DNA of 61,479 nt, filler included, from Catajapyx aquilonaris (lineage: Eukaryota), in NCBI GenBank assembly GCA_000934665.2. It is 3 parts of 3 records of this genome, joined end to end, with 100 filler letters (N's around TTAATTAATTAA, not from the genome) between each part and the next. Parts side by side here need not be neighbours in the genome. Positions count along the whole stretch, not along the records: positions 40,967 to 61,479 come from KZ539507.1; 2 more parts are not named here. One strand, written 5' to 3'. How positions within the stretch are numbered: the stretch's first letter is position 1; every line of letters begins with the position of its first letter. Positions 1 through 61,479 of this stretch are shown here, piece after piece. A program made the translations under genes and the position numbers. Under the pieces are notes generated by a model. That model did no database searches, was not told the origin of the DNA, and was given only the letters and a program-made list of their open reading frames with translations.

Positions 1-356
1 CCCCCCCGACTAGCTATTCGTAACGACACACGAATCTATTCGTAAATAGAACATGGTTTATGATTTACGGAGCTATAAATAATAGTACGGCTATTGGGTC
101 GGCTTTCTTTTGAGTATGACCCTATTTGTCGAATAGCTATTAGTCACATGGGAAAAGAAAGACCTCGGGGTCGTGTGTGACCACACACTGGGTACACACA
201 AAGCCGTGGTCTTGACGCCCGCAAACATGATGTCATCAAATATGTAGTGCTTTGCTAATAATTGATAACTATTGAGTAGCCTTGGGTGTCTTGACGCTGA
301 GGGTCACAACCAGCTAAAAATGTCCAGGTAATACCATAGGCCTACCCTTCGCATAT

Positions 357-1380
357 ATGGCACATCAAAAAATATCAAAAAAATATCTGAAAACATCATC
401 GGTGATGTCACGGCCCATATTGCGCAATATTTCATATAATATTTTGAACTTATCGGATAAAGATCACAAATATCTCGATATTATCAGAGAATATCATAAG
501 CATCAGAGAATATCAGACGGAAAATATCTGGAAATATCGGAAAATATAGGATATGTAGGAAAATATCGGACAAACCAGAACAATCTGGAAAATATCACAA
601 ATTATCGGGAAATATCAGAAAATATCTGATATGTAGGAATATATGGGAGGAATCAGTACAATCAGGAAAATATCACAAATTATCGGGAAATATCAGAAAA
701 TATCTGATATGTAGGAATATATCGGACAAATCAGAACAATCAGGAAAATATCACAAATTATCGGGAAATATCAGAAAATATCGGATATGTAAGAAAAATC
801 TGGAAAATATCAGAAATTACCGGAAAAGATTAGAAATGCCACACCAAAACGGTCCATGTCGTACCATACCCCTCGCATATATGGCACATCGAAAAATATC
901 ATAAAATAGAGAAAAAGATAGGAAAATATCGGTGACCCCATGTTCGATATTGGGCAATATTTCAGGTAATATTTTGAACTTATTAGATAGAAATCAGAAA
1001 TATTTCGAACGTATCGAATGAAGATCAGAAACATTTTGACAATATCAAATAAATTCTTGCAAATTGTCGAGATAAGAAATATCTGGATAATATCAGAGAA
1101 TATCAAAAACATCTGGAATAATCAAATTATTATCGGAAAATATCGGGTATGTAGAAAATATCGAACAAATCTGAAAAATCTGGAATATATCATATTATCA
1201 GAAAATATCAGATACGTAGGAAAATATCGGACAAATCAGTAAAATCTGGAAAACATCACAAATTGTCGGGGAATATCAGAAAATATCAAATATATAGGAA
1301 AATACCGGATAAAATAATCAGAAAAATCTGGAAAATATCCCCAATTATCGAAATAATCAGAAATCAGAAATCAAAAACTC
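357..1380. repeat. Degenerate AAATATC(G/A)G satellite
   Basis: Repeated ggaaaatatcacaaattatcgggaaatatcagaaaatatc...atgtagg units. Confidence 0.85.
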
Positions 1381-2104
1381 TCAATGTAGTGCCATACCAC
1401 TCGCAGATGTCACCACCCAGACAAACAGAGGCACAGACTACTTAGCTCCAGTTACCACACCCCCTCACATATACGGCGCACTCCAGATAGAGGCACAGAC
1501 TGCTTGCTCCAGTGTTGCCATTTGTCACCCATAAGATTGGCCAGGATTGGCACGAATCAATTACCTGGAAGGAACTTATTGGAAAAAATGGCGCTGGGAA
1601 GGGAACCATGATGCCTGCCAATCGATGTCAATTAGGGGCTTCTTCCACCTTTTCCCTTTAAAGGATCTTCTTCCGACTCGGTTGGCACCCTGATTGCATC
1701 TCTAACCCAGGGTCCGCCATCAACATCTTTCAATTATTGGGAAGGGTATTGCCACCTGAGGCTGTGTTACTACAGGGGGTTTCAGTAGTCGGATCACATC
1801 TCTTGGGAGGTAGAGGGCGGGGGATGGCGGGAGGGGAGGGGGAGGGGGAAAGACAATTATGCAAATTTTGAGGGAGCGATGATGATCACCTATAGTAACC
1901 CCTTCCTGATAATACCGGTAGTAAATGGGAATGCAAACCATAGCATGCTACACACGTTGTCAGGGTGCGGCTTGCTGATCCCTAATTGCCGGCCCATCAA
2001 GCTATGCTTCTGATCACCATATCCATAGTTTCCCCAGGTGATATATCGATTGGTACATCTGGTTCAAGCTGGGTTAGGGACTAGCATAGTAATAGGACAG
2101 GGTG

Positions 2105-3995
2105 ACGTCATGGGAGATATTGGGCAATATTTCAGATCATTTTCAAATTATCGGGGAAAATATCTGAAAATATCGGGAAATATCATTAATATCGGAAAAT
2201 ACAAGCAATGTTATTGCCGATATTGCGAAATATTTCAGATAATTTTGAAAATATCGAAAAATATCATTAATATCGGAGAATATAAGTGATGTTATGGCCG
2301 ATTTACGAAATGTTTTAGATAATTTTGGAAATATCGAAAAATATCATTAATATCGGAGAATATAATTGATGTTAAGGCCGATATTACGAAGCATTTTAGA
2401 TAATTTTGAAAATATCGAAAAAAATCATTAATATCGGAGAATATAAGTGATGTTATGGCCGATTTACGAAATGTTTTAGATAATTTTGGAAATATCGAAA
2501 AATATCATTAATATCGGAGAATATAATTGATGTTAAGGCCAATATTACGAAGCATTTTAGATAATTTTGGAAATATCGAAAAAAATCATTAATATCGGAG
2601 AATATAAGTGATGTTATGGCCGATTTACGAAATGTTTTAGATAATTTTGGAAATATCGAAAAAAATCATTAATATCGGAGAATATAAGTGATGTTATGGC
2701 CGATTTACGAAATGTTTTAGATAATTTTGAAAATAGCGAAAATATCATTAATATTGGAGAATATAGCGAAATGACGTTAAGGCCGATTTACGAAATATTT
2801 TCGAATATTTTAGATAATTTTGAAAATATCGAAAATTTCATCAATATCGGAGAATATAAGTGATGTTATGGCCGATTTACGAAATGCTTGCGATAATTTT
2901 GAAAATATCTGTAAAATGTCATAAATTATCGCGAAAATACCATAAAATCGGAAAGTATCGTTGATGTCATGGCTGATATTGGGCAAGATTTCAGATAATC
3001 TTGAGAATACCGGGAAAATATCGTAAGATGTCGGGGAAATATCATAAATTATCGGAAACTATCAATATATCGAGAAAATATAAATCAAATCGGAAAGTAT
3101 CGGTGATGTCATGGCTGATATTGGGCTAGATTTTAGATAATTTTGATAATATCGGGAAAATGTGATAAATATCGGAAAATATCACGAAAAATCGAATATT
3201 ATAAACTATGGGAGTATCGTTGATGTCATGGCCGATATTGGCCAATATTTCATATATTTTGAAAGTATATTATCGGATAAAGATCACAAATATCTTGTTA
3301 ATATAATAGAAAATCAGATAGTATCAGGAAAATAAGGGAAATATATGAAAATATCGGACAAAATAATATTATAAACTCGGTATGTATCGGTGATGTCATG
3401 GCCGATATTGGGCAATATTTCAGATAATATTCAGAAATATTATGGAATAAAGATCACAAATATCTTGTTAATATCAAAAAAGATTATGAAATAGTCGAAA
3501 AAAGATCAGAAATATCTGGATAATATCAGAAATATTCAAGGAAATATTATTGTAAAATCACAAATTATTATCGGAAAATATCAGAAAATATCGGACCAAT
3601 ATAATAAAAATATCTGGAAAAGTCTAAGATATGGATAATATCACAATATTATTTAAAATCAAATACATTCGAAAAATTTGAAAAATTGAAATTATCGGAA
3701 AATAAGCTATCAAAAAATATCGGATACATAGGAAAATCTCAGACACATGCAATAAAATATCGGGAAAATTGTCCAACATTTTTTGATAAGTTCCAGATTT
3801 TAATAATATTATATGATTTTACGATATCTTCTGATATGACCCATACTTTTCAGTTTACATATCCGATATTTTGCTGAAAGTATTCCGATATTTTGATAAT
3901 ATCATACACTATCGAAATGATATTTTAAAATATCGAAATAACATCAGCAAATATCTTACGTTAACATTAAAAGTATCAGAAAAATATCGACCAAA
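2105..3995. repeat. Tandem satellite (atcattaatatcggagaatataagtgatgttatggccgatttacg...), degenerating distally
   Basis: Near-identical units at 2260-2900. Confidence 0.9.
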
Positions 3996-4339
3996 TTTAG
4001 ATGACTCCTAGCCAATTATGATTCGTATATGACTGTACATCATTGGCCGTCTGCAAATTTTGCTGAAACCGGAATTGCATCAAAATTCCATCCTCGTTTT
4101 GGACTTTACCGCTCCGACGCCTTGGTGCATTTTCTGCCTGATGAGGAAGTTGGTCTGTATACGGCGCCCGAGAGAACAAGTTTGTGTTCCTAGGGAACAA
4201 AATTTCATTTTGCAAACTTCATCTCGAAATGAATGTAAGGCAATAATAATCCTTTTGCTTCAGATCCACTTTGACGGGGGAATAAACACAAAATCTGGAG
4301 GCAATGGCGCTTTTCCCTTGTCACAAGAAGTGTCGGAGT

Positions 4340-5800
4340 TGGAAATATAACTCGAAATATCAGAATAGAACGAGACTTATCGAAACAAAGCGGAAATTAT
4401 CTATATATTACTCGAAATATCGAACTAAATCACAATTTATCACAACCAAACGTGAATTGCTGATAATGAATCTGAAATATCGAAACAATAAGGCCTATTC
4501 GATATACCAAAATATCGAAAACAAAATTGATATATCGAAATAACACCAAAATATCGAACTAAAACTTGAAATATCGAAATAACACCAAAATATCGAACTA
4601 AAACTTGAAATATCGAAATAACACCAAAATATCGAACTAAAACTTGAAATATCGAAATAACACCAAAATATCGAACTAAAACTTGAAATATCGAAATAAC
4701 ACCAAAAATCGAACTAAAACTTGAAATATCGAAATAACACCAAAAATCGAACTAAAACTTGAAATATCGAAATAACACCAAAATATCGAACTAAAACTTG
4801 AAATATCACATTAAACCGCGATTTATCGTTACAGACCGGCAACTATCATACACAAAATATCGCACTGAAGCTGGAAATATCCTACTAAATTACAATTTAT
4901 CGAAACCAAAACGCGAATTATCGATCATGGATCTGAAATATCGAAACAATAAGGCCTACTCGATGTTCAAAAATATCGAAATCAAAATTGGGATATCAAA
5001 ATAACACTAAAATATCGAACTAAAGCTCGAAATATCGAATTAAATCGCGATTTATCGTCACAGACCGGTAATTATCGATCTTACACAAAATATCGCACTA
5101 AAGCTGGAAATATCGTACTAAATTACAATTTATCGAAACCAAACGCGAATTATCGATAATGGATCTGAAATATCGAAACAATAAGGCCTATTCGATGTAC
5201 ACAAATATCGAAATCAAAATTGGTATATCAAAATAACACTAAAATATCGAACTATTGAAGCTGGAAATATCGAACTAAATTACAATTTATCGAAACCAAA
5301 CACGAATTATCGATATTGAATCTGAAATATCGAAACAAAGGGCTATTAGATATGCCATAATATCAAAACAGAATTTGATATAATTTTCAAAATAACAATA
5401 AAATATCGAACAAAAACTTGAAATTTCGAATTAAATCGCGATTTATCGTAACAGTACGTGAATAATTATCGATATTAAATCCAATATATCGTAATAGCAC
5501 CCCAGATCCCAAAATAATACTCGAAATATCGCAACAGAATTTTACATACCGGTATCGAATTATAACTCAACAATATCGAACCAGAATTTTACACAGTATC
5601 GAAATATAAATCAAAATATATTGAACTAAATCTCAAAATATCGAGACGATATTTATCTAAACAACAATATCTATATCAATATCGATGTAGAATTAGACAT
5701 ATCGAATTTACACCCCAGACACCAAAATAGAACTCAAAACATCGATTCCCACTTATCCATATCGAGTTCAAAATATCGGCCATCGATACCGCCAAAAATA
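4340..5800. repeat. AAATATCG satellite including a ~39-bp near-perfect array (4530-4810) and a longer duplication
   Basis: aaatatcgaactaaaacttgaaatatcgaaataacacca repeated ~7 times. Confidence 0.9.
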
Positions 5801-5820
5801 CTGTTGAAATATGTACTCAC

Positions 5821-5991
5821 GTAAACGGCGAGGGTCCACCTGCAGCAGGGCATGATGGTCCGCTGCGATGACCACTCCGGACACAAGATAACCTAAGGCT
5901 CAGTGGCCTGGGGTCACGGGAGTTTCGCCGGGTCAAGGTCAAGTGGGATCATGGTTGGGGTCTCCGGGGTTCATCCCATTCGACAAGGAAA
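5821..5991 (-). other. Candidate isolated exon (5'UTR plus MPCCRWTLAVY, 5853-5821) inside the satellite region
   Basis: GC-rich unique island bounded by acceptor tttctttgcag and donor gtgagt on the minus strand; an ATG reads 11 codons exactly to the donor. Confidence 0.35.
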
Positions 5992-6559
5992 CTGCAAAGA
6001 AACAAATTGCTCATTAAACTCATTTAACTAGCTAATAAATACATAGTGACATTGCGCGAGTGCACGTTAAAGATCCCCAGAGTGGCAAAAATTTCCAGGA
6101 AGCGGATCCGAGAAGGTCAGACAGCGTTCTGTAGACTGTTTCCTACCAATATTCCTTACTCGTAACGGTTTTTGAAACGAAGATAATTACAGTACACGTG
6201 TCTCATTGTCTGACCAAGCACGTCAATCCCTCTGTATGCTTTGGATTCAGGAATTGTCAACACGTTCCGACAGGATAATAGGTATCCAGTCGTTAAATTT
6301 AACGGTCACAACTCTAAGCACGTGTTGACGCCGGTTACTAGGAGGTGACATTGCGCATAAAATCTGTGTCAACACCTTTGCGTAGATACCGCTGACTCAA
6401 CACCAGGAGGCATGCGACAATTAACGCTTACGAGCAAAGTCACACTTATAGGAGTACTTACATGGGGACATTTTCCACTAAAACTGACTATTTTCCCACT
6501 TAATCGTGTAATTTTTATGGTCGATTTTCCCATCAAAATGATTGTCATGTAATATGGGC

Positions 6560-7616
6560 AGAGAATTAAGTGGAAAATGTAAGCGGAAATTGAAATGGAA
6601 AATATGTGGAAATTTAAGTGGAAAATATAAACGAAAATTGGAGTGGAAATTATGTGGAAATTTAAGTGGTAAGTGTAAGCGGAAATTGAAATTATGGGAA
6701 AATTGAAGTGGAAAATGTAAGCGGAAATTTAAATGGGAATAGTGTGGAAATTTAAGTGAAAAATGTAAGCGGAAATTGGAATGGAAATTAAGTGGAAAAT
6801 GTTTGTGGAAATTGAAATGGAAATTATGTGGAAATTTAGGTGGAAAATGTAGGTGGAAATTATGTGGAAATTTAAGTGGAAAATGTAAGCGGAAATTGAA
6901 ACTATTGAAATTATGGGAAAATTGAAGTGGAAAATGTAAGCGGAAATTGAAATGGAAAATTATGGGGAAATTTTGGTGGAAAATGTAGGTGAAAATTGAA
7001 ATGGAAATTATGTGGAAATTTAGGCGGAAAATGTAAGCGGAAATTGAAATGGAAAATTATGTGGAAATTTTGGTGGAAAATGTAGGTGGAAATTTAAGTG
7101 GATAATGTAAGCGGAAATTGAAATGAAAATTAGTGGAAAATTCTTACCGACTATACGTATAGACTATCATTTTACTTTCATTGCATAAGTGGAAAAGTAT
7201 TTCATATAAATGTGTAAGTGTTTTACAGTTTCGGCCGGTTTCCACTTAGTAAGTGATCAAAAAGTACATTTTTTTCCACTGATAATCAGTGGGAAACCCC
7301 GTTTTATCTCTGAAAGCCGCCCTAATTTCAACTTTTAAAAAATTAGAAAATCAGTTTCCAATGAATTATTTTAAGTGGGAAGCGGAAAATATGCCTTCAC
7401 TTCGACTTACATTAGCGGGAAATGAAATTTGCACTTTTTAAGCGGAAATGATGACGGTTCTAACAGTAAGTGGAAATGTGCCTTTTCCCCCGTATTGTAA
7501 GTATAGAAACTGAAATAGTGTAATCCTCCCACTGAATAATTTTAACTGGAAATTTCATCCACTTATTTCATAAGGAAGTGGAAATCCTTCCAGTTAAATA
7601 AATTTTCCACATCCAT

Positions 7617-7651
<35 letters not shown>

Positions 7652-8310
7652 CACAACCACATAGCAGGGCAGCGCCCTCTTATTTTTCCACTTCAATGTC
7701 ATGTAAAAGATTTCGCCCACATAAATGAGCATCCCATTTTGGTTTCCACTTAATTTAATTTTCTAATTAAATTCCCACTTAAAGAAATTTCCTCTTAAAT
7801 TAGATTTCCACTTACTTTTTCACTTATTTTCTATGCAAGATTTTCCACCTACTTTTCCACTTATCCTCTATACAAGATATTTTCCACTTAATTTTCCCTT
7901 ACAGAAATTTTCCACTTAAATAAGTTTTTCTTCCATCTAAATATCCAAAGAAATCTTCTCCTCAAACAGGTTTTCCACTTACTTTTCCACTTATCCTCTA
8001 TACAAGATATTTTCCACTTAATTTTCCCTTACAGAAATTTTCCGCTTAAATGTTTTTCTTCCATCTAAATATCCAAAGAAATCTTCTCCTCCTCAAACAG
8101 GTTTTCCACTTACTTTTCCACTTATAATCTATACAAGATATTTTCCACTTAATTTTCCCGTACAGAAATTTTCCGCTTAAATGTTTTTCTTCCATCTAAA
8201 TATCCAAAGAAATATTTTCATCCTCAAACAGGTTTTCCACTTACTTTTCCACTTAAATACGTTTTCCACTTAAATTCCCACTCAAGTTGACTAAAAGGAT
8301 CATACTACGT
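6560..8310. repeat. GTGGAAA array (6560-7140) and oppositely oriented TTTCCAC array (7740-8290)
   Basis: Same core motif in inverted orientation on either side of a mixed centre. Confidence 0.85.
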
Positions 8311-8849
8311 GGAAAAGTAGTGTACACACCCCTTGGTACCGATGACTTTGCATACCCCCTTTTGGCAATAGGGAGGTAATGAAGCCAACACTTTGAAGCC
8401 TTAACTTCCAGCCAATCCGATATCTTGAAAAGCGGCTGAGGGTTTGAGGATGGAGGATGTCTTCAGGGAAAATGGATGGGCTGCTTTGAGGAAGTCAGCA
8501 AGCGGAGGGCAATAGATTTCAATTAGGCTACTGACAGGGTCAAGTGCATGGCAAAATCCCCTCCCTCCCCCCTCCCCTTCCCCCCTTGTAAAGAGTAAAA
8601 GGGGGGAGCAAATTGCTCGCAAATTTCCAGCCCATGATGCGAATGCTAATCTGTTGCATGCCTTTCAATCTCATGCTGGGTAGGCCTAACGTTGATTAAT
8701 GAGCAGGGGGCTAGAGTAATCGTTACGGCAATATTCATTACCACAACTCGATACACCCGAGTCATTTGACTCCAACAGTCAAGTGACTATTGCGTATAGT
8801 CCACTGACCATGATTGAACGGTTTTCCGTTATTTCTTCGTTTATCGTCA

Positions 8850-9700
8850 GCTATTAGCTATTTATTAGCAAATAGCTATTAGTTACAAGTTAACAGTTAC
8901 TCGTTGACAGTTATAAGGCCATGTTAGATATTAGTTATTAGCTATTAGTTAAAACTTTCAGTTCATAGTTAATAGCTACTAGTTACATATGAGTTGTTAT
9001 TAGCTGTTGGCTATTGGTTATTAGCTGTTATTAGCTATTGGTTATTAGTTAAATCATTAGCTAATAGTTAAAGCTATTAGTTATTAGTTAGCTGATAATA
9101 ATTAGTAATATTAGCTGACAATAATAATTAGTAATAGTTAGCTGATAATAATTCGTTAACAGTCAAAGCTATTAGTTATTAGTTAATAGTTAACTGATAA
9201 TAATTAGTTAATAGCTAAAGTTATCGGCTAATAGTTAGCTGATTATAATGAGTTAATAGTTAAAGTCATCCGCAAATAGTTAGCTGATAATAATTAGTTA
9301 ATAGTTAAAGTTATCAGTTAACAGTCAAAGCTATTAGTGATTAGTTAAGTTAGCTGATAATAATAATAATTAGTTAATTGTTGATAATTATTAGTTAAGA
9401 CAGTTAGTTGATAATTATTAGTTAATGCAGTTAGTTGATAATTATTAGTTAATGCAGTTAGTTGATAATTATTAGTTAATACAGTTAGTTGATAATTATT
9501 AGTTAATGCAGTTAGTTGATAATTATTAATGTTATATATTAGTTATTGGTTATAAGCTAAACTTAGTCCATTTTAAATATATTATATTAGTCTTTAATAG
9601 AGTCTGTTAGTTAATAGTTAACATTATTAGTTACTCATCATTAGTTAAGAGTTAGCATTATTATGTACTAGTCACTATTAGTCATTATTATTAGTTATTA
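8850..9700. repeat. TTAG(T/C)TA-rich AT satellite
   Basis: Includes a 27-bp gttagttgataattattagttaatgca array at ~9400-9530. Confidence 0.85.
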
Positions 9701-9742
9701 GAATAACGATGTAGCAACCGCTAGACGGGGTTGAGTTGGGAG

Positions 9743-10140
9743 TTTGGCCGGTAGATGGAGTTGGTGCGTCTACATCTGGAGGCGGCCCAGGGTGGAGGCT
9801 ACCTGCTTTCGTGGCGCACCCTGGCAGGAGGCTAGTCTGAATAGACAAGTTGGGCGCAATCAGTGTATTTTTGACCCACGATCACGATTGTGTGACCTTT
9901 TGAGGCCAGATGACCTAAAGTGGTCAGAACAAGCCGAGTTATGAATTTGGCCGGTAGATGGCGTTGATTATACATCTGGAAGCGAAGTCTGGGAGGAGGC
10001 TACTAGCTTTGTCAACAGTCGTGGGACAGCCTGGGAAGCGGCTAGTTTGAATCGACAAGTTGAGCGTAATCGGTGGGTTTTTGACCCTCGATCACGACAG
10101 CGTGACCCTTTGGAGACAGGTGATGACCTGTGAGGTCAGG
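9743..10140. repeat. Diverged ~200-bp direct duplication
   Basis: tttggccggtagatgg...gacaagttg.gcg.aatc...ttttgaccc.cgatcacga at ~9743 and again at ~9946. Confidence 0.75.
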
Positions 10141-10939
10141 AAATGACCAAATGAGGTCAGAACTCACATTAGAGTGAACCTAGAACCCTCTAATCATAGA
10201 TCTGACCTCTCGTCACCATATTAAAATCAGCTCAACAACAATAGGCCTCTTCAAAATTTCCAACAATAGCCTCCCATTGTTCCCATCAAAGTCCGGTTCT
10301 TAAAATTCCACCTCCAAAGTCCGACTAAGAGACACTTCGAAAGAAAAGAAGTGGGGCGGGGGCCCGGGGGGGGGGGGNGCCTTAACCCCCCCCCCCTCTC
10401 TACCAGAAGAAAATAATCGATGCTCTCAACTGCAACAATTCCTCCGCCTTCCATCTTCATTAATCACAGAACAATAAGGCGGTCTTCACCAGGGGCCTAG
10501 GAACCGCTTTTGTGCTTACAACCAACGGGCCTTCACTAATGACCCAATTGAAGGGACGCTCTTCTTCATCATCAAAAAGCCCTGGAAGAGGGGGGGGGGG
10601 CAGGTAGCATAAATTGGCTCTCAGGAGGATTAACACTAGGGGCAACCCTGGGGTTCAAAACTGCTGGTAGAGAACTGGAGGAATCCAATGGCTAAAAGAG
10701 CACTTGGTGGACCAATGAACTGGGGATTAGCTAAAACCACATTTGGAGCCTAGTGTTTGTTTAGGTCAGGTGCACTTATTGCAGGTTGTGGTGGTAGATG
10801 GCAGCACATGGTGTGGATTATTTTGCGGGTTTTTGGAGGACTTGTGAGGATTGTCTGCATGACTTTTATACCTAGGTCATTACTCTTGACCCTGCAGTAG
10901 AACAGCATACTATAGCCTCAACTTAAGCTGTTACAACCC

Positions 10940-12050
10940 GACATATCGAAAGAATCGTAAATATATAACAAAATATCGGAAAATATCGGAATAATTTCAG
11001 CAAATATCGGAGTAATATAAGAAAATATCGGAGGAGTAACACTGAAAATTTTGGTAATTTTCCAGCTCATATCGGAATATAAAATATCGGAGTAGTATCA
11101 GAAAATATCGGAGTAGTATCAAAAAATATCTGAGTAGTATCAGAAAATATCTGAGTAGTAACAGAAAATATCTGAGTAGTATCAGAAAATATCGGAGTAG
11201 TAACACTGAAAATATTGGGAATTTTCCAGCTCATATCGGAATATAAAATATCGGAGGAGTATCAGAAAATATCGGAGTAGTATCAGAAATATCGGACAAG
11301 TAACATTAAAATATTGGAAATTTTCCAGCTAATATCGGAATATAAAATGTCGGAGTAGTATCAGAAAATATCGGATAAGTAACACTGAGAATATCGGAAT
11401 ATAAAATATCGGAGTAGTATCAGAAAATATCGGACAAAACACTGAAAATATTAGAAATTTGAGACTTTTTCGAAGAAAAATCTTATAGAACGGCTCTGTC
11501 TGTCCGTCTGTCTGTGAACAGGTATCAGACAGAGCCGTGCTATAAGACTTTTCGAGCCCCCCTGGCTGCCCCCTCCCTCATCACCCCCTATCCCTGACCG
11601 CCCATTCCCCCAGACCACACGGACAGAGCCGTGTACCTTTTTCCGAATTTCGGGTTCCGGGTTCACTCCATCCGTCCCTTCACCGTGGCTGCTCCCTCAC
11701 CCCCTCCCTTGCCCCCTCCCCCTGACCTCCCAGTCCCCCCGCCTCCCCTTCCCCCAGATCACCCTTTCCCCCCTCCCAGCCCGTGACTGACGTTGTGGAC
11801 AATAACAGTAAACATGAAAAAGACAACTCTAATCACGCTCACGTGATTTACCAATCTATTTTCAGCAAATATCGGAGTAATATCAGAAAACTTCAGAGAG
11901 CTTTTTCAGCAAATATCGGAATATAAAAATATTGGAGTAATATCAGAAAATATTGGAGAAGTAACACTGAAAGTATCGTAAAATTTTCAGCAAATATTGG
12001 CCGGAGAAGTAACACTGAAAGTATCGGAAAATTTTCAGCAAATATTGGAA
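10940..12050. repeat. 21-bp aaatatcggagtagtatcaga satellite interrupted by a C-rich island (11460-11860)
   Basis: Tandem units directly visible. Confidence 0.85.
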
Positions 12051-12899
12051 TAACCTAAATCAATATTAGATATCCACGCGAGCGTGATTCGAGTAAATTT
12101 TTTCTCATTGTGTAAGTTTTGACCTTCCTAGGTAATATCTGGAACTTCCAAAGGGTCGCTCAGGGTTGCCCACAACCTGATGATACAGACTAGCCGCGAC
12201 TTAAGCTGTCACACGACTTGTTGTTACAAAGGTAGCCTCCACCTAGGTCCAATCTATTGTGTGAGTTCTGACCTTCTTAGGTCATACCTAGGACCTACCA
12301 TTATGCGGCTTTTTAGAGATTTTCGAATGCAAGCACTGCTGTACTGCCACGGACGGACGGAAATTTGTCTATAACTGGTTCTAATACCTACAACTCGGAA
12401 TTTTAAAATTTTTGTAGCATACAGTGCTATACTACCTATCAGTGTGCCAAGTTTCAGCTGTCCGAGTAGTCAGGAAGTAGGTCAAACAGCCCGAACAGAC
12501 ACACAAACGTACCGCTTTTTATCAAGATTTCAGAAATTAATGAACGATTAATCGATTTTTTTTGCACTGTTTGTAACTAATTTATCGATTGTCCACTGTG
12601 AAGAATTTATAAGCTCTTATTTGACTTAGACAACACCCCTTATTCAGCATCCGGTTAGATGTTGACCACGACTGTGACCATATTTCATTCCAATGACGTC
12701 AGGGTCAGATCAAGTCAACAAAAACATGTCCTAATAAACAAGAAGCTTGTCGCCATTCATCACTAGTGGCCCAATAAATCAAGCTCCTGGTATTAATTTG
12801 CTGTCGTTAGGTATTACTACAAAAATTAACATAGTTGCCGATTTGTGATACAACCGGTAGTGTCCCTGGTGGCAAATGTGTGAATTTTGTGTCGTCAGT

Positions 12900-14700
12900 G
12901 ATTATCGACGACAGCAGTATCGATCACTCACCGTTATCGATACGGACGATTAATGTGTAAAAAATAATTCTTATTCTCTACATATTAAAGTGGTCAGTTT
13001 CAATAGTTCATACTATCAGGTTCGTAAATTATCGATACTTCTATTACGATCGGGTAAAAATATTATTTTCAAATTCGCAGGTTTGCCGCCAGCGCAGCGC
13101 CACTGATCAGGTGAGAGCACTGTGGATAGTTTGGAATTGGAAAATAATAGTTTTATCCGATCGCGATAAGAGTATGGATCACTCACAATCCTGATAGTAA
13201 CATATCGGCTATCGATATGCAAAAATTATGATTATTCTCCACATAAATAGCCAGTATCGATAGTTCATACTATCAGGATTGTCAATGTTCGATACTGCTA
13301 TTACGATCGTGTGTGATCGTTAGTACTATCGATGATCGTTGTGATCACCAGAACTATCCCTTCCGACACGTTTGCCGCCAGCGCAACGCCACTATAATCA
13401 GGTGAGAGCACTGTGGATAGTTTGGAATTGGAAAATAATAGTTTTATCCGATCGCGATAGGAGTATGGATCACCCACAATCCTGATAGTAACCTATCGGC
13501 TATCGATATGCAAAAATTATGATTATTCTCCACATAAATAGCCAGTATCGATAGTTCATACTATCAGGATTGTCAATGTTCGATACTGCTATTACGATCG
13601 TGTGTGATCGTTAGTACTATCGATGATCGTTGTGATCACCAGAACTATCCCTTCCGACACGTTTGCCGCCAGCGCAACGCCACTATAATCAGGTGAGAGC
13701 ACTGCGGATAGTTTGGAACTGGAAAATATTTTTATCAGATCGTAATAGCAGTATCGATCACCCAGTGCCATCCTGACAGTAACCTATCGATACGGACGAT
13801 TTATATGTACAAATTATTATTCTCAACATCGATAGGTCATACGTACTATCACGATCGTCAATGATCGATAGGCCTACTGCTATTATAATCTGGTAAAATA
13901 TTATTCTCCACATCGATAGGTCATACTATCAGGATCGTCAAGGATCGATACTGCTATTACAATCTGGTAAAAATTATTCTCCACATCGATATACTATCAG
14001 GATCGTCAAGAATCGATACTGCAAGTACGATCTGGTAAAACATTATTCTCCACATCGATAGGTCATACTATCAGGATCGTCAAGGACAGATACTGCTATT
14101 ACAATCTGGTAAAAATTATTCTCCACATCGATATACTATCAGGATCGTCAAGGATCGATACTGATATTACAATCTGGTAAAAAATTATTCTCCACATCGA
14201 TAGGTCATACTATCAGGATCGTCAAGGATTGATACTGCTATTACAATCTGGTAAAAAATTATTCTCCACATCGACAGTTCATACTATCATGATCGTCAAT
14301 AATCGATACTGCTATTACGATCTGGTAAAAAATATTATTATTCTCCACATCGATAGTTCATACTATCATGATCGTCAATAATCGATACTGCTATTACGAT
14401 CTGGTAAAAAATATTATTATTCTCCACATCGATAGTTCATACTATCATGATCGTCAATAATCGATATTGCTATTACGATCTGGTAAAAAATATTATTATT
14501 CTCCACATCGATAGTTCATACTATCATGATCGTCAATAATCGATACTGCTATTACGATCTGGTAAAAAATATTATTATTCTCCACATCGATAGTTCATAC
14601 TATCATGATCGTCAATAATCGATACTGCTATTACGATCTGGTAAAAAATATAATTTCCCCCCTTATTCCAAACTATCCAATGCTCTCACCTGATTCTACC
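12900..14700. repeat. ATCGAT satellite: ~290-bp unit x2+ (starts 13081, 13370, 13661), then ~79-bp unit array
   Basis: ttctccacatcgatagttcatactatcatgatcgtcaataatcgatactgctattacgatctggtaaaaaatattatta in tandem. Confidence 0.9.
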
Positions 14701-15249
14701 TCTTAAAACCTGTTGCACCTCCAGCAATATCACTGCCCATTTGGCCTAATCAGTATGTACAGACCTGAAGTACACACCACGCCTGAGCTGTGTATGAAAT
14801 AATAATGGTCAGCCAGAAAACAGGATGACCCTGAACCCAAGGCGCCTTCATTTGCACCCCTGTTTGCAGAGTGATTACAAACCCCCAGCTTCTGGTTCGG
14901 CAACCCGTTTCATAAGACGTTACATCCATGGTGGTCTCTTATCTTGACCTTTCAAGATAAAACCGCAAGACTGATTGACTTTCAATAACTGACCTGGCTC
15001 ATTCATAACTTCGTATCTATTTTTTTAAATTATTTTTTAAAAAATGCTATTTTAGACTAAAACTGGCTGAGTCATTGTGACAATTCAGAAAACTGGTTTT
15101 GGTCAAGTGACTCAGCGTACAGTGAACTTCGTCGTGAGTCACATGTATGACTGTGCGACTATAGTACGTTGTGCGTAAACAAACACACCACAATAAATGC
15201 GTATTAAAGTTATAGTAAATCCAGAACTAGCTATGAACTATCTATTTGC

Positions 15250-15252
15250 CAT

Positions 15253-15295
<43 letters not shown>

Positions 15296-15980
15296 CTAGC
15301 AAGGAACTTGTCCTTCGTATGGGTATATGAAATGGGTATGAAATTGGCATACAATAGGCAAACAAACTAATCTATAGACCTATATATTATATAAAAGGCG
15401 ACGTTTGTTTGCTTGTTTTTTTTGCCCATTTAGTACCCATTTCTTCCCGGGCAAAGAACGGATTCCTGCTAGGAAACAAACAAACAAACAAACAAACAAA
15501 CAAACAAATCAGGCGAAGTTTATTCGTCCACTGTATACTCAATTCGTACCCATATTCCGTACCAATTTCGTACAGGGAGAAGAGCGGGTTCCCTACTTGT
15601 AAACAAACAAACAAACAAACAAACATTCCTAGATCTGTCAAATAAATAAATAAATAAATAACTAACTAAGGCACAGTTTGTTGGTCCATTTTATACCCAT
15701 TTCGTGCCAATTTCGTATCCATTCCGTACCAATTTCGTATCCATTCCGTACCAATTTCGTATCGGGCGAAGAACGGGTTCCGTGCTTGTAAACAAACAAA
15801 CAAACAAACAAACAAACAATAGTTGTAGATCGGTTAAACAAATAAATAAATAAGACACAGTTTGTTTGTCCATTCCGTACCCATTCCGTACCCATTCCGT
15901 ACCCATTCCGTACCCATTCCGCACAAGGTGAATAACGGGGTTCCAAACAAACAAACAAACAAACAAACAAGCAAACATAG
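15250..15980. repeat. Composite (TTTA)n, (AAAC)n and cccattccgta repeat block
   Basis: Repeated microsatellite-containing modules. Confidence 0.85.
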
Positions 15981-16469
15981 ATAGCTACATGTACGGTACT
16001 TGAAACTTGTTCAAAGGACACCGCATAGACTTGACAATAAGCTATATGAAGAACCCAAAGGCCCGACTATGAAACCGGTTTCACCTAGCAACACTCAACC
16101 ACCTGTGAAACACAATTCTTCCAGTTCCCCGTATCGACTAATAGTCGTTTTGGGGGAAAAGCTGAGTCCAGGCAACAACTAACGGTCTGTGCATAACCGT
16201 TGACCCAAGTTGTGGTAATCCCTCGGGACTTACCCGGAAATCCAGGGTCCGTGTCTTTGATCTGAAACTCCGGATATCGCTCAACTTTCCTTGGAAGATT
16301 ACACCGAATTTTGATCCTGATCAGTCACACACACACACGTGACACTGCTCTCAGGGACCAAAGACTGCTGACTAGATGGCGCCACAATGAAACCGGAGAT
16401 GCTGCCTTCCTTTTACCCCCTTCTGCACACCCTTGACCTCCACTGCCAATTCCACTGATAAGACAGGCC

Positions 16470-17520
16470 CGATGACCGATAAGGAACGTTGTCTTCCGGT
16501 CTTGCTCTATTTAGAGACATGGTGACTGATCTATGAGCTATTATGAGCGTAGGAGTGATTGATTGGTCTGGATTTAGTATCGATATGGGTGATCATCAAT
16601 AGCGGTATCGATACGCGAGATCATTAATCATACTATCGATACGCACGATCATCAGTCATACTATCGATACGCGAGATCATTACTCATACTATCGATACGT
16701 ACCATCATCAGTCATACTATCGATGGCCGATTAGGAACCTGCGGTTGTCTTCCGGTCTTCCTGCTCTATTAATGGACAGCTATTTTCATATATTCGTCTG
16801 TATTACATATCGATATGGATGATCCGTGATCATCAATAGCGTTATCGATACACACGATCAGTAGTAGGCCCACTCCCGGTATCGATGACGGATAACATGT
16901 TGGTGTCTTCCGGTCTTACTGCTCTATGTAGGGATCGCTATTTTCATATGTGCGTCTGGATTAAATATCGAAATGGATGATCGTCAAATAGCGCTATCGA
17001 TATATACGATCAGTGGTACTATCGATGACCAATAATATGCTGCAGTGTTCCCTCCTTCCTAATTTAAAGGTCCGCTATTTTCTTATACCGGTATTCGTCT
17101 GTACTATAGTATCTATATAGATGATCACGATCACCAATAGCACTATCGATACTCACGATCTTGGTAGTACTATCGATGACCGATAAAGAACATGCTGGTA
17201 TCTTCCGGCTTTCCTGCTCTTTTTATAGACCGGAGTTATCTATGGGCTATTTTGAACTTAAGAATGATCTATTGGCCTGGATTTAGTATCGATAGCAATA
17301 CTGATCACAACGATCATCGATAGCACTATCATAACGATCGTAATAGGAGTAACGACACTGACGATGGTAATATGAGTATTGACACTCACCATCCTGATAG
17401 TATGAACTATTTTCCACATAAATGCTCAGTATCGACAGTTTTACTATAGAATCGTCAGTGATCGGTACTGCTATTACGATCGTGTAAAAATATTATTTTT
17501 CCACTTATTCCAAACTTTGT
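16470..17520. repeat. Degenerate TATCGAT-rich repeat
   Basis: Recurring gtcttccggtctt...ctct...ctatttt...atcgat units. Confidence 0.7.
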
Positions 17521-18039
17521 ACTATGCACATGCACAGTACGTGCCTGCATGATTCCAACACAATGCATATTATTACACACATTGTTACATAATATTCATC
17601 CAACACTGAGTGCATTCAGACCCATTGTTGGTGCAATGTGTGGTTAATAATGCAGACACACACACACCCACACACCACAAGTTTTGATAGCGGTTTTTGG
17701 TGCATAGAAAACCCCTCGGCATACTATTGGCATCCAGGGCGATAGACTCTTTTCCTCTCCCGCCTTTTCATTGGACGGAAATCAAGCTGGCAGAGGCTCG
17801 GGCCTAGCCCATTCATTTGAAGCCGGTTTTATCTACGACAGAAGCTCTCCATTAGGCCCTAGGGAGAGAAGAAAGAAAAAAAAAGCTTCCCTAGATTCCC
17901 TACATTCAAGTTTGCATTGTTGAATCTAACCTTTCGAGAAAAACCCGGTTGTAAAAAAAAGTAAAGTTCTGGTTTAGAAGTGCAACCCACTCCGGAACCC
18001 AATATTTCGAATATTACATTTATATCAATGTTATCAATA

Positions 18040-18980
18040 TATTAATGCTCTAAGATTGGTACTATAATTATATGTAATACATTAATATACCGGTAGGTCT
18101 ACTAAAATAACTAATACTAAATAAATAAATGACTAATAACTGAAATAACTAATACTAAATGACTGAAATGTCTAATACTAAATGACTAAATGGCTAACAT
18201 CTAAATGACTGAAATAACTAAATAACTAATAATTGAAATAACTGATATTAAATGACTAATAATTGAAATAACTGATATTAAATGACTACTAATTGAAATA
18301 ACTGATATTAAATGACTACTAATTGAAATAACTGATATTAAATGACTACTAATTGAAATAACTGATATTAAATGACTACTAATTGAAATAACTGATATTA
18401 ATGACTAATAATTGAAATAACTTATATTAAATGACTACTAATAACTGAAATAACTATACTAAATGACTAATAACTGAAATAACTATACCAAATGACTGAA
18501 ATAACTAAATTACTAAATGACTGACTGAAATAACTGAATTACTAAATGACTAACTGAAATAACTAAATTACTAAATGACTAACTGAAATAACTAATACTA
18601 AATGACTGAAATAACTAAATTACTAAATGACTAACTGAAATAACTAATACTAAATGACTGAAATAACTAAATAACTAATAATTGAAATAACTGATATTAA
18701 ATGACTAATAATTGAAATAACTGATGTTAATGACTAATAATTGAAATAATTGATATTAAATGACTAATAACTGAAATAACTAAATTACTAAATGACTAAC
18801 TGAAATAACTAAATTACTAGTAAGTAAAATACCTAAACTGCATAGCTAACAACTAAACTAACATTAAGTTCTAAATGTCTAATGACTAAAATAACTGAAT
18901 AACTAATAGCTCATATTAACATTATCCGATTATTATTAATATATATTAAGCTATTATTTATAATATTAGCTTAAATTATT
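18040..18980. repeat. AATGACTAA/AAATAACT satellite with a 30-bp array
   Basis: aattgaaataactgatattaaatgactact in tandem. Confidence 0.9.
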
Positions 18981-20383
18981 AGCGGAAATATTAGTGACCT
19001 TGGCCTCATTTTTTGCGAACAATATTTTTGGGGACATTTTTTGGAACATTGGGTGGACCTGGTTCACACATTTGTGAAACGTACCGTAACAACAAGAGGG
19101 GGGGGGGGGGGGGNNNNNNNNNNNNNNNNNNNNNNNNNNNNNTTTTTTTTTTGTGGGTGTGCCAAAGGGTGGGGAACACTAATTGTTTGTGGAAGTTGGC
19201 AGACAACAATTTGATTGTTGTTCATTAGTGCGATTCGGATGCTCCGCCCATTTTGCGCGACTAGGCTGGGTCAGCAGCCAATAGGAAGGAAGCTAGATTT
19301 TACATGTCTCAATATGAGTGTTACACTTAAATGCATAAAGATGAAGATATTAATTTGAAAGTATTTGTTTATTTGTCATTAATTCAATGATGGTTTCGTT
19401 CGGCAGTTAAATTAATTTTACTTTTAATATATCAGTTAATTAAATTAGAATTACATTTCAAGGCAAAATTAATTTGCTAATTTTATATGCTATTTCGATC
19501 ATTTTAATCTTATTCGTATCATTATTTAATGTCATGTTCCTCAAATAGGCTCCAATATTAATGCCACGCCACTGTATTTATAGTTATAATATTCATAATG
19601 TGAGACTATTAAAATATAATATTAATGTCAATCTATTTAATTATAATATTCATAATATTGATTTCTGTTTATTTATTTTGTTTACCACATGATAGAGCAG
19701 TGCTCTCTTGGGGGAATAATATTCATAATAGGAGACTATTAATATAATATTAATGTCAGGCTATTTAATTATAATATTCAAAATACCAGTAGGGATGTGC
19801 GATATTTCGATGCATCGGCTGTCGATACGATATTTTCATGATAGGGAAGTTGCGATATCCGACGCTTGTACGATGTATCGAATATCGCGATTCTTCGATG
19901 TCGGTTTTCGATTTTTTTCGATGTCGGCTCGATGTCGGTTAGCCATATTTTTCGATGTCGGTTCGATGTCAGTTTTTCGATTTTAGATATATCGAATCGA
20001 AGTCTATATTTTTAAGTATTTTATTTTATTTTATTTCACACCCCGTGCTAGAGCCTTTGGCTCCCTTAGGGGGGTGGATTACCACCATTGGATGGGACCA
20101 GGGATAGGGAAGGTAGGCTGCGGCTGTGGCCTATTTCTATTAACGCTTAATTCAATTTCATAAAAAATGATCAATGTCACATTCCATCTTCACCAATGAA
20201 TGATCATCTTTCAGACATTTTTTTTAAATGGCAAAACTCCGCCCCCTTTTTTTGCACACGGGCCATGCAGGCAAGCCAATCCCCGAAACTAATATTTCAG
20301 AACATTAATGTCCACCGCTATCGCCACCCCAAAAAACGGCGCAACTTGCAACAATGGGCCTCTTATTCCAAACTTTTCCACCC

Positions 20384-20483
20384 NNNNNNNNNNNNNNNNN
20401 NNNNNNNNNNNNNNNNNNNNNNNNNNNTTAATTAATTAANNNNNNNNNNNNNNNNNNNNNNNNNNNNNNNNNNNNNNNNNNNN
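20384..20483. other. Artificial scaffold spacer (N44-TTAATTAATTAA-N44)
   Basis: Exactly 100 nt with a six-frame-stop 12-mer centred in Ns; identical to 40867-40966. Confidence 0.97.
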
Positions 20484-20839
20484 GAGCGCGTCCAACACCC
20501 GCATGTGACGTCACGGCGGGAGAGCGGTGATGCGCATTCGGACGCGCCAGTTGAGCCCAGGTAGGGTTAAGGAATACGCGAAATAGCTCAGTGCATTGAC
20601 GCCTGATATGGAGGTCGCCATATTGGAGCTCCTGCATCACGTGACACTAATACTGGCCTCTGATTGGCTGATCGGGGAGCTCAAACCAGTGACGTCACCC
20701 GTGCAACTTCAGAACGCACCCTCCCATATTTTTTTTTTGTCGAACGCGCCCAGTGCAGGTGGTGACCGGCATGACGTTGACGTGACGTGAAAAGAAAAAT
20801 AAGGAAAAGGGACCCCCCCTCTCCACGTCAGTGACGTTG

Positions 20840-22322
20840 ATGGATAAAGAAGGAGAAGCGGCGGACGTGGCTTCAAAGAAAATGTCTGGGGATGCTTCAA
20901 GGAAGGTAGCCCTGATCACAGGCATCACTGGACAGGTAAACAGGACACTGAGGGGCAAAAGTGGACCGGGTCTAGAACAGGTCCACTTGGCACTGGTGGG
21001 GAGGTGGACCGGGTTCGCACAACACTGGAAGAAAAGTGGACCGGGTTCACTTTGCCGTTCACACGCAAGTGGGGACCCGGTCCACTGCCGTTCACACACA
21101 AGTGGACCCGGTCTGGATCCGGTCCACTTCCACTCTGCTTTCCAGGATGGGTCGTACTTGGCCGAGCTGCTCCTGGAGAAGGGCTATGAGGTGCATGGGA
21201 TCATCCGTCGGTCTAGTAGCTTCAACACGGGCCGCATCCAGCATTTGTATGAGGACCCGAGGTCCCACAGCGAGGGGAAGATGAAGCTGCATTACGGGGA
21301 TATGACGGACAGTGGCTGCCTGGTGCAGATCGTCTGCAGGGTGAGGCCCACCGAGGTGTACAACCTGGCCGCACAGTCGCACGTTAAGGTGAGCTTCGAG
21401 CTGAGCGAGTACACGGCTGAGGTTGACGCTATTGGGACGCTGCGGCTGCTGGATGCTATTCGGACTAGCGGGATGGAGAAGGAGGTCAGGTTCTACCAGG
21501 CGTCGACGTCCGAGCTGTACGGGAAGGTGCAGGAGGTTCCGCAGAAGGAAACGACACCGTTCTATCCTAGATCGCCATACGGTAAGCACTTGCCGCACTC
21601 ATTCGCACTGACTGACCATCCACCTGTTTCAGGTTGCTCGAAGCTGTTTGCCTACTGGATCGTCACTAACTACAGGGAAGCCTATGGGATGTTCGCCTGT
21701 AACGGCATACTGTTCAATCACGAAAGTCCACGTCGTGGCGAGAACTTCGTGACCCGAAAGGTGACCCGCTCCGTAGCCAAAATTGCGCTGGGACAGATAG
21801 AGTCTTTCGAGCTTGGAAACCTGGACGCCAAGAGGGACTGGGGGCATGCCAAAGATTACGTCGAGGTCGGTTTGACGCATGTTTTTGTCCAGGCCGTTGC
21901 TAAGTGTAAGTGTTTGCAGGCAATGTGGATGATGTTGCAGCAGGAGACGGCGGAGGAGTACGTGATAGCCACCGGTGAGGTCCACAGCGTTAGGGAGTTT
22001 GTCGAAGCGGCTTTCAGGCACATCGGTCGGGATATCGTATGGGAAGGGTCCGGCCCAAACGAAATCGGGAAAGAAAAGGGCACTGGAGCTATCAGGGTCA
22101 AGGTCAATCCAAAGTACTACAGACCAACCGAAGTGGTACGAACCGTATTCTTAAAAGTCTTACATGCGAGTAACGAGTTCTTAATTACAGGAATTTCTGT
22201 TGGGCGACCCAACCAAAGCCAAGACCAAGTTCGGCTGGAAACCGAAAGTGGACTTTGAAGGTCTGGTCAAAGATATGATGGACTCGGATCTTAAGCTAAT
22301 GAAGAAGGATCCACGTGCTTAA
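20840..22322 (+). CDS. Gmd: GDP-mannose 4,6-dehydratase, ~370 aa, 5 exons: 20840-20935, 21146-21581, 21633-21865, 21920-22135, 22191-22322
   Basis: Spliced product has [16 protein letters not shown] (Rossmann motif), [28 protein letters not shown] (YxxxK), [21 protein letters not shown] and YYRPTEVEFLLGDP. All introns are GT-AG and frame-consistent. Start could alternatively be the ATG at 20882. Confidence 0.97.
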
Positions 22323-23639
22323 AATCGACATTCCAATGTGTGTGTGTGTGTGTGAGCTTGGGTGACGGGTGCTAAAGAGTGTGTAATTTTTGCGCCACGT
22401 GTGAGATGCATTTAGATTAGCTCTTGCACATGTTTGATACGGGAGCAAATTTGTCACGTTTTGATTCCTACATTGAAAGTACAGTATTTTAAAGCGAGAA
22501 ATTTTATTACGTGGCACACCCACCGGGGACTTCCAATGATATTTAATATTTATCGTACCAATAAAAAAAAGAGGTTTCGCTTGACTGCCACTTTTATTTA
22601 GCCCTTCAGAACGAGCAACATCAACAAAAGGAACAATTGAACTCCGAGTCGATCATGTGGGAACTGCGGTCTAAACTGCTCGTACAAGCAATGGCCATGT
22701 ACGGAATTACAAGTGACGTCAAGTCTGTTTCAAAGTACATTACACCAGCGTTAAGCAGGAAGGCATGTCCCGAGCTTAAATCCAGCGGTCGCCTCGGCAT
22801 ACCAAAGGAAGAAGCAAAATTTAAAAACAAGTAATTAAACATGACCTACTTGTGGAGATTGGCACAGTTTGCGTAATAACCTTGAAATAATGTGAACATT
22901 ACTTTTTGTCCCCTTCCGCCCACTTCCTTTCCAAGTGAACAGTCATTGCGGATACATTTACGAGGTAAAAGTTCTGCAGGTGTTGAAACCTTCATGTCGG
23001 AAGTGTGTGCCAAACTAATATCCTAACGTAACATGCGTCCATCGACATAAAACACTCGGTTCAGACGTTTGCTCATAATAGATTTTCATACTAAAATGGT
23101 TGGACACATGTTGCGAAAGTATGAATTAAAAATAAACCTGCCCAATCCAAGGTTGTAAAAAGCGCTAACTAACAAAAAAGAGAGATTGCAAATCTGGCAA
23201 GTTCTGCATTTTATGATCCCAAGCATGGCTTTGCAAAAATATAAATTGGCGTTGACCCTCCAGCATTGTCCTTCAACACTGGTCAACTCCTCGGAATAAG
23301 GGGGCCATAAAAACCGGAAGGCCTCTAAAATACAACAAGCCATTTTCCATCCTGACGCAACCACCCACCTTTAAAAGAAATGATTCAACCAGGGGGCTAG
23401 TTTCGCAATTAAAAATTTAGCAATATTTTGACCTAAATCTACAATTTGGTCATGTTTCGTTTATATTGTTGCATACAAATTAAATTTGTGCACACTATTT
23501 CTGCATTTTTAGCATTTATTCTATAAAACACTTCAATTTTTCTACAATAATTTTTGAACCACAAATATACACAATTTTTGCAAACTTTATTTAGACAAAT
23601 TGTTGCACAATTTTTTACCCATTTGTCTGCAATCTGCGA

Positions 23640-24045
23640 ACAATTTATTTACACAAATTTGCATAACCTATTTATACCAATTTTGGCACAATTTATTTAC
23701 ACAAATTTGCGTAACCTATTTATACCAATTTTGGCACAATTTATTTACACGAATTTGCATAACCTATTTATACCAATTTTGGCACAATTTATTTACACAA
23801 ATATGCATAACCTATTTATACCAATTCTGGCACAATTTATTTACACAAATTTGCGTAACCTATTTATACCAATTTTGGCACAATTTATTTACACAAATTT
23901 GCGTAACCTATTTATACCAATTTTGGCACAATTTATTTACACAAATATGCATAACCTATTTATACCAATTCTGGCACAATTTATTTACACGAATTTGCGT
24001 AACCTATTTATACCAATTTTGGCACAATTTATTTACACAAATTTT
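23640..24045. repeat. 48-bp minisatellite x~8
   Basis: caatttatttacacaaatttgcataacctatttataccaattttggca in tandem. Confidence 0.95.
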
Positions 24046-24155
24046 GCACACTTGTTCCTGACAAATGACTGCACAATTATTCAACCGTTTTTTGAGCAAT
24101 AATTTATGCAGACAAATTTCGCATGCCTTATTATTTCTAATAATATATGATAATA

Positions 24156-24211
<56 letters not shown>

Positions 24212-24239
24212 TATTAATATATAATATTTTAAACACAGT

Positions 24240-24437
24240 CAGGGAGCATAATTATACTACCATGGCCGCCAAAACCATATCAAAAATGGCGGACCCTATT
24301 TTTGCCTGTACCCTATTTATACCTCGTTGGCGTTCCCCACACTTCAAGATGGCCGCCAGCCTTGGCAACGGCCCCAAACAGAGAGACGCGAACATCAAAG
24401 GCCCCGACAGAAGTTTGCGCCTCTTATATGCTCCCTG
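24240..24437. mobile_element. MITE family 1 (TIR CAGGGAGCATA, 7-bp TSD ACACAGT)
   Basis: CAGGGAGCATA...TATGCTCCCTG flanked by ACACAGT on both sides; internal sequence matches copies at 53481 and 55799-56378. Confidence 0.85.
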
Positions 24438-25902
24438 ACACAGTTGTTGCTTCCTTTCGACGTGATTGCTGGAGTGAACAATCACTATATTCCTCCTGTA
24501 TGCACCTGTTGGGTCACTCCTTCAGCTTGTATTTTTTCCATCAGATTAATTTCTTCTCCGGTGTGGATCCAATCCCTCTATCTATAGAGGAACAATGATG
24601 TGAGGTCAACCAAGGTCGATTGTTGGGATTAGGTCATGATGAGGATGCAGGTAGAGGACATCACCATTCCCACACTGGGTCTCGCTTCGTTGCACCTGGC
24701 GGAAGTTGCTTTGGGCGGTTTTTATTAGTAGCTAGGGAGAAGGGGAACGAGAGAAAAAAAAAGAGAGGCAGCAGGTAGTTGGTTGGTTGAGGGTTGAGGT
24801 GGGGTGTTGGAGTTGGAGAGAGTTGGAAGGACGCTGCTGGTGGTGCAGCAGTTGGTCCATCAACAACAACAAGGAGCAACAAGAGAAAGAGAGTGAGGGG
24901 ACGAAATACATATAAGTGCTGCCCCCCATCACCAGCAAAGTGTGTGCATGTCGCCATGTGTTGTTGTTGGATAAGGACGAGTGGTATCCAAGGAGACGGA
25001 TAAAAACACCAAAAGATCTCCTGGATTGGGGAGGAGCCTCTCCTCCACTATATACCTTTGGACAAGCAGTGGTTCACCTGCTGTGAGAAGAGGAGGAGGA
25101 GGAACAACAAGAAGCGAAAGAGCCAAGGTCAGTCATATGATGGTCACTCTCGTCTGATGTTAAAGTGCCTGAAAATTGAACCTCATTCAGATCATCCCAC
25201 TGATAATATGAAGAGAAAAAACAAACTCCTTTTTGCAACTCGGCGTGAAAAAAGCACGCAACCGTTTCGCAATGCAATTATTTAGAGCTGCATGTCTTAT
25301 TTCCCTCTCTCTCCATGAAATGTACAGTGCTTGTACAGAGACTGGCTGTACCAAACAAACTGCAACGATATGAGTCACGAAAACGTCCGGAAATGAAAAC
25401 TTATTTGGCTGGGCCACTGACCTCTTATCCGCCTTGTTTTCATTGTTAATAAAAGAGGATTAATAACGAAAATCGCGTGGTCCTAATCCTCAAAAGCATG
25501 CTCATTATCCATTGTTGTTACATGGCCAACAACAGCCCTCAATAATCGGCCACAGCAAACAATAATTGGTGCGTTTTCATTGTTGGAAAATGTTTAATGA
25601 AATCTGATCGGAAATCGCGGTCCTCGAAAAATGTTACAGGTTCATTTCATTGTTAATTAATTGGCATTGTTGCCCACGGCCAATTGTTGCTTATACTGAC
25701 GAGGTTAGTTTTTTTTTTTTTTTTTTTAAACCAGGTTGTTAAAAGTTGGGAGCATTGCCACGTAAACTCTATTGGTACAAAAAAAAAAAGAGTGTGTAAT
25801 ACCAAGGTAATACTTATTAGATTAGCTACCTTGATAAGCACTCGAGTTGTGTAATTACAGCACAAACTCTAAGTGCGATAAGTATAATCTGCGGTGTTAA
25901 AT

Positions 25903-26630
25903 CGGTAGTTAGCAAACGTGCACCTGCACATTGCAATAAATTGCACAGTACAATAATTACAATACAAATCATGTACATTACAATAGTTACAATAATTGCA
26001 CATTACAATTAATTACGACAGTTGCAGATTACAACAATAACAATAGTTGCAGATTACAACAATTACAATAGTTGCACATTACAATTAATTACAATATTCG
26101 CTTATTACAATAATAATGTACAATTGCACACTTCATTAATTTCAAGAATTGCACATTACAATAATTATAATAATTGCACATTACAGTAATTACAATAATT
26201 GCACGCTTCAATAATTACTATACATGTATAGCCTACATTACAATACATGTGCATTACAATAATTACAATAACAATTACACATTACAATAATTACAATAGT
26301 TGTACTTTACAATAATTACAATAATTGTACTTTACAATAATTGTACTTTACAATAATTACAAGAATTGTACTTTACAATAATTACAAGAATTGTACTTTA
26401 CAATAATTACAAGAATTGTACTTTACAATAATTACAAGAATTGTACTTTACAATAATTACAAGAATTGTACTTTACAATAATTACAATAATTGTACTTTA
26501 CAATAATTACAATAATTGTACTTTACAATAATTACAATAATTGTACTTTACAATTACACATTACAATAACTACAATAATCGCATTGCAATAATTGCAATT
26601 GCAATAATTGTAACGATTTGCTAACTACTG
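25903..26630. mobile_element. hAT-like MITE swollen by an internal TTACAAT/ATTG minisatellite
   Basis: Ends C(G/A)GTAGTTAGCAAA ... TTTGCTAACTACTG enclose a 24-bp ttacaataattacaagaattgtac-type array. No TSD seen. Confidence 0.55.
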
Positions 26631-26714
26631 AGTGCACATTAGGCTGCACTCGATTTTTTTTTCTGGCCTATAATTACCGAATCTAAAAATTAGTTTCACG
26701 CTGATTTTGGTTGC

Positions 26715-26716
<2 letters not shown>

Positions 26717-26784
<68 letters not shown>
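26717..26784. repeat. (AAT)n microsatellite (another at ~24145-24210)
   Basis: Directly visible. Confidence 0.95.
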
Positions 26785-28250
26785 CTCCATCTAACAATTA
26801 ATTAGTTTCGGATGTAACCTTTAATTTGCGTGGGTGAATCGCTTGTCACGCATGTTGCCATTATTTTATTGGCAAACTAGTAGCTGTCATCCCAAGGTGA
26901 CACACATCCACCCACACAGTACATACGATATGAAAGTGGTACATTACTTATCCTTACTTATATTTTAAGTACACCCTACTCGGAATGTACGTGACCTAGC
27001 AATTGTTTTGCGGAGAAAAAAAAGGGCAAGCCGTTCAAAAAGCGTGTCCGACCCGAAAATTGCTCATGGTTGTAAACCCCCCCGGATATGAACAATTGCG
27101 ATAATTAGTTCTGCACTTTTTCTCTCTCTCTCTCTCTCTCTCATTGAACATGTGGCCTAGAAGAAAAAAAAAATGATCGCCGATTTTTTATTTGCCGGAT
27201 CAACCTTGCGAAAATTGCGACACAATATCTGCAAATTTTTTTTTGTGGTCAGCTCAAATGCAAAAAAAAAACAAAACCTGACCATTTTATTTTTTTCCAA
27301 GTGAAAAAGTTTGCAACTTCCTGACCGGTAATGGCAAAAGTTTCCGGAGGGGGAAGGAAAAAGTTTTAACCAGTATCCTGTTTTTGTGGAAGGGATATAA
27401 TATACCACTTAATGAGCCACCCTTCCGGGGGCACAACTTGTTGACAACATTTTTTGGTGACAATTTCTGGTGACTAGGTCACACGCACACGGCATTGCAC
27501 AATTTTCTATTTAAAGAAGGTCATGCAACTGGACATTTCATTTTTCATGCGGCGGTGAAAGGAAAAAAAAAACTGTCTCATATTCGCCGACTGTGTTTGT
27601 TGCGGTTGACATCACCAAGGAAACTATTGTTAGCAGAGACTTTAGGCGACAAGAAGTGTGTTGCAGCAGGTAAGCGCACCAACTTTTAGTGATTAGTGAT
27701 AACGATCCATCAGCATATCATCCGGTGGCTTTCACTTCTGGCAACAACAATTGCGCCGGCTTGAGAGAGAAAAGTGGTGCACTTTCTTCCCCCAAGTTTC
27801 TCTGCAGACAGCTTTTGTTAATGAGCGTTTTCCTTTTTCTTGCTCCGTACATTAAGGTGCGACCGCAATATTATCTGAAGTGGAAAAGCCCATCTTCGGT
27901 CCTGGAGATTAAAAATGGGTGATTACACTGCTACGAGATAACACGGTACATGTTGTAATCACTAGCTTGCAATATGTTTCCTGTCGAGTAAACATTACTA
28001 ATATTTTGTGCACCCGATGTAATGTACAAATATGAAAAAATGCAGCGTTATGCTGAACAATGCTGACAGATGCTGTCAGTTTTTTTTTTTATCTAAGCCA
28101 ACCAGACATGCAACGAGCGTGTTATATTGGGAGAGACTTGATAACGGTTGATGTGACGTCTGGCTAATGCAGCCTATTGTGTTGCTATACGACTGTGCTC
28201 TACTTTAGTGTGTTTATTGCAGGTCGTGACGATTGTGCAGACACTCAGCT

Positions 28251-31200
28251 ATGGCTACGACTGTGGACAACGCTTTCAAGGTGATCCCGAGGAACTCCAC
28301 CTGCTTCTACATATGGAGGATAGAGGTACGGAGTCGTACTGTAACAGAAAATTGATGAATTAATCGCACTGTAACGGAAAATGCATGAATTAATCGCACT
28401 GTAACGGAAAATGCAAGAATTAATCGCACTGTAGCGGAAAATGCATTGATTTAGTCGTTCTGTAACAGAAAATGCATTAATGAGCCGTTCGCCACTTACA
28501 GAAAATGCAGGTGATGACGGTGCCGCGAGATCAGTACGGCAAGTTCTTCACTGGCGACTCGTACATTATCTTTAGTGTCACCGAGTCTGGAAGCCCGGGC
28601 GGTGTCGCATGCAAGGTAAGTGCGATTGCTATTTCGCTGTATGGCGTAATTTGGTAATACTTGCTTTATCTGCAGACACGTGAGGCCAAGTCGGGCGAAC
28701 AGCTTGAGATGCATGTCCACTTCTGGCTGGGGAAGGAAACAAGTGCGGATGAAGCTGGAGTCGCGGCGTACAAGACTGTTGAGCTGGACGATTGGCTCGG
28801 AGGTGCTCCGGTTCAGCATAGAGAAGTCGAGGGAAGGGAGTCGGGTCGGTTCCTGGCGTACTTCACGGATGGGATTCGGATCCTGCAGGGTGGCGTGGCG
28901 TCCGGGTTCAGGCATGTGGACAACGTGGTGGAGCCCCGGTTGTACCAGGTCAAAGGTCGGCGCAGGCCGGTGGTGCGGCAGATGCCAACGGTGTCGTGGG
29001 ATCACATCAACGACGGGGATGCGTACGTGCTGCAGGTGCCGGAAGCCGTGTTTGTGTGGACCGGACGGAACGCCAACCACATGGAAAAGCTGCAGGTAAA
29101 TATTAACAACAAAAAATTTGTGTGACACTCACTAATCGCTGCGTATTACAGTCGGCCAAGACTGCGCAGAAGTTACGCGGCGAGGCTCCGAAGCCTATCA
29201 GCATCGTGTTCGTCGAGGACGGCAAAGAGCGTGACCTTCCGGATGCTGAGCGGACCGTGTTCAACCGTCATCTGGAGCTCAAAAAGCGGGTGGTTAAACC
29301 GGCTGCCGAAGCTCCGTCCGACGAGGAGCAAGAGAAGCGAGTCAGTTGCGACATCCGCCTGTACCGCTGTTCAGACGAGGACGGGACGTTGCGTGTGACT
29401 GAAGTCAAGACCGGTCCGCTCTCCCAGAACGACCTGATATCGGACGACTCGTTCATCGTTGACGTTGGCGAGCAAGGAATCTGGGTGTGGATCGGACGCA
29501 GAGCCAGCGGGAAAGAGAGGGTCGAAGCGATGCGTAACGCGCAGGGCTTCCTGAAGAAGAAGGGATACGCACATCACACGCACATTGCGCGTGTTGTCGA
29601 CGGAGGCGAGCCGCTTGAGTTCAAGTCGTTGTTCCGCAACTGGAAGGACAGGTTCGAGAGCGGTGCTGGAGGAACCGGCGGGCCACGGTACACGCAAGGA
29701 CGCATCGCACGCACAATCCAGACCAAGTTCGACGCATCGACATTGCACGACACGCCTCAACTGGCAGCGCAAACACAGCTGGTCGACGACGGGTCCGGAA
29801 AAGGCATCGTGTTCCTTGTCCGCGACCATGACGCCAGTCCGCTTCTGCCTAGACGCCACGGCGTTTTCTACGACGGAAACTCGTACATTGTCAGGTACGT
29901 GGCCACTGTTTCGAACAGTAACAATTTCATGAATGTCGACTCGCAGGTATACGTACGAAGCAAACGGGCGTGAGCACATCTTGCTGTACTACTGGCTGGG
30001 AGCAAAGTCGTCAGCTGAAGATCAAGGTACCGCAGCGTTGAAGACAGTGGAGTTGGACGACGAGGTGGACGGACGGGCGGTGCAGGTCAGAGTAGTGCAA
30101 GGGAAGGAGCCGGCTCACTTCATGGCCATTTTCCAAGGGAAGATGATCATATTCCGTGGCGAGGCGCCTAGAGAAGGTGAGCACATTGCCAATTGGTACA
30201 ATCGCAAGTACGAACCATTCGCAATTGCAGATGGCGTCGAGCATGACATGCCGGATCTTCCGATACTGATGCAAGTTCGAGGCCGGTCTGTCCAGGACAC
30301 CGTGTCGATGCAGGTTGAGCTGAGGGCGGCCTCGCTCAACTCCAACGACGTCTTCGTGCTGATGGGAAGCCAGAGCGGAACGTACGTGTGGTGCGGACAG
30401 GGGTCGACCGGGGACGAGCGGGAGATGGCGAAGCAGGTGGCGGGGAAGGCCGGAAAAGGCGAGATGCACACGGTGTTCGAAGGGCAGGAAAAGGACGACT
30501 TCTGGGACGCAATTGGCGGGAAGGAGCCGTACGCCAACGACAAACGTCTGGCGGAATCCAATGAGGCCAGGCCGGCCAGGCTCTTCCAGTGCTCCAATGC
30601 GTCCGGATGCTTCAAAGGTCAGCGTTTCGTCCGATTAATGCGCGTTTAATGCTCACAACCATTTAATTGCAGTTGAGGAGATCACGCATTTCAACCAGAG
30701 CGACCTGGTCGAAGAGGACATGATGCTGCTTGACGCCTGGGACTGCCTGTTCCTCTGGATCGGAAACATGTCCAACAAGGACGAGCAGAAGCTGTCGCAG
30801 GTTGCGGCCAGGGAGTACCTGCAGACGGATCCCGCGGGAAGGGAAGGCGGCGTACCCATCTTCCTGGTGAAGCAAGGGAGCGAGCCGCCCAATTTCACCG
30901 GGTTCTTCGGCGTCTGGGACAGATCCCTGTGGAACGTAAGTCGTTTAGTTACAAGCGCCAACGTTTCGTAATTATTAATTGCGCCAACAGAACAACAAGA
31001 CGTTTGACGAGCTTCGGGAGGAGCTAATGGCCGACAGCCCCCAGATAATGCTCCAGAAGGAAACCGAGGATGAGAATTCCGCAGGAGACGCCTTCGAGGA
31101 CTACCCCAAGTTCCCTCTGGACGTCCTGCGCCTGAAGGATCCGGACGCACTCCCCGATGGAGTCGATCCGACCTTGAAGGAGGTGCATCTGAGCACCGAG

Positions 31201-31296
31201 GATTTCTACAGCCTCTTTCAGATGAAGCCCAACGAGTTCTCGTCTCTTCCCAATTGGAAGAAGCAGTCCATGAAGAAAGCCGCAGGGATTTTTTAA
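28251..31296 (+). CDS. VIL1: Villin/advillin family actin-binding protein, ~845 aa (gelsolin repeats plus C-terminal headpiece), 8 exons: 28251-28325, 28502-28615, 28676-29095, 29152-29894, 29947-30176, 30231-30617, 30673-30935, 30991-31296
   Basis: IWRIE, YGKFFTGDSYI, HFWLGKETSADEAGVAAYKTVELD, YYWLGAKSS, QVRVVQGKEPAHF, SLNSNDVFVL, RLFQCSNASG and headpiece LPNWKKQSMKKAAGIF. Frame-consistent GT-AG introns. Exact orthology (villin/advillin/quail) is not resolved. Confidence 0.95.
28340..28480. repeat. 30-bp tandem repeat in the first coding intron of the villin gene
   Basis: tgtaacggaaaatgcatgaattaatcgcac x~4.5. Confidence 0.85.
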
Positions 31297-31724
31297 AAAA
31301 CCGGTTTTTGTCCGATTTGTTGGGGTTTTTTTTTTTTTTTTGCGGGGGATATGACAGCTGTGGTGCCAAAAAAAAAATTTAATGTGTCCTAATTGTGGGT
31401 TCTAGTACGCACATGATTTACTGTCGCCTTTTTGCCGGGATTGCAGCAGATGCTATTGACGATTTTCAATTTTATTTTTTTAAACAGTACGTTGAGAGCA
31501 TATTTTTAAAAAACCATTGATGTATTACGCCCCAGTCAATTTTGCGATACAGTAAATGTTAGTCACCAGCGACAATCGGTTGGCTTTTTTTCGTCCTCCT
31601 GCTAATCTTCAGCTATCTGACGAGTTATCGCAACTGATATCGAAGCAGAAGGATAGAAAAAACTGTTTCACGCCGGGATAGTAAATTTTTTTTTTTTAAA
31701 GTCGATTGCGTGTAAAAGTAAAGT

Positions 31725-32927
31725 CTAAGAGATGTATGTTTTCTTGATGTGCTTTGCGGACGACTTGTGCAGCCACTTCCGGCAGTCCTTCTTGAAGTTC
31801 TCGACTATTTGTCCGCCTCGCTTCTGGGCTTGGATCACGTGCCTTTTGAACAGCTCGCCGGCCCGGTGGAGCTCGTCTTCCTCCTCGGCGTCTCTCCCGC
31901 ACGTCTCCTCGTCCTCCCCGTCCTCCTCCTTCACCGAGGTTATCTGGTGAGACGCTTCGGACGGGTGCATCACTGGAATCTTCGGATCCCAATTTGCGGG
32001 ATCTTCGTCGTCTGCAATGGAACGATTGGTATACGTCATGCGCACAATCCGGAAGTCGGATCGCTTACCTATCTCGGTTATCGTTGGCGAGTTGCACAGC
32101 CTCCTGACTGGATACTCCACATCGTCCGATTGCTCTTTGACTATCATGTTGTTGTGGATGTACTGCGGGGTAGGAATAGGCGACTCCCACATGTACTCCG
32201 TGGACCACTGCAGGTTCTTCTTGTTCTGAACGCACACCACCTCCTCCACTTCCTCCTCGGGGATTGTCGGCGGGTGGCTGCCTACGTATCTGCAAAGTAC
32301 GTCAGAAGAGAAGTCGAGCCAAGTGTATTTTCAACCGAAATATACTTGTCATGATCCGCGGTCCACCTTTGATCCCGGTACAGCAGATCCAACGGCTGAT
32401 CCTGTAAGACGTCCTCATGCGCTTGGCAGGTATCGGTCAAGTCCACCTCCACAGGGTCTCCGTCTTCACCAAGCGGAGGGTATCCCTGGCTCTCAAGCAG
32501 GACGTTCATGCTCCCATTGTTGTGGCGAAGTGCAAGGGAAATGTCGCTGCTGCTCTCAACCAAAGGGGAATCAGACGCTGGGGTGTTCATTTCCAGTATG
32601 CTCGGAAGCGAGGCGGATCTGCAAGTTAATAGCCGCGTGACAATCAGAATTTTTTTTGTAAACCGAAAGTTGATTTACCCGTGCACCGCTTCGATGTCCG
32701 GGAGATCAGCTTCGGTTAATTCCGACTCGTGAGCAGTGGATGTAGTGGACTCTTCCGCTGAAGGCGTCTCGCTACTGGCAGTGTCTCCAGACGACCTGTA
32801 ACGAGACCATCTGTAGCAATCGAAACACTGAACAAGGTGAGCGCACTTACATGTCAGTTGCGACAGCCGAGTCTTCCGATTCCTGGCTGGAAAAGATCTC
32901 CGAGTCCGTGTCTTGCAGGGCCGTCAT
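31725..32927 (-). CDS. Uncharacterised acidic, probably disordered protein, ~343 aa, 4 exons: 32927-32851, 32795-32679, 32618-32346, 32289-31725
   Basis: Three short GT-AG introns (55-60 nt) join ORFs in matching phase from MTALQDTDSE to KKTYIS*. GC-rich, coding-like composition. No recognisable domain. Confidence 0.72.
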
Positions 32928-33900
32928 TGTCCGTCTGGAGGGAGATCCAGCGGACGGCTTTAATTTTTTTTAAAGTCTAGAACCCGCGAGAATTTCATAC
33001 GAGCTCCAACTAGTAGAACGGCTTGTTTACAAAATGAAAGCGCAATTTCCATGACCACACAATAACTGATTATTCCATGCGTACAGCCGCATTTACATGG
33101 AAACGCGGCATTAAGTTAAACGAAATGACAATCTGACGTCATTCGTTTAACGGACAACCTGTAAGAAATACCGGGCTTTTCCGTCCATTAAACGTTACCA
33201 ATATAGGTAAATTAATTTATTCACAAACATGCAAGAATAATATAATACAATCCTAAAAAAAAAAAAAATTGTAGAGAACAATGTAAAATTGTTCTGCTCG
33301 TATAATAATCGGGGGGGTGGGGGACTTTCCAAGATAAATTAAATGTTTTTCCCCTGCTTGCCTGGTAGCACTTTTTTAATTACCCTGCAATTAGGACAAG
33401 TCCCTCCTAACGCGGTTACAAAAAGGATGTAATTATTCATCTCGTTACAATATATAAAGTATTTTCAGTGTTCGGGGGGGCGGNATCTATACAACATGAT
33501 GTGGGGGGGGGGGAATATACACCTTTTTTTTTCCTCTCATTATTTTTAAAAAACGACCGAACGGTAATAAACTGCGGGGGGGAAATATTGTAGAAAGAGT
33601 GAGCCTAAGTTCAGATAAATCTCAGCGTATCCTCCGCTACTTTAAATGTTTCCGGGAGGGGGGGAGCTTGTAGTAGTAACATGAGGATAAATGCACAGCA
33701 TAAGTTTTCAGACGCATAATTGGACCTTATAAATGACGGCCGGGAGTGTGAGACGGCTGCTTAATAAAATTGTTTTTTGCATATTACAAGTAAAAAAAAA
33801 CACCTGAGAGCAGCCTCACAATTTCCCCGCAACCCTTTGTGAATAATCATGCAAAAAAAGCAGCGGCGGGTTGTTTTCACCACCACCGCTTCCTCGTGGG

Positions 33901-39260
<5,360 letters not shown>

Positions 39261-39594
39261 CCTGCAAAACAAATCGGAAGCACAATAACTCTCCGTACTC
39301 AGTACAAGATCATGCCAACCTCAATGTACCGTATCTGACGGCATACCACCATTTCCGCGTATCATATTCCGGAAAAAAATGTAGTGTCTTTTCGCATATA
39401 ATTGCGATTCGCCATTTTCGGGCAGGAAAATTAAGTGTCGTCAGCAAATTGTTGCCGAACAATTTCGCTGCAGTTAATTTGACAGCGAAATTGTTTATCG
39501 CAGAATCGCTCTGTTCGACAACATGTTGCCGAACAGAGCGATTCTGTGATAAACAATTTCGCACCGTATTTGACAACATGTGCCTCTCACATGT

Positions 39595-39716
39595 TAATTG
39601 TCGTCAGCCTGTTGCACTGTAAAACAAATTTTTTAAACAAAATAATTAAGCTGACGACACTTAATTATATATATTTTTTAAAATTGTTTTACAGTGCAAC
39701 AGGCTGATGACAATTA
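39595..39716. repeat. ~33-bp inverted repeat (hairpin or MITE remnant) upstream of the Rok ATG
   Basis: taattgtcgtcagcctgttgcactgtaaaacaa ... ttgttttacagtgcaacaggctgatgacaatta. Confidence 0.75.
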
Positions 39717-40833
39717 TTTTTTTTAAACAGTTTCACAGTGGATACCGAGTCGCAGACGTTTTGATTTCCCCCGAGGTTAGTATTCTTGGTATGCCACTGA
39801 TACGGTCGATTCTTTCACATATACGTACTCGGCATTGAATCCTATTAAATTCCTTTTGTACAGATAAGGTGCAAGTACATTCCGTTAACATAATTCACGA
39901 CACTTGCTTCATAACTAATTAAACACACAATTTCATAACGGTCAACATGAAAAATTGCATAAAACGGCTCACCCGTCGTTCAAAATTGCAAAATTTTCCA
40001 CCGAGGTGGTTTTAAGATTGAAAATTTTCACAGGTCATTAAACAACGAATAATTTTCACCGGTCATTAAGCAACGGATAATTTCCAACCGTTGTTTCCAA
40101 TTGCAAAATTTCCACCAGTTGGTTTTATTAAAATCGCTACATTATATCCGTGTGGACTTATCGCAATAGAAGGCGATAAAAATTGCAAGGTTATCATAAG
40201 TGTGAGATAAACGCAGGTCTTTTAATAGCGAGTCATCAGTGCTGCATTGAATATGAAATGTAGGAAATATTGTCCCTAATTAGCCTCCAATTGTACTGAT
40301 ATTCGAACGGATGATGGGCTAGGCCTAGTTCGAAGGGAGGTAATTTTTTTTCTTTCTTCTTTTTACCTGCCGCCCCTGGTGTCCTTCGGGGTTGCGGATC
40401 CTCCTGGGGCCAGAGTCCGGCCCTGGGCTGCTGGCCCTCCTCCGCCACCGCCGGTTTGTTCCTTCTATAGGTTTAACACTAAATAAAAACGAAGGAGTGG
40501 AGCACCCCAGGGTCCTCCCATCACCACACTCCCTTCCTTCCTTCCTTCCCCCAACAACGAACTCTGATACTATCGACGCTGCTGCTGCGTCTGGCTGTCC
40601 ATCCCCAGCCCTCGGTGTGTGTGGTCCTCAGTCACAGAGGGTCAAACGGTCAGAAGAACCCGGGTTCTAAGGCTGACAGGGGAAGGTTGTTCCAATGATC
40701 CCTCCTCAGAGAGACTCTCTGCTGAATTCCATCCGGCGGTATGTCATCCCCGGGTGACGTAGACCGGTTTTCAACATTCAACATACCTGCCTTCAACCTA
40801 CAGCTAAGCGCATGCGCACAAGTTCCGAAATTG

Positions 40834-40866
<33 letters not shown>

Positions 40867-40966
40867 NNNNNNNNNNNNNNNNNNNNNNNNNNNNNNNNNN
40901 NNNNNNNNNNTTAATTAATTAANNNNNNNNNNNNNNNNNNNNNNNNNNNNNNNNNNNNNNNNNNNN
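40867..40966. other. Artificial scaffold spacer (N44-TTAATTAATTAA-N44)
   Basis: Same 100-nt structure as 20384-20483. Confidence 0.97.
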
Positions 40967-41211
40967 GACATTTCTTAGTCATGGTTATTTCACCCGGACA
41001 TTTCTTAGTCATGGTTATTTAACCTGGACATTTCTTAGTCATGGTTATTTAACCCGGACATTTCTTAGTCATGGTTATTTAACCCGGACATTTCTTAGTC
41101 ATGGTTATTTAACCCGGACCCATGACTAAGAAATGTCCGGGTTAAATAACCATGACAAAAGTGATCTTTTTTCCGGGATAAATACATTTAACCCGGACAT
41201 TTCTTAGAGTG
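40967..41211. mobile_element. MITE family 2 (TIR CACTCTAAGAAATGTCCGGGTTAAA) with 30-bp internal tandem repeat, left-truncated
   Basis: ccggacatttcttagtcatggttatttaac x~5; ends TTCTTAGAGTG followed by TA. Confidence 0.8.
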
Positions 41212-41301
41212 TAGGCAACACTTTTATGCAACAAGTGAACTAATTGTTTTCTACAGATTGACATTATTCTATTATGCAAATTATTTCATGTTCTTACTCA
41301 G

Positions 41302-42445
41302 TCAGACCTCAGCAGAACAGGGCAGCAGCCAGACAGACAGGCGCCAAATGCACTCTACCAGGATCCGTCATCATTTTGGCTGCTTCAGTGAGTCACAACT
41401 CCAACATGAGTAATATCACACACCTAATGCGCATATGTCACAGAATAGTCCTCAATTCGGCCAATGCTTCGGAAGCAGCAGGCTTGGAGATGCGATCAAA
41501 CGTTGCTCTGACCAAGGTGTCGCCAAACAAAGGATGAATAACAACAATGCAGGTGAGTTGATATAAACTTATATGGAGATCTTAGTTTATTAGCATCAAA
41601 CTTGCAGGTCCAGGAAGGCAGCAAAATAGGATCAGACGACCTCAGCAGAAGATAAGACGACAGAAGAGAGGCGTGGAAGACATGCTGAAAAGAGTTGGCG
41701 ATATGGTCAAAGGATTAATTCCTGAAGAACTGAAGTCGTTGATCAACCCAATCCTTAAAGGAACCATCGGAAACCTGCTGCCTGAGGACTTCAAGAGCTT
41801 CGTGTCCGTGGACATGATCATCGAGCTATTCACCAACATGAAGCTCTGGCAGTTTCTGATAGGCGAAGTTTTTGGAGGAGAAGATGACGAAGAAGATCTG
41901 AGGGAAAATGTGCCCAAAGGATTCCAGAACAAAATGTTGGTAAGTGATGTTGTCTCCTGCACATAATTTTTGTGCGAAATTTTGTTCTTTTTATTTCTAG
42001 TGCTTGGACCAGTGCGTGTATGCAAATGCTGGACTGGTAGGTGTCGCCATTCCCTTGATTTTTATCATATATGTTTGTGTTGTGTTGACGCCCACGTGCG
42101 TGACTTTTTCTACACACAGTTGGGCGAGAACCGGAAGCCCGACCACCAAAAAGTGCTGTCCCTGCTTCGAGGTCAAGCGTCTGAAGGCCACGAGTGGACC
42201 CCTGACCTGGAGGACACTTATTGGAGGTGCATGAAGGAGCAAGCCAATGAGAAAAGAAACGAGGCTTGCTTCAAGCAAGGATGTATAGCTAGCTTTCTAT
42301 CAGCTCAATGCATGCTAGACGTTTTGGCCCAGGTAAGACCCCCACAAAAAATGGCCAAACAAAATTTTTTCTCAAGTAAACAGGAGAGCAATAAAAAGTA
42401 ATTAACATTTTTTTGTTGCAGTTGTGCGGTGCTACCGAAAGGTAA
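41302..42445 (+). CDS. Long OBP-like secreted protein A (5' partial). Exons: 41302-41387, 41444-41552, 41608-41939, 42001-42036, 42120-42332, 42422-42445
   Basis: CTLPGSVIILAA, GQCF, KRC, RRQKR|GV, CLDQCVYANAGL, WRC, EAC, QGC-x8-C-x8-C. Paralogue of genes B-E; signal-peptide exons are not seen in this scaffold. Gene model well supported; the OBP label is inferred from Cys spacing. Confidence 0.8.
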
Positions 42446-42775
42446 CTCATAGAAGACGGATTCAGGCAGGGCAGTGTTGTTACGAAATAAATCAGATTCG
42501 CGAGATTAATGCATCAAAATAGTTGGCGTATTTTTACTCTTTCAGGTTCACATCTCATCACAAAAAAACTGACACTGGTTTGGACTCTTCTGACCTCCGT
42601 ATTAATGCAGAACATGCCAACATTTTTCTATGGTGTGATTATGGGGCGGGGGAGTATTATTGTGAATATGTCCTTCAAAAAATGACTACTCGAGAGAACA
42701 AAAAAAAAGATTCATAATCGCCACCTGCCATCTTTGGACTGAAACGATCTATCTCAGTGTCATCGACAAAAATTT

Positions 42776-42782
42776 TATATAA
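42776..42782 (+). promoter_or_regulatory. TATA-like box upstream of gene B
   Basis: TATATAA 47 nt before the ATG; similar motifs precede genes C and D. Confidence 0.4.
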
Positions 42783-42822
42783 GGAGTACAACTTGTTTAT
42801 TTCCCTCACATAAACTCTCACA

Positions 42823-45284
42823 ATGAAAGCGTGTGGATTGCTCGTAGTTTTGCTGGCATCCAGCATGGTAAGGACTCACTGATCAGTATAGGCATACATA
42901 TTTTTACTGACATTCCTAGCAAATCAATTAATTTTTTTGTTGCATTTACCACTCATGTTTCTTCAAAGGAAGGTTTTCATTGAAGGGTCAGAAATTGACC
43001 ACTTTTCATATATTGGTAAGAAAGTGCTCAAATGTTCAAGACACAAACTATCATCATTGTAGACCGGAATAATTTACAAACATTTGATATCTACAATTGT
43101 ACAATATTACCTAACTTTTCGGAAGTGTAAATAAGCAATTCTTGGAGATTATATTTAACAAATTTCAACCAATTTAATGATTGTCTGGTCCTTGACACAA
43201 AGCAAAATAATTGTTTCCTACTCCGAAATTTTGATGCTAGGCAAGTGCACAAGGAGCTCACAGAAGACAACCGACAAAAAGGGGTAAGTCAACATATTGT
43301 TTAAGTTAGTCAGATTCACTAAAATTTAGTACTCATTAATGCAAAAAAAATTCAGTAACGTTTCCTGAGTTCATAATAATTAGGGTGAGTACATTTCAGC
43401 AGGGCAGGTTCAACAAAAGGCAGCAGGACAAGTCGAAGCTAAATGCAGGTTACCCGGATCAGTCATAATTCTGGCAGCAGCTGTGAGTATCATATTACTT
43501 AAAAATCTCATTTCATTGTTTTTTAAAATAATTAATTCCTCCACTTAGAATCACTCTCAGTTTGGAAAATGCTTTTCGGACAATCGCCTCGGAGATGCCA
43601 TAAAGAAGTGCTCCGAACAAGACCTGGCTAAACAACGAATGAAAAACCGCAACAATGGTGTGTGTAACTTAATGGGCCGTATTCCGAGTCAACAACAAGA
43701 AGTTAGTGCAGTGCTTTAAACCACGGGACCCAGTTCACTAAGAAAAGTCGCATTCAGAGTCGCGCTTTAGGCCTAGTTCGGGCCTAGTGAGGACTTAGTG
43801 CGATCCTGCTAAAGCGGTGCACTAAGGCAAAACTTAGTGAAGGGGACCCCCTTCTTTTGCGTCGAACTAACATCGTACTAGGCAGTGGCGGTAGTTTGAA
43901 AATAAGTTGGCAGCTTTTTAAACTGCTGCTAAGCGATTTTTGGCGCTCAATCTTCATTTGTTTCCCCAGCCTGGGGAAACAAACGAAGATCGTCGCCCTG
44001 GGGATTAAATCAAGATTAGATGAAGCACGAATGAAGATCGTCGCCCGCCGACCCCCAGCTCCGATTTTTTTTGCGTAAATTCGTCATTACTAATTATTTA
44101 ATCATCTAAAATGTGTTTTCAGGTCTACAAAATGTATTAAAATCGAAATAGAGATGCATTAATATTTAAAAGCCCATTTACAGCCTAGACGGTGTCCGAA
44201 AACCTGACTGTGAAATCGTGGCCACACCGCGTCTCGCTAGTGCAGTGTTCGAACCTAGTGCGCTCCTCTAAGCAGGCAGTGAGGCGACTCTGAATGGGAG
44301 CAACTAGTGTGGTGCTAATGCGGACCTAGCGTCGCACTAGTTAGTGTGGACTTATGCGCTGCATTAGCGAACGACTCTGAATACGGCCCAATGTTAATTA
44401 TGCTAATATTAGTGTGATGAAGTGTTCATACTTCAACAAGGAACAAGGTGGAAAATATAGTTATGGATATTGGTGATTAATGTAGATTTTAATAAGCAGG
44501 TCAGCAGAATGGACCACATAAGAAGAGAAGGCGACAGAAGAGGAGCATCGAGATGCTGAAGAGGATAGGAGAGATGATTCAAGGGATAATTCCTAGGCAG
44601 CTGAAGGACATAGTAGATCCGATCCTGAGGGGGACCATAGGAAGCCTCCTTCCAGAGGAGCTCAGAAACATGCTGGGAGTGGACATGATCATATCTCTCT
44701 TCACCAACGCGAATCTTTGGGAGGTTTTGGTCGGAGAAGTGTTCGGAGAAGAAGATTCAGCAGCCCTGCTGGCTGAGAGTCTGCCAAGAGGATTCAAGAA
44801 CAAACTGATGGTGAGTTCACTCACCTTCGGACCTTATTGCGCGATTAATTACAATTCACAATTGTTTGTTTCTAGTGCTTGGATCAGTGCGTCTACAACA
44901 ATGCTGGATTGGTGAGTCCTACCATTTCTTGTTGATGACAAAAAAAAAGTTTTGATATTGTCTGAACTATACACAGTTGGGTGAGAACCAGAAGCCGGAC
45001 CACCAAAAAGTGCTGTACCTGCTTCGAGGTCATGCGACTGAAGGTCACGAGTGGACACCTGACCTGGAGGACACTTATTGGAGGTGCATGAAGGAGCAGG
45101 CAAAGGAGACGAGGAACGATGCCTGCTTCAAGCAAGGGTGTCAGGCCAGTGTCCTCTCGGCCCAGTGCATGCTTGACGTCCTGGCAAGGGTCAGTTCAGG
45201 TCACTTTAAGGGTCATCTTTGATAAACAGTGTTAATAATAGGCATCTCATCACATTTCAGCTGTGCGGCGCTATCAAGAAATGA
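42823..45284 (+). CDS. Long OBP-like secreted protein B, ~287 aa. Exons: 42823-42867, 43241-43283, 43400-43482, 43549-43657, 44500-44810, 44876-44911, 44977-45189, 45261-45284
   Basis: Signal-like MKACGLLVVLLASSMASA; 10 conserved Cys; RRRQKR|SI; 36-nt CLDQC exon; TATA-like motif at 42776. Confidence 0.82.
43674..44389. mobile_element. Non-autonomous DNA transposon (~716 bp) in intron 4 of gene B; PIF/Harbinger-group-like ends
   Basis: 17-bp TIR GGGCCGTATTC(C/A)GAGTC with one mismatch; AAT on both sides. The equivalent intron is only 55-59 nt in genes A and C. Confidence 0.85.
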
Positions 45285-45827
45285 CTTACATAAATGTACA
45301 AATATTTAACGACAATAAAATAATCAATGAGTCTGTAAATGACCAATAAATCAATCAATAAATAACTGAGGTACGTGGATTCATGCAAAGAACGACCTGG
45401 ATAAGTGATTGATTGAAAGAGTTACTTACAAATATTTGATTGATTAAAATAGTTTCTGATTGAAATTAGGTGTTTAGTGATATTTGTGTGTATAAAATTT
45501 AGAATGTTTCAAATTCCGGTTTAAATTGATGGGACATCGATTGCTGTTACGTCAACAACTTGTAGCCTATAGAAAACACGACCGGAATGATGGTCGGATG
45601 ACGGAACTTTTGTGCCCTTAATAAAGTCATGTTGCCTTTTCAGGACAACAAAGAATTATCAGCGTGGAAGTCAGCAGCTTTTTTTGTGTGATTTGAGAAG
45701 TAGGGTGTAATTTTGTCATCTCTTCTCATTTCGGCACGCGGATATTGTGTAGTCGCACCCTTGTTCGCAATCGTCGCTTGCAATCTCTGCCTGAATTATT
45801 ACATACGTTACAATGTCATCGGCGTAA

Positions 45828-45834
45828 TATAAAA
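45828..45834 (+). promoter_or_regulatory. TATA box upstream of gene C
   Basis: TATAAAA 56 nt before the ATG. Confidence 0.45.
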
Positions 45835-45883
45835 ATGTATATACGACATGTGTATTTTCTCACTTCCACTTTCAACGGACACA

Positions 45884-47568
45884 ATGAAGGTGCCCAGATC
45901 ATTCTGGATAATTTCGCTACTCCTTGTGTCCATCTTGGTAAGGCCAATCAGAATTACTGCAGTAAATCAGTGAGACTTTAAATATAGTTATGTTCCTTCT
46001 CACCAATTTTAAAGTAAGTTGCAAGAAATGTTTTTTTGCTGTTGACAAATTATCATATTTAAAAACAGATGTTATTTCAAGCTGTCACAGGTCATGTCAC
46101 CAAATAGTAAATATTTTTTTGCAGGAGGACATAATGGGAGCTCAGAGAAGGCAACCTAAAAATAGGGGTAAGTACATTGAAAAATTCAGATTTGTGTCTT
46201 ACAGTTATAGTGCAATATAAACTGTACCTACTTCTGATATATTGACGAAGAAGAGATGCCAAATATACCCAGATCCATCGATTGCGATTAGATACAATGA
46301 CTTTTATGGACATGTGGTCATTTCGATAAATTATGAATTACAAGCAAGTAGATTAACAATATATATTAATAAGCATTCAAGTTATTACAATCAAAACAAA
46401 CTGACTTAGTAACAGCAGTGCAAATATCTCTTTGATATTGGCTTTTTTTTTGCATAGGAAGGGTTCAGCCGAAAATAGCGAGACAAACTGGTGGTACATG
46501 CACTTTACCAGGATCCGTCATAATAATGGCAGCTTCGGTAAGTCTTCTGCTTCGTTTGAGAGACAAATCCACCGTCATTTATAATAATGATTAATACATA
46601 AATTAAAATGGCACAGAATAGTCCCCAGTTCGGCCAATGCTTCGCAGACACCAGGCTCGGAGAAGCGATCAAACGTTGCTCCGACCAAGGTCTCGCCAAA
46701 CAACGAATGAACAACAACAATGCAGGTAAGTTGAGGGTTAAAAAAGATTGGTACAACTGGAGCACAAACATGCAAACTATATAGGTCCAGGAAGGCAGCA
46801 AAATAGAATCAGAAGACCTCAGCAGAAGAGAAGGAGACAGAAGAGAGGCGTTGGAGACATGCTGAAGAGAGTTGGCGACATGATAAAGGGCTTCATACCT
46901 GAAGAGGTCAAAGCTCTCCTAAACCCAATCATCAAAGGAACCCTCGGAAACATTTTGCCTCCAAGGTTAGGCAGCATGGTCTCAGTGGACATGATCATAG
47001 ACTTCCTTACTGACATGAACGTATGGGACTATCTGATAAGCGAAGTGTTTGGAAGCGAAGACGGAGAAGAGCTGAGGGAAAACGTGGCAAAAGGATTTCG
47101 AAACAAAATGTTGGTGAGTCACAGAAAGTTCATCATTTCCACCTGACAAGTATTAGTGATTCTTATTTCTAATAGTGCTTGGATCAGTGCGTCTACGCCA
47201 ATGCCGGATTGGTAAGTGCTTCAAAATATTGTTCATTTAAAAAAATTGTTTTGACACTGTACGAACTATACACAGTTGGGGGAGAACCGGAAGCCGGACC
47301 ACCAAAAAGTGCTGTCCCTTCTTCGAGGTCATGCGACTGAAGGTCACGAGTGGACATCTGACCTGGAGGACACTTATTGGAGGTGCATGAAGGAGCAGGC
47401 AAAGGAGACGAGGAACGATGCCTGCTTCAAGCAAGGGTGTCAGGCCAGTGTCCTCTCGGCCCAGTGCATGCTTGACGTCTTGGCAAGGGTCAGTTCAGGT
47501 CACTGTTGGGAAAATAGAGCTAACAATAGGCGTCTTAATTGCAGCTTTGTGGCGCCATCGAGCCATGA
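45884..47568 (+). CDS. Long OBP-like secreted protein C, ~295 aa. Exons: 45884-45937, 46125-46167, 46458-46537, 46617-46725, 46785-47113, 47176-47211, 47276-47488, 47545-47568
   Basis: Signal-like MKVPRSFWIISLLLVSIL; same exon phases as B; RRRQKR|GV; 10 Cys. Confidence 0.83.
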
Positions 47569-48362
47569 CTACACATTCAAAATCGGGAATACTTTCAAAT
47601 CACAATTATTAATATACTCATTAAATCAGATGATGATTGTGAAGTCGCGGACACAAAATAATTTAGTCAAATTATGCAAAAAAAACACATGTTCTGCTAA
47701 TAAAATACTTCCCATGACATTTACTGCTGTACGAACAAAAACAGAGGAAAGAACCTTGACAACAATGCCGCGCATTAAAATTGTGACAAACGTAATAAAA
47801 TGCGTTTGTATTCCATGAACAGCCAGTGGTATTTATGGAGCCGCATTCCTTCTCAGAATATGCTGCACTCTGCATTATAAGGAAAGTCATGATGGCAATT
47901 TTTTTTTGCGATAAAAACGGGGCATGCAAAATTGCGGAAACGCTTCCTGAGCAGGGACACAATGTGTGTTACATAATCCGCCCCATGCTTTTTTTTTTTG
48001 GTTATACGTTCGTGACGTCTGAGATATGGACAGGTGAGACATTCTTTAGTCAAGGAATTTGGCGGAAATGTGGGCAACCTCCAAAGGTCAAACCAATTTC
48101 AATCCAATTGCTGTCACATTACCTAACCGCAAAAGGCAGAAAAAACAACAGCAGTAAATACTACTGCACCTCAGGTCTGTTCAATGAAATTTTGGCCATA
48201 CATAAATATGCAAACCATGACCCTGAAGTAGTCACAGCATCCCGTCTCCATATATGTTTGGTCCACACGCGGCTATAAACAAAGCGATCCACTTTAGCAC
48301 ACGCCACTGGCATCTTTTTCGCGAATCCGCAGCGACTCACTTATCTCCAAATGACATCTTGG

Positions 48363-48369
48363 TATAAAA
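48363..48369 (+). promoter_or_regulatory. TATA box upstream of gene D
   Basis: TATAAAA 91 nt before the ATG. Confidence 0.45.
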
Positions 48370-48453
48370 ATGAGGCTCTACGTAGTTGGGGAGCTCAAAA
48401 GACAATTCCTTCCACTCACTGAAACTCTGCTACGAATCAAGAAGCTGTCTGCG

Positions 48454-50507
48454 ATGGACCAGAAAAAGTGCACATCCATCTACTCGCAAATATTTTTTGT
48501 CCTATGCTTGTTGGTGAGTATAATAAATTTTAGTGGTTAAAATGAGAGTGTGATTAATAAATTAATAGTCACGAGTATAACTGGCCTATTTCAGCCGCCA
48601 CAAAAAAAAAATGTGTAGACAAATTTACACTTCTTATTTATTCAGAGCTGAAGGAGAATTGAATGTAAAACGATCAGTCACATTCTTGATTCATTTTATT
48701 ATACGAGGGTGTGTATAGTAATGAACTTTGTATTATCCATTATGAAATGAACATTTTCCTTTCGCAAAATTAGGAGGCGATACACAATAATTTTTCTACT
48801 AGAAAATGACTAGAGAGCTGTACAATTGCGAACAATATGTGATTGATCGTTCTGCACACTTATTATTAGATGACCGATTAATAATTTATATTTTCTAAAC
48901 ACTCTGTATAGGGATGCGCCGCAGCAGCTAGCAGACAACCCGCATGGTCATTGGGTAAGGATAATTTACAACCCTATACATGAACTCTGCTAATTTGACA
49001 GTTAATTACAAGGCAATAAAATCATAATTATTAATTGAAATTATGAAAACAAATAAGTTAAAATGGATTGCTTGCTACTTTTCTAGGACGAGGTCGACTC
49101 GGTGCAAGAGGACGCCATGTTGAAGCCTGTGCCTTTCCTGGATCAGTTATTATAGTGGCCGCAGGGGTGAGTTGTTTATTAGTGTCTATTATAATGCCAC
49201 AAAATTACTTGAAATATAAAGGCAAAACTGTTCATGTAGTATCACACTCCTCTAACAGATGGCGCATCCTCCCTCTCTGCACACTAGCGCCATTCTCAGG
49301 TGGTGCGAGCGATAGTCGTACTATCAACTCGGACAAACAACTGTTAAGAGCGACAGAGCCGATTTTTAAATGATATACTGATAATGTCTTGTGCAGAAAG
49401 ACCCCAAGATCGGCGCGTGCTTCGACGACAACCGCCTGGGAAATGCCATCAAAGTGTGCGCTCACCCTGAAGAGGACCGGGACCAGACCAGGACCAGGCG
49501 TGGCATAGCGGACAGCTTGGAGCGAATGGGCGGGATGATGGCCCAGTTCATACCAGCGGAGTTCAAGGAGCTGGCAGACAAGATCCTTCAAGGGACAGTG
49601 GCCCAGCTAATGCCCGCTGACATGAGGGCCACTCTGACAGTGGACATGATGGTCGAGTTCATGACCAACATGGAGCTCTGGAAGGCCACAATCGACCAGT
49701 TCGTCGGAGACGCCCCAGCAGCAGCCGAAATGAACCATATACACCAAGCCCTCAACCTCTCGGTGAGTCACCGAAGTTATTTCCTCAGCAATGAGCTAAA
49801 CTATTGTACTCTACATTTCAGTGCCTGGATCAGTGTGTCTTCGAAAAGGCTGGATTGGTAAGCATTCTTTATAGTTAACACTTACCAGGTAGTACCACAT
49901 TCATCACATGGATGTCGCATACCACTACTGCCACTTAATAGGGTCATGCGTGAGAAAGTGGTACTATCAGCTCGGACAAACAATAAATTGGAAAGAGCAG
50001 TACAGCTCCGGTTATATGATATTTATCTACAATTTTGGGACAGTTGGGTGATGACCAAAAGCCAGACGACCAGAAGGTCCTGGCTCTTCTCCTGGAGCAC
50101 GCGGAGGCCAATCCGAGACTGAGCCGAGATTGGGTCAACGCCCTGGAGAAGAACTACAGGAGTTGCCTGGAGCTGCAGGCTAGAGAAGTTAGACCACCCA
50201 AGTGCGTCAAGGCAGAGTGTCTTGACAGCAGTTTGGCAGCCCAATGCATGCTGGATGCCCTTGCTAGGGTCAGTCTCACAGGTCATGTTTAGGTCAACAG
50301 TCACTGTCTATTCAAGTCAATTTTAGGCACAGTTTATGTGAAAGAAACAGTCATACATATTGTACTGTATACATTTAAAAAATAGATGACTATAGCCTTT
50401 TATATCAAAGAATAGCGGACAGTTGACCAATTTGTAAATTATTTTTGGCAGTCCTTCAACCTCTCATTGTTTCCTTGTCTTTCTAGCTCTGCAGCGCGAT
50501 CCGCTAA
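48454..50507 (+). CDS. Long OBP-like secreted protein D, ~276 aa. Exons: 48454-48513, 48912-48954, 49087-49166, 49397-49762, 49822-49857, 50044-50268, 50487-50507
   Basis: Signal-like ...IFFVLCLLGCAAA; CAFPGSVIIVAA, GACF, KVC, RTRR|GI, CLDQCVFEKAGL, RSC, PKC, AEC-x8-C-x8-C. Confidence 0.8.
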
Positions 50508-50926
50508 TAGCAACAGCAGTTGTCGGTACCGCAAATAAACCAAGCAGTGTACTTTATTGTTGTCCGGTAAATGGATAAATAAAGAGGCTGGGAATACCCC
50601 CCAGCGAGCACTCACAATAATAATTCCTGCCCAGTAATTATCCCAAAAATATATGTGCCAGGGACAGAGGATGGACCTGAAAAATGTCTCGGACAATGCC
50701 CAGTGATTAGACCCCCCCGCTTTAACGGTTTATTTTAGAAATTATGATATTGGGCAAGGGGGTTTTGTCCGCTTCCTCTGGCGTGTTAGACCCTAACAAT
50801 GCACGCTTGATCGGAACAAGGGCCGGGTGGGGACAACACTCCCATGTCATTGTTGTCCAAGGTCTGGGGCCCGATAGCAGGTCTTTTATAGGGCCAGGAT
50901 TTCCCAAAGTGGGGACATTCGGGACC

Positions 50927-53900
50927 ATGGACGTCTTGGGGACTCTGCTGGCGACTCTCCTGTTGGCCACGGGGTTCGGCCCCGGGGCAAAAGGTCGGAA
51001 TCTGATGACCCCTGACCACCACATGATGGTCAAGCGGGGGTCATCCGGACTGGCACCACTCTGCATCTTGCCTGGAACTACAGCCGTTTTCCTCTTTCTG
51101 GTCAGTCTGTTCGAGAGTCTGTTATACGTATACAGTTAAGTTGACTGCAGAGAAGTAGTACACTTTGGTCATGTTTTCAGGCGCATGAGCAGTACGGATC
51201 TTGCTTCCGGGATAGTGACATTACGAGAGTTGTTGAGCTTTGCATCGGAGGAGCTGATGAGTATCCGGAAGAAGACGATGGCGGCGGAGGTGGAGGAGGC
51301 GAAGGAGCCCCAGCAGAAATGAAGGCCATGTCCCAGAACAAAAGTATGCGCATGCGCAGGCCGATCGCTGCTACTTATAACACCGACTATTCCTAAACGT
51401 GATTTTTTTTAAATAATATTTTGTAGCGTTGAAGCGTACCCGGAGGACCATTCCAGGGTTGATGGAACTGTTGAGCCAGCTTGGGATGGGCGCAAATTTC
51501 CTGACGCTGGTGCAGCCTTTGCTTTCCATTGTAATGCAGTTTGTCGGTATGTTCGTCGGGGGTTCTGGAGGAGACGGTGGAGCACCGGCTGATGCTCCAC
51601 AGGTAAGATATCAGCAGCAGGATTTACAATGGGGGGACATTATTCAATTCGGTGCATTTTGCAGGCTTTTGTGAGCCTTCGAAGGGCATTGGGGCGTGTC
51701 CAGATCATATCGAGACTGACGGATATCCCTGAGGAGGAGCTTCTCTACAGGATCCAGGATTACATGATCGATCATCACGTGACAGATCCAGCAGCGTACG
51801 AGCACCTGAACCAACTAGTCGAGAGCGTCCACCAGAGGAGCAAGAGGGCATCTGAGACAATCAACAATCCTTTCTTCCAGCAGCAACAGCAGGACAACAC
51901 CACTCCAGTTCCTCCTCCAGCCACTCTTCCTCCTCCACTATCCCTGGACATTTATCCGATCCTGGAACCTTTCTTACTCGCTTTTCTCAGGGTAGCTAAA
52001 CCATTCCTGCCCCTGTTCGTTCCTGGGATCGAACCAGACAACCCGTTCATAGCAGGCCTGAAGGATCTGGTGGAAGGTCGGAATCTCACCACCCAAGAAG
52101 TTCTGGCCGGATTCCTCCACTTCTTGCAATCACTCAATTACACTGGTGAGTCCTAACTTAAGCTCATATCAGTTTGTACCTGCTAACACTGCTTTCACTG
52201 TTTGGGTGTATAGAAACGGACATGGCTGAAGGACTGAGGTCATTCCTGATCAAAGTGGAGACCAGTCCTCGAGAGGTGCTTGAGCAGGTGGAGACTTGGA
52301 TCAGAGGAGCAGAGAGCAACGCCACTGATGCCTTGGATGGACTGAGAGACGTTGTGGAAGAACTGAACGGAACGGCCATCGGAGTGCTGGCCAGTCTGCA
52401 GTACATGACAGAACACGGACAGGTAAAGGTCACTGTCCTGACCCTCTCACGCGATTGTCGCCCTTGACTAACGCCTTAGTGACCTCAATATTGCACCTTT
52501 TATTCACACAGCTTCCGACCTTGCACACGTTGAATCCGGACCACTCCCAGGACAGGGATCGTCGTGCACTCAGAGTACCTTCATTCCTGGCGTACCTGCA
52601 GCCCAGGGGCATACGAATACCTGCAGTCATTCAGCCGGCCATCAACGCAATACTAGACGTGATCAAACCCTTCGTACCAGAAGAGAACAGGAACATGCTA
52701 ACGGCTGAACTTTTCCAGGTAATATCCCATCTAATATTATTCTGATTTTTACGAGGTACACACGTCACCAGAGTATAGTCAGCTGTAGATTTCTTACGAG
52801 CGCAACCGACTGCGCACCACCATTCGCGCAGCTCCTCTGCTGTGGAAGCGTTGGAAATAAGTGCAGAGCTTATCGACCAATACGCCCACTATACAGCGCT
52901 TACCAACTATCAGTGATAATTCCAACCCTGCAAGCTGCGCGAACTGTGGTGCGCACTCGGTTGTGCTAGTTTAAAAAAAATCATATATAGTACCCATAAC
53001 AGCCGTCTCATTTGACTGATTGTTTGCAGGAAGCATTGTCGGACCCTCAAAACCTGCAACTGACTTTGAGCACACTTATGCCCGAGTTCCTGAGGCCATT
53101 CATCGACGCACTTCCGGTGGAATACATCTTCAGGAGGATACCTGTAAGTTCAACAAACAGACGGGAACAAACCGAAACGGGCCGATTTGCTTCGGTTACC
53201 TTTTCATATACCAATGTTTTCCATTACAGTGCGTGGACCGATGCGTCTTCAGACGAATGGACTTTGTAAGTCACTCTGCGAAAATACTAACAATGCTCCG
53301 TTCACATGTCTATTGACCTTTTGACCTCATGTTGACCTATAGGATGACGAAGAGGGCGAGGCACCAGATGTGAACAAGGTGTTGGCGTACCTGAGGCGCG
53401 TGGCAGGAAGACAATGGCAGCCTACAGCTGAAGCAGAGTTCAGAAAATGCGTCTTCAGAGGTGCGCACACTTGACCTGGCCAGGGAGCATATACTACATA
53501 AGATGCGCAAACTTCGGTCAGCGCCATTGATTTCCGCGTCTCTCTGTTTGGGGCCGTTGCCAAGGCTGGCGGCCATTTTGAAGTGGGGGCAACGCCAACG
53601 AGGTGTAAATAGGGTACAGGCAAAAATAGGGTCCGCCATCTTTGATGGTTTTGGCGGACATGGGAACTACACGGCAAGAACACGCGCGAATCAAAGATGG
53701 CGGACCCTATTATTGCCTGTACCCTATTTATACCTCGTTGGCGTTGCCCCCACTTCAAAATGGTCGCCAGCCTTGGCAAAGCCCCAAACAGAGAGACGTG
53801 GAAATCGAATGCTTGCGCCTCTTATGTAGTATAATTATGCTCCCTGACCTGGCCATGTCAAATGACTGAAATGACCTTGACCTTTTTAATAATCTTCCAG

Positions 53901-54144
53901 CCCGCGACAACCTCTGCAAATTCGACGACTGCCAGCTGTACACCCAAGTCGGGGACTGCATGTCCATGGCTCTTATGGGGGTAACTACAAATCAAACCTA
54001 TAACCGCACTAAAAAAGAAAAGGTGTTGACCCTCGTATATTGTTTCAGCTGTGCTACCCCCAGTTCCAACCCGGAGGCTGGGATTACACCCGGACCCAGC
54101 AGGTGATCCAATCCTTGCCTGCTCGCAGGAGAAAGACCCACTGA
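50927..54144 (+). CDS. Very long OBP-like secreted protein E, ~617 aa. Exons: 50927-51100, 51181-51343, 51427-51602, 51665-52145, 52214-52422, 52512-52718, 53030-53143, 53230-53265, 53343-53460, 53901-53980, 54049-54144
   Basis: Signal-like MDVLGTLLATLLLATG; CILPG, GSCF, ELC, then a ~400-aa Cys-free insert, then CVDRCVFRRMDF (36-nt exon), RKC, NLC, DDC-x8-C-x8-C. All junctions are GT-AG and in phase. Confidence 0.78.
52796..52970. mobile_element. Small inverted-repeat element in an intron of gene E
   Basis: ~38-bp imperfect inverted arms (52796-52833 and 52933-52970); a related arm begins at 55584. Confidence 0.65.
53481..53846. mobile_element. MITE family 1, foldback form with two inverted arms, in an intron of gene E; TSD ACCTGGC
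   Basis: Same TIRs; ACCTGGC at 53474-53480 and 53847-53853; left half is the reverse complement of the right half. Confidence 0.88.
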
Positions 54145-54903
54145 TGCCAAGTGTCCAGGTGCGCCGACGACTTTCTCTCCAGGCTACAAATCGCCTCTAA
54201 GAAATTCGCCGACAGGGCCTTGAGGACATACCTGCAATTTATCGCCACGTACAACAACCGGACTAGATCTTCTGCTCCACCAATAAGTGCGGCAACCAAA
54301 AATCCGATGATATTTTTCACGCGTTTACTGGACCGACCATGGCCATCTAGCAGAGGTTAAAATTTTGGAAGTTTGCCCGGATTTATAACAATACGTGCAC
54401 CCCATACGAAGCCTTTAAAAATCCTGTGGCATCTTCATCTGGACGCACTATATACACCACAGAGGAAAAAAAATGAAGATCTTTCGAAGTGGCGGGAGTC
54501 GGGTGTCCAACGAACGTTACTGTGGCTTTGCCACGGAGAGCCGACTCCCGCCACTTCGTCGCGTAGTAAAGATCAGCCACAGATGGTGTTGCTATGCACT
54601 CATGACGGCACAAGCTCAGTGCAGGTGATCATAACCATAATATATTTTATATAATACTTGTATAATATTTAAAACATATTGGAGTGCGGCACTGTCCTTT
54701 TATATGTACACGCACCCAATTTTGAGAGATAACCAATAAAAGGTTACAGGAAGCTCCCGTTTGTTCTTTGCGATAAAAATCCATTTTTTTCTCTCTCTCA
54801 TAGATTATTTAGTACTATTCATGGGTCGCAGGAACCGGCTCTTCCTTTTGACTACAGTTGTTTACCGCAGATAATAGCCGCGGTAAATAGTCACACGCGA
54901 AAC

Positions 54904-55731
54904 ATGGCACAAGTCGCCTCTCTCCTTTTGTTGTCCGCCATCGCGTGTCTAGTAGCCGCCGATGGACAGGAACGCAACAAGGTATACGACACGACACGCT
55001 TATTCATTCAATCATTAGGCTAACGTAATGTAATATTGCTTATCATTCGATGCAGATCGCTTGTCCTGTACCCAGAAGAGCACCGCAAGAGTTGGTTCGA
55101 CTAGTCATGCATTGCAACAAGCTGCTCATGAAAGACGTTGTTCCGGTAAGTCAATGTCTACTATATACTATAGAGAAGAAGGCCTTTAGCCAAGGGGTTG
55201 TTTTTATATTGATTCAGACTGAACCACTTCAGCTCCTGAACCTCTGAATCATTACAAGAAAAAACCCGCCCAGAGTGAATACTCGATTACCACTTTCCGA
55301 GGTTGCTGTGTATTTGGCCGAAAAATTAAGAATATTGCTGGAAATGATTTTTTTTTTCCTGCATCGCTTCCCATTCCTAGCTGTTAATTACGTGGCCGGA
55401 GCGCTGGTTCCTCCTCCTCCTAGGACTCCCATTTCCCTGGCCACGACCGCTCCAGTCAGAAGTCCAAGGATGAACAGGATCACCACCATCAGGCTGGTGC
55501 ACCCTTTGCTATCGGCACCCATCTGGAAAAAAAGAAAAAAAAAAGAGATGGAAAATGGTAGTATTATAGACGAATAACGTTTAACGAGCGCAACCGAGTG
55601 CGCACCCACTGTCACGCAGCTCCATTGTTCCGACAACGTTGCCAGAGTTACTCCTCAGGGGCCACACTCACATAACCGATGAGGTTCGAATCGTTCGATC
55701 CAGAGGCATGGCAAAAGCGGGCCATTTTGTC

Positions 55732-55774
<43 letters not shown>

Positions 55775-58700
55775 NNNNNNNNNNNNNNNNNNNNNNNNAT
55801 TCCCGCGTCTCTCTGTTTTGGTGCTTTGCCAAGGCTGGCGGCCATTTTGAAACGGGGGCAACGCCAACGAGGTATAAATAGGGTACAGGCAGGCCGTAAA
55901 GGTCCGCCATCTTTGATGGATTTGGTCGCCATGTCACTACACTGCCGTATGAGCTCCTTGCACTTTTCTACGTATTAATTCCGTAAGTACGGGAAAAATA
56001 TTTAAATTCGCGTGTGTTCTTGCCGTGTAGTGCCGTGGCTACCAAAAACCATCAAAGATGGCGGACCTTTACGGCCTGCCTGTACCCTATTTATACCCCG
56101 CGTTGGCGTTGCCCCCGTTTCAAAATGGCCGCCAGCCTTGGCAACGGCCCCAAACAGAGAGACGCAGACATCAAAGGCGCCGACCGAAGTTTGCGCCTCT
56201 TATATGTAGTATATGCTCTCTCTGTTTGGAGCGTTTCCAAGGCTGCAAAACGGGGGCAACGACCGCGACCCCGTTGGCGTTGCCCCCGTTTCAAAATGGC
56301 CGCCAGCCTTGGCAACGCTCCAAACAGAGAGACGCGGGAATCGAATGTTTGCGCCTCTTATGTAGTATATGCTCCCTGACCTGGCTATCACTTTATTGCC
56401 AAACCATTTCTGAGAGGAAGAAAAAGTTGAGAGAACACTCACCATCCCTTGGCATATGCCCATTCCTTCGGGAAGACCTTCCAAAACGGGTTCCTCTTCC
56501 GAGCCTTTGTCGCTTTCCTGCGAACAAATCCGGGTCTCAAAATGGCGTTCAAAATATTAGTTCTGAACCACAGTTTATATACCTTCTTGACGAGATTCTT
56601 CGCCAAGCTTCCGGTCAGCTTCCTCAGCTTTTTGAAGGCTGCAGGTATCCGGGACGCCAGCTGGTCGTGCAGCTGTCTGATCTGCTCTTGGCTTAGCCCG
56701 GACAACCGGTTGAATATGGCGTCTACCAGGGTGCCACAGTCGCAGGTCGGAGGGCAGCCGCAGTTGATGGCGGCCTGTCTGGCCCTCTCGCAACCTTCCA
56801 CTGTTGGCGGAGGGGGCGGCTTCTTCAGGTAGGATCGAGGCAGCTTCCTCTTCATGTACGGGTGGCCTTTGAAAGGCTCCTTACTTACTTCCGCGACCAA
56901 CTCGGCCCCTGCGTCCGGCTCCGCCTCGAAGTACTCCACGACATCTGACACCGAACCACCACTGATTGACAGCAGGTCAGAGATGACGGCTGGCAACGAC
57001 GCAGATGGCGGACGAGACAAAGGAACCATTTGCGAGCCAGATGAAGGCAGTGAGGCCGATGGTGCTCGAGGCATAGGAGCCATATTCAGATCCGAACCAG
57101 TTGGGGATAGAGCCCTATATAGACATCAAGGAAGATTGAGAAGAAGAAAAAAAAAATCATGCGAGCGTGATTCGAGTAGACTTTTTCTCATTGGGTAGCG
57201 GGGAATGAGGCTGTTTTTGCCCTACACTCTAAGAAATGTCCGGGTTAAATGTATTTATCCCGGAAAAAAGATCACTTTTGTCATGGTTATTTAACCCGGA
57301 CATTTCTTAGTCATGGTTATTTAACCCGGACACTTGTTAGAGTGTATACACTCTAAGAAATGTCCGGGTTAAACAACCATGACCAAGAAATGTCCGGGTT
57401 AAATAACCATGACAAAGAAATGTCCGGGTTAAATAACCATGACGAAAGTGATCTTTTTCCGGGATAAATACATTTAACCCGGACATTTCTTAGAGTGTAT
57501 CCATGGTTTTTTTTCTGATGAGAAAAAAGTCTGAATATCACACGTGCGATCTATCAGACGGATCAAAACCTATACTTTTGTGACTCGTCATCCTGTTCCG
57601 CATCAGCTGATGCTGGATCCGAAGTCTCATCTGGAGACGGCTGTTCGAACTGTTTCTCATCCTGGGAAAAGGACGCGACCTCAGGTTCAACCGGTTCAAC
57701 TGATGCCAGTGAAGAGGTTTCCACGTTGGGAGATCCGACGATTGATCCTGTCTCGGAGGCTGCGCTCTCAGGTTCGGGCTTGATGGCCGTCAGCGAGCCT
57801 TCATCTGCTGGATTGGGATCTGTACAGGAGTTAACAAGATGAGATTTATTCCTGTAATGCACATTTGGCCAGAATATCACTAGGCAACACGGCAAAGCAA
57901 AATCTACTCAATGTGCAATAATTGTCTCTTGTTACAAATATGAGAGCATTGGCCCATATAAATGTGATTGTAGACACCTCCAGCTAGGTATGTTATTATA
58001 GACTAACATGTAGAATTCTGACCAAAAATATTTGGATTATTTTCATGACATGCGAAACATATACGATATGATTGTACAGAGTAAATAGAGTGGTGTTATT
58101 ACCTAATGCTGGTTCCGACATGACTTGGAAATTTTGACGTGTCACGAAGCAGGGAATAATTTTTTTCCGGGAGTTTTTAAAAAATACAACCGGTTCGTAC
58201 AAGAATTTTGAGCAACCTGGTTTGTCTCATTCCTTGGAAACGGAGCAACAATAATTTCTAACATTACACAACAGATAATTTTTTTTAACAATTCTAGCAA
58301 ATTGATATGTTTATTAATTATATTTTCAGTGCATGTTGCAGTGCATTCTGGATGAAGGAGATGCGGTGAGTGTCATATGTAATTATTCACATTTTAATGC
58401 ATTATTGATGTAAGCACTTTTTTTTTTCCAGCTGGACACAGATGGGTGGCCAGTGTCCCAAAAAGTTGTGGACATGTTTCTTCCATTAGTCGAGTACTCA
58501 GTAATTAGGAACGTCACCAAGAAAGCGTACGACTCTTGCATTGCTCGAGGTCAGCATTTCACGCCTTACACAACGACATAATATTTTATTACTAATTAAT
58601 TATTATTCATATTTTAATTTGTGCAGCAAAAATGGCTGATTTGGATGATGTCACTGTGTGCGATCAGCTAGAACATATCTACAACTGTGCAACTGATATT

Positions 58701-59054
58701 GTTGAAGAGGTATTACACATATTACATTCAAGAGTGGGCAGAATTCTGAATAATTGTTCACCCCAGCAATCAACTCAAATAACTATTTTTTTACTGTAAC
58801 AATTCGCTCATTGCTTTATTGCTGGTTGCTGAGCAAGTTGCTGAGGTATTACTTGCTGTGTCATACAACTCAATATTTGCAGTAATTTTTTATAAAAAAA
58901 ATATACACGTAACAGTTGGAAAGTGAATACTTAATAATAAACAGCTTAGTGCCAAAAATAGCTAATAGTTGCAGATACTGATATTGGAACATAAATGGAT
59001 ATCTAACAAATATTATTAATTATTTTGCAGGAGTGCATCAAGGTTCGGAATTAG
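54904..59054 (+). CDS. Short OBP-like protein F, ~142 aa. Exons: 54904-54981, 55056-55145, 58330-58365, 58432-58549, 58627-58709, 59031-59054
   Basis: Signal-like MAQVASLLLLSAIACLVAA; CPVP, MHC, CMLQCILDEGDALDTDGWP, DSC, TVC-x8-C-x8-C. Exon sizes 36/118/83 match gene G. Joining across the 3.2-kb intron 2 is inferred from paralogue structure. Confidence 0.75.
55799..56378. mobile_element. MITE family 1, rearranged composite copy (left end lost in the N gap)
   Basis: Repeated cgttggcgttgccccc...aatggccgccagccttggcaacg arms in both orientations; ends with TATGCTCCCTG. Confidence 0.8.
56439..58121 (-). CDS. Nested antisense gene of unknown function, ~312 aa. Exons: 58121-58103, 57819-57576, 57114-56439
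   Basis: ATG exon MSEPAL+G (phase 1) fits the acceptor at 57820; the phase-2 donor fits the acceptor at 57115. Acidic Ser/Pro-rich N-terminus, Cys cluster CERARQAAINCGCPPTCDC, basic C-terminus. Confidence 0.65.
57225..57497. mobile_element. Two adjacent MITE family 2 copies (57225-57344 and 57349-57497), each flanked by TA
   Basis: TA-CACTCTAAG...TTAGAGTG-TA-TA-CACTCTAAG...CTTAGAGTG-TA. Confidence 0.85.
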
Positions 59055-59218
59055 CCAATAGAGTACACTGTATCATGCGAAGTGAACAATAAAAAATTGA
59101 ACTTGTATCAAACTGGATGACGCAATGAATTAATCTGTTTAGGGAAAAAAACGTTTCCTGTTACATCCTATACCATCCAGCTAGGCTTTATATTTTTAAT
59201 ATTTATCGTCCTAACGGA

Positions 59219-60499
59219 ATGGATGCGTCCACAGCAAAGACTCTCTTGCACCTGGGAATCCTCTGCAACTTGGCGGTGTACGGACAGGTAAAAGAGTCTT
59301 GCTGTCTTCACATATCGCAAAAAGTCACTTCGCCAAAAAAATTATATTTTTTGCAGAAGCAACTTTGCCTTGTTCCCAACTCACCTACGCCAGAGTTCGA
59401 GGAGGTGCTGACTTTTTGCGAAAATGGAGTTAAGGATGGCACGATAGACGTAAGATTATAACCACCCCACCCTATGTCACGTACTGTCACAATAGTTTAA
59501 ACTGCTTTTGACTGTATATTGTTAATTGTTCAATAATTACAGTGTGACATCGAGTGCGTCATGGAACAGACAGGTGTGGTAAGTTATGATGTTTCTTGGA
59601 TCGCCTGCCTGACAGCCAAAAACTTTTACCGCCAACACACATTTTCCTTTACCGCCAATTCCCCTGACAACCAATTCCCTTTACAGCAGAAAAACCCCTG
59701 ACAGCCAAAAATCTTTTACCGCCAATTCCCTGACAGCTTCTCCTGATGGTATAAATATTTTTTAAATATTAAATAAAAATTAGAAAAATACAGTAATATG
59801 TAATTAACGGAAATAAATAAATAATCAAATGATTAAATGTATAAATAGGAGCTAGACAGCTTCCTTTTGTTTTGATTCGTCTTATCACCGTTGGGGGCAG
59901 CTAATATGTTGTAAGGGTTGGAAATAACGCAATATTATTCCAGATTGATGAGGATGGATGGCCTGATGGTAAATTAGTGGCGGACGTGCTGACGCCTGGT
60001 GATAAATACATCACGTTTAAAAACGTCGTAACTACAAGCCTTGATGACTGCACGCAACAAGGTACTTATAATATTATTATTTGACATTCTCCAGGTATGT
60101 GTCTAATTAATATTTATGTACCGGCAGGTAAGGATCACAAAGAGTTTGAGGGTGGAAACTGCGAGAGGCTATCATGGATCGACGAGTGTTTCTCGGATCT
60201 AGTCACACAAGTACGTGTACCGGCACTTCACTAAGGTCATGTCACATGACTGTTGAAATAAAATAAAATGAATTATTAATTAATTAAAATATTTTGATAA
60301 TTTGGTTTATAAAGATACATTCCGAAGTTGCTTGTCCATGACGATTACACAGCAAGAAAATAGCAAAAAAAATCGTTGCTGACAAGTCGAATCGAGTCAT
60401 AAAATCTTTTTAAAGTCATTAGACATAAAAAAGTGATATAACTTAATTTTATCTATTTTTTTCCAGAATTGCGAGTTCCAGGTAGACGACAGCGAATGA
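59219..60499 (+). CDS. Short OBP-like protein G, ~143 aa. Exons: 59219-59287, 59357-59449, 59543-59578, 59944-60061, 60128-60210, 60467-60499
   Basis: Signal-like MDASTAKTLLHLGILCNLAVYG; CLVP, TFC, CDIECVMEQTGVIDEDGWPD (OBP-type C2-x3-C3...G-x2-D-x-DG), DDC, GNC-x8-C-x8-C. Confidence 0.83.
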
Positions 60500-60757
60500 C
60501 ACTTCAAACATTGCATTAAGTTATTCCCCACCCAACTCAGCTGTACTTATCAAACAAATAATAAAAATTACACCACACACAATAAGTCTTTTGAATTTCG
60601 CCCAGTATGTGTACCGAGACCGGAAGTTGCATCATTGAAGAGAAGATAAAGAGTTGGACACAAACAGGACGCTGCAACCAGCGATTACTTATGGTTCGAT
60701 TCCTGAACATCACGTAACCATATCTTGTAAAACCACAGTTCCCTTCCAGGTTCCAAG

Positions 60758-61345
60758 ATGGCAACCACCTTCATGCTTCTTCCCTTGCTGATGCTGGCCA
60801 CTGCAGTAAGTTAATTAGTCCAATGTAAAATGAAATAATTAGCACAAAAATGCGTAATGCTGAAACTGGATGGAATTATATCGCTATCTTGTTTCCCATT
60901 CTTACAATTATTTGCCTCAACTTGGCTTCTGCCTAATTAACTAATTGCGATCATCTCTGATATAATTGCTCAGAGGGCAGATGGCAGCTGCTTCGTTCCG
61001 GACACGCTCCCAGAGACACTCAAGTTGTCCACAATTTCCTGCATCAACCAGCACGAGGAGCACGATCCACAAGTGAGAAATAATGAGTAATTAGCCAGCA
61101 ATTTGCATGATATAGGCCTACATGTCAAGTGTCAGTCAGTGTCATAATATTTGACAGCATGAAATAATGTGTTGCGTAACCAATTAATCTGGCCATCATG
61201 GTGCAGAAGCAAGATATCATTACGTCATGAAATGATTTATTAAACAGAAATGTTGAAAATCAATTATAATGGTGGTATAATTTACTAACTAAACTCCTCT
61301 TTGTTTCAGTGTTTTACCAAGTGCGTGTTAGAAGATATGGGAACT
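60758..61345 (+). CDS. Short OBP-like protein H (3' partial). Exons: 60758-60805, 60974-61072, 61310-61345
   Basis: Signal-like MATTFMLLPLLMLATARA; CFVP, ISC, 36-nt exon CFTKCVLEDMGT. Runs off the window end. Confidence 0.75.
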
Positions 61346-61479
61346 GTAAGTAGCCTACACTAGCTCATCAATATACTGATGTTACAATGGGGAACTAGCC
61401 TTGGTCTGGGATTTGGGATTTTTGTTCATAACTAGCTAGCCCATGCCCGTAAACATACATTCCATCACTCTGTTGCATC

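Follow-up and report, generated by a model that had tools for sequence, protein, structure and literature searches.

A tandem OBP-like gene subfamily of Catajapyx aquilonaris with candidate convertase-gated helical inserts

Positions 41302-54144 of the DNA analysed here, a stretch of 61,479 nucleotides from Catajapyx aquilonaris (the window), hold five neighbouring multi-exon paralogues on the + strand, genes A to E, modelled from exon coordinates. We read them, tentatively and with slightly less than even confidence, as a tandem OBP-like subfamily bearing a convertase-gated insert, the products of which would be cut into two disulfide-linked chains. From these sequences we infer secretion, an OBP fold, cleavage, disulfide tethering and a ligand or lipid role for the inserted module.

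Five intact paralogues are arranged in tandem

A-E are genuine intact genes (Table 1). GT-AG boundaries were found at 33/33 introns, no exon contained an internal stop, and AATAAA or ATTAAA occurred 27-52 nt past the stop codon in four of the five genes; position 41302 is the acceptor of the first recognisable exon of gene A, and 54144 closes the stop codon of gene E. Hydrophobic, signal-like first exons were read from the translations of B, C, E and the short paralogue F, and a signal peptide is modelled in three of the five long genes. In B and C a signal-peptide exon and a conserved 43-nt second exon lie upstream of the gene starts given in a preliminary description of this DNA, which were thus set too far downstream; besides the Cys-bearing exon, this 43-nt exon is the sole conserved block between the B and C upstream regions (86% over 37 nt). 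The 5' exons of gene A were looked for upstream of 41302 and were not found; that region holds an N gap (40867-40966) and a repeat element, and an in-frame ATG at 41274 is a possible start.

Were the models unexpressed, as decaying duplicates or chance open frames, the missing 5' exons of A and D and the want of a homologue in the protein collections searched would find an explanation. We consider this very improbable, given uniformly canonical introns, five genes of up to 11 exons free of stops, the polyA-type signals, and dN/dS values well below 1 in every computable region and pair.

Table 1. Gene models and R-x-K/R-R sites; positions count along the whole window.
Feature	Position	Strand	Remarks
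Gene A	41302..42445	+	265 aa modelled; open frame, 5/5 introns GT-AG, 10 Cys
Gene A exons	41302-41387, 41444-41552, 41608-41939 (insert exon), 42001-42036 (C-x3-C exon), 42120-42332, 42422-42445	+	
Gene A RQKR	41658..41669	+	codons directly before module; new N-terminus would be GVED
Gene A RIRR	41628-41639	+	second motif
Gene B	42823..45284	+	287 aa
Gene B exons	42823-42867 (signal-like), 43241-43283, 43400-43482, 43549-43657, 44500-44810 (insert exon), 44876-44911, 44977-45189, 45261-45284	+	
Gene B RQKR	44532-44543	+	
Gene C	45884..47568	+	295 aa
Gene C exons	45884-45937 (signal-like), 46125-46167, 46458-46537, 46617-46725, 46785-47113 (insert exon), 47176-47211, 47276-47488, 47545-47568	+	
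Gene C RQKR	46835-46846	+	
Gene C RIRR	46805-46816	+	
Gene D	49087..50507	+	241 aa modelled
Gene D exons	49087-49166, 49397-49762 (N-terminal Cys pair and insert fused), 49822-49857, 50044-50268, 50487-50507	+	
Gene D signal exon	48454-48513 (or -48517)	+	candidate only, outside D model
Gene D RTRR	49490-49501	+	
Gene E	50927..54144	+	617 aa, 11 exons; 10/10 introns GT-AG, 10 Cys
Gene E exons	50927-51100, 51181-51343, 51427-51602, 51665-52145, 52214-52422, 52512-52718, 53030-53143, 53230-53265 (C-x3-C exon), 53343-53460, 53901-53980, 54049-54144	+	
Gene E first site, RTRR	51435..51446	+	start of first extra module
Gene E second site, RSKR	51836..51847	+	inside exon 4, start of second extra module
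Gene E third site, RDRR	52554..52565	+	before 'IP...' helix aligning to A-D module
Short paralogue F	59219..60210	+	exons 59219-59287 (signal-like), 59357-59449, 59543-59578 (C-x3-C exon), 59944-60061, 60128-60210
Short paralogue G	58330..58709	+	partial model; exons 58330-58365, 58432-58549, 58627-58709

A Cys-free insert interrupts a shared cysteine scaffold

Each A-E protein has ten mature cysteines, three before and seven after a Cys-free insert, spaced C-19-C-12-C-(126/119/125/101/429)-C-3-C-(43/43/43/47/42)-C-(12/12/12/12/8)-C-4-C-8-C-8-C for A/B/C/D/E; gene B has one further Cys, in its signal exon, and the 3 + 7 parity around the site is exact in A, C and D. The preliminary description missed the tenth conserved Cys, located in a hydrophobic segment ahead of the first one it named, and gave the name C1 to the extra Cys that precedes C2 by 10 aa; the classic C1 is one Cys further upstream. 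Its account of the C1-C2 interval agrees with our spacing counts: about 10 aa in the short F, against 101-126 aa in A-D and 429 aa in E.

F, of which the last exon was looked for and not found, has neither insert nor R-x-K/R-R motif; its spacing is C-16-C-10-C-3-C-42-C-14-C-8-C, with 10 aa where A-E hold the insert. The core exons measure 36/118/83 nt in F and 36/118/80 nt in E, the last two being fused in A-D, and A and F share a Cys at position 21 of their second coding exon. Because the 36/118/80-83 nt exon pattern is held in common with F, A-E appear to be derived OBP-like genes.

One or more exons of its own encode the insert, which follows the N-terminal cysteines and precedes C2-x3-C3; in gene E these are exons 2-7. 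In A, B and C the insert exon (332, 311 and 329 nt) runs from phase 1 to phase 0 and is not a multiple of 3 in length, so that it could not be skipped. dN/dS for the module was 0.18-0.57 in 6/6 pairs, and by these ratios it is under purifying selection. Five of the six N-x-S/T sequons of gene E fall inside the insert. The 45-residue peptide quoted in the preliminary description was located in gene A. Amphipathicity of the module is moderate, and it is from this property that lipid or membrane binding by the module is suggested.

Cysteine spacing points to OBP-like proteins

OBPs adopt a fold of six helices with three interlocked disulfides (C1-C3, C2-C5, C4-C6). The classic motif is stated, in the text available from PMC5623005, as C1-X25-30-C2-X3-C3-X36-42-C4-X8-14-C5-X8-C6; according to PMC4145409, the assignment of a protein to the OBPs depends mainly on this cysteine pattern, and OBPs are reported in Hexapoda only. 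F carries the six-Cys signature, at 27 (16+1+10)/3/42/14/8, and has an additional Cys 10 aa ahead of C2; the partial G reads 3/42/14/8, in agreement at the three classic spacings it covers. A-E depart from the signature in that C1-C2 is 114-442 because of the insert; C2-X3-C3 and C5-X8-C6 are present in 5/5, C3-C4 is 42 (E), 43 (A-C) or 47 (D), and C4-C5 is 13 (E) or 17 (A-D).

Profile and structure searches returned little. Pfam PF01395 was not listed for 14 single-exon translations at E up to 1 or up to 10, the domain being split over 4-5 exons; the core-exon profile had no match in the PDB at E up to 10, and the ESM Atlas gave weak CHCH-type leads only. A core-exon fragment model reached pLDDT 55.5, and its Foldseek comparison with the PDB returned 4 rows at E 7-10, none of them an OBP; a second single-exon fragment model reached 62. 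No real relative was found among 1.84 billion proteins. The insert profile had a single database match, a repeat protein whose 16-aa unit is similar. No orthologue was found in any database searched, and conservation of the site refers to paralogues of one genome.

The want of OBP support from Pfam, PDB and ESM searches made with single exons or the core profile would suit a non-OBP scaffold, that is, lineage-specific disulfide-rich secreted precursors resembling those of prohormones or antimicrobial peptides, with active helical pieces and Cys-rich ends acting as carrier or pro-region. The multiple convertase-type sites of E, which would free Cys-free helical pieces, and the repeat protein matched by the insert profile lean the same way. 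We judge this explanation unlikely, since F shows all four classic OBP spacings and G the three covered, the stretch after C3 has a G-hydrophobic-hydrophobic pattern and an acidic loop, which we take to be typical of OBPs, and the A-D module stays fused to the core. Of the OBP and two-chain reading first proposed, the intact genes, their paralogy to F, the insert, the motif in 5/5 and the cysteine parity stand; Pfam PF01395 and PDB searches of single exons and the search for orthologues gave it no backing. We take A-E to be a genuine variant of OBP-like proteins, probably specific to one lineage.

R-x-K/R-R precedes the module in every long gene

As the preliminary description had claimed, R-x-K/R-R stands directly ahead of the module in 5/5 genes (RQKR in A, B and C; RTRR in D and E), and the N-termini it predicted, GVED, SIEM, GVGD and GIAD, match the sequences after the sites. 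In all five the motif has the form of a furin substrate, R-X-K/R-R at a conserved junction of a putative secretory protein, exposure being suggested by the low-complexity linker. In gene E the motif occurs three times, always where a module starts; the A-D module profile aligns, weakly (3.2 bits), to E residues 437-483, and the third site, RDRR, is the positional counterpart of the A-D site because it lies 17 aa ahead of the helix so aligned. The RTRR named earlier for E is present, and it is RDRR, not this first site, that corresponds to the site of A-D.

The linker before the site is 14 to 36 aa long, basic in A-C and acidic in D and E, and the two types cannot be aligned. When each protein was shuffled 2000 times, the P values for motif count were 0.015 (A), 0.17 (B), 0.039 (C), 0.13 (D) and 0.002 (E). 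The A-C site sits inside a very basic stretch, where such a motif arises easily. We regard the position of the site as more telling than the shuffling values: in D and E it is kept at the same aligned position although the linker is unalignable to that of A-C and dS exceeds 1 (saturated), which upholds the earlier claim that the motif persists in D despite divergence.

These features could also belong to a single-chain protein in which the insert on an OBP-like core forms a helical lid, an extension or an oligomerisation segment, and R-x-K/R-R is buried or kept for some other reason, for example contact with an anionic surface or partner. Consistent with this, the A-C linker is strongly basic throughout, beyond the motif, and an AF2 model of D (single exon) runs one long helix through the RTRR site at low confidence (pLDDT 53-65 there), which, if true, would hinder cleavage. 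A-D also have no second site after the module; no basic site was found at its C-terminal end in these genes, so the module would not be released C-terminally. That D and E keep only the four-residue motif in otherwise acidic linkers argues against a general basic patch, however, and E repeats the motif at each of its three module starts. Taken as a whole, the single-chain reading seems to us rather improbable, more credible all the same than a non-OBP scaffold; convertase maturation of A-E is plausible from the sequences, at even weight for and against.

A model for origin and two-chain maturation

In the scheme that we prefer, A-E would derive from the 8-Cys short type adjoining them (F, G), through gain of a hydrophobic N-terminal segment with an extra Cys, one extra core Cys, and a helical insert, obligatory, exon-encoded and devoid of Cys, that separates the N-terminal cysteines from the C2-x3-C3 helix. 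The R-x-K/R-R before each module is read as a furin-type proprotein-convertase site that would be used in the secretory pathway. After cleavage, a small chain from the N-terminus, with 3 Cys, would remain linked by disulfide to a large one with 7 Cys, in which the amphipathic helical module comes first and the OBP-like core follows; in gene E, three cuts would also free two Cys-free helical pieces of ~110 and ~190 aa. The tethering logic advanced previously is sound: with 3 Cys before the site and 7 after it, full pairing of the cysteines would require one disulfide or more between the two pieces.

Discussion

The usual view of OBPs is of small carriers, single-chain and passively secreted, with cysteine number as the main difference between subfamilies. 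A-E may, though we hold this more doubtful than the two-chain reading itself, represent a new class: OBP-fold carriers matured like prohormones to stapled two-chain proteins with a freshly exposed amphipathic helical module, E being a polyprotein from which two helical, glycosylated proteins are set free as well. The module of such carriers could serve the binding pocket as a cleavage-armed lid or as an arm that docks to lipids or membranes. If true, an obligatory helical module of 100-430 aa, gated by a convertase site that is conserved, would interrupt the binding core, and the OBP-type repertoire would gain activation after translation and another part able to bind lipids or partners; exon gain would be seen to remodel the OBP fold, a concrete case for study of non-olfactory OBP roles. 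Automatic annotation, and Pfam as scanned with single exons, miss genes A-E entirely.

Classic insect OBPs (PBP_GOBP, PF01395) are small, secreted and helical. F fits their spacing exactly, and A-E keep C2-X3-C3, C5-X8-C6 and a C3-C4 interval of 42-47; A-E differ in that C1 and C2 stand 114-442 residues apart where the classic proteins have 25-30, the cysteines number 10, four more than in the classic set, the N-terminus bears a hydrophobic segment, and a site of convertase type is conserved. Plus-C, dimer and atypical OBPs likewise have extra cysteines and extensions, and A-E resemble Plus-C in that C5 is preceded by a C4a and C6 is followed by a further Cys. The Plus-C motif appears in the available text of PMC5623005 as C1-X20-41-C2-X3-C3-X41-46-C4-X19-29-C4a-X9-C5-X8-C6-P-X9-10-C6a. 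Assignment of A-E to Plus-C was rejected on its intervals: C4-C4a is 8-12 against 19-29, C4a-C5 is 4 against 9, C6-C6a is 8 against 9-10, and M, not P, follows C6. Literature searches found no processed or insert-bearing OBP. No OBP subfamily described so far is known to us to have a processing site or to hold a large insert between C1 and C2.

In insulin-like precursors, cysteines flanking convertase sites yield a disulfide-linked two-chain product, the middle piece being excised at both ends; A-D, in contrast, have one site, their module would stay on the C-terminal chain, and the two groups are unrelated in cysteine pattern and in fold. A working analogy for a carrier with amphipathic lipid-binding parts that is matured by a convertase is insect apolipophorin II/I (and crustacean apolipocrustacein): apoLp-II/I, a secreted arthropod lipid carrier, is described in the portion of PMC1783640 available as a single precursor that furin cleaves at RX(R/K)R ahead of secretion. 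It differs as an unrelated, very large protein of the LLTP superfamily, without OBP-like core or paralogy. The chelicerate 'OBP-like' proteins (Varroa OBP1 fold) are, as far as the accessible text of PMC8222343 describes them, OBP-related, secreted and outside the classic insect set; the spacing of F is of the classic insect type.

Gene models of the long paralogues

The window is animal DNA, and five long OBP-like paralogues (A-E) lie head-to-tail on its + strand at 41.3-54.1 kb. Exon ends were set by reading the sequence and the joined exons were translated by script; all five frames were open, GT donors and AG acceptors were present at 33/33 introns, and AATAAA or ATTAAA occurred 27-52 nt past the stop in four of the five genes. 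The limits proposed for the array in the preliminary description were exact, 41302 being the acceptor of the first recognisable exon of A and 54144 the last base of the stop of E; its gene starts were placed too far downstream, as B, C and E carry signal-like 5' exons or stretches beyond those it had seen. The first exons of B and C encode hydrophobic peptides and share an ATG context, and a 43-nt exon is the sole block, besides the Cys-bearing exon, over which their upstream regions align (86% over 37 nt). A scan of D for a counterpart of the 43-nt exon found none. For A, whose model is bordered just upstream by a repeat element and an N gap (40867-40966), no 5' exons were found.

By the Nei-Gojobori method, dN/dS was 0.18-0.57 for the insert module (6/6 pairs), 0.06-0.28 for the core (6/6 pairs) and 0.14-0.23 for the N-terminal part (the 3 computable pairs); dS was mostly above 1, which makes these ratios rough, and every one was well below 1. 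Set beside the incomplete 5' ends of A and D, the open frames, intact intron borders and low ratios leave it very improbable that A-E are unexpressed gene relics.

Between the signal-like exon and the first OBP-type Cys, A-E share a hydrophobic segment (C-x-L/F-P-G-S/T, then 7-8 hydrophobic residues), which F, a short neighbouring paralogue, does not have; its conservation in A-D is far above that expected of a signal peptide. Over their cores, B and C reach 93% identity and a dS of 0.135, against about 2.1 for their insert modules, a pattern that looks like recent gene conversion confined to the 3' half of each gene. A repeat element built from tandem and inverted units of about 30 nt flanks the array, its two copies (88% over 227 nt) lying in inverted orientation, and a palindromic interspersed repeat occurs in intron 9 of E and in intergenic DNA.

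Coordinates of the long and short paralogues, their parts and surrounding features
Feature	Coordinates	Strand	Remarks
Gene A	41302-42445	+
Gene B	42823-45284	+
Gene C	45884-47568	+
Gene D	49087-50507	+
Gene E	50927-54144	+
B first exon	42823-42867	+	signal-like
C first exon	45884-45937	+	signal-like
D candidate signal exon	48454-48513 or 48454-48517		two possible junctions
E first exon	50927-51100		opens with signal-like stretch
B conserved 43-nt exon	43241-43283
C conserved 43-nt exon	46125-46167
Hydrophobic Cys segments, A-E	41302-41387, 43400-43482, 46458-46537, 49087-49166, 51040-51100
B and C cores	44876-45284, 47176-47568
Short paralogue F	59219-60210	+	model without last exon; no insert, no basic motif
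Short paralogue G (partial)	58330-58709	+	model without last and 5' exons; no insert, no basic motif
Flanking repeat element	40967-41290, 57221-57499
Palindromic repeat in E intron 9	53461-53900
Palindromic repeat, copies	24238-24437, 55799-55945, 56006-56388		79-90% identity between copies
Open frame	20786-22258	+	by eye, GDP-mannose 4,6-dehydratase-like
Open frame	28650-30971	+	by eye, gelsolin/villin-type protein
Open frame	34039-38146	-	by eye, Rho-kinase-like coiled-coil kinase
Long tandem-repeat tracts	500-904, 6369-7056, 23551-24102, 4300-5400		repetitive open frames

Cysteine pattern and family

Two short paralogues, F and G, lie downstream of the array and have an exon pattern in common with the long genes. 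In both forms a 36-nt exon encodes C-x3-C plus seven residues. The next two exons are 118 and 83 nt long in the short paralogues; the corresponding exons of E measure 36/118/80 nt, and in A-D the last two are fused to 213-225 nt. The exon bearing two N-terminal cysteines has a Cys at exon position 21 in both A and F. Long and short forms are only 17-24% identical in the core, a level usual among OBP paralogues according to PMC4145409. The spacing in F is C-16-C-10-C-3-C-42-C-14-C-8-C; with its first Cys as C1 this becomes 27/3/42/14/8, which agrees with every term of the classic OBP motif, C1-X25-30-C2-X3-C3-X36-42-C4-X8-14-C5-X8-C6, as given in PMC5623005, a single additional Cys lying 10 aa ahead of C2. 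Each of A-E has ten mature cysteines, spaced C-19-C-12-C-[101 to 429]-C-3-C-[42 to 47]-C-[8 or 12]-C-4-C-8-C-8-C. Because of the signature of F and the paralogy of the long genes to the short ones, A-E are assigned to an OBP-like family of 8-Cys type as derived members, on cysteine signature and paralogy rather than on HMM or fold. Another C-x3-C candidate, near 4864 on the minus strand, was rejected because it lay inside a tandem repeat.

Homology and structure searches

Word-seeded protein searches scored no relative, either for the insert and core exons of A (among longer proteins) or for exon 4 of E (among near-length proteins). A HMMER profile of the insert, built from 4 sequences and run against 1,835,955,588 representatives, returned one protein at E <= 0.001 (P0001, E 7.8e-05, 7 stretches), a single-member ENA cluster consisting of a 425-aa metagenome protein with about ten tandem 16-aa units. 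P0001 was rejected as an orthologue, the match being one of low-complexity tandem repeats. Its unit, G-x-I-x-G-L-L-P-x-Q-L-K/R-x-I-V-S, is similar to the two 'LLP-x-x-L-K' units found in the module; this could be a chance resemblance between amphipathic repeats, or it could point to where the module came from. Proteins of the window itself were likewise not returned by the 1.84-billion-representative search; this lineage is therefore probably missing from the collections, and the absence of orthologues is thus weak evidence.

No single-exon translation reached a curated Pfam cut-off, and a profile of the core exon gave 0 matches in the PDB at E <= 10. In the ESM Atlas the core exon scored best, at 0.81, with CHCH-type clusters, and the insert gave no usable match; a mixed long/short core-exon alignment, in which C4 was misaligned, was left out. 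AF2 models of exon fragments were of low confidence, Foldseek against the PDB gave 4 rows at E 7-10 for the core fragment, and a complex prediction of the N-terminal Cys exon with the C-x3-C and core exons as separate chains was neutral, with a score of 0.04. That A-E form a non-OBP, prohormone-like precursor family, a reading to be weighed between these searches and the cysteine signature of F, is distinctly unlikely.

The insert and its basic motif

From the last N-terminal Cys to C2 there are 10 aa in F, 126/119/125/101 aa in A, B, C and D, and 429 aa in E; no Cys falls within this interval in any of A-E, in accordance with the lengths and the Cys-free module first described. In A, B and C the insert is a single exon of 332, 311 and 329 nt that starts in phase 1 and ends in phase 0; skipping this exon would therefore break the frame. 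In D the insert is merged with the exon before it, and in E it extends over exons 2-7. Alignment of A-D divides it into a linker (14-36 aa), rich in N/Q/R/P and strongly basic in A-C but acidic in D, and a conserved module about 90 aa long that carries a net charge of -4 to -7. Each module holds two similar 'hydrophobic-hydrophobic-P-E-E/D-hydrophobic-K' units, and the hydrophobic moment at its first helix reaches 0.58-0.73 (18-residue windows). AF2 on the contiguous exon of D modelled the module as helical with low overall confidence (pLDDT 61.6; 65-81 in the middle).

The R-x-K/R-R reported at the linker end was present in all five genes (RQKR in A, B, C; RTRR in D, E), and the next residue is small in each case (G, S, G, G, T). 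A second copy lies ten residues earlier in A and C, E has three, and F none. In 2000 shuffles per protein the motif count gave P = 0.015 (A), 0.17 (B), 0.039 (C), 0.13 (D) and 0.002 (E). Positional conservation is the stronger argument: the motif persists in the strongly diverged D, as had been noted, and neither the D nor the E linker keeps any other likeness to that of A-C, basic character included, yet both keep the four junction residues. Since the A-D module profile aligns weakly (3.2 bits) to residues 437-483 of E, the third site of E (RDRR) can be placed 17 aa ahead of its first 'IP' unit, the site of A lying 16 aa ahead; its first two sites (RTRR, RSKR) each stand at the head of an additional Cys-free stretch absent from A-D, and each of the three modules of E thus starts at R-x-K/R-R. 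Five of the six N-x-S/T sequons in E fall inside the insert, a placement that fits a luminal protein.

Proposed processing and comparison with known systems

R-x-K/R-R is the furin-type convertase consensus. Should A-E enter the secretory pathway, cleavage after this motif would be the simplest reading, because four residues are kept in an otherwise free linker. A convertase cut there would yield pieces with 3 and 7 cysteines; if all were paired, at least one disulfide would therefore join them. Two cysteines are specific to A-E, one on each side of the motif, and because these flank the site, and by analogy with the classic C1-C3 bond, up to three inter-piece disulfides might be formed. The large chain would begin with the amphipathic module. 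The same protein may instead stay uncut, an unlikely reading though a credible one. The full chain, from OBP-like precursors through a convertase cut to disulfide-tethered chains of which the larger is led by the module, we hold tentatively, at a little under an even chance.

A full-text literature search turned up no OBP that carries a convertase site, consists of two chains or has a large C1-C2 insert; two catalogue papers (PMC8310156, PMC3886914) contain 'odorant-binding protein' and 'furin' once each. The insert-bearing OBP-like architecture, seen in the sequence of one genome, is coherent and testable. A-E differ from Plus-C OBPs, whose motif, as set out in PMC5623005, they do not fit. 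Among arthropod lipid carriers, apoLp-II/I is cut by furin at RX(R/K)R ahead of secretion, according to PMC1783640.

Follow-up and report, generated by a model that had tools for sequence, protein, structure and literature searches.

Gene E of Catajapyx aquilonaris (assembly GCA_000934665.2) raises the question of whether a protein resembling an odorant-binding protein (OBP) can be encoded as a polyprotein. The window analyzed is a stretch of 61,479 nucleotides made of three parts joined by 100-letter fillers, and its positions 40,967–61,479 come from KZ539507.1. The first-pass annotation proposed that positions 51427–53143 encode three convertase sites, each followed by a hydrophobic helical module, that the module was multiplied inside an OBP loop, and that full processing would release two Cys-less fragments. 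As predicted from the DNA, the three-site gene E is a real and unusual form of OBP-like protein.

Gene E and its paralogs

Gene E (50927–54144, + strand) is modelled with 11 exons and a translated sequence of 617 aa, based on GT-AG introns, splice phases, the open frame and codon scores. All ten introns of this model are GT-AG and the 617 codons form one frame without a stop. In exons 1–6 the chosen frame is the sole stop-free frame, and codon scores are higher in frame than in both off-frames in six of seven segments, the exception being a 29 aa C-terminal tail. A TATA-like site is found 42 nt upstream of the ATG. Exon 1 (50927–51100) encodes a probable signal peptide, as judged by hydropathy alone (an N-terminal hydrophobic 10-mer with a mean of 2.32), followed by a short pro-region, a dibasic KR at aa positions 36–37 and Cys46. 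Exon 2 (51181–51343) carries Cys66 and Cys79, the putative C1a and C1, and then a Gly/acidic linker. Positions 51427–53143 are exons 3–7. Exons 8–11 (53230–54144) encode the C-terminal core with Cys509, 513, 556, 565, 570, 579 and 588, and the tail.

Four paralogs are found on the same strand. Paralog A (41302–42445) has lost its 5′ end at a repeat and gap; B (42823–45284), C (45884–47568) and D (48454–50507) encode 287, 295 and 276 aa, and all four have a single site and a single insert. The C-terminal core of gene E is identical to those of A–D at 26–30 of 81 residues. Intron positions 58/0, 508/0, 520/0 and 586/0 are common to E and A–D, and 112/1 is common to E and A–C. Nine ten-Cys genes were found in the genome, and the family is lineage-expanded.

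No AATAAA or ATTAAA is present within 50927–54144. The reading of E as separate genes is rejected because it contains no second signal exon, no second cysteine set and no such hexamer, and its introns are short. The model supports the annotation of a single gene. Its one cysteine frame is divided by the insert, with three cysteines ahead of it, seven behind it and none within it.

The cysteine frame and possible kinship with odorant-binding proteins

Gene E keeps the 10-Cys frame of paralogs A–D, and one of its loops consists of 429 Cys-free residues (aa positions 80–508). The cysteine spacing is 19,12,429,3,42,8,4,8,8 in E and 19,12,101–126,3,43–47,12,4,8,8 in A–D, the first two spacings being identical in A–E. 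With the putative cysteine numbering used for this family (C1a, C1, C2 etc.), the insert would sit in the first loop, between C1 and C2, and the C2-x3-C3 and C5-x8-C6 frame of OBPs is present in E.

Kinship with OBPs is suggested by this cysteine spacing and by sub-threshold matches of the relative P0002. The PBP_GOBP domain (PF01395) gave no match with 11 + 8 single-exon translations, which as unspliced exons are short. P0002 scores 11.7 bits against PBP_GOBP (E-value 0.29), below the curated cut-off of 22 bits, and matches the B. mori GOBP with an E-value of 1.4; its cysteines are collinear on either side of the insert. The structural model of P0002 has a pLDDT of 53, with 76–86 over aa positions 171–220. 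A Foldseek search with this model places a moth PBP at rank 1 (E-value 0.83), and 12 of the 43 matches listed belong to the OBP family, i.e. nine named OBP/PBP and three sand-fly SP15 chains, which have the OBP fold. A genome-wide search with PF01395 listed three matches, all on another contig.

Plus-C OBPs have a conserved proline located just after C6. This class was not assigned, as proline is absent between the last two cysteines in all of A–E; as regards the Plus-C mark of at least eight conserved cysteines (PMC10926425), ten are common to A–E. Gene E resembles insect OBPs in being predicted as secreted and helical, with C-x3-C, C-x8-C and at least eight conserved cysteines (PMC10926425). 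It differs in its length of 617 aa, compared with the 10–30 kDa usual in the family (PMC3134979), in the 429 aa Cys-free insert with three convertase motifs, in the missing proline and in giving no match above any threshold. A dimer or two-domain OBP, described as having two tandem cysteine domains (PMC3134979), is ruled out since E has one cysteine set. Obp59a, unusually long and with a unique cysteine pattern in the accounts available (PMC3134979, PMC6191283), shares length and an atypical cysteine pattern with E. It is, however, a conserved single-copy gene, unlike the lineage-expanded family with a hydrophobic helical insert described here. The extra length of Obp59a lies after helix 1.

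Searches for further relatives gave few matches. Within the genome, exons 4, 6 and 9 of gene E had no match outside their own locus, and sequence and profile searches found no orthologue of gene E. A full HMMER scan using the core-exon profile retrieved two matches, P0001 and P0002; P0001 is a repetitive tick protein and was set aside as a repeat artefact. None of seven longer candidate proteins matched the C core exon, the insert profile matched none of 7,999 scored sequences, and P0002 as query matched itself alone among 1,125. The ESM Atlas yielded no usable match for exon 4 of gene E or for the core exon of D, and no credible match came from searching PDB sequences with profiles A3 and A4.

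Predicted convertase motifs

The three annotated sites (KRTRR, RSKR and RDRR) are all present on the + strand, in the reading frame dictated by the splice phases: RTRR at 51435–51446 (aa positions 116–119), RSKR at 51836–51847 (aa 229–232) and RDRR at 52554–52565 (aa 416–419). With 20,000 shuffles each, three R-X-[KR]-R motifs occur in 0.165% of cases for the whole protein and in 4 cases (0.02%) for the insert. The insert of gene E is acidic overall yet carries three basic motifs. Motifs 1 and 2 occur in gene E only. Motif 3 aligns with a site that is invariant in all eight single-insert paralogs, with Arg at P4 and P1 in every case, and the modules behind that site are only 29–70% identical (15 pairwise comparisons). 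The linkers of A–C are Arg/Lys-rich overall; gene D and the C6042 genes keep both Arg residues though their linkers are not basic-rich. The genome contains six matches above cut-off to the P_proprotein (convertase) domain.

In a related 8-Cys subfamily, two of four inserts have no R-X-K/R-R motif at all, so amphipathic inserts in the loop can occur without cleavage. Motif-free helical loop inserts are present in the relative P0002 and in the C1629 8-Cys gene. In two of the four members of the subfamily, RRRR precedes cationic Trp/Lys helices with a net charge of +5 and a moment of 0.62.

The modules and the internal repeat

The motifs divide the insert into three parts, all on the + strand. 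M1 (51447–51847, aa positions 120–232) comprises exon 3 and the 5′ part of exon 4; it has 113 aa, a net charge of −4 and no cysteine, with a mass of 12 kDa and a pI of 5.4. M2 (51848–52565, aa 233–419; exons 4–6) has 187 aa, a net charge of −14, no cysteine, a mass of 21 kDa and a pI of 4.5, and contains four N-glycosylation sequons where 0.89 are expected (P = 0.008). M3 (52566–53143, aa 420–508; exons 6–7) is the homologue of the single insert of A–D and stays joined to the C-terminal core in the gene E model. The annotated resemblance of this last module to the A–D insert holds: M3 scores 15.8 bits against a profile of the eight paralog inserts, a score reached by none of 500 shuffles. The paralog modules are acidic throughout (net −4 to −8) and lack cysteine in 8 of 8 cases.

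A hydrophobic helix is present behind all three sites, at 51495–51560 (aa 136–157) in M1, 51947–52012 (aa 266–287) in M2, where a Gln/Pro linker precedes it, and 52614–52679 (aa 436–457) in M3. The modules nevertheless differ in length (113, 187 and 89 aa), and the distance from the scissile bond to the start of the helix is 17, 34 and 17 residues. The offset is thus the same in M1 and M3, and a phase-0 intron falls 52 and 51 residues past the bond in these two. Mean hydrophobicity of the repeat helices is 0.74–0.96 and the moment 0.38–0.50 (the M2 window is one residue off), with a net charge of 0 to +1. The Kyte-Doolittle 19-mer value is 1.86 for the uncharged M1 helix and 1.59 for the M2 helix, which contains Glu, Arg and Lys and has a homologue in the amphipathic helix of M3. 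Hydrophobic-moment analysis supports the amphipathic character of the insert: there are five non-overlapping 18-mers with a moment of at least 0.5, compared with a shuffle mean of 0.54, and none of 300 shuffles reaches five. These helices are Pro-punctuated but do not form a regular tandem array.

Multiplication of the module within the loop is clear for M2, which is a partial duplicate of M3, but M1 is tied to the others by one 22 aa helix. M2 matches M3 across about 60 residues; the helix pair scores 44 (0 of 2000 shuffles) and the M3-like second part of M2 (aa 308–343) scores 45 (0 of 1000). A further partial repeat is found at aa 374–398. For M1 and M3 the ungapped helix score is 25, reached in 8 of 2000 shuffles and in 2 of 5000 against a local-composition null, the 22 aa window having been picked after the M2–M3 match was seen. 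The same comparison of M1 and M2 gave 142 of 2000 shuffles. Taken jointly, M2 and M3 score 39 against the M1 helix (4 of 2000 shuffles), and the best of ten control regions scores 5. Gapped alignment of M1 is not significant (29 of 500 and 382 of 500 shuffles), and the paralog-insert profile matches neither M1 nor M2 (68 of 500 and 180 of 500). Comparison of exons 2–7 at the DNA level shows no recent duplication (best local score 24).

Proposed processing and alternative readings

The preferred reading, held at a little below an even chance, is that gene E encodes a secreted OBP-like precursor in which a family-specific, convertase-gated helical module in the first loop underwent an ancient multiplication, followed by divergence of the copies. 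The 11-exon message would give the 617 aa protein. The split 10-Cys core would fold with N-terminal cysteines bonded to C-terminal ones, as suggested by the 3+7 split and the C1-C3 pattern of OBPs, whose interlocked disulfides are given as C1-C3, C2-C5 and C4-C6 (PMC10926425). A furin-type convertase may cut after R119, R232 and R419, as the motifs, their enrichment and the family conservation suggest. The product would be a two-chain, disulfide-held core in which M3 forms a new, free arm at an N-terminus. If all three sites were cut, M1 and M2 would also be freed as two Cys-less pieces, since three cysteines lie before the insert, seven after it and none inside, and in this respect the first-pass prediction of two released fragments is supported by the model. 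Such an excision would be of the proinsulin type. Most tentatively, the acidic pieces, whose helices are very hydrophobic and Pro-punctuated, may bind neutral lipid or wax or adhere to a hydrophobic surface. M1 and M2 would then probably belong, together with the core, to a particle or film of lipid and protein, and would not act as free lytic peptides. This lipid- or surface-binding role is deduced from helix character alone.

It is also conceivable, though doubtful, that the sites are cut (all of them, or only the ancestral site 3) and the three helical modules stay packed against one another and on the core. Gene E would then be a single-chain version of an oligomer formed between single-insert paralogs, and cleavage would act as a maturation switch and would not free independent products. 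Helices with a hydrophobicity of up to 0.96 are unlikely to be free in water, the modules of the paralogs are all acidic, and a single cut in A–D frees nothing, so that release cannot have been the original function of the site. Packing would, however, be possible with long Gly-rich and Gln/Pro-rich linkers and no new sites, and yet each added module has its own site. Absence of any processing, the basic tetrapeptides being parts of flexible linkers and E an extreme very long-loop protein of the Obp59a type, is improbable. The length and unique cysteine pattern of Obp59a (PMC3134979), the motif-free inserts of P0002 and the C1629 gene, and the generally Arg/Lys-rich linkers of A–C fit this reading, but the P4 and P1 Arg residues are invariant even where linkers are not basic-rich, and three motifs in an acidic insert are rare among shuffles.

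Alternative splicing, with the 11-exon form minor or absent and exons 3–7 serving as cassettes that give one or two modules per message, is distinctly improbable. Six in-frame skips without a stop are possible (exons 3+4, 4+5, 6, 7, 6+7 and 4+5+6), each removing 0–2 sites and leaving 1–3. Against this, five of the six introns flanking exons 3–7 are only 62–89 nt long, module and exon boundaries fall at different places, and skipping exon 3, 4 or 5 by itself is not possible. Still less probable is a membrane hairpin, in which the M1 and M2 helices cross or enter a membrane and tether the OBP core to the cell surface until a convertase sheds it. The hydropathy of the two helices, the lack of charge in M1 and the good sequons, placed N-terminal to the M1 helix or C-terminal to the M2 helix, would suit it, but M2 has charged residues and an amphipathic homologue in M3, site 2 would be on the cytosol side, away from furin, and the paralog modules are not transmembrane-like. 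Cationic amphipathic antimicrobial peptides are short and net-positive. An antimicrobial or lytic polyprotein, whose freed pieces or smaller peptides permeabilise microbial membranes in the manner of Baramicin or apidaecin, is hardly to be expected here. The RXRR-separated design of Baramicin A (PMC8423362), the cationic helices behind RRRR in the 8-Cys subfamily and the antimicrobial activity of acid-activated plant inserts (PMC7407137) are the points in its favor; the repeat helices reach a net charge of only 0 to +1. M1 and M2 do not fit the description of cationic antimicrobial peptides, because the freed pieces would be large (113 and 187 aa) and acidic (net −4 and −14), with sequons in the larger. 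These features speak against a lytic or antimicrobial form of the membrane activity that the annotation raised as a possibility.

Comparison with other systems

The plant-specific insert of aspartic proteases is saposin-like and antimicrobial when acid-activated; like the modules predicted here, it is described as a mostly helical module of about 90–100 residues nested in another fold and often cut on maturation (PMC7407137). Its host is a protease, whereas the host fold here is predicted to be OBP-like, and saposin-like proteins usually have three disulfides (PMC7407137), whereas these modules have no cysteine. The model of the D insert shows 5–6 helices, with a pLDDT of 64 overall and about 80 over the middle. 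Saposin-like chains make up 8 of the 43 Foldseek matches listed for it, the best being the open form of SapD (E-value 2.7, probability 0.12, TM 0.26–0.35). In wider structural searches the 50 matches listed were generic helical pairs and included neither a saposin nor an OBP chain, with a best Z of 4.6 for the D insert.

A broader proposal, to be held as speculative and on balance unlikely, is that in this lineage of arthropod OBP-fold proteins the first loop was turned into a cassette, gated by a convertase, that carries a saposin-like module which lacks cysteine and binds lipid. The cassette would be the animal equivalent of the plant-specific insert. In gene E it would have reached the polyprotein step, in which one precursor gives a two-chain OBP carrier and two free lipid- or surface-active proteins that jointly build a lipoprotein particle, a surfactant film or an adhesive secretion. 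OBPs are described as small single-chain carriers, and their classes are defined by how many cysteines they have or by doubling of the domain (PMC10926425, PMC3134979). If the proposal is true, this family adds proteolytic maturation and polyprotein output to the repertoire of the OBP scaffold, and it bears on the role of non-olfactory OBP expansions. No OBP with an invariant in-fold convertase site or a tripled gated module was found in the literature searched, which mostly excluded subscription journals. Lacewing venom OBPs are described, in the available part of the source, without mention of a processing site (PMC12758981), and the parts available of two others mention OBP and furin together only in unrelated contexts (PMC3886914, PMC8310156), while those of a further source make no mention of OBPs (PMC6938034).

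Baramicin A and apidaecin have RXRR-separated repeats in a secreted precursor (PMC8423362), and gene E likewise has related modules parted by RXRR-type motifs, the relation being clear for M2 and M3 and weak for M1. Those repeats are short, near-identical peptides with no disulfide scaffold; the modules of E are long, diverged and acidic, and are nested in a predicted disulfide domain. Exchangeable apolipoproteins display regular, Pro-punctuated 11/22-mer amphipathic lipid-binding repeats; single-exon translations of the genes gave no match to the Pfam apolipoprotein domain. In proinsulin and insulin-like precursors, convertases excise a Cys-free internal part and the N and C chains are held by disulfides. 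Gene E is similar in that its N and C chains are predicted to be disulfide-linked after removal of a Cys-free interior. The fold is unrelated, however, the interior of E is a 300 aa stretch in which hydrophobic helices are repeated, and with the one site of the ancestral family member nothing would be excised.

Gene E and its locus

E is predicted to encode a 617 amino acid protein and lies at positions 50927–54144 (+) in a tandem array of five related genes, A–E, that starts at position 41302. A–D (41302–50507, +) are paralogs with one insert and one putative convertase site each. The array is on positions 40967–61479, which represent the entire contig KZ539507.1 (C3837; 20,513 bases) of a 285.6 Mb genome. 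The window DNA is eukaryotic, with short GT-AG introns. The anatomy of E is real and unusual, and was seen in one gene. The sequence gives a stop-free model of 11 exons, a Cys frame divided by an insert, three enriched convertase motifs, one of them invariant in the family, and hydrophobic helices that are in part repeated.

The modelled exons of E (+) are at 50927–51100, 51181–51343, 51427–51602, 51665–52145, 52214–52422, 52512–52718, 53030–53143, 53230–53265, 53343–53460, 53901–53980 and 54049–54144. The range 51427..53143, which the first-pass annotation had assigned to a polyprotein, corresponds to exons 3–7. All ten introns are GT-AG, and the joined exons give 617 stop-free codons. In exons 1–6 the frame forced by splice phase is the sole stop-free frame. 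A codon score trained on A–D favours the used frame in six of seven segments, failing only over the last 29 residues; introns score −0.31. A TATA-like site is found 42 nt upstream of the ATG; no AATAAA or ATTAAA was found within the gene or up to 400 nt past the stop. Intron positions after aa 58, 508, 520 and 586 (phase 0) are common to E and A–D, and that after aa 112 (phase 1) is common to E and A–C.

Putative convertase sites

R-X-K/R-R motifs are found in E at aa positions 116–119 (RTRR), 229–232 (RSKR) and 416–419 (RDRR). At least three such motifs arise in 0.165% of 20,000 shuffles of the whole protein and in 0.02% of 20,000 shuffles of the insert. The three sites proposed in the first-pass annotation are present and enriched. 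The third aligns with the site of the single-insert paralogs, which has arginine at both P4 and P1 in all eight insert exons examined. The modules behind that site are 29–70% identical (15 pairs, six genes), which is below the core exon in every pair. The genome encodes convertases (six P_proprotein matches over the cut-off), and Drosophila Dfurin1 is described as processing the mammalian furin consensus (PMC3014772). No orthologue of E was found with which sites 1 and 2 could be compared; in genome searches, exons 4, 6 and 9 of E matched nothing beyond their own locus. Additional trimming may occur at a dibasic KR that precedes the first cysteine (aa 36–37, 51032–51037) and at a cluster of basic residues close to the C-terminus (aa 612–615, 54121–54132).

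Repeated helices in the insert

The three sites are followed by modules M1 (aa 120–232), M2 (aa 233–419) and M3 (aa 420–508). M3, for which a resemblance to the single insert of A–D had been proposed, is the homologue of that insert: it scores 15.8 bits against a profile of eight paralog inserts, with or without the site (0 of 500 shuffles). M1 (68/500) and M2 (180/500) do not match this profile. Gapped alignment of whole modules gives 1/500 for M2–M3, 29/500 for M1–M3 and 382/500 for M1–M2.

A helix of 22 residues that aligns without gaps, [QE]P-x11-F[VL] in pattern, is present three times, at aa 136–157, 266–287 and 436–457. The M2–M3 pair scores 44 (0/2000; local null 1/5000). M1–M3 scores 25 (8/2000; local null 2/5000), M1–M2 scores 14 (142/2000), and M2 and M3 jointly score 39 against the M1 helix (4/2000; the best of 10 control regions in A–E is 5), figures that are somewhat optimistic for M1 since the helix window was picked after the M2–M3 match was seen. 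M2 and M3 display a second match (aa 308–343 with 459–495, 0/1000), and M2 has an internal second partial copy (aa 302–326 with 374–398, 3/1000); two other internal comparisons in E gave nothing (617/1000 and 531/1000). The helix starts 17 residues past the scissile bond in both M1 and M3 (34 in M2), and a phase-0 intron follows the bond by 52 residues in M1 and 51 in M3, which M2 lacks. No DNA-level repeat is left among the modules. From these helix repeats and offsets, M2 is clearly a partial duplicate and M1 probably a much-decayed one, and the missing DNA-level repeat suggests that the duplications are old. The proposed multiplication of the module within the loop therefore holds for M2 and M3, and is only probable for M1.

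Cysteine frame and relatives

Ten cysteines are common to A–E. Their spacing is 19,12,429,3,42,8,4,8,8 in E and 19,12,101–126,3,43–47,12,4,8,8 in A–D. In E three precede the insert, seven follow it and none is inside. The core of E is identical to A–D at 26–30 of 81 residues. A tree built from 11 core sequences places E on a long branch outside the seven included single-insert genes (96/93 support), although the position of so long a row is unsure; this suggests that E split from these paralogs long ago. B and C have core exons (44977–45189, 47276–47488) that are 96% identical as protein and inserts that are 47% identical, which suggests gene conversion of the core or rapid change of the insert.

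Genome searches found four further 10-Cys single-insert paralogs. One is on contig C1629 (sequence piece L020:5450–7730) and three are on C6042 (L018:2870–4570, 5480–7350 and 8520–10000 with L019); in the middle copy on C6042 the core exon is shortened and an N is present.

Relation to odorant-binding proteins

Single-exon translations (scans of 11 and 8 proteins) show no match to PBP_GOBP, the Pfam odorant-binding protein (OBP) family. A full HMMER scan with a core-exon profile gave one credible outside relative, P0002, a 296 aa sequence on a 982-nt JGI contig (E-value 4e-6). P0002 falls below threshold against PBP_GOBP (E-value 0.29). In a PDB sequence search the B. mori general odorant-binding protein tops its three matches, also below threshold (E-value 1.4), and the matches flank the insert on both sides. 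With Foldseek a moth pheromone-binding protein ranks first, again below threshold (E-value 0.83; query model pLDDT 53), and OBP-family chains make up 12 of 43 rows among the matches listed; a wide structural search with this model is dominated by the long insert helix. The three signals converge and all are sub-threshold, thus the family is best named OBP-like. The source organism is taken as an arthropod on the basis of these genes. A–E have the 8 or more cysteines described for Plus-C OBPs (PMC10926425), but no proline between the last two cysteines, which argues against that assignment. The family is not of the Dimer OBP type. Long OBPs are described, e.g. Obp59a (PMC3134979) and two-domain forms (PMC4145409).

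P0002 belongs to an 8-Cys sister subfamily, whose members are also encoded by this genome, on contigs C6042, C1629 and C12997 (L018:477–1246, L020:8517–9778 and L025:253–1020). The C-x3-C pair of this subfamily is without its first cysteine, and the loop insert is of a different kind, combining an amphipathic Trp/Lys helix with an acidic linker. In the L018 and L025 genes this helix lies behind RRRR (moment 0.62, net +5), and the two cationic helices seem closer in character to antimicrobial peptides than any part of E.

Predicted products and processing

With the signal cut taken as after aa 22 and full cleavage at sites 1–3, the predicted products are an N chain (aa 23–119, 3 Cys), M1 (113 aa, 12.4 kDa, pI 5.4, net −4), M2 (187 aa, 20.8 kDa, pI 4.5, net −14) and, with 7 Cys and M3 at its start, a C chain of 198 aa. 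M2 has four good sequons where 0.89 are expected (P 0.008). The two Cys-bearing chains would stay disulfide-linked, because the cysteines are split oddly, 3+7, and OBPs are described as having a C1–C3 bond (PMC10926425).

We tentatively favour a reading in which E would be secreted, its split Cys core would fold, a convertase would cut at the motifs and the helical modules would bind lipid or a surface. The main rival, which we consider unlikely, is that E is nicked and its modules remain packed together. In A–D a single cut releases nothing, which favours this rival; the ancestral purpose of the site may therefore have been to unmask or loosen the module. That E is not processed at all appears distinctly less probable; two of four 8-Cys inserts, those of the L020 gene and P0002, lack R-X-K/R-R, which counts against generality of the site. 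The predicted message permits six in-frame skips of insert exons, and alternative splicing of E is given a low probability. A membrane hairpin is judged slightly less probable again. An antimicrobial polyprotein is the least probable of these alternatives; the predicted pieces are acidic helical proteins and not short cationic peptides. Amphipathic 18-mers are over-represented in the insert (five at moment ≥0.5, reached by 0/300 shuffles; none at 0.6), and the repeat helices are hydrophobic and almost without charge.

Under the favoured reading of cleavage and surface binding, E would work like a cross between a two-chain precursor of the proinsulin type and a plant-specific insert, and is a member of neither. 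The latter is described as a helical module of ~100 residues that sits inside a different host fold and is frequently removed during maturation (PMC7407137). Baramicin A, as described, shares with E a design of repeats separated by RXRR (PMC8423362); E is not a member here either. No convertase-cut OBP was found in the available portions of the literature linking OBPs with furin, proprotein convertases or propeptide/dibasic sites. The single insert of D is modelled with five to six helices at a mean pLDDT of 64, rising to about 80 in its mid-part. Of the 43 rows listed by Foldseek for this model, eight are saposin-like chains (best E-value 2.7), and a wide structural search reaches Z 4.6 at best. 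The module has no saposin disulfides, and a saposin-like shape is no more than a lead.

Neighbouring sequences

Upstream in the window are open frames of ordinary housekeeping genes: GDP-mannose dehydratase-like (20786–22258, +), gelsolin/villin-like (28658–30971, +) and Rho-kinase-like (about 34000–39260, −). A palindromic MITE-like element occupies intron 9 of E (53461–53900) and recurs at 24240–24470 and 55800–56400 and in paralog loci (L020:7300–7650, L018:9390–9730). An element built from 30-bp units and bounded by inverted ends lies at 57217–57499; a partial copy at the contig start (40967–41219) sits where the first exons of A are missing. Downstream of E are small-exon genes (+) with OBP-like cysteine exons (54905–55146, 58300–59100, 59220–60500, 60760–61350); a Pfam scan of two of these exons gave no match. 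Open frames on the minus strand (56439–57125 and 57563–57907) are Ser/Pro/acidic-rich; they also encode a small cluster of four cysteines and a helical tail rich in Lys, and possibly represent another secreted precursor.
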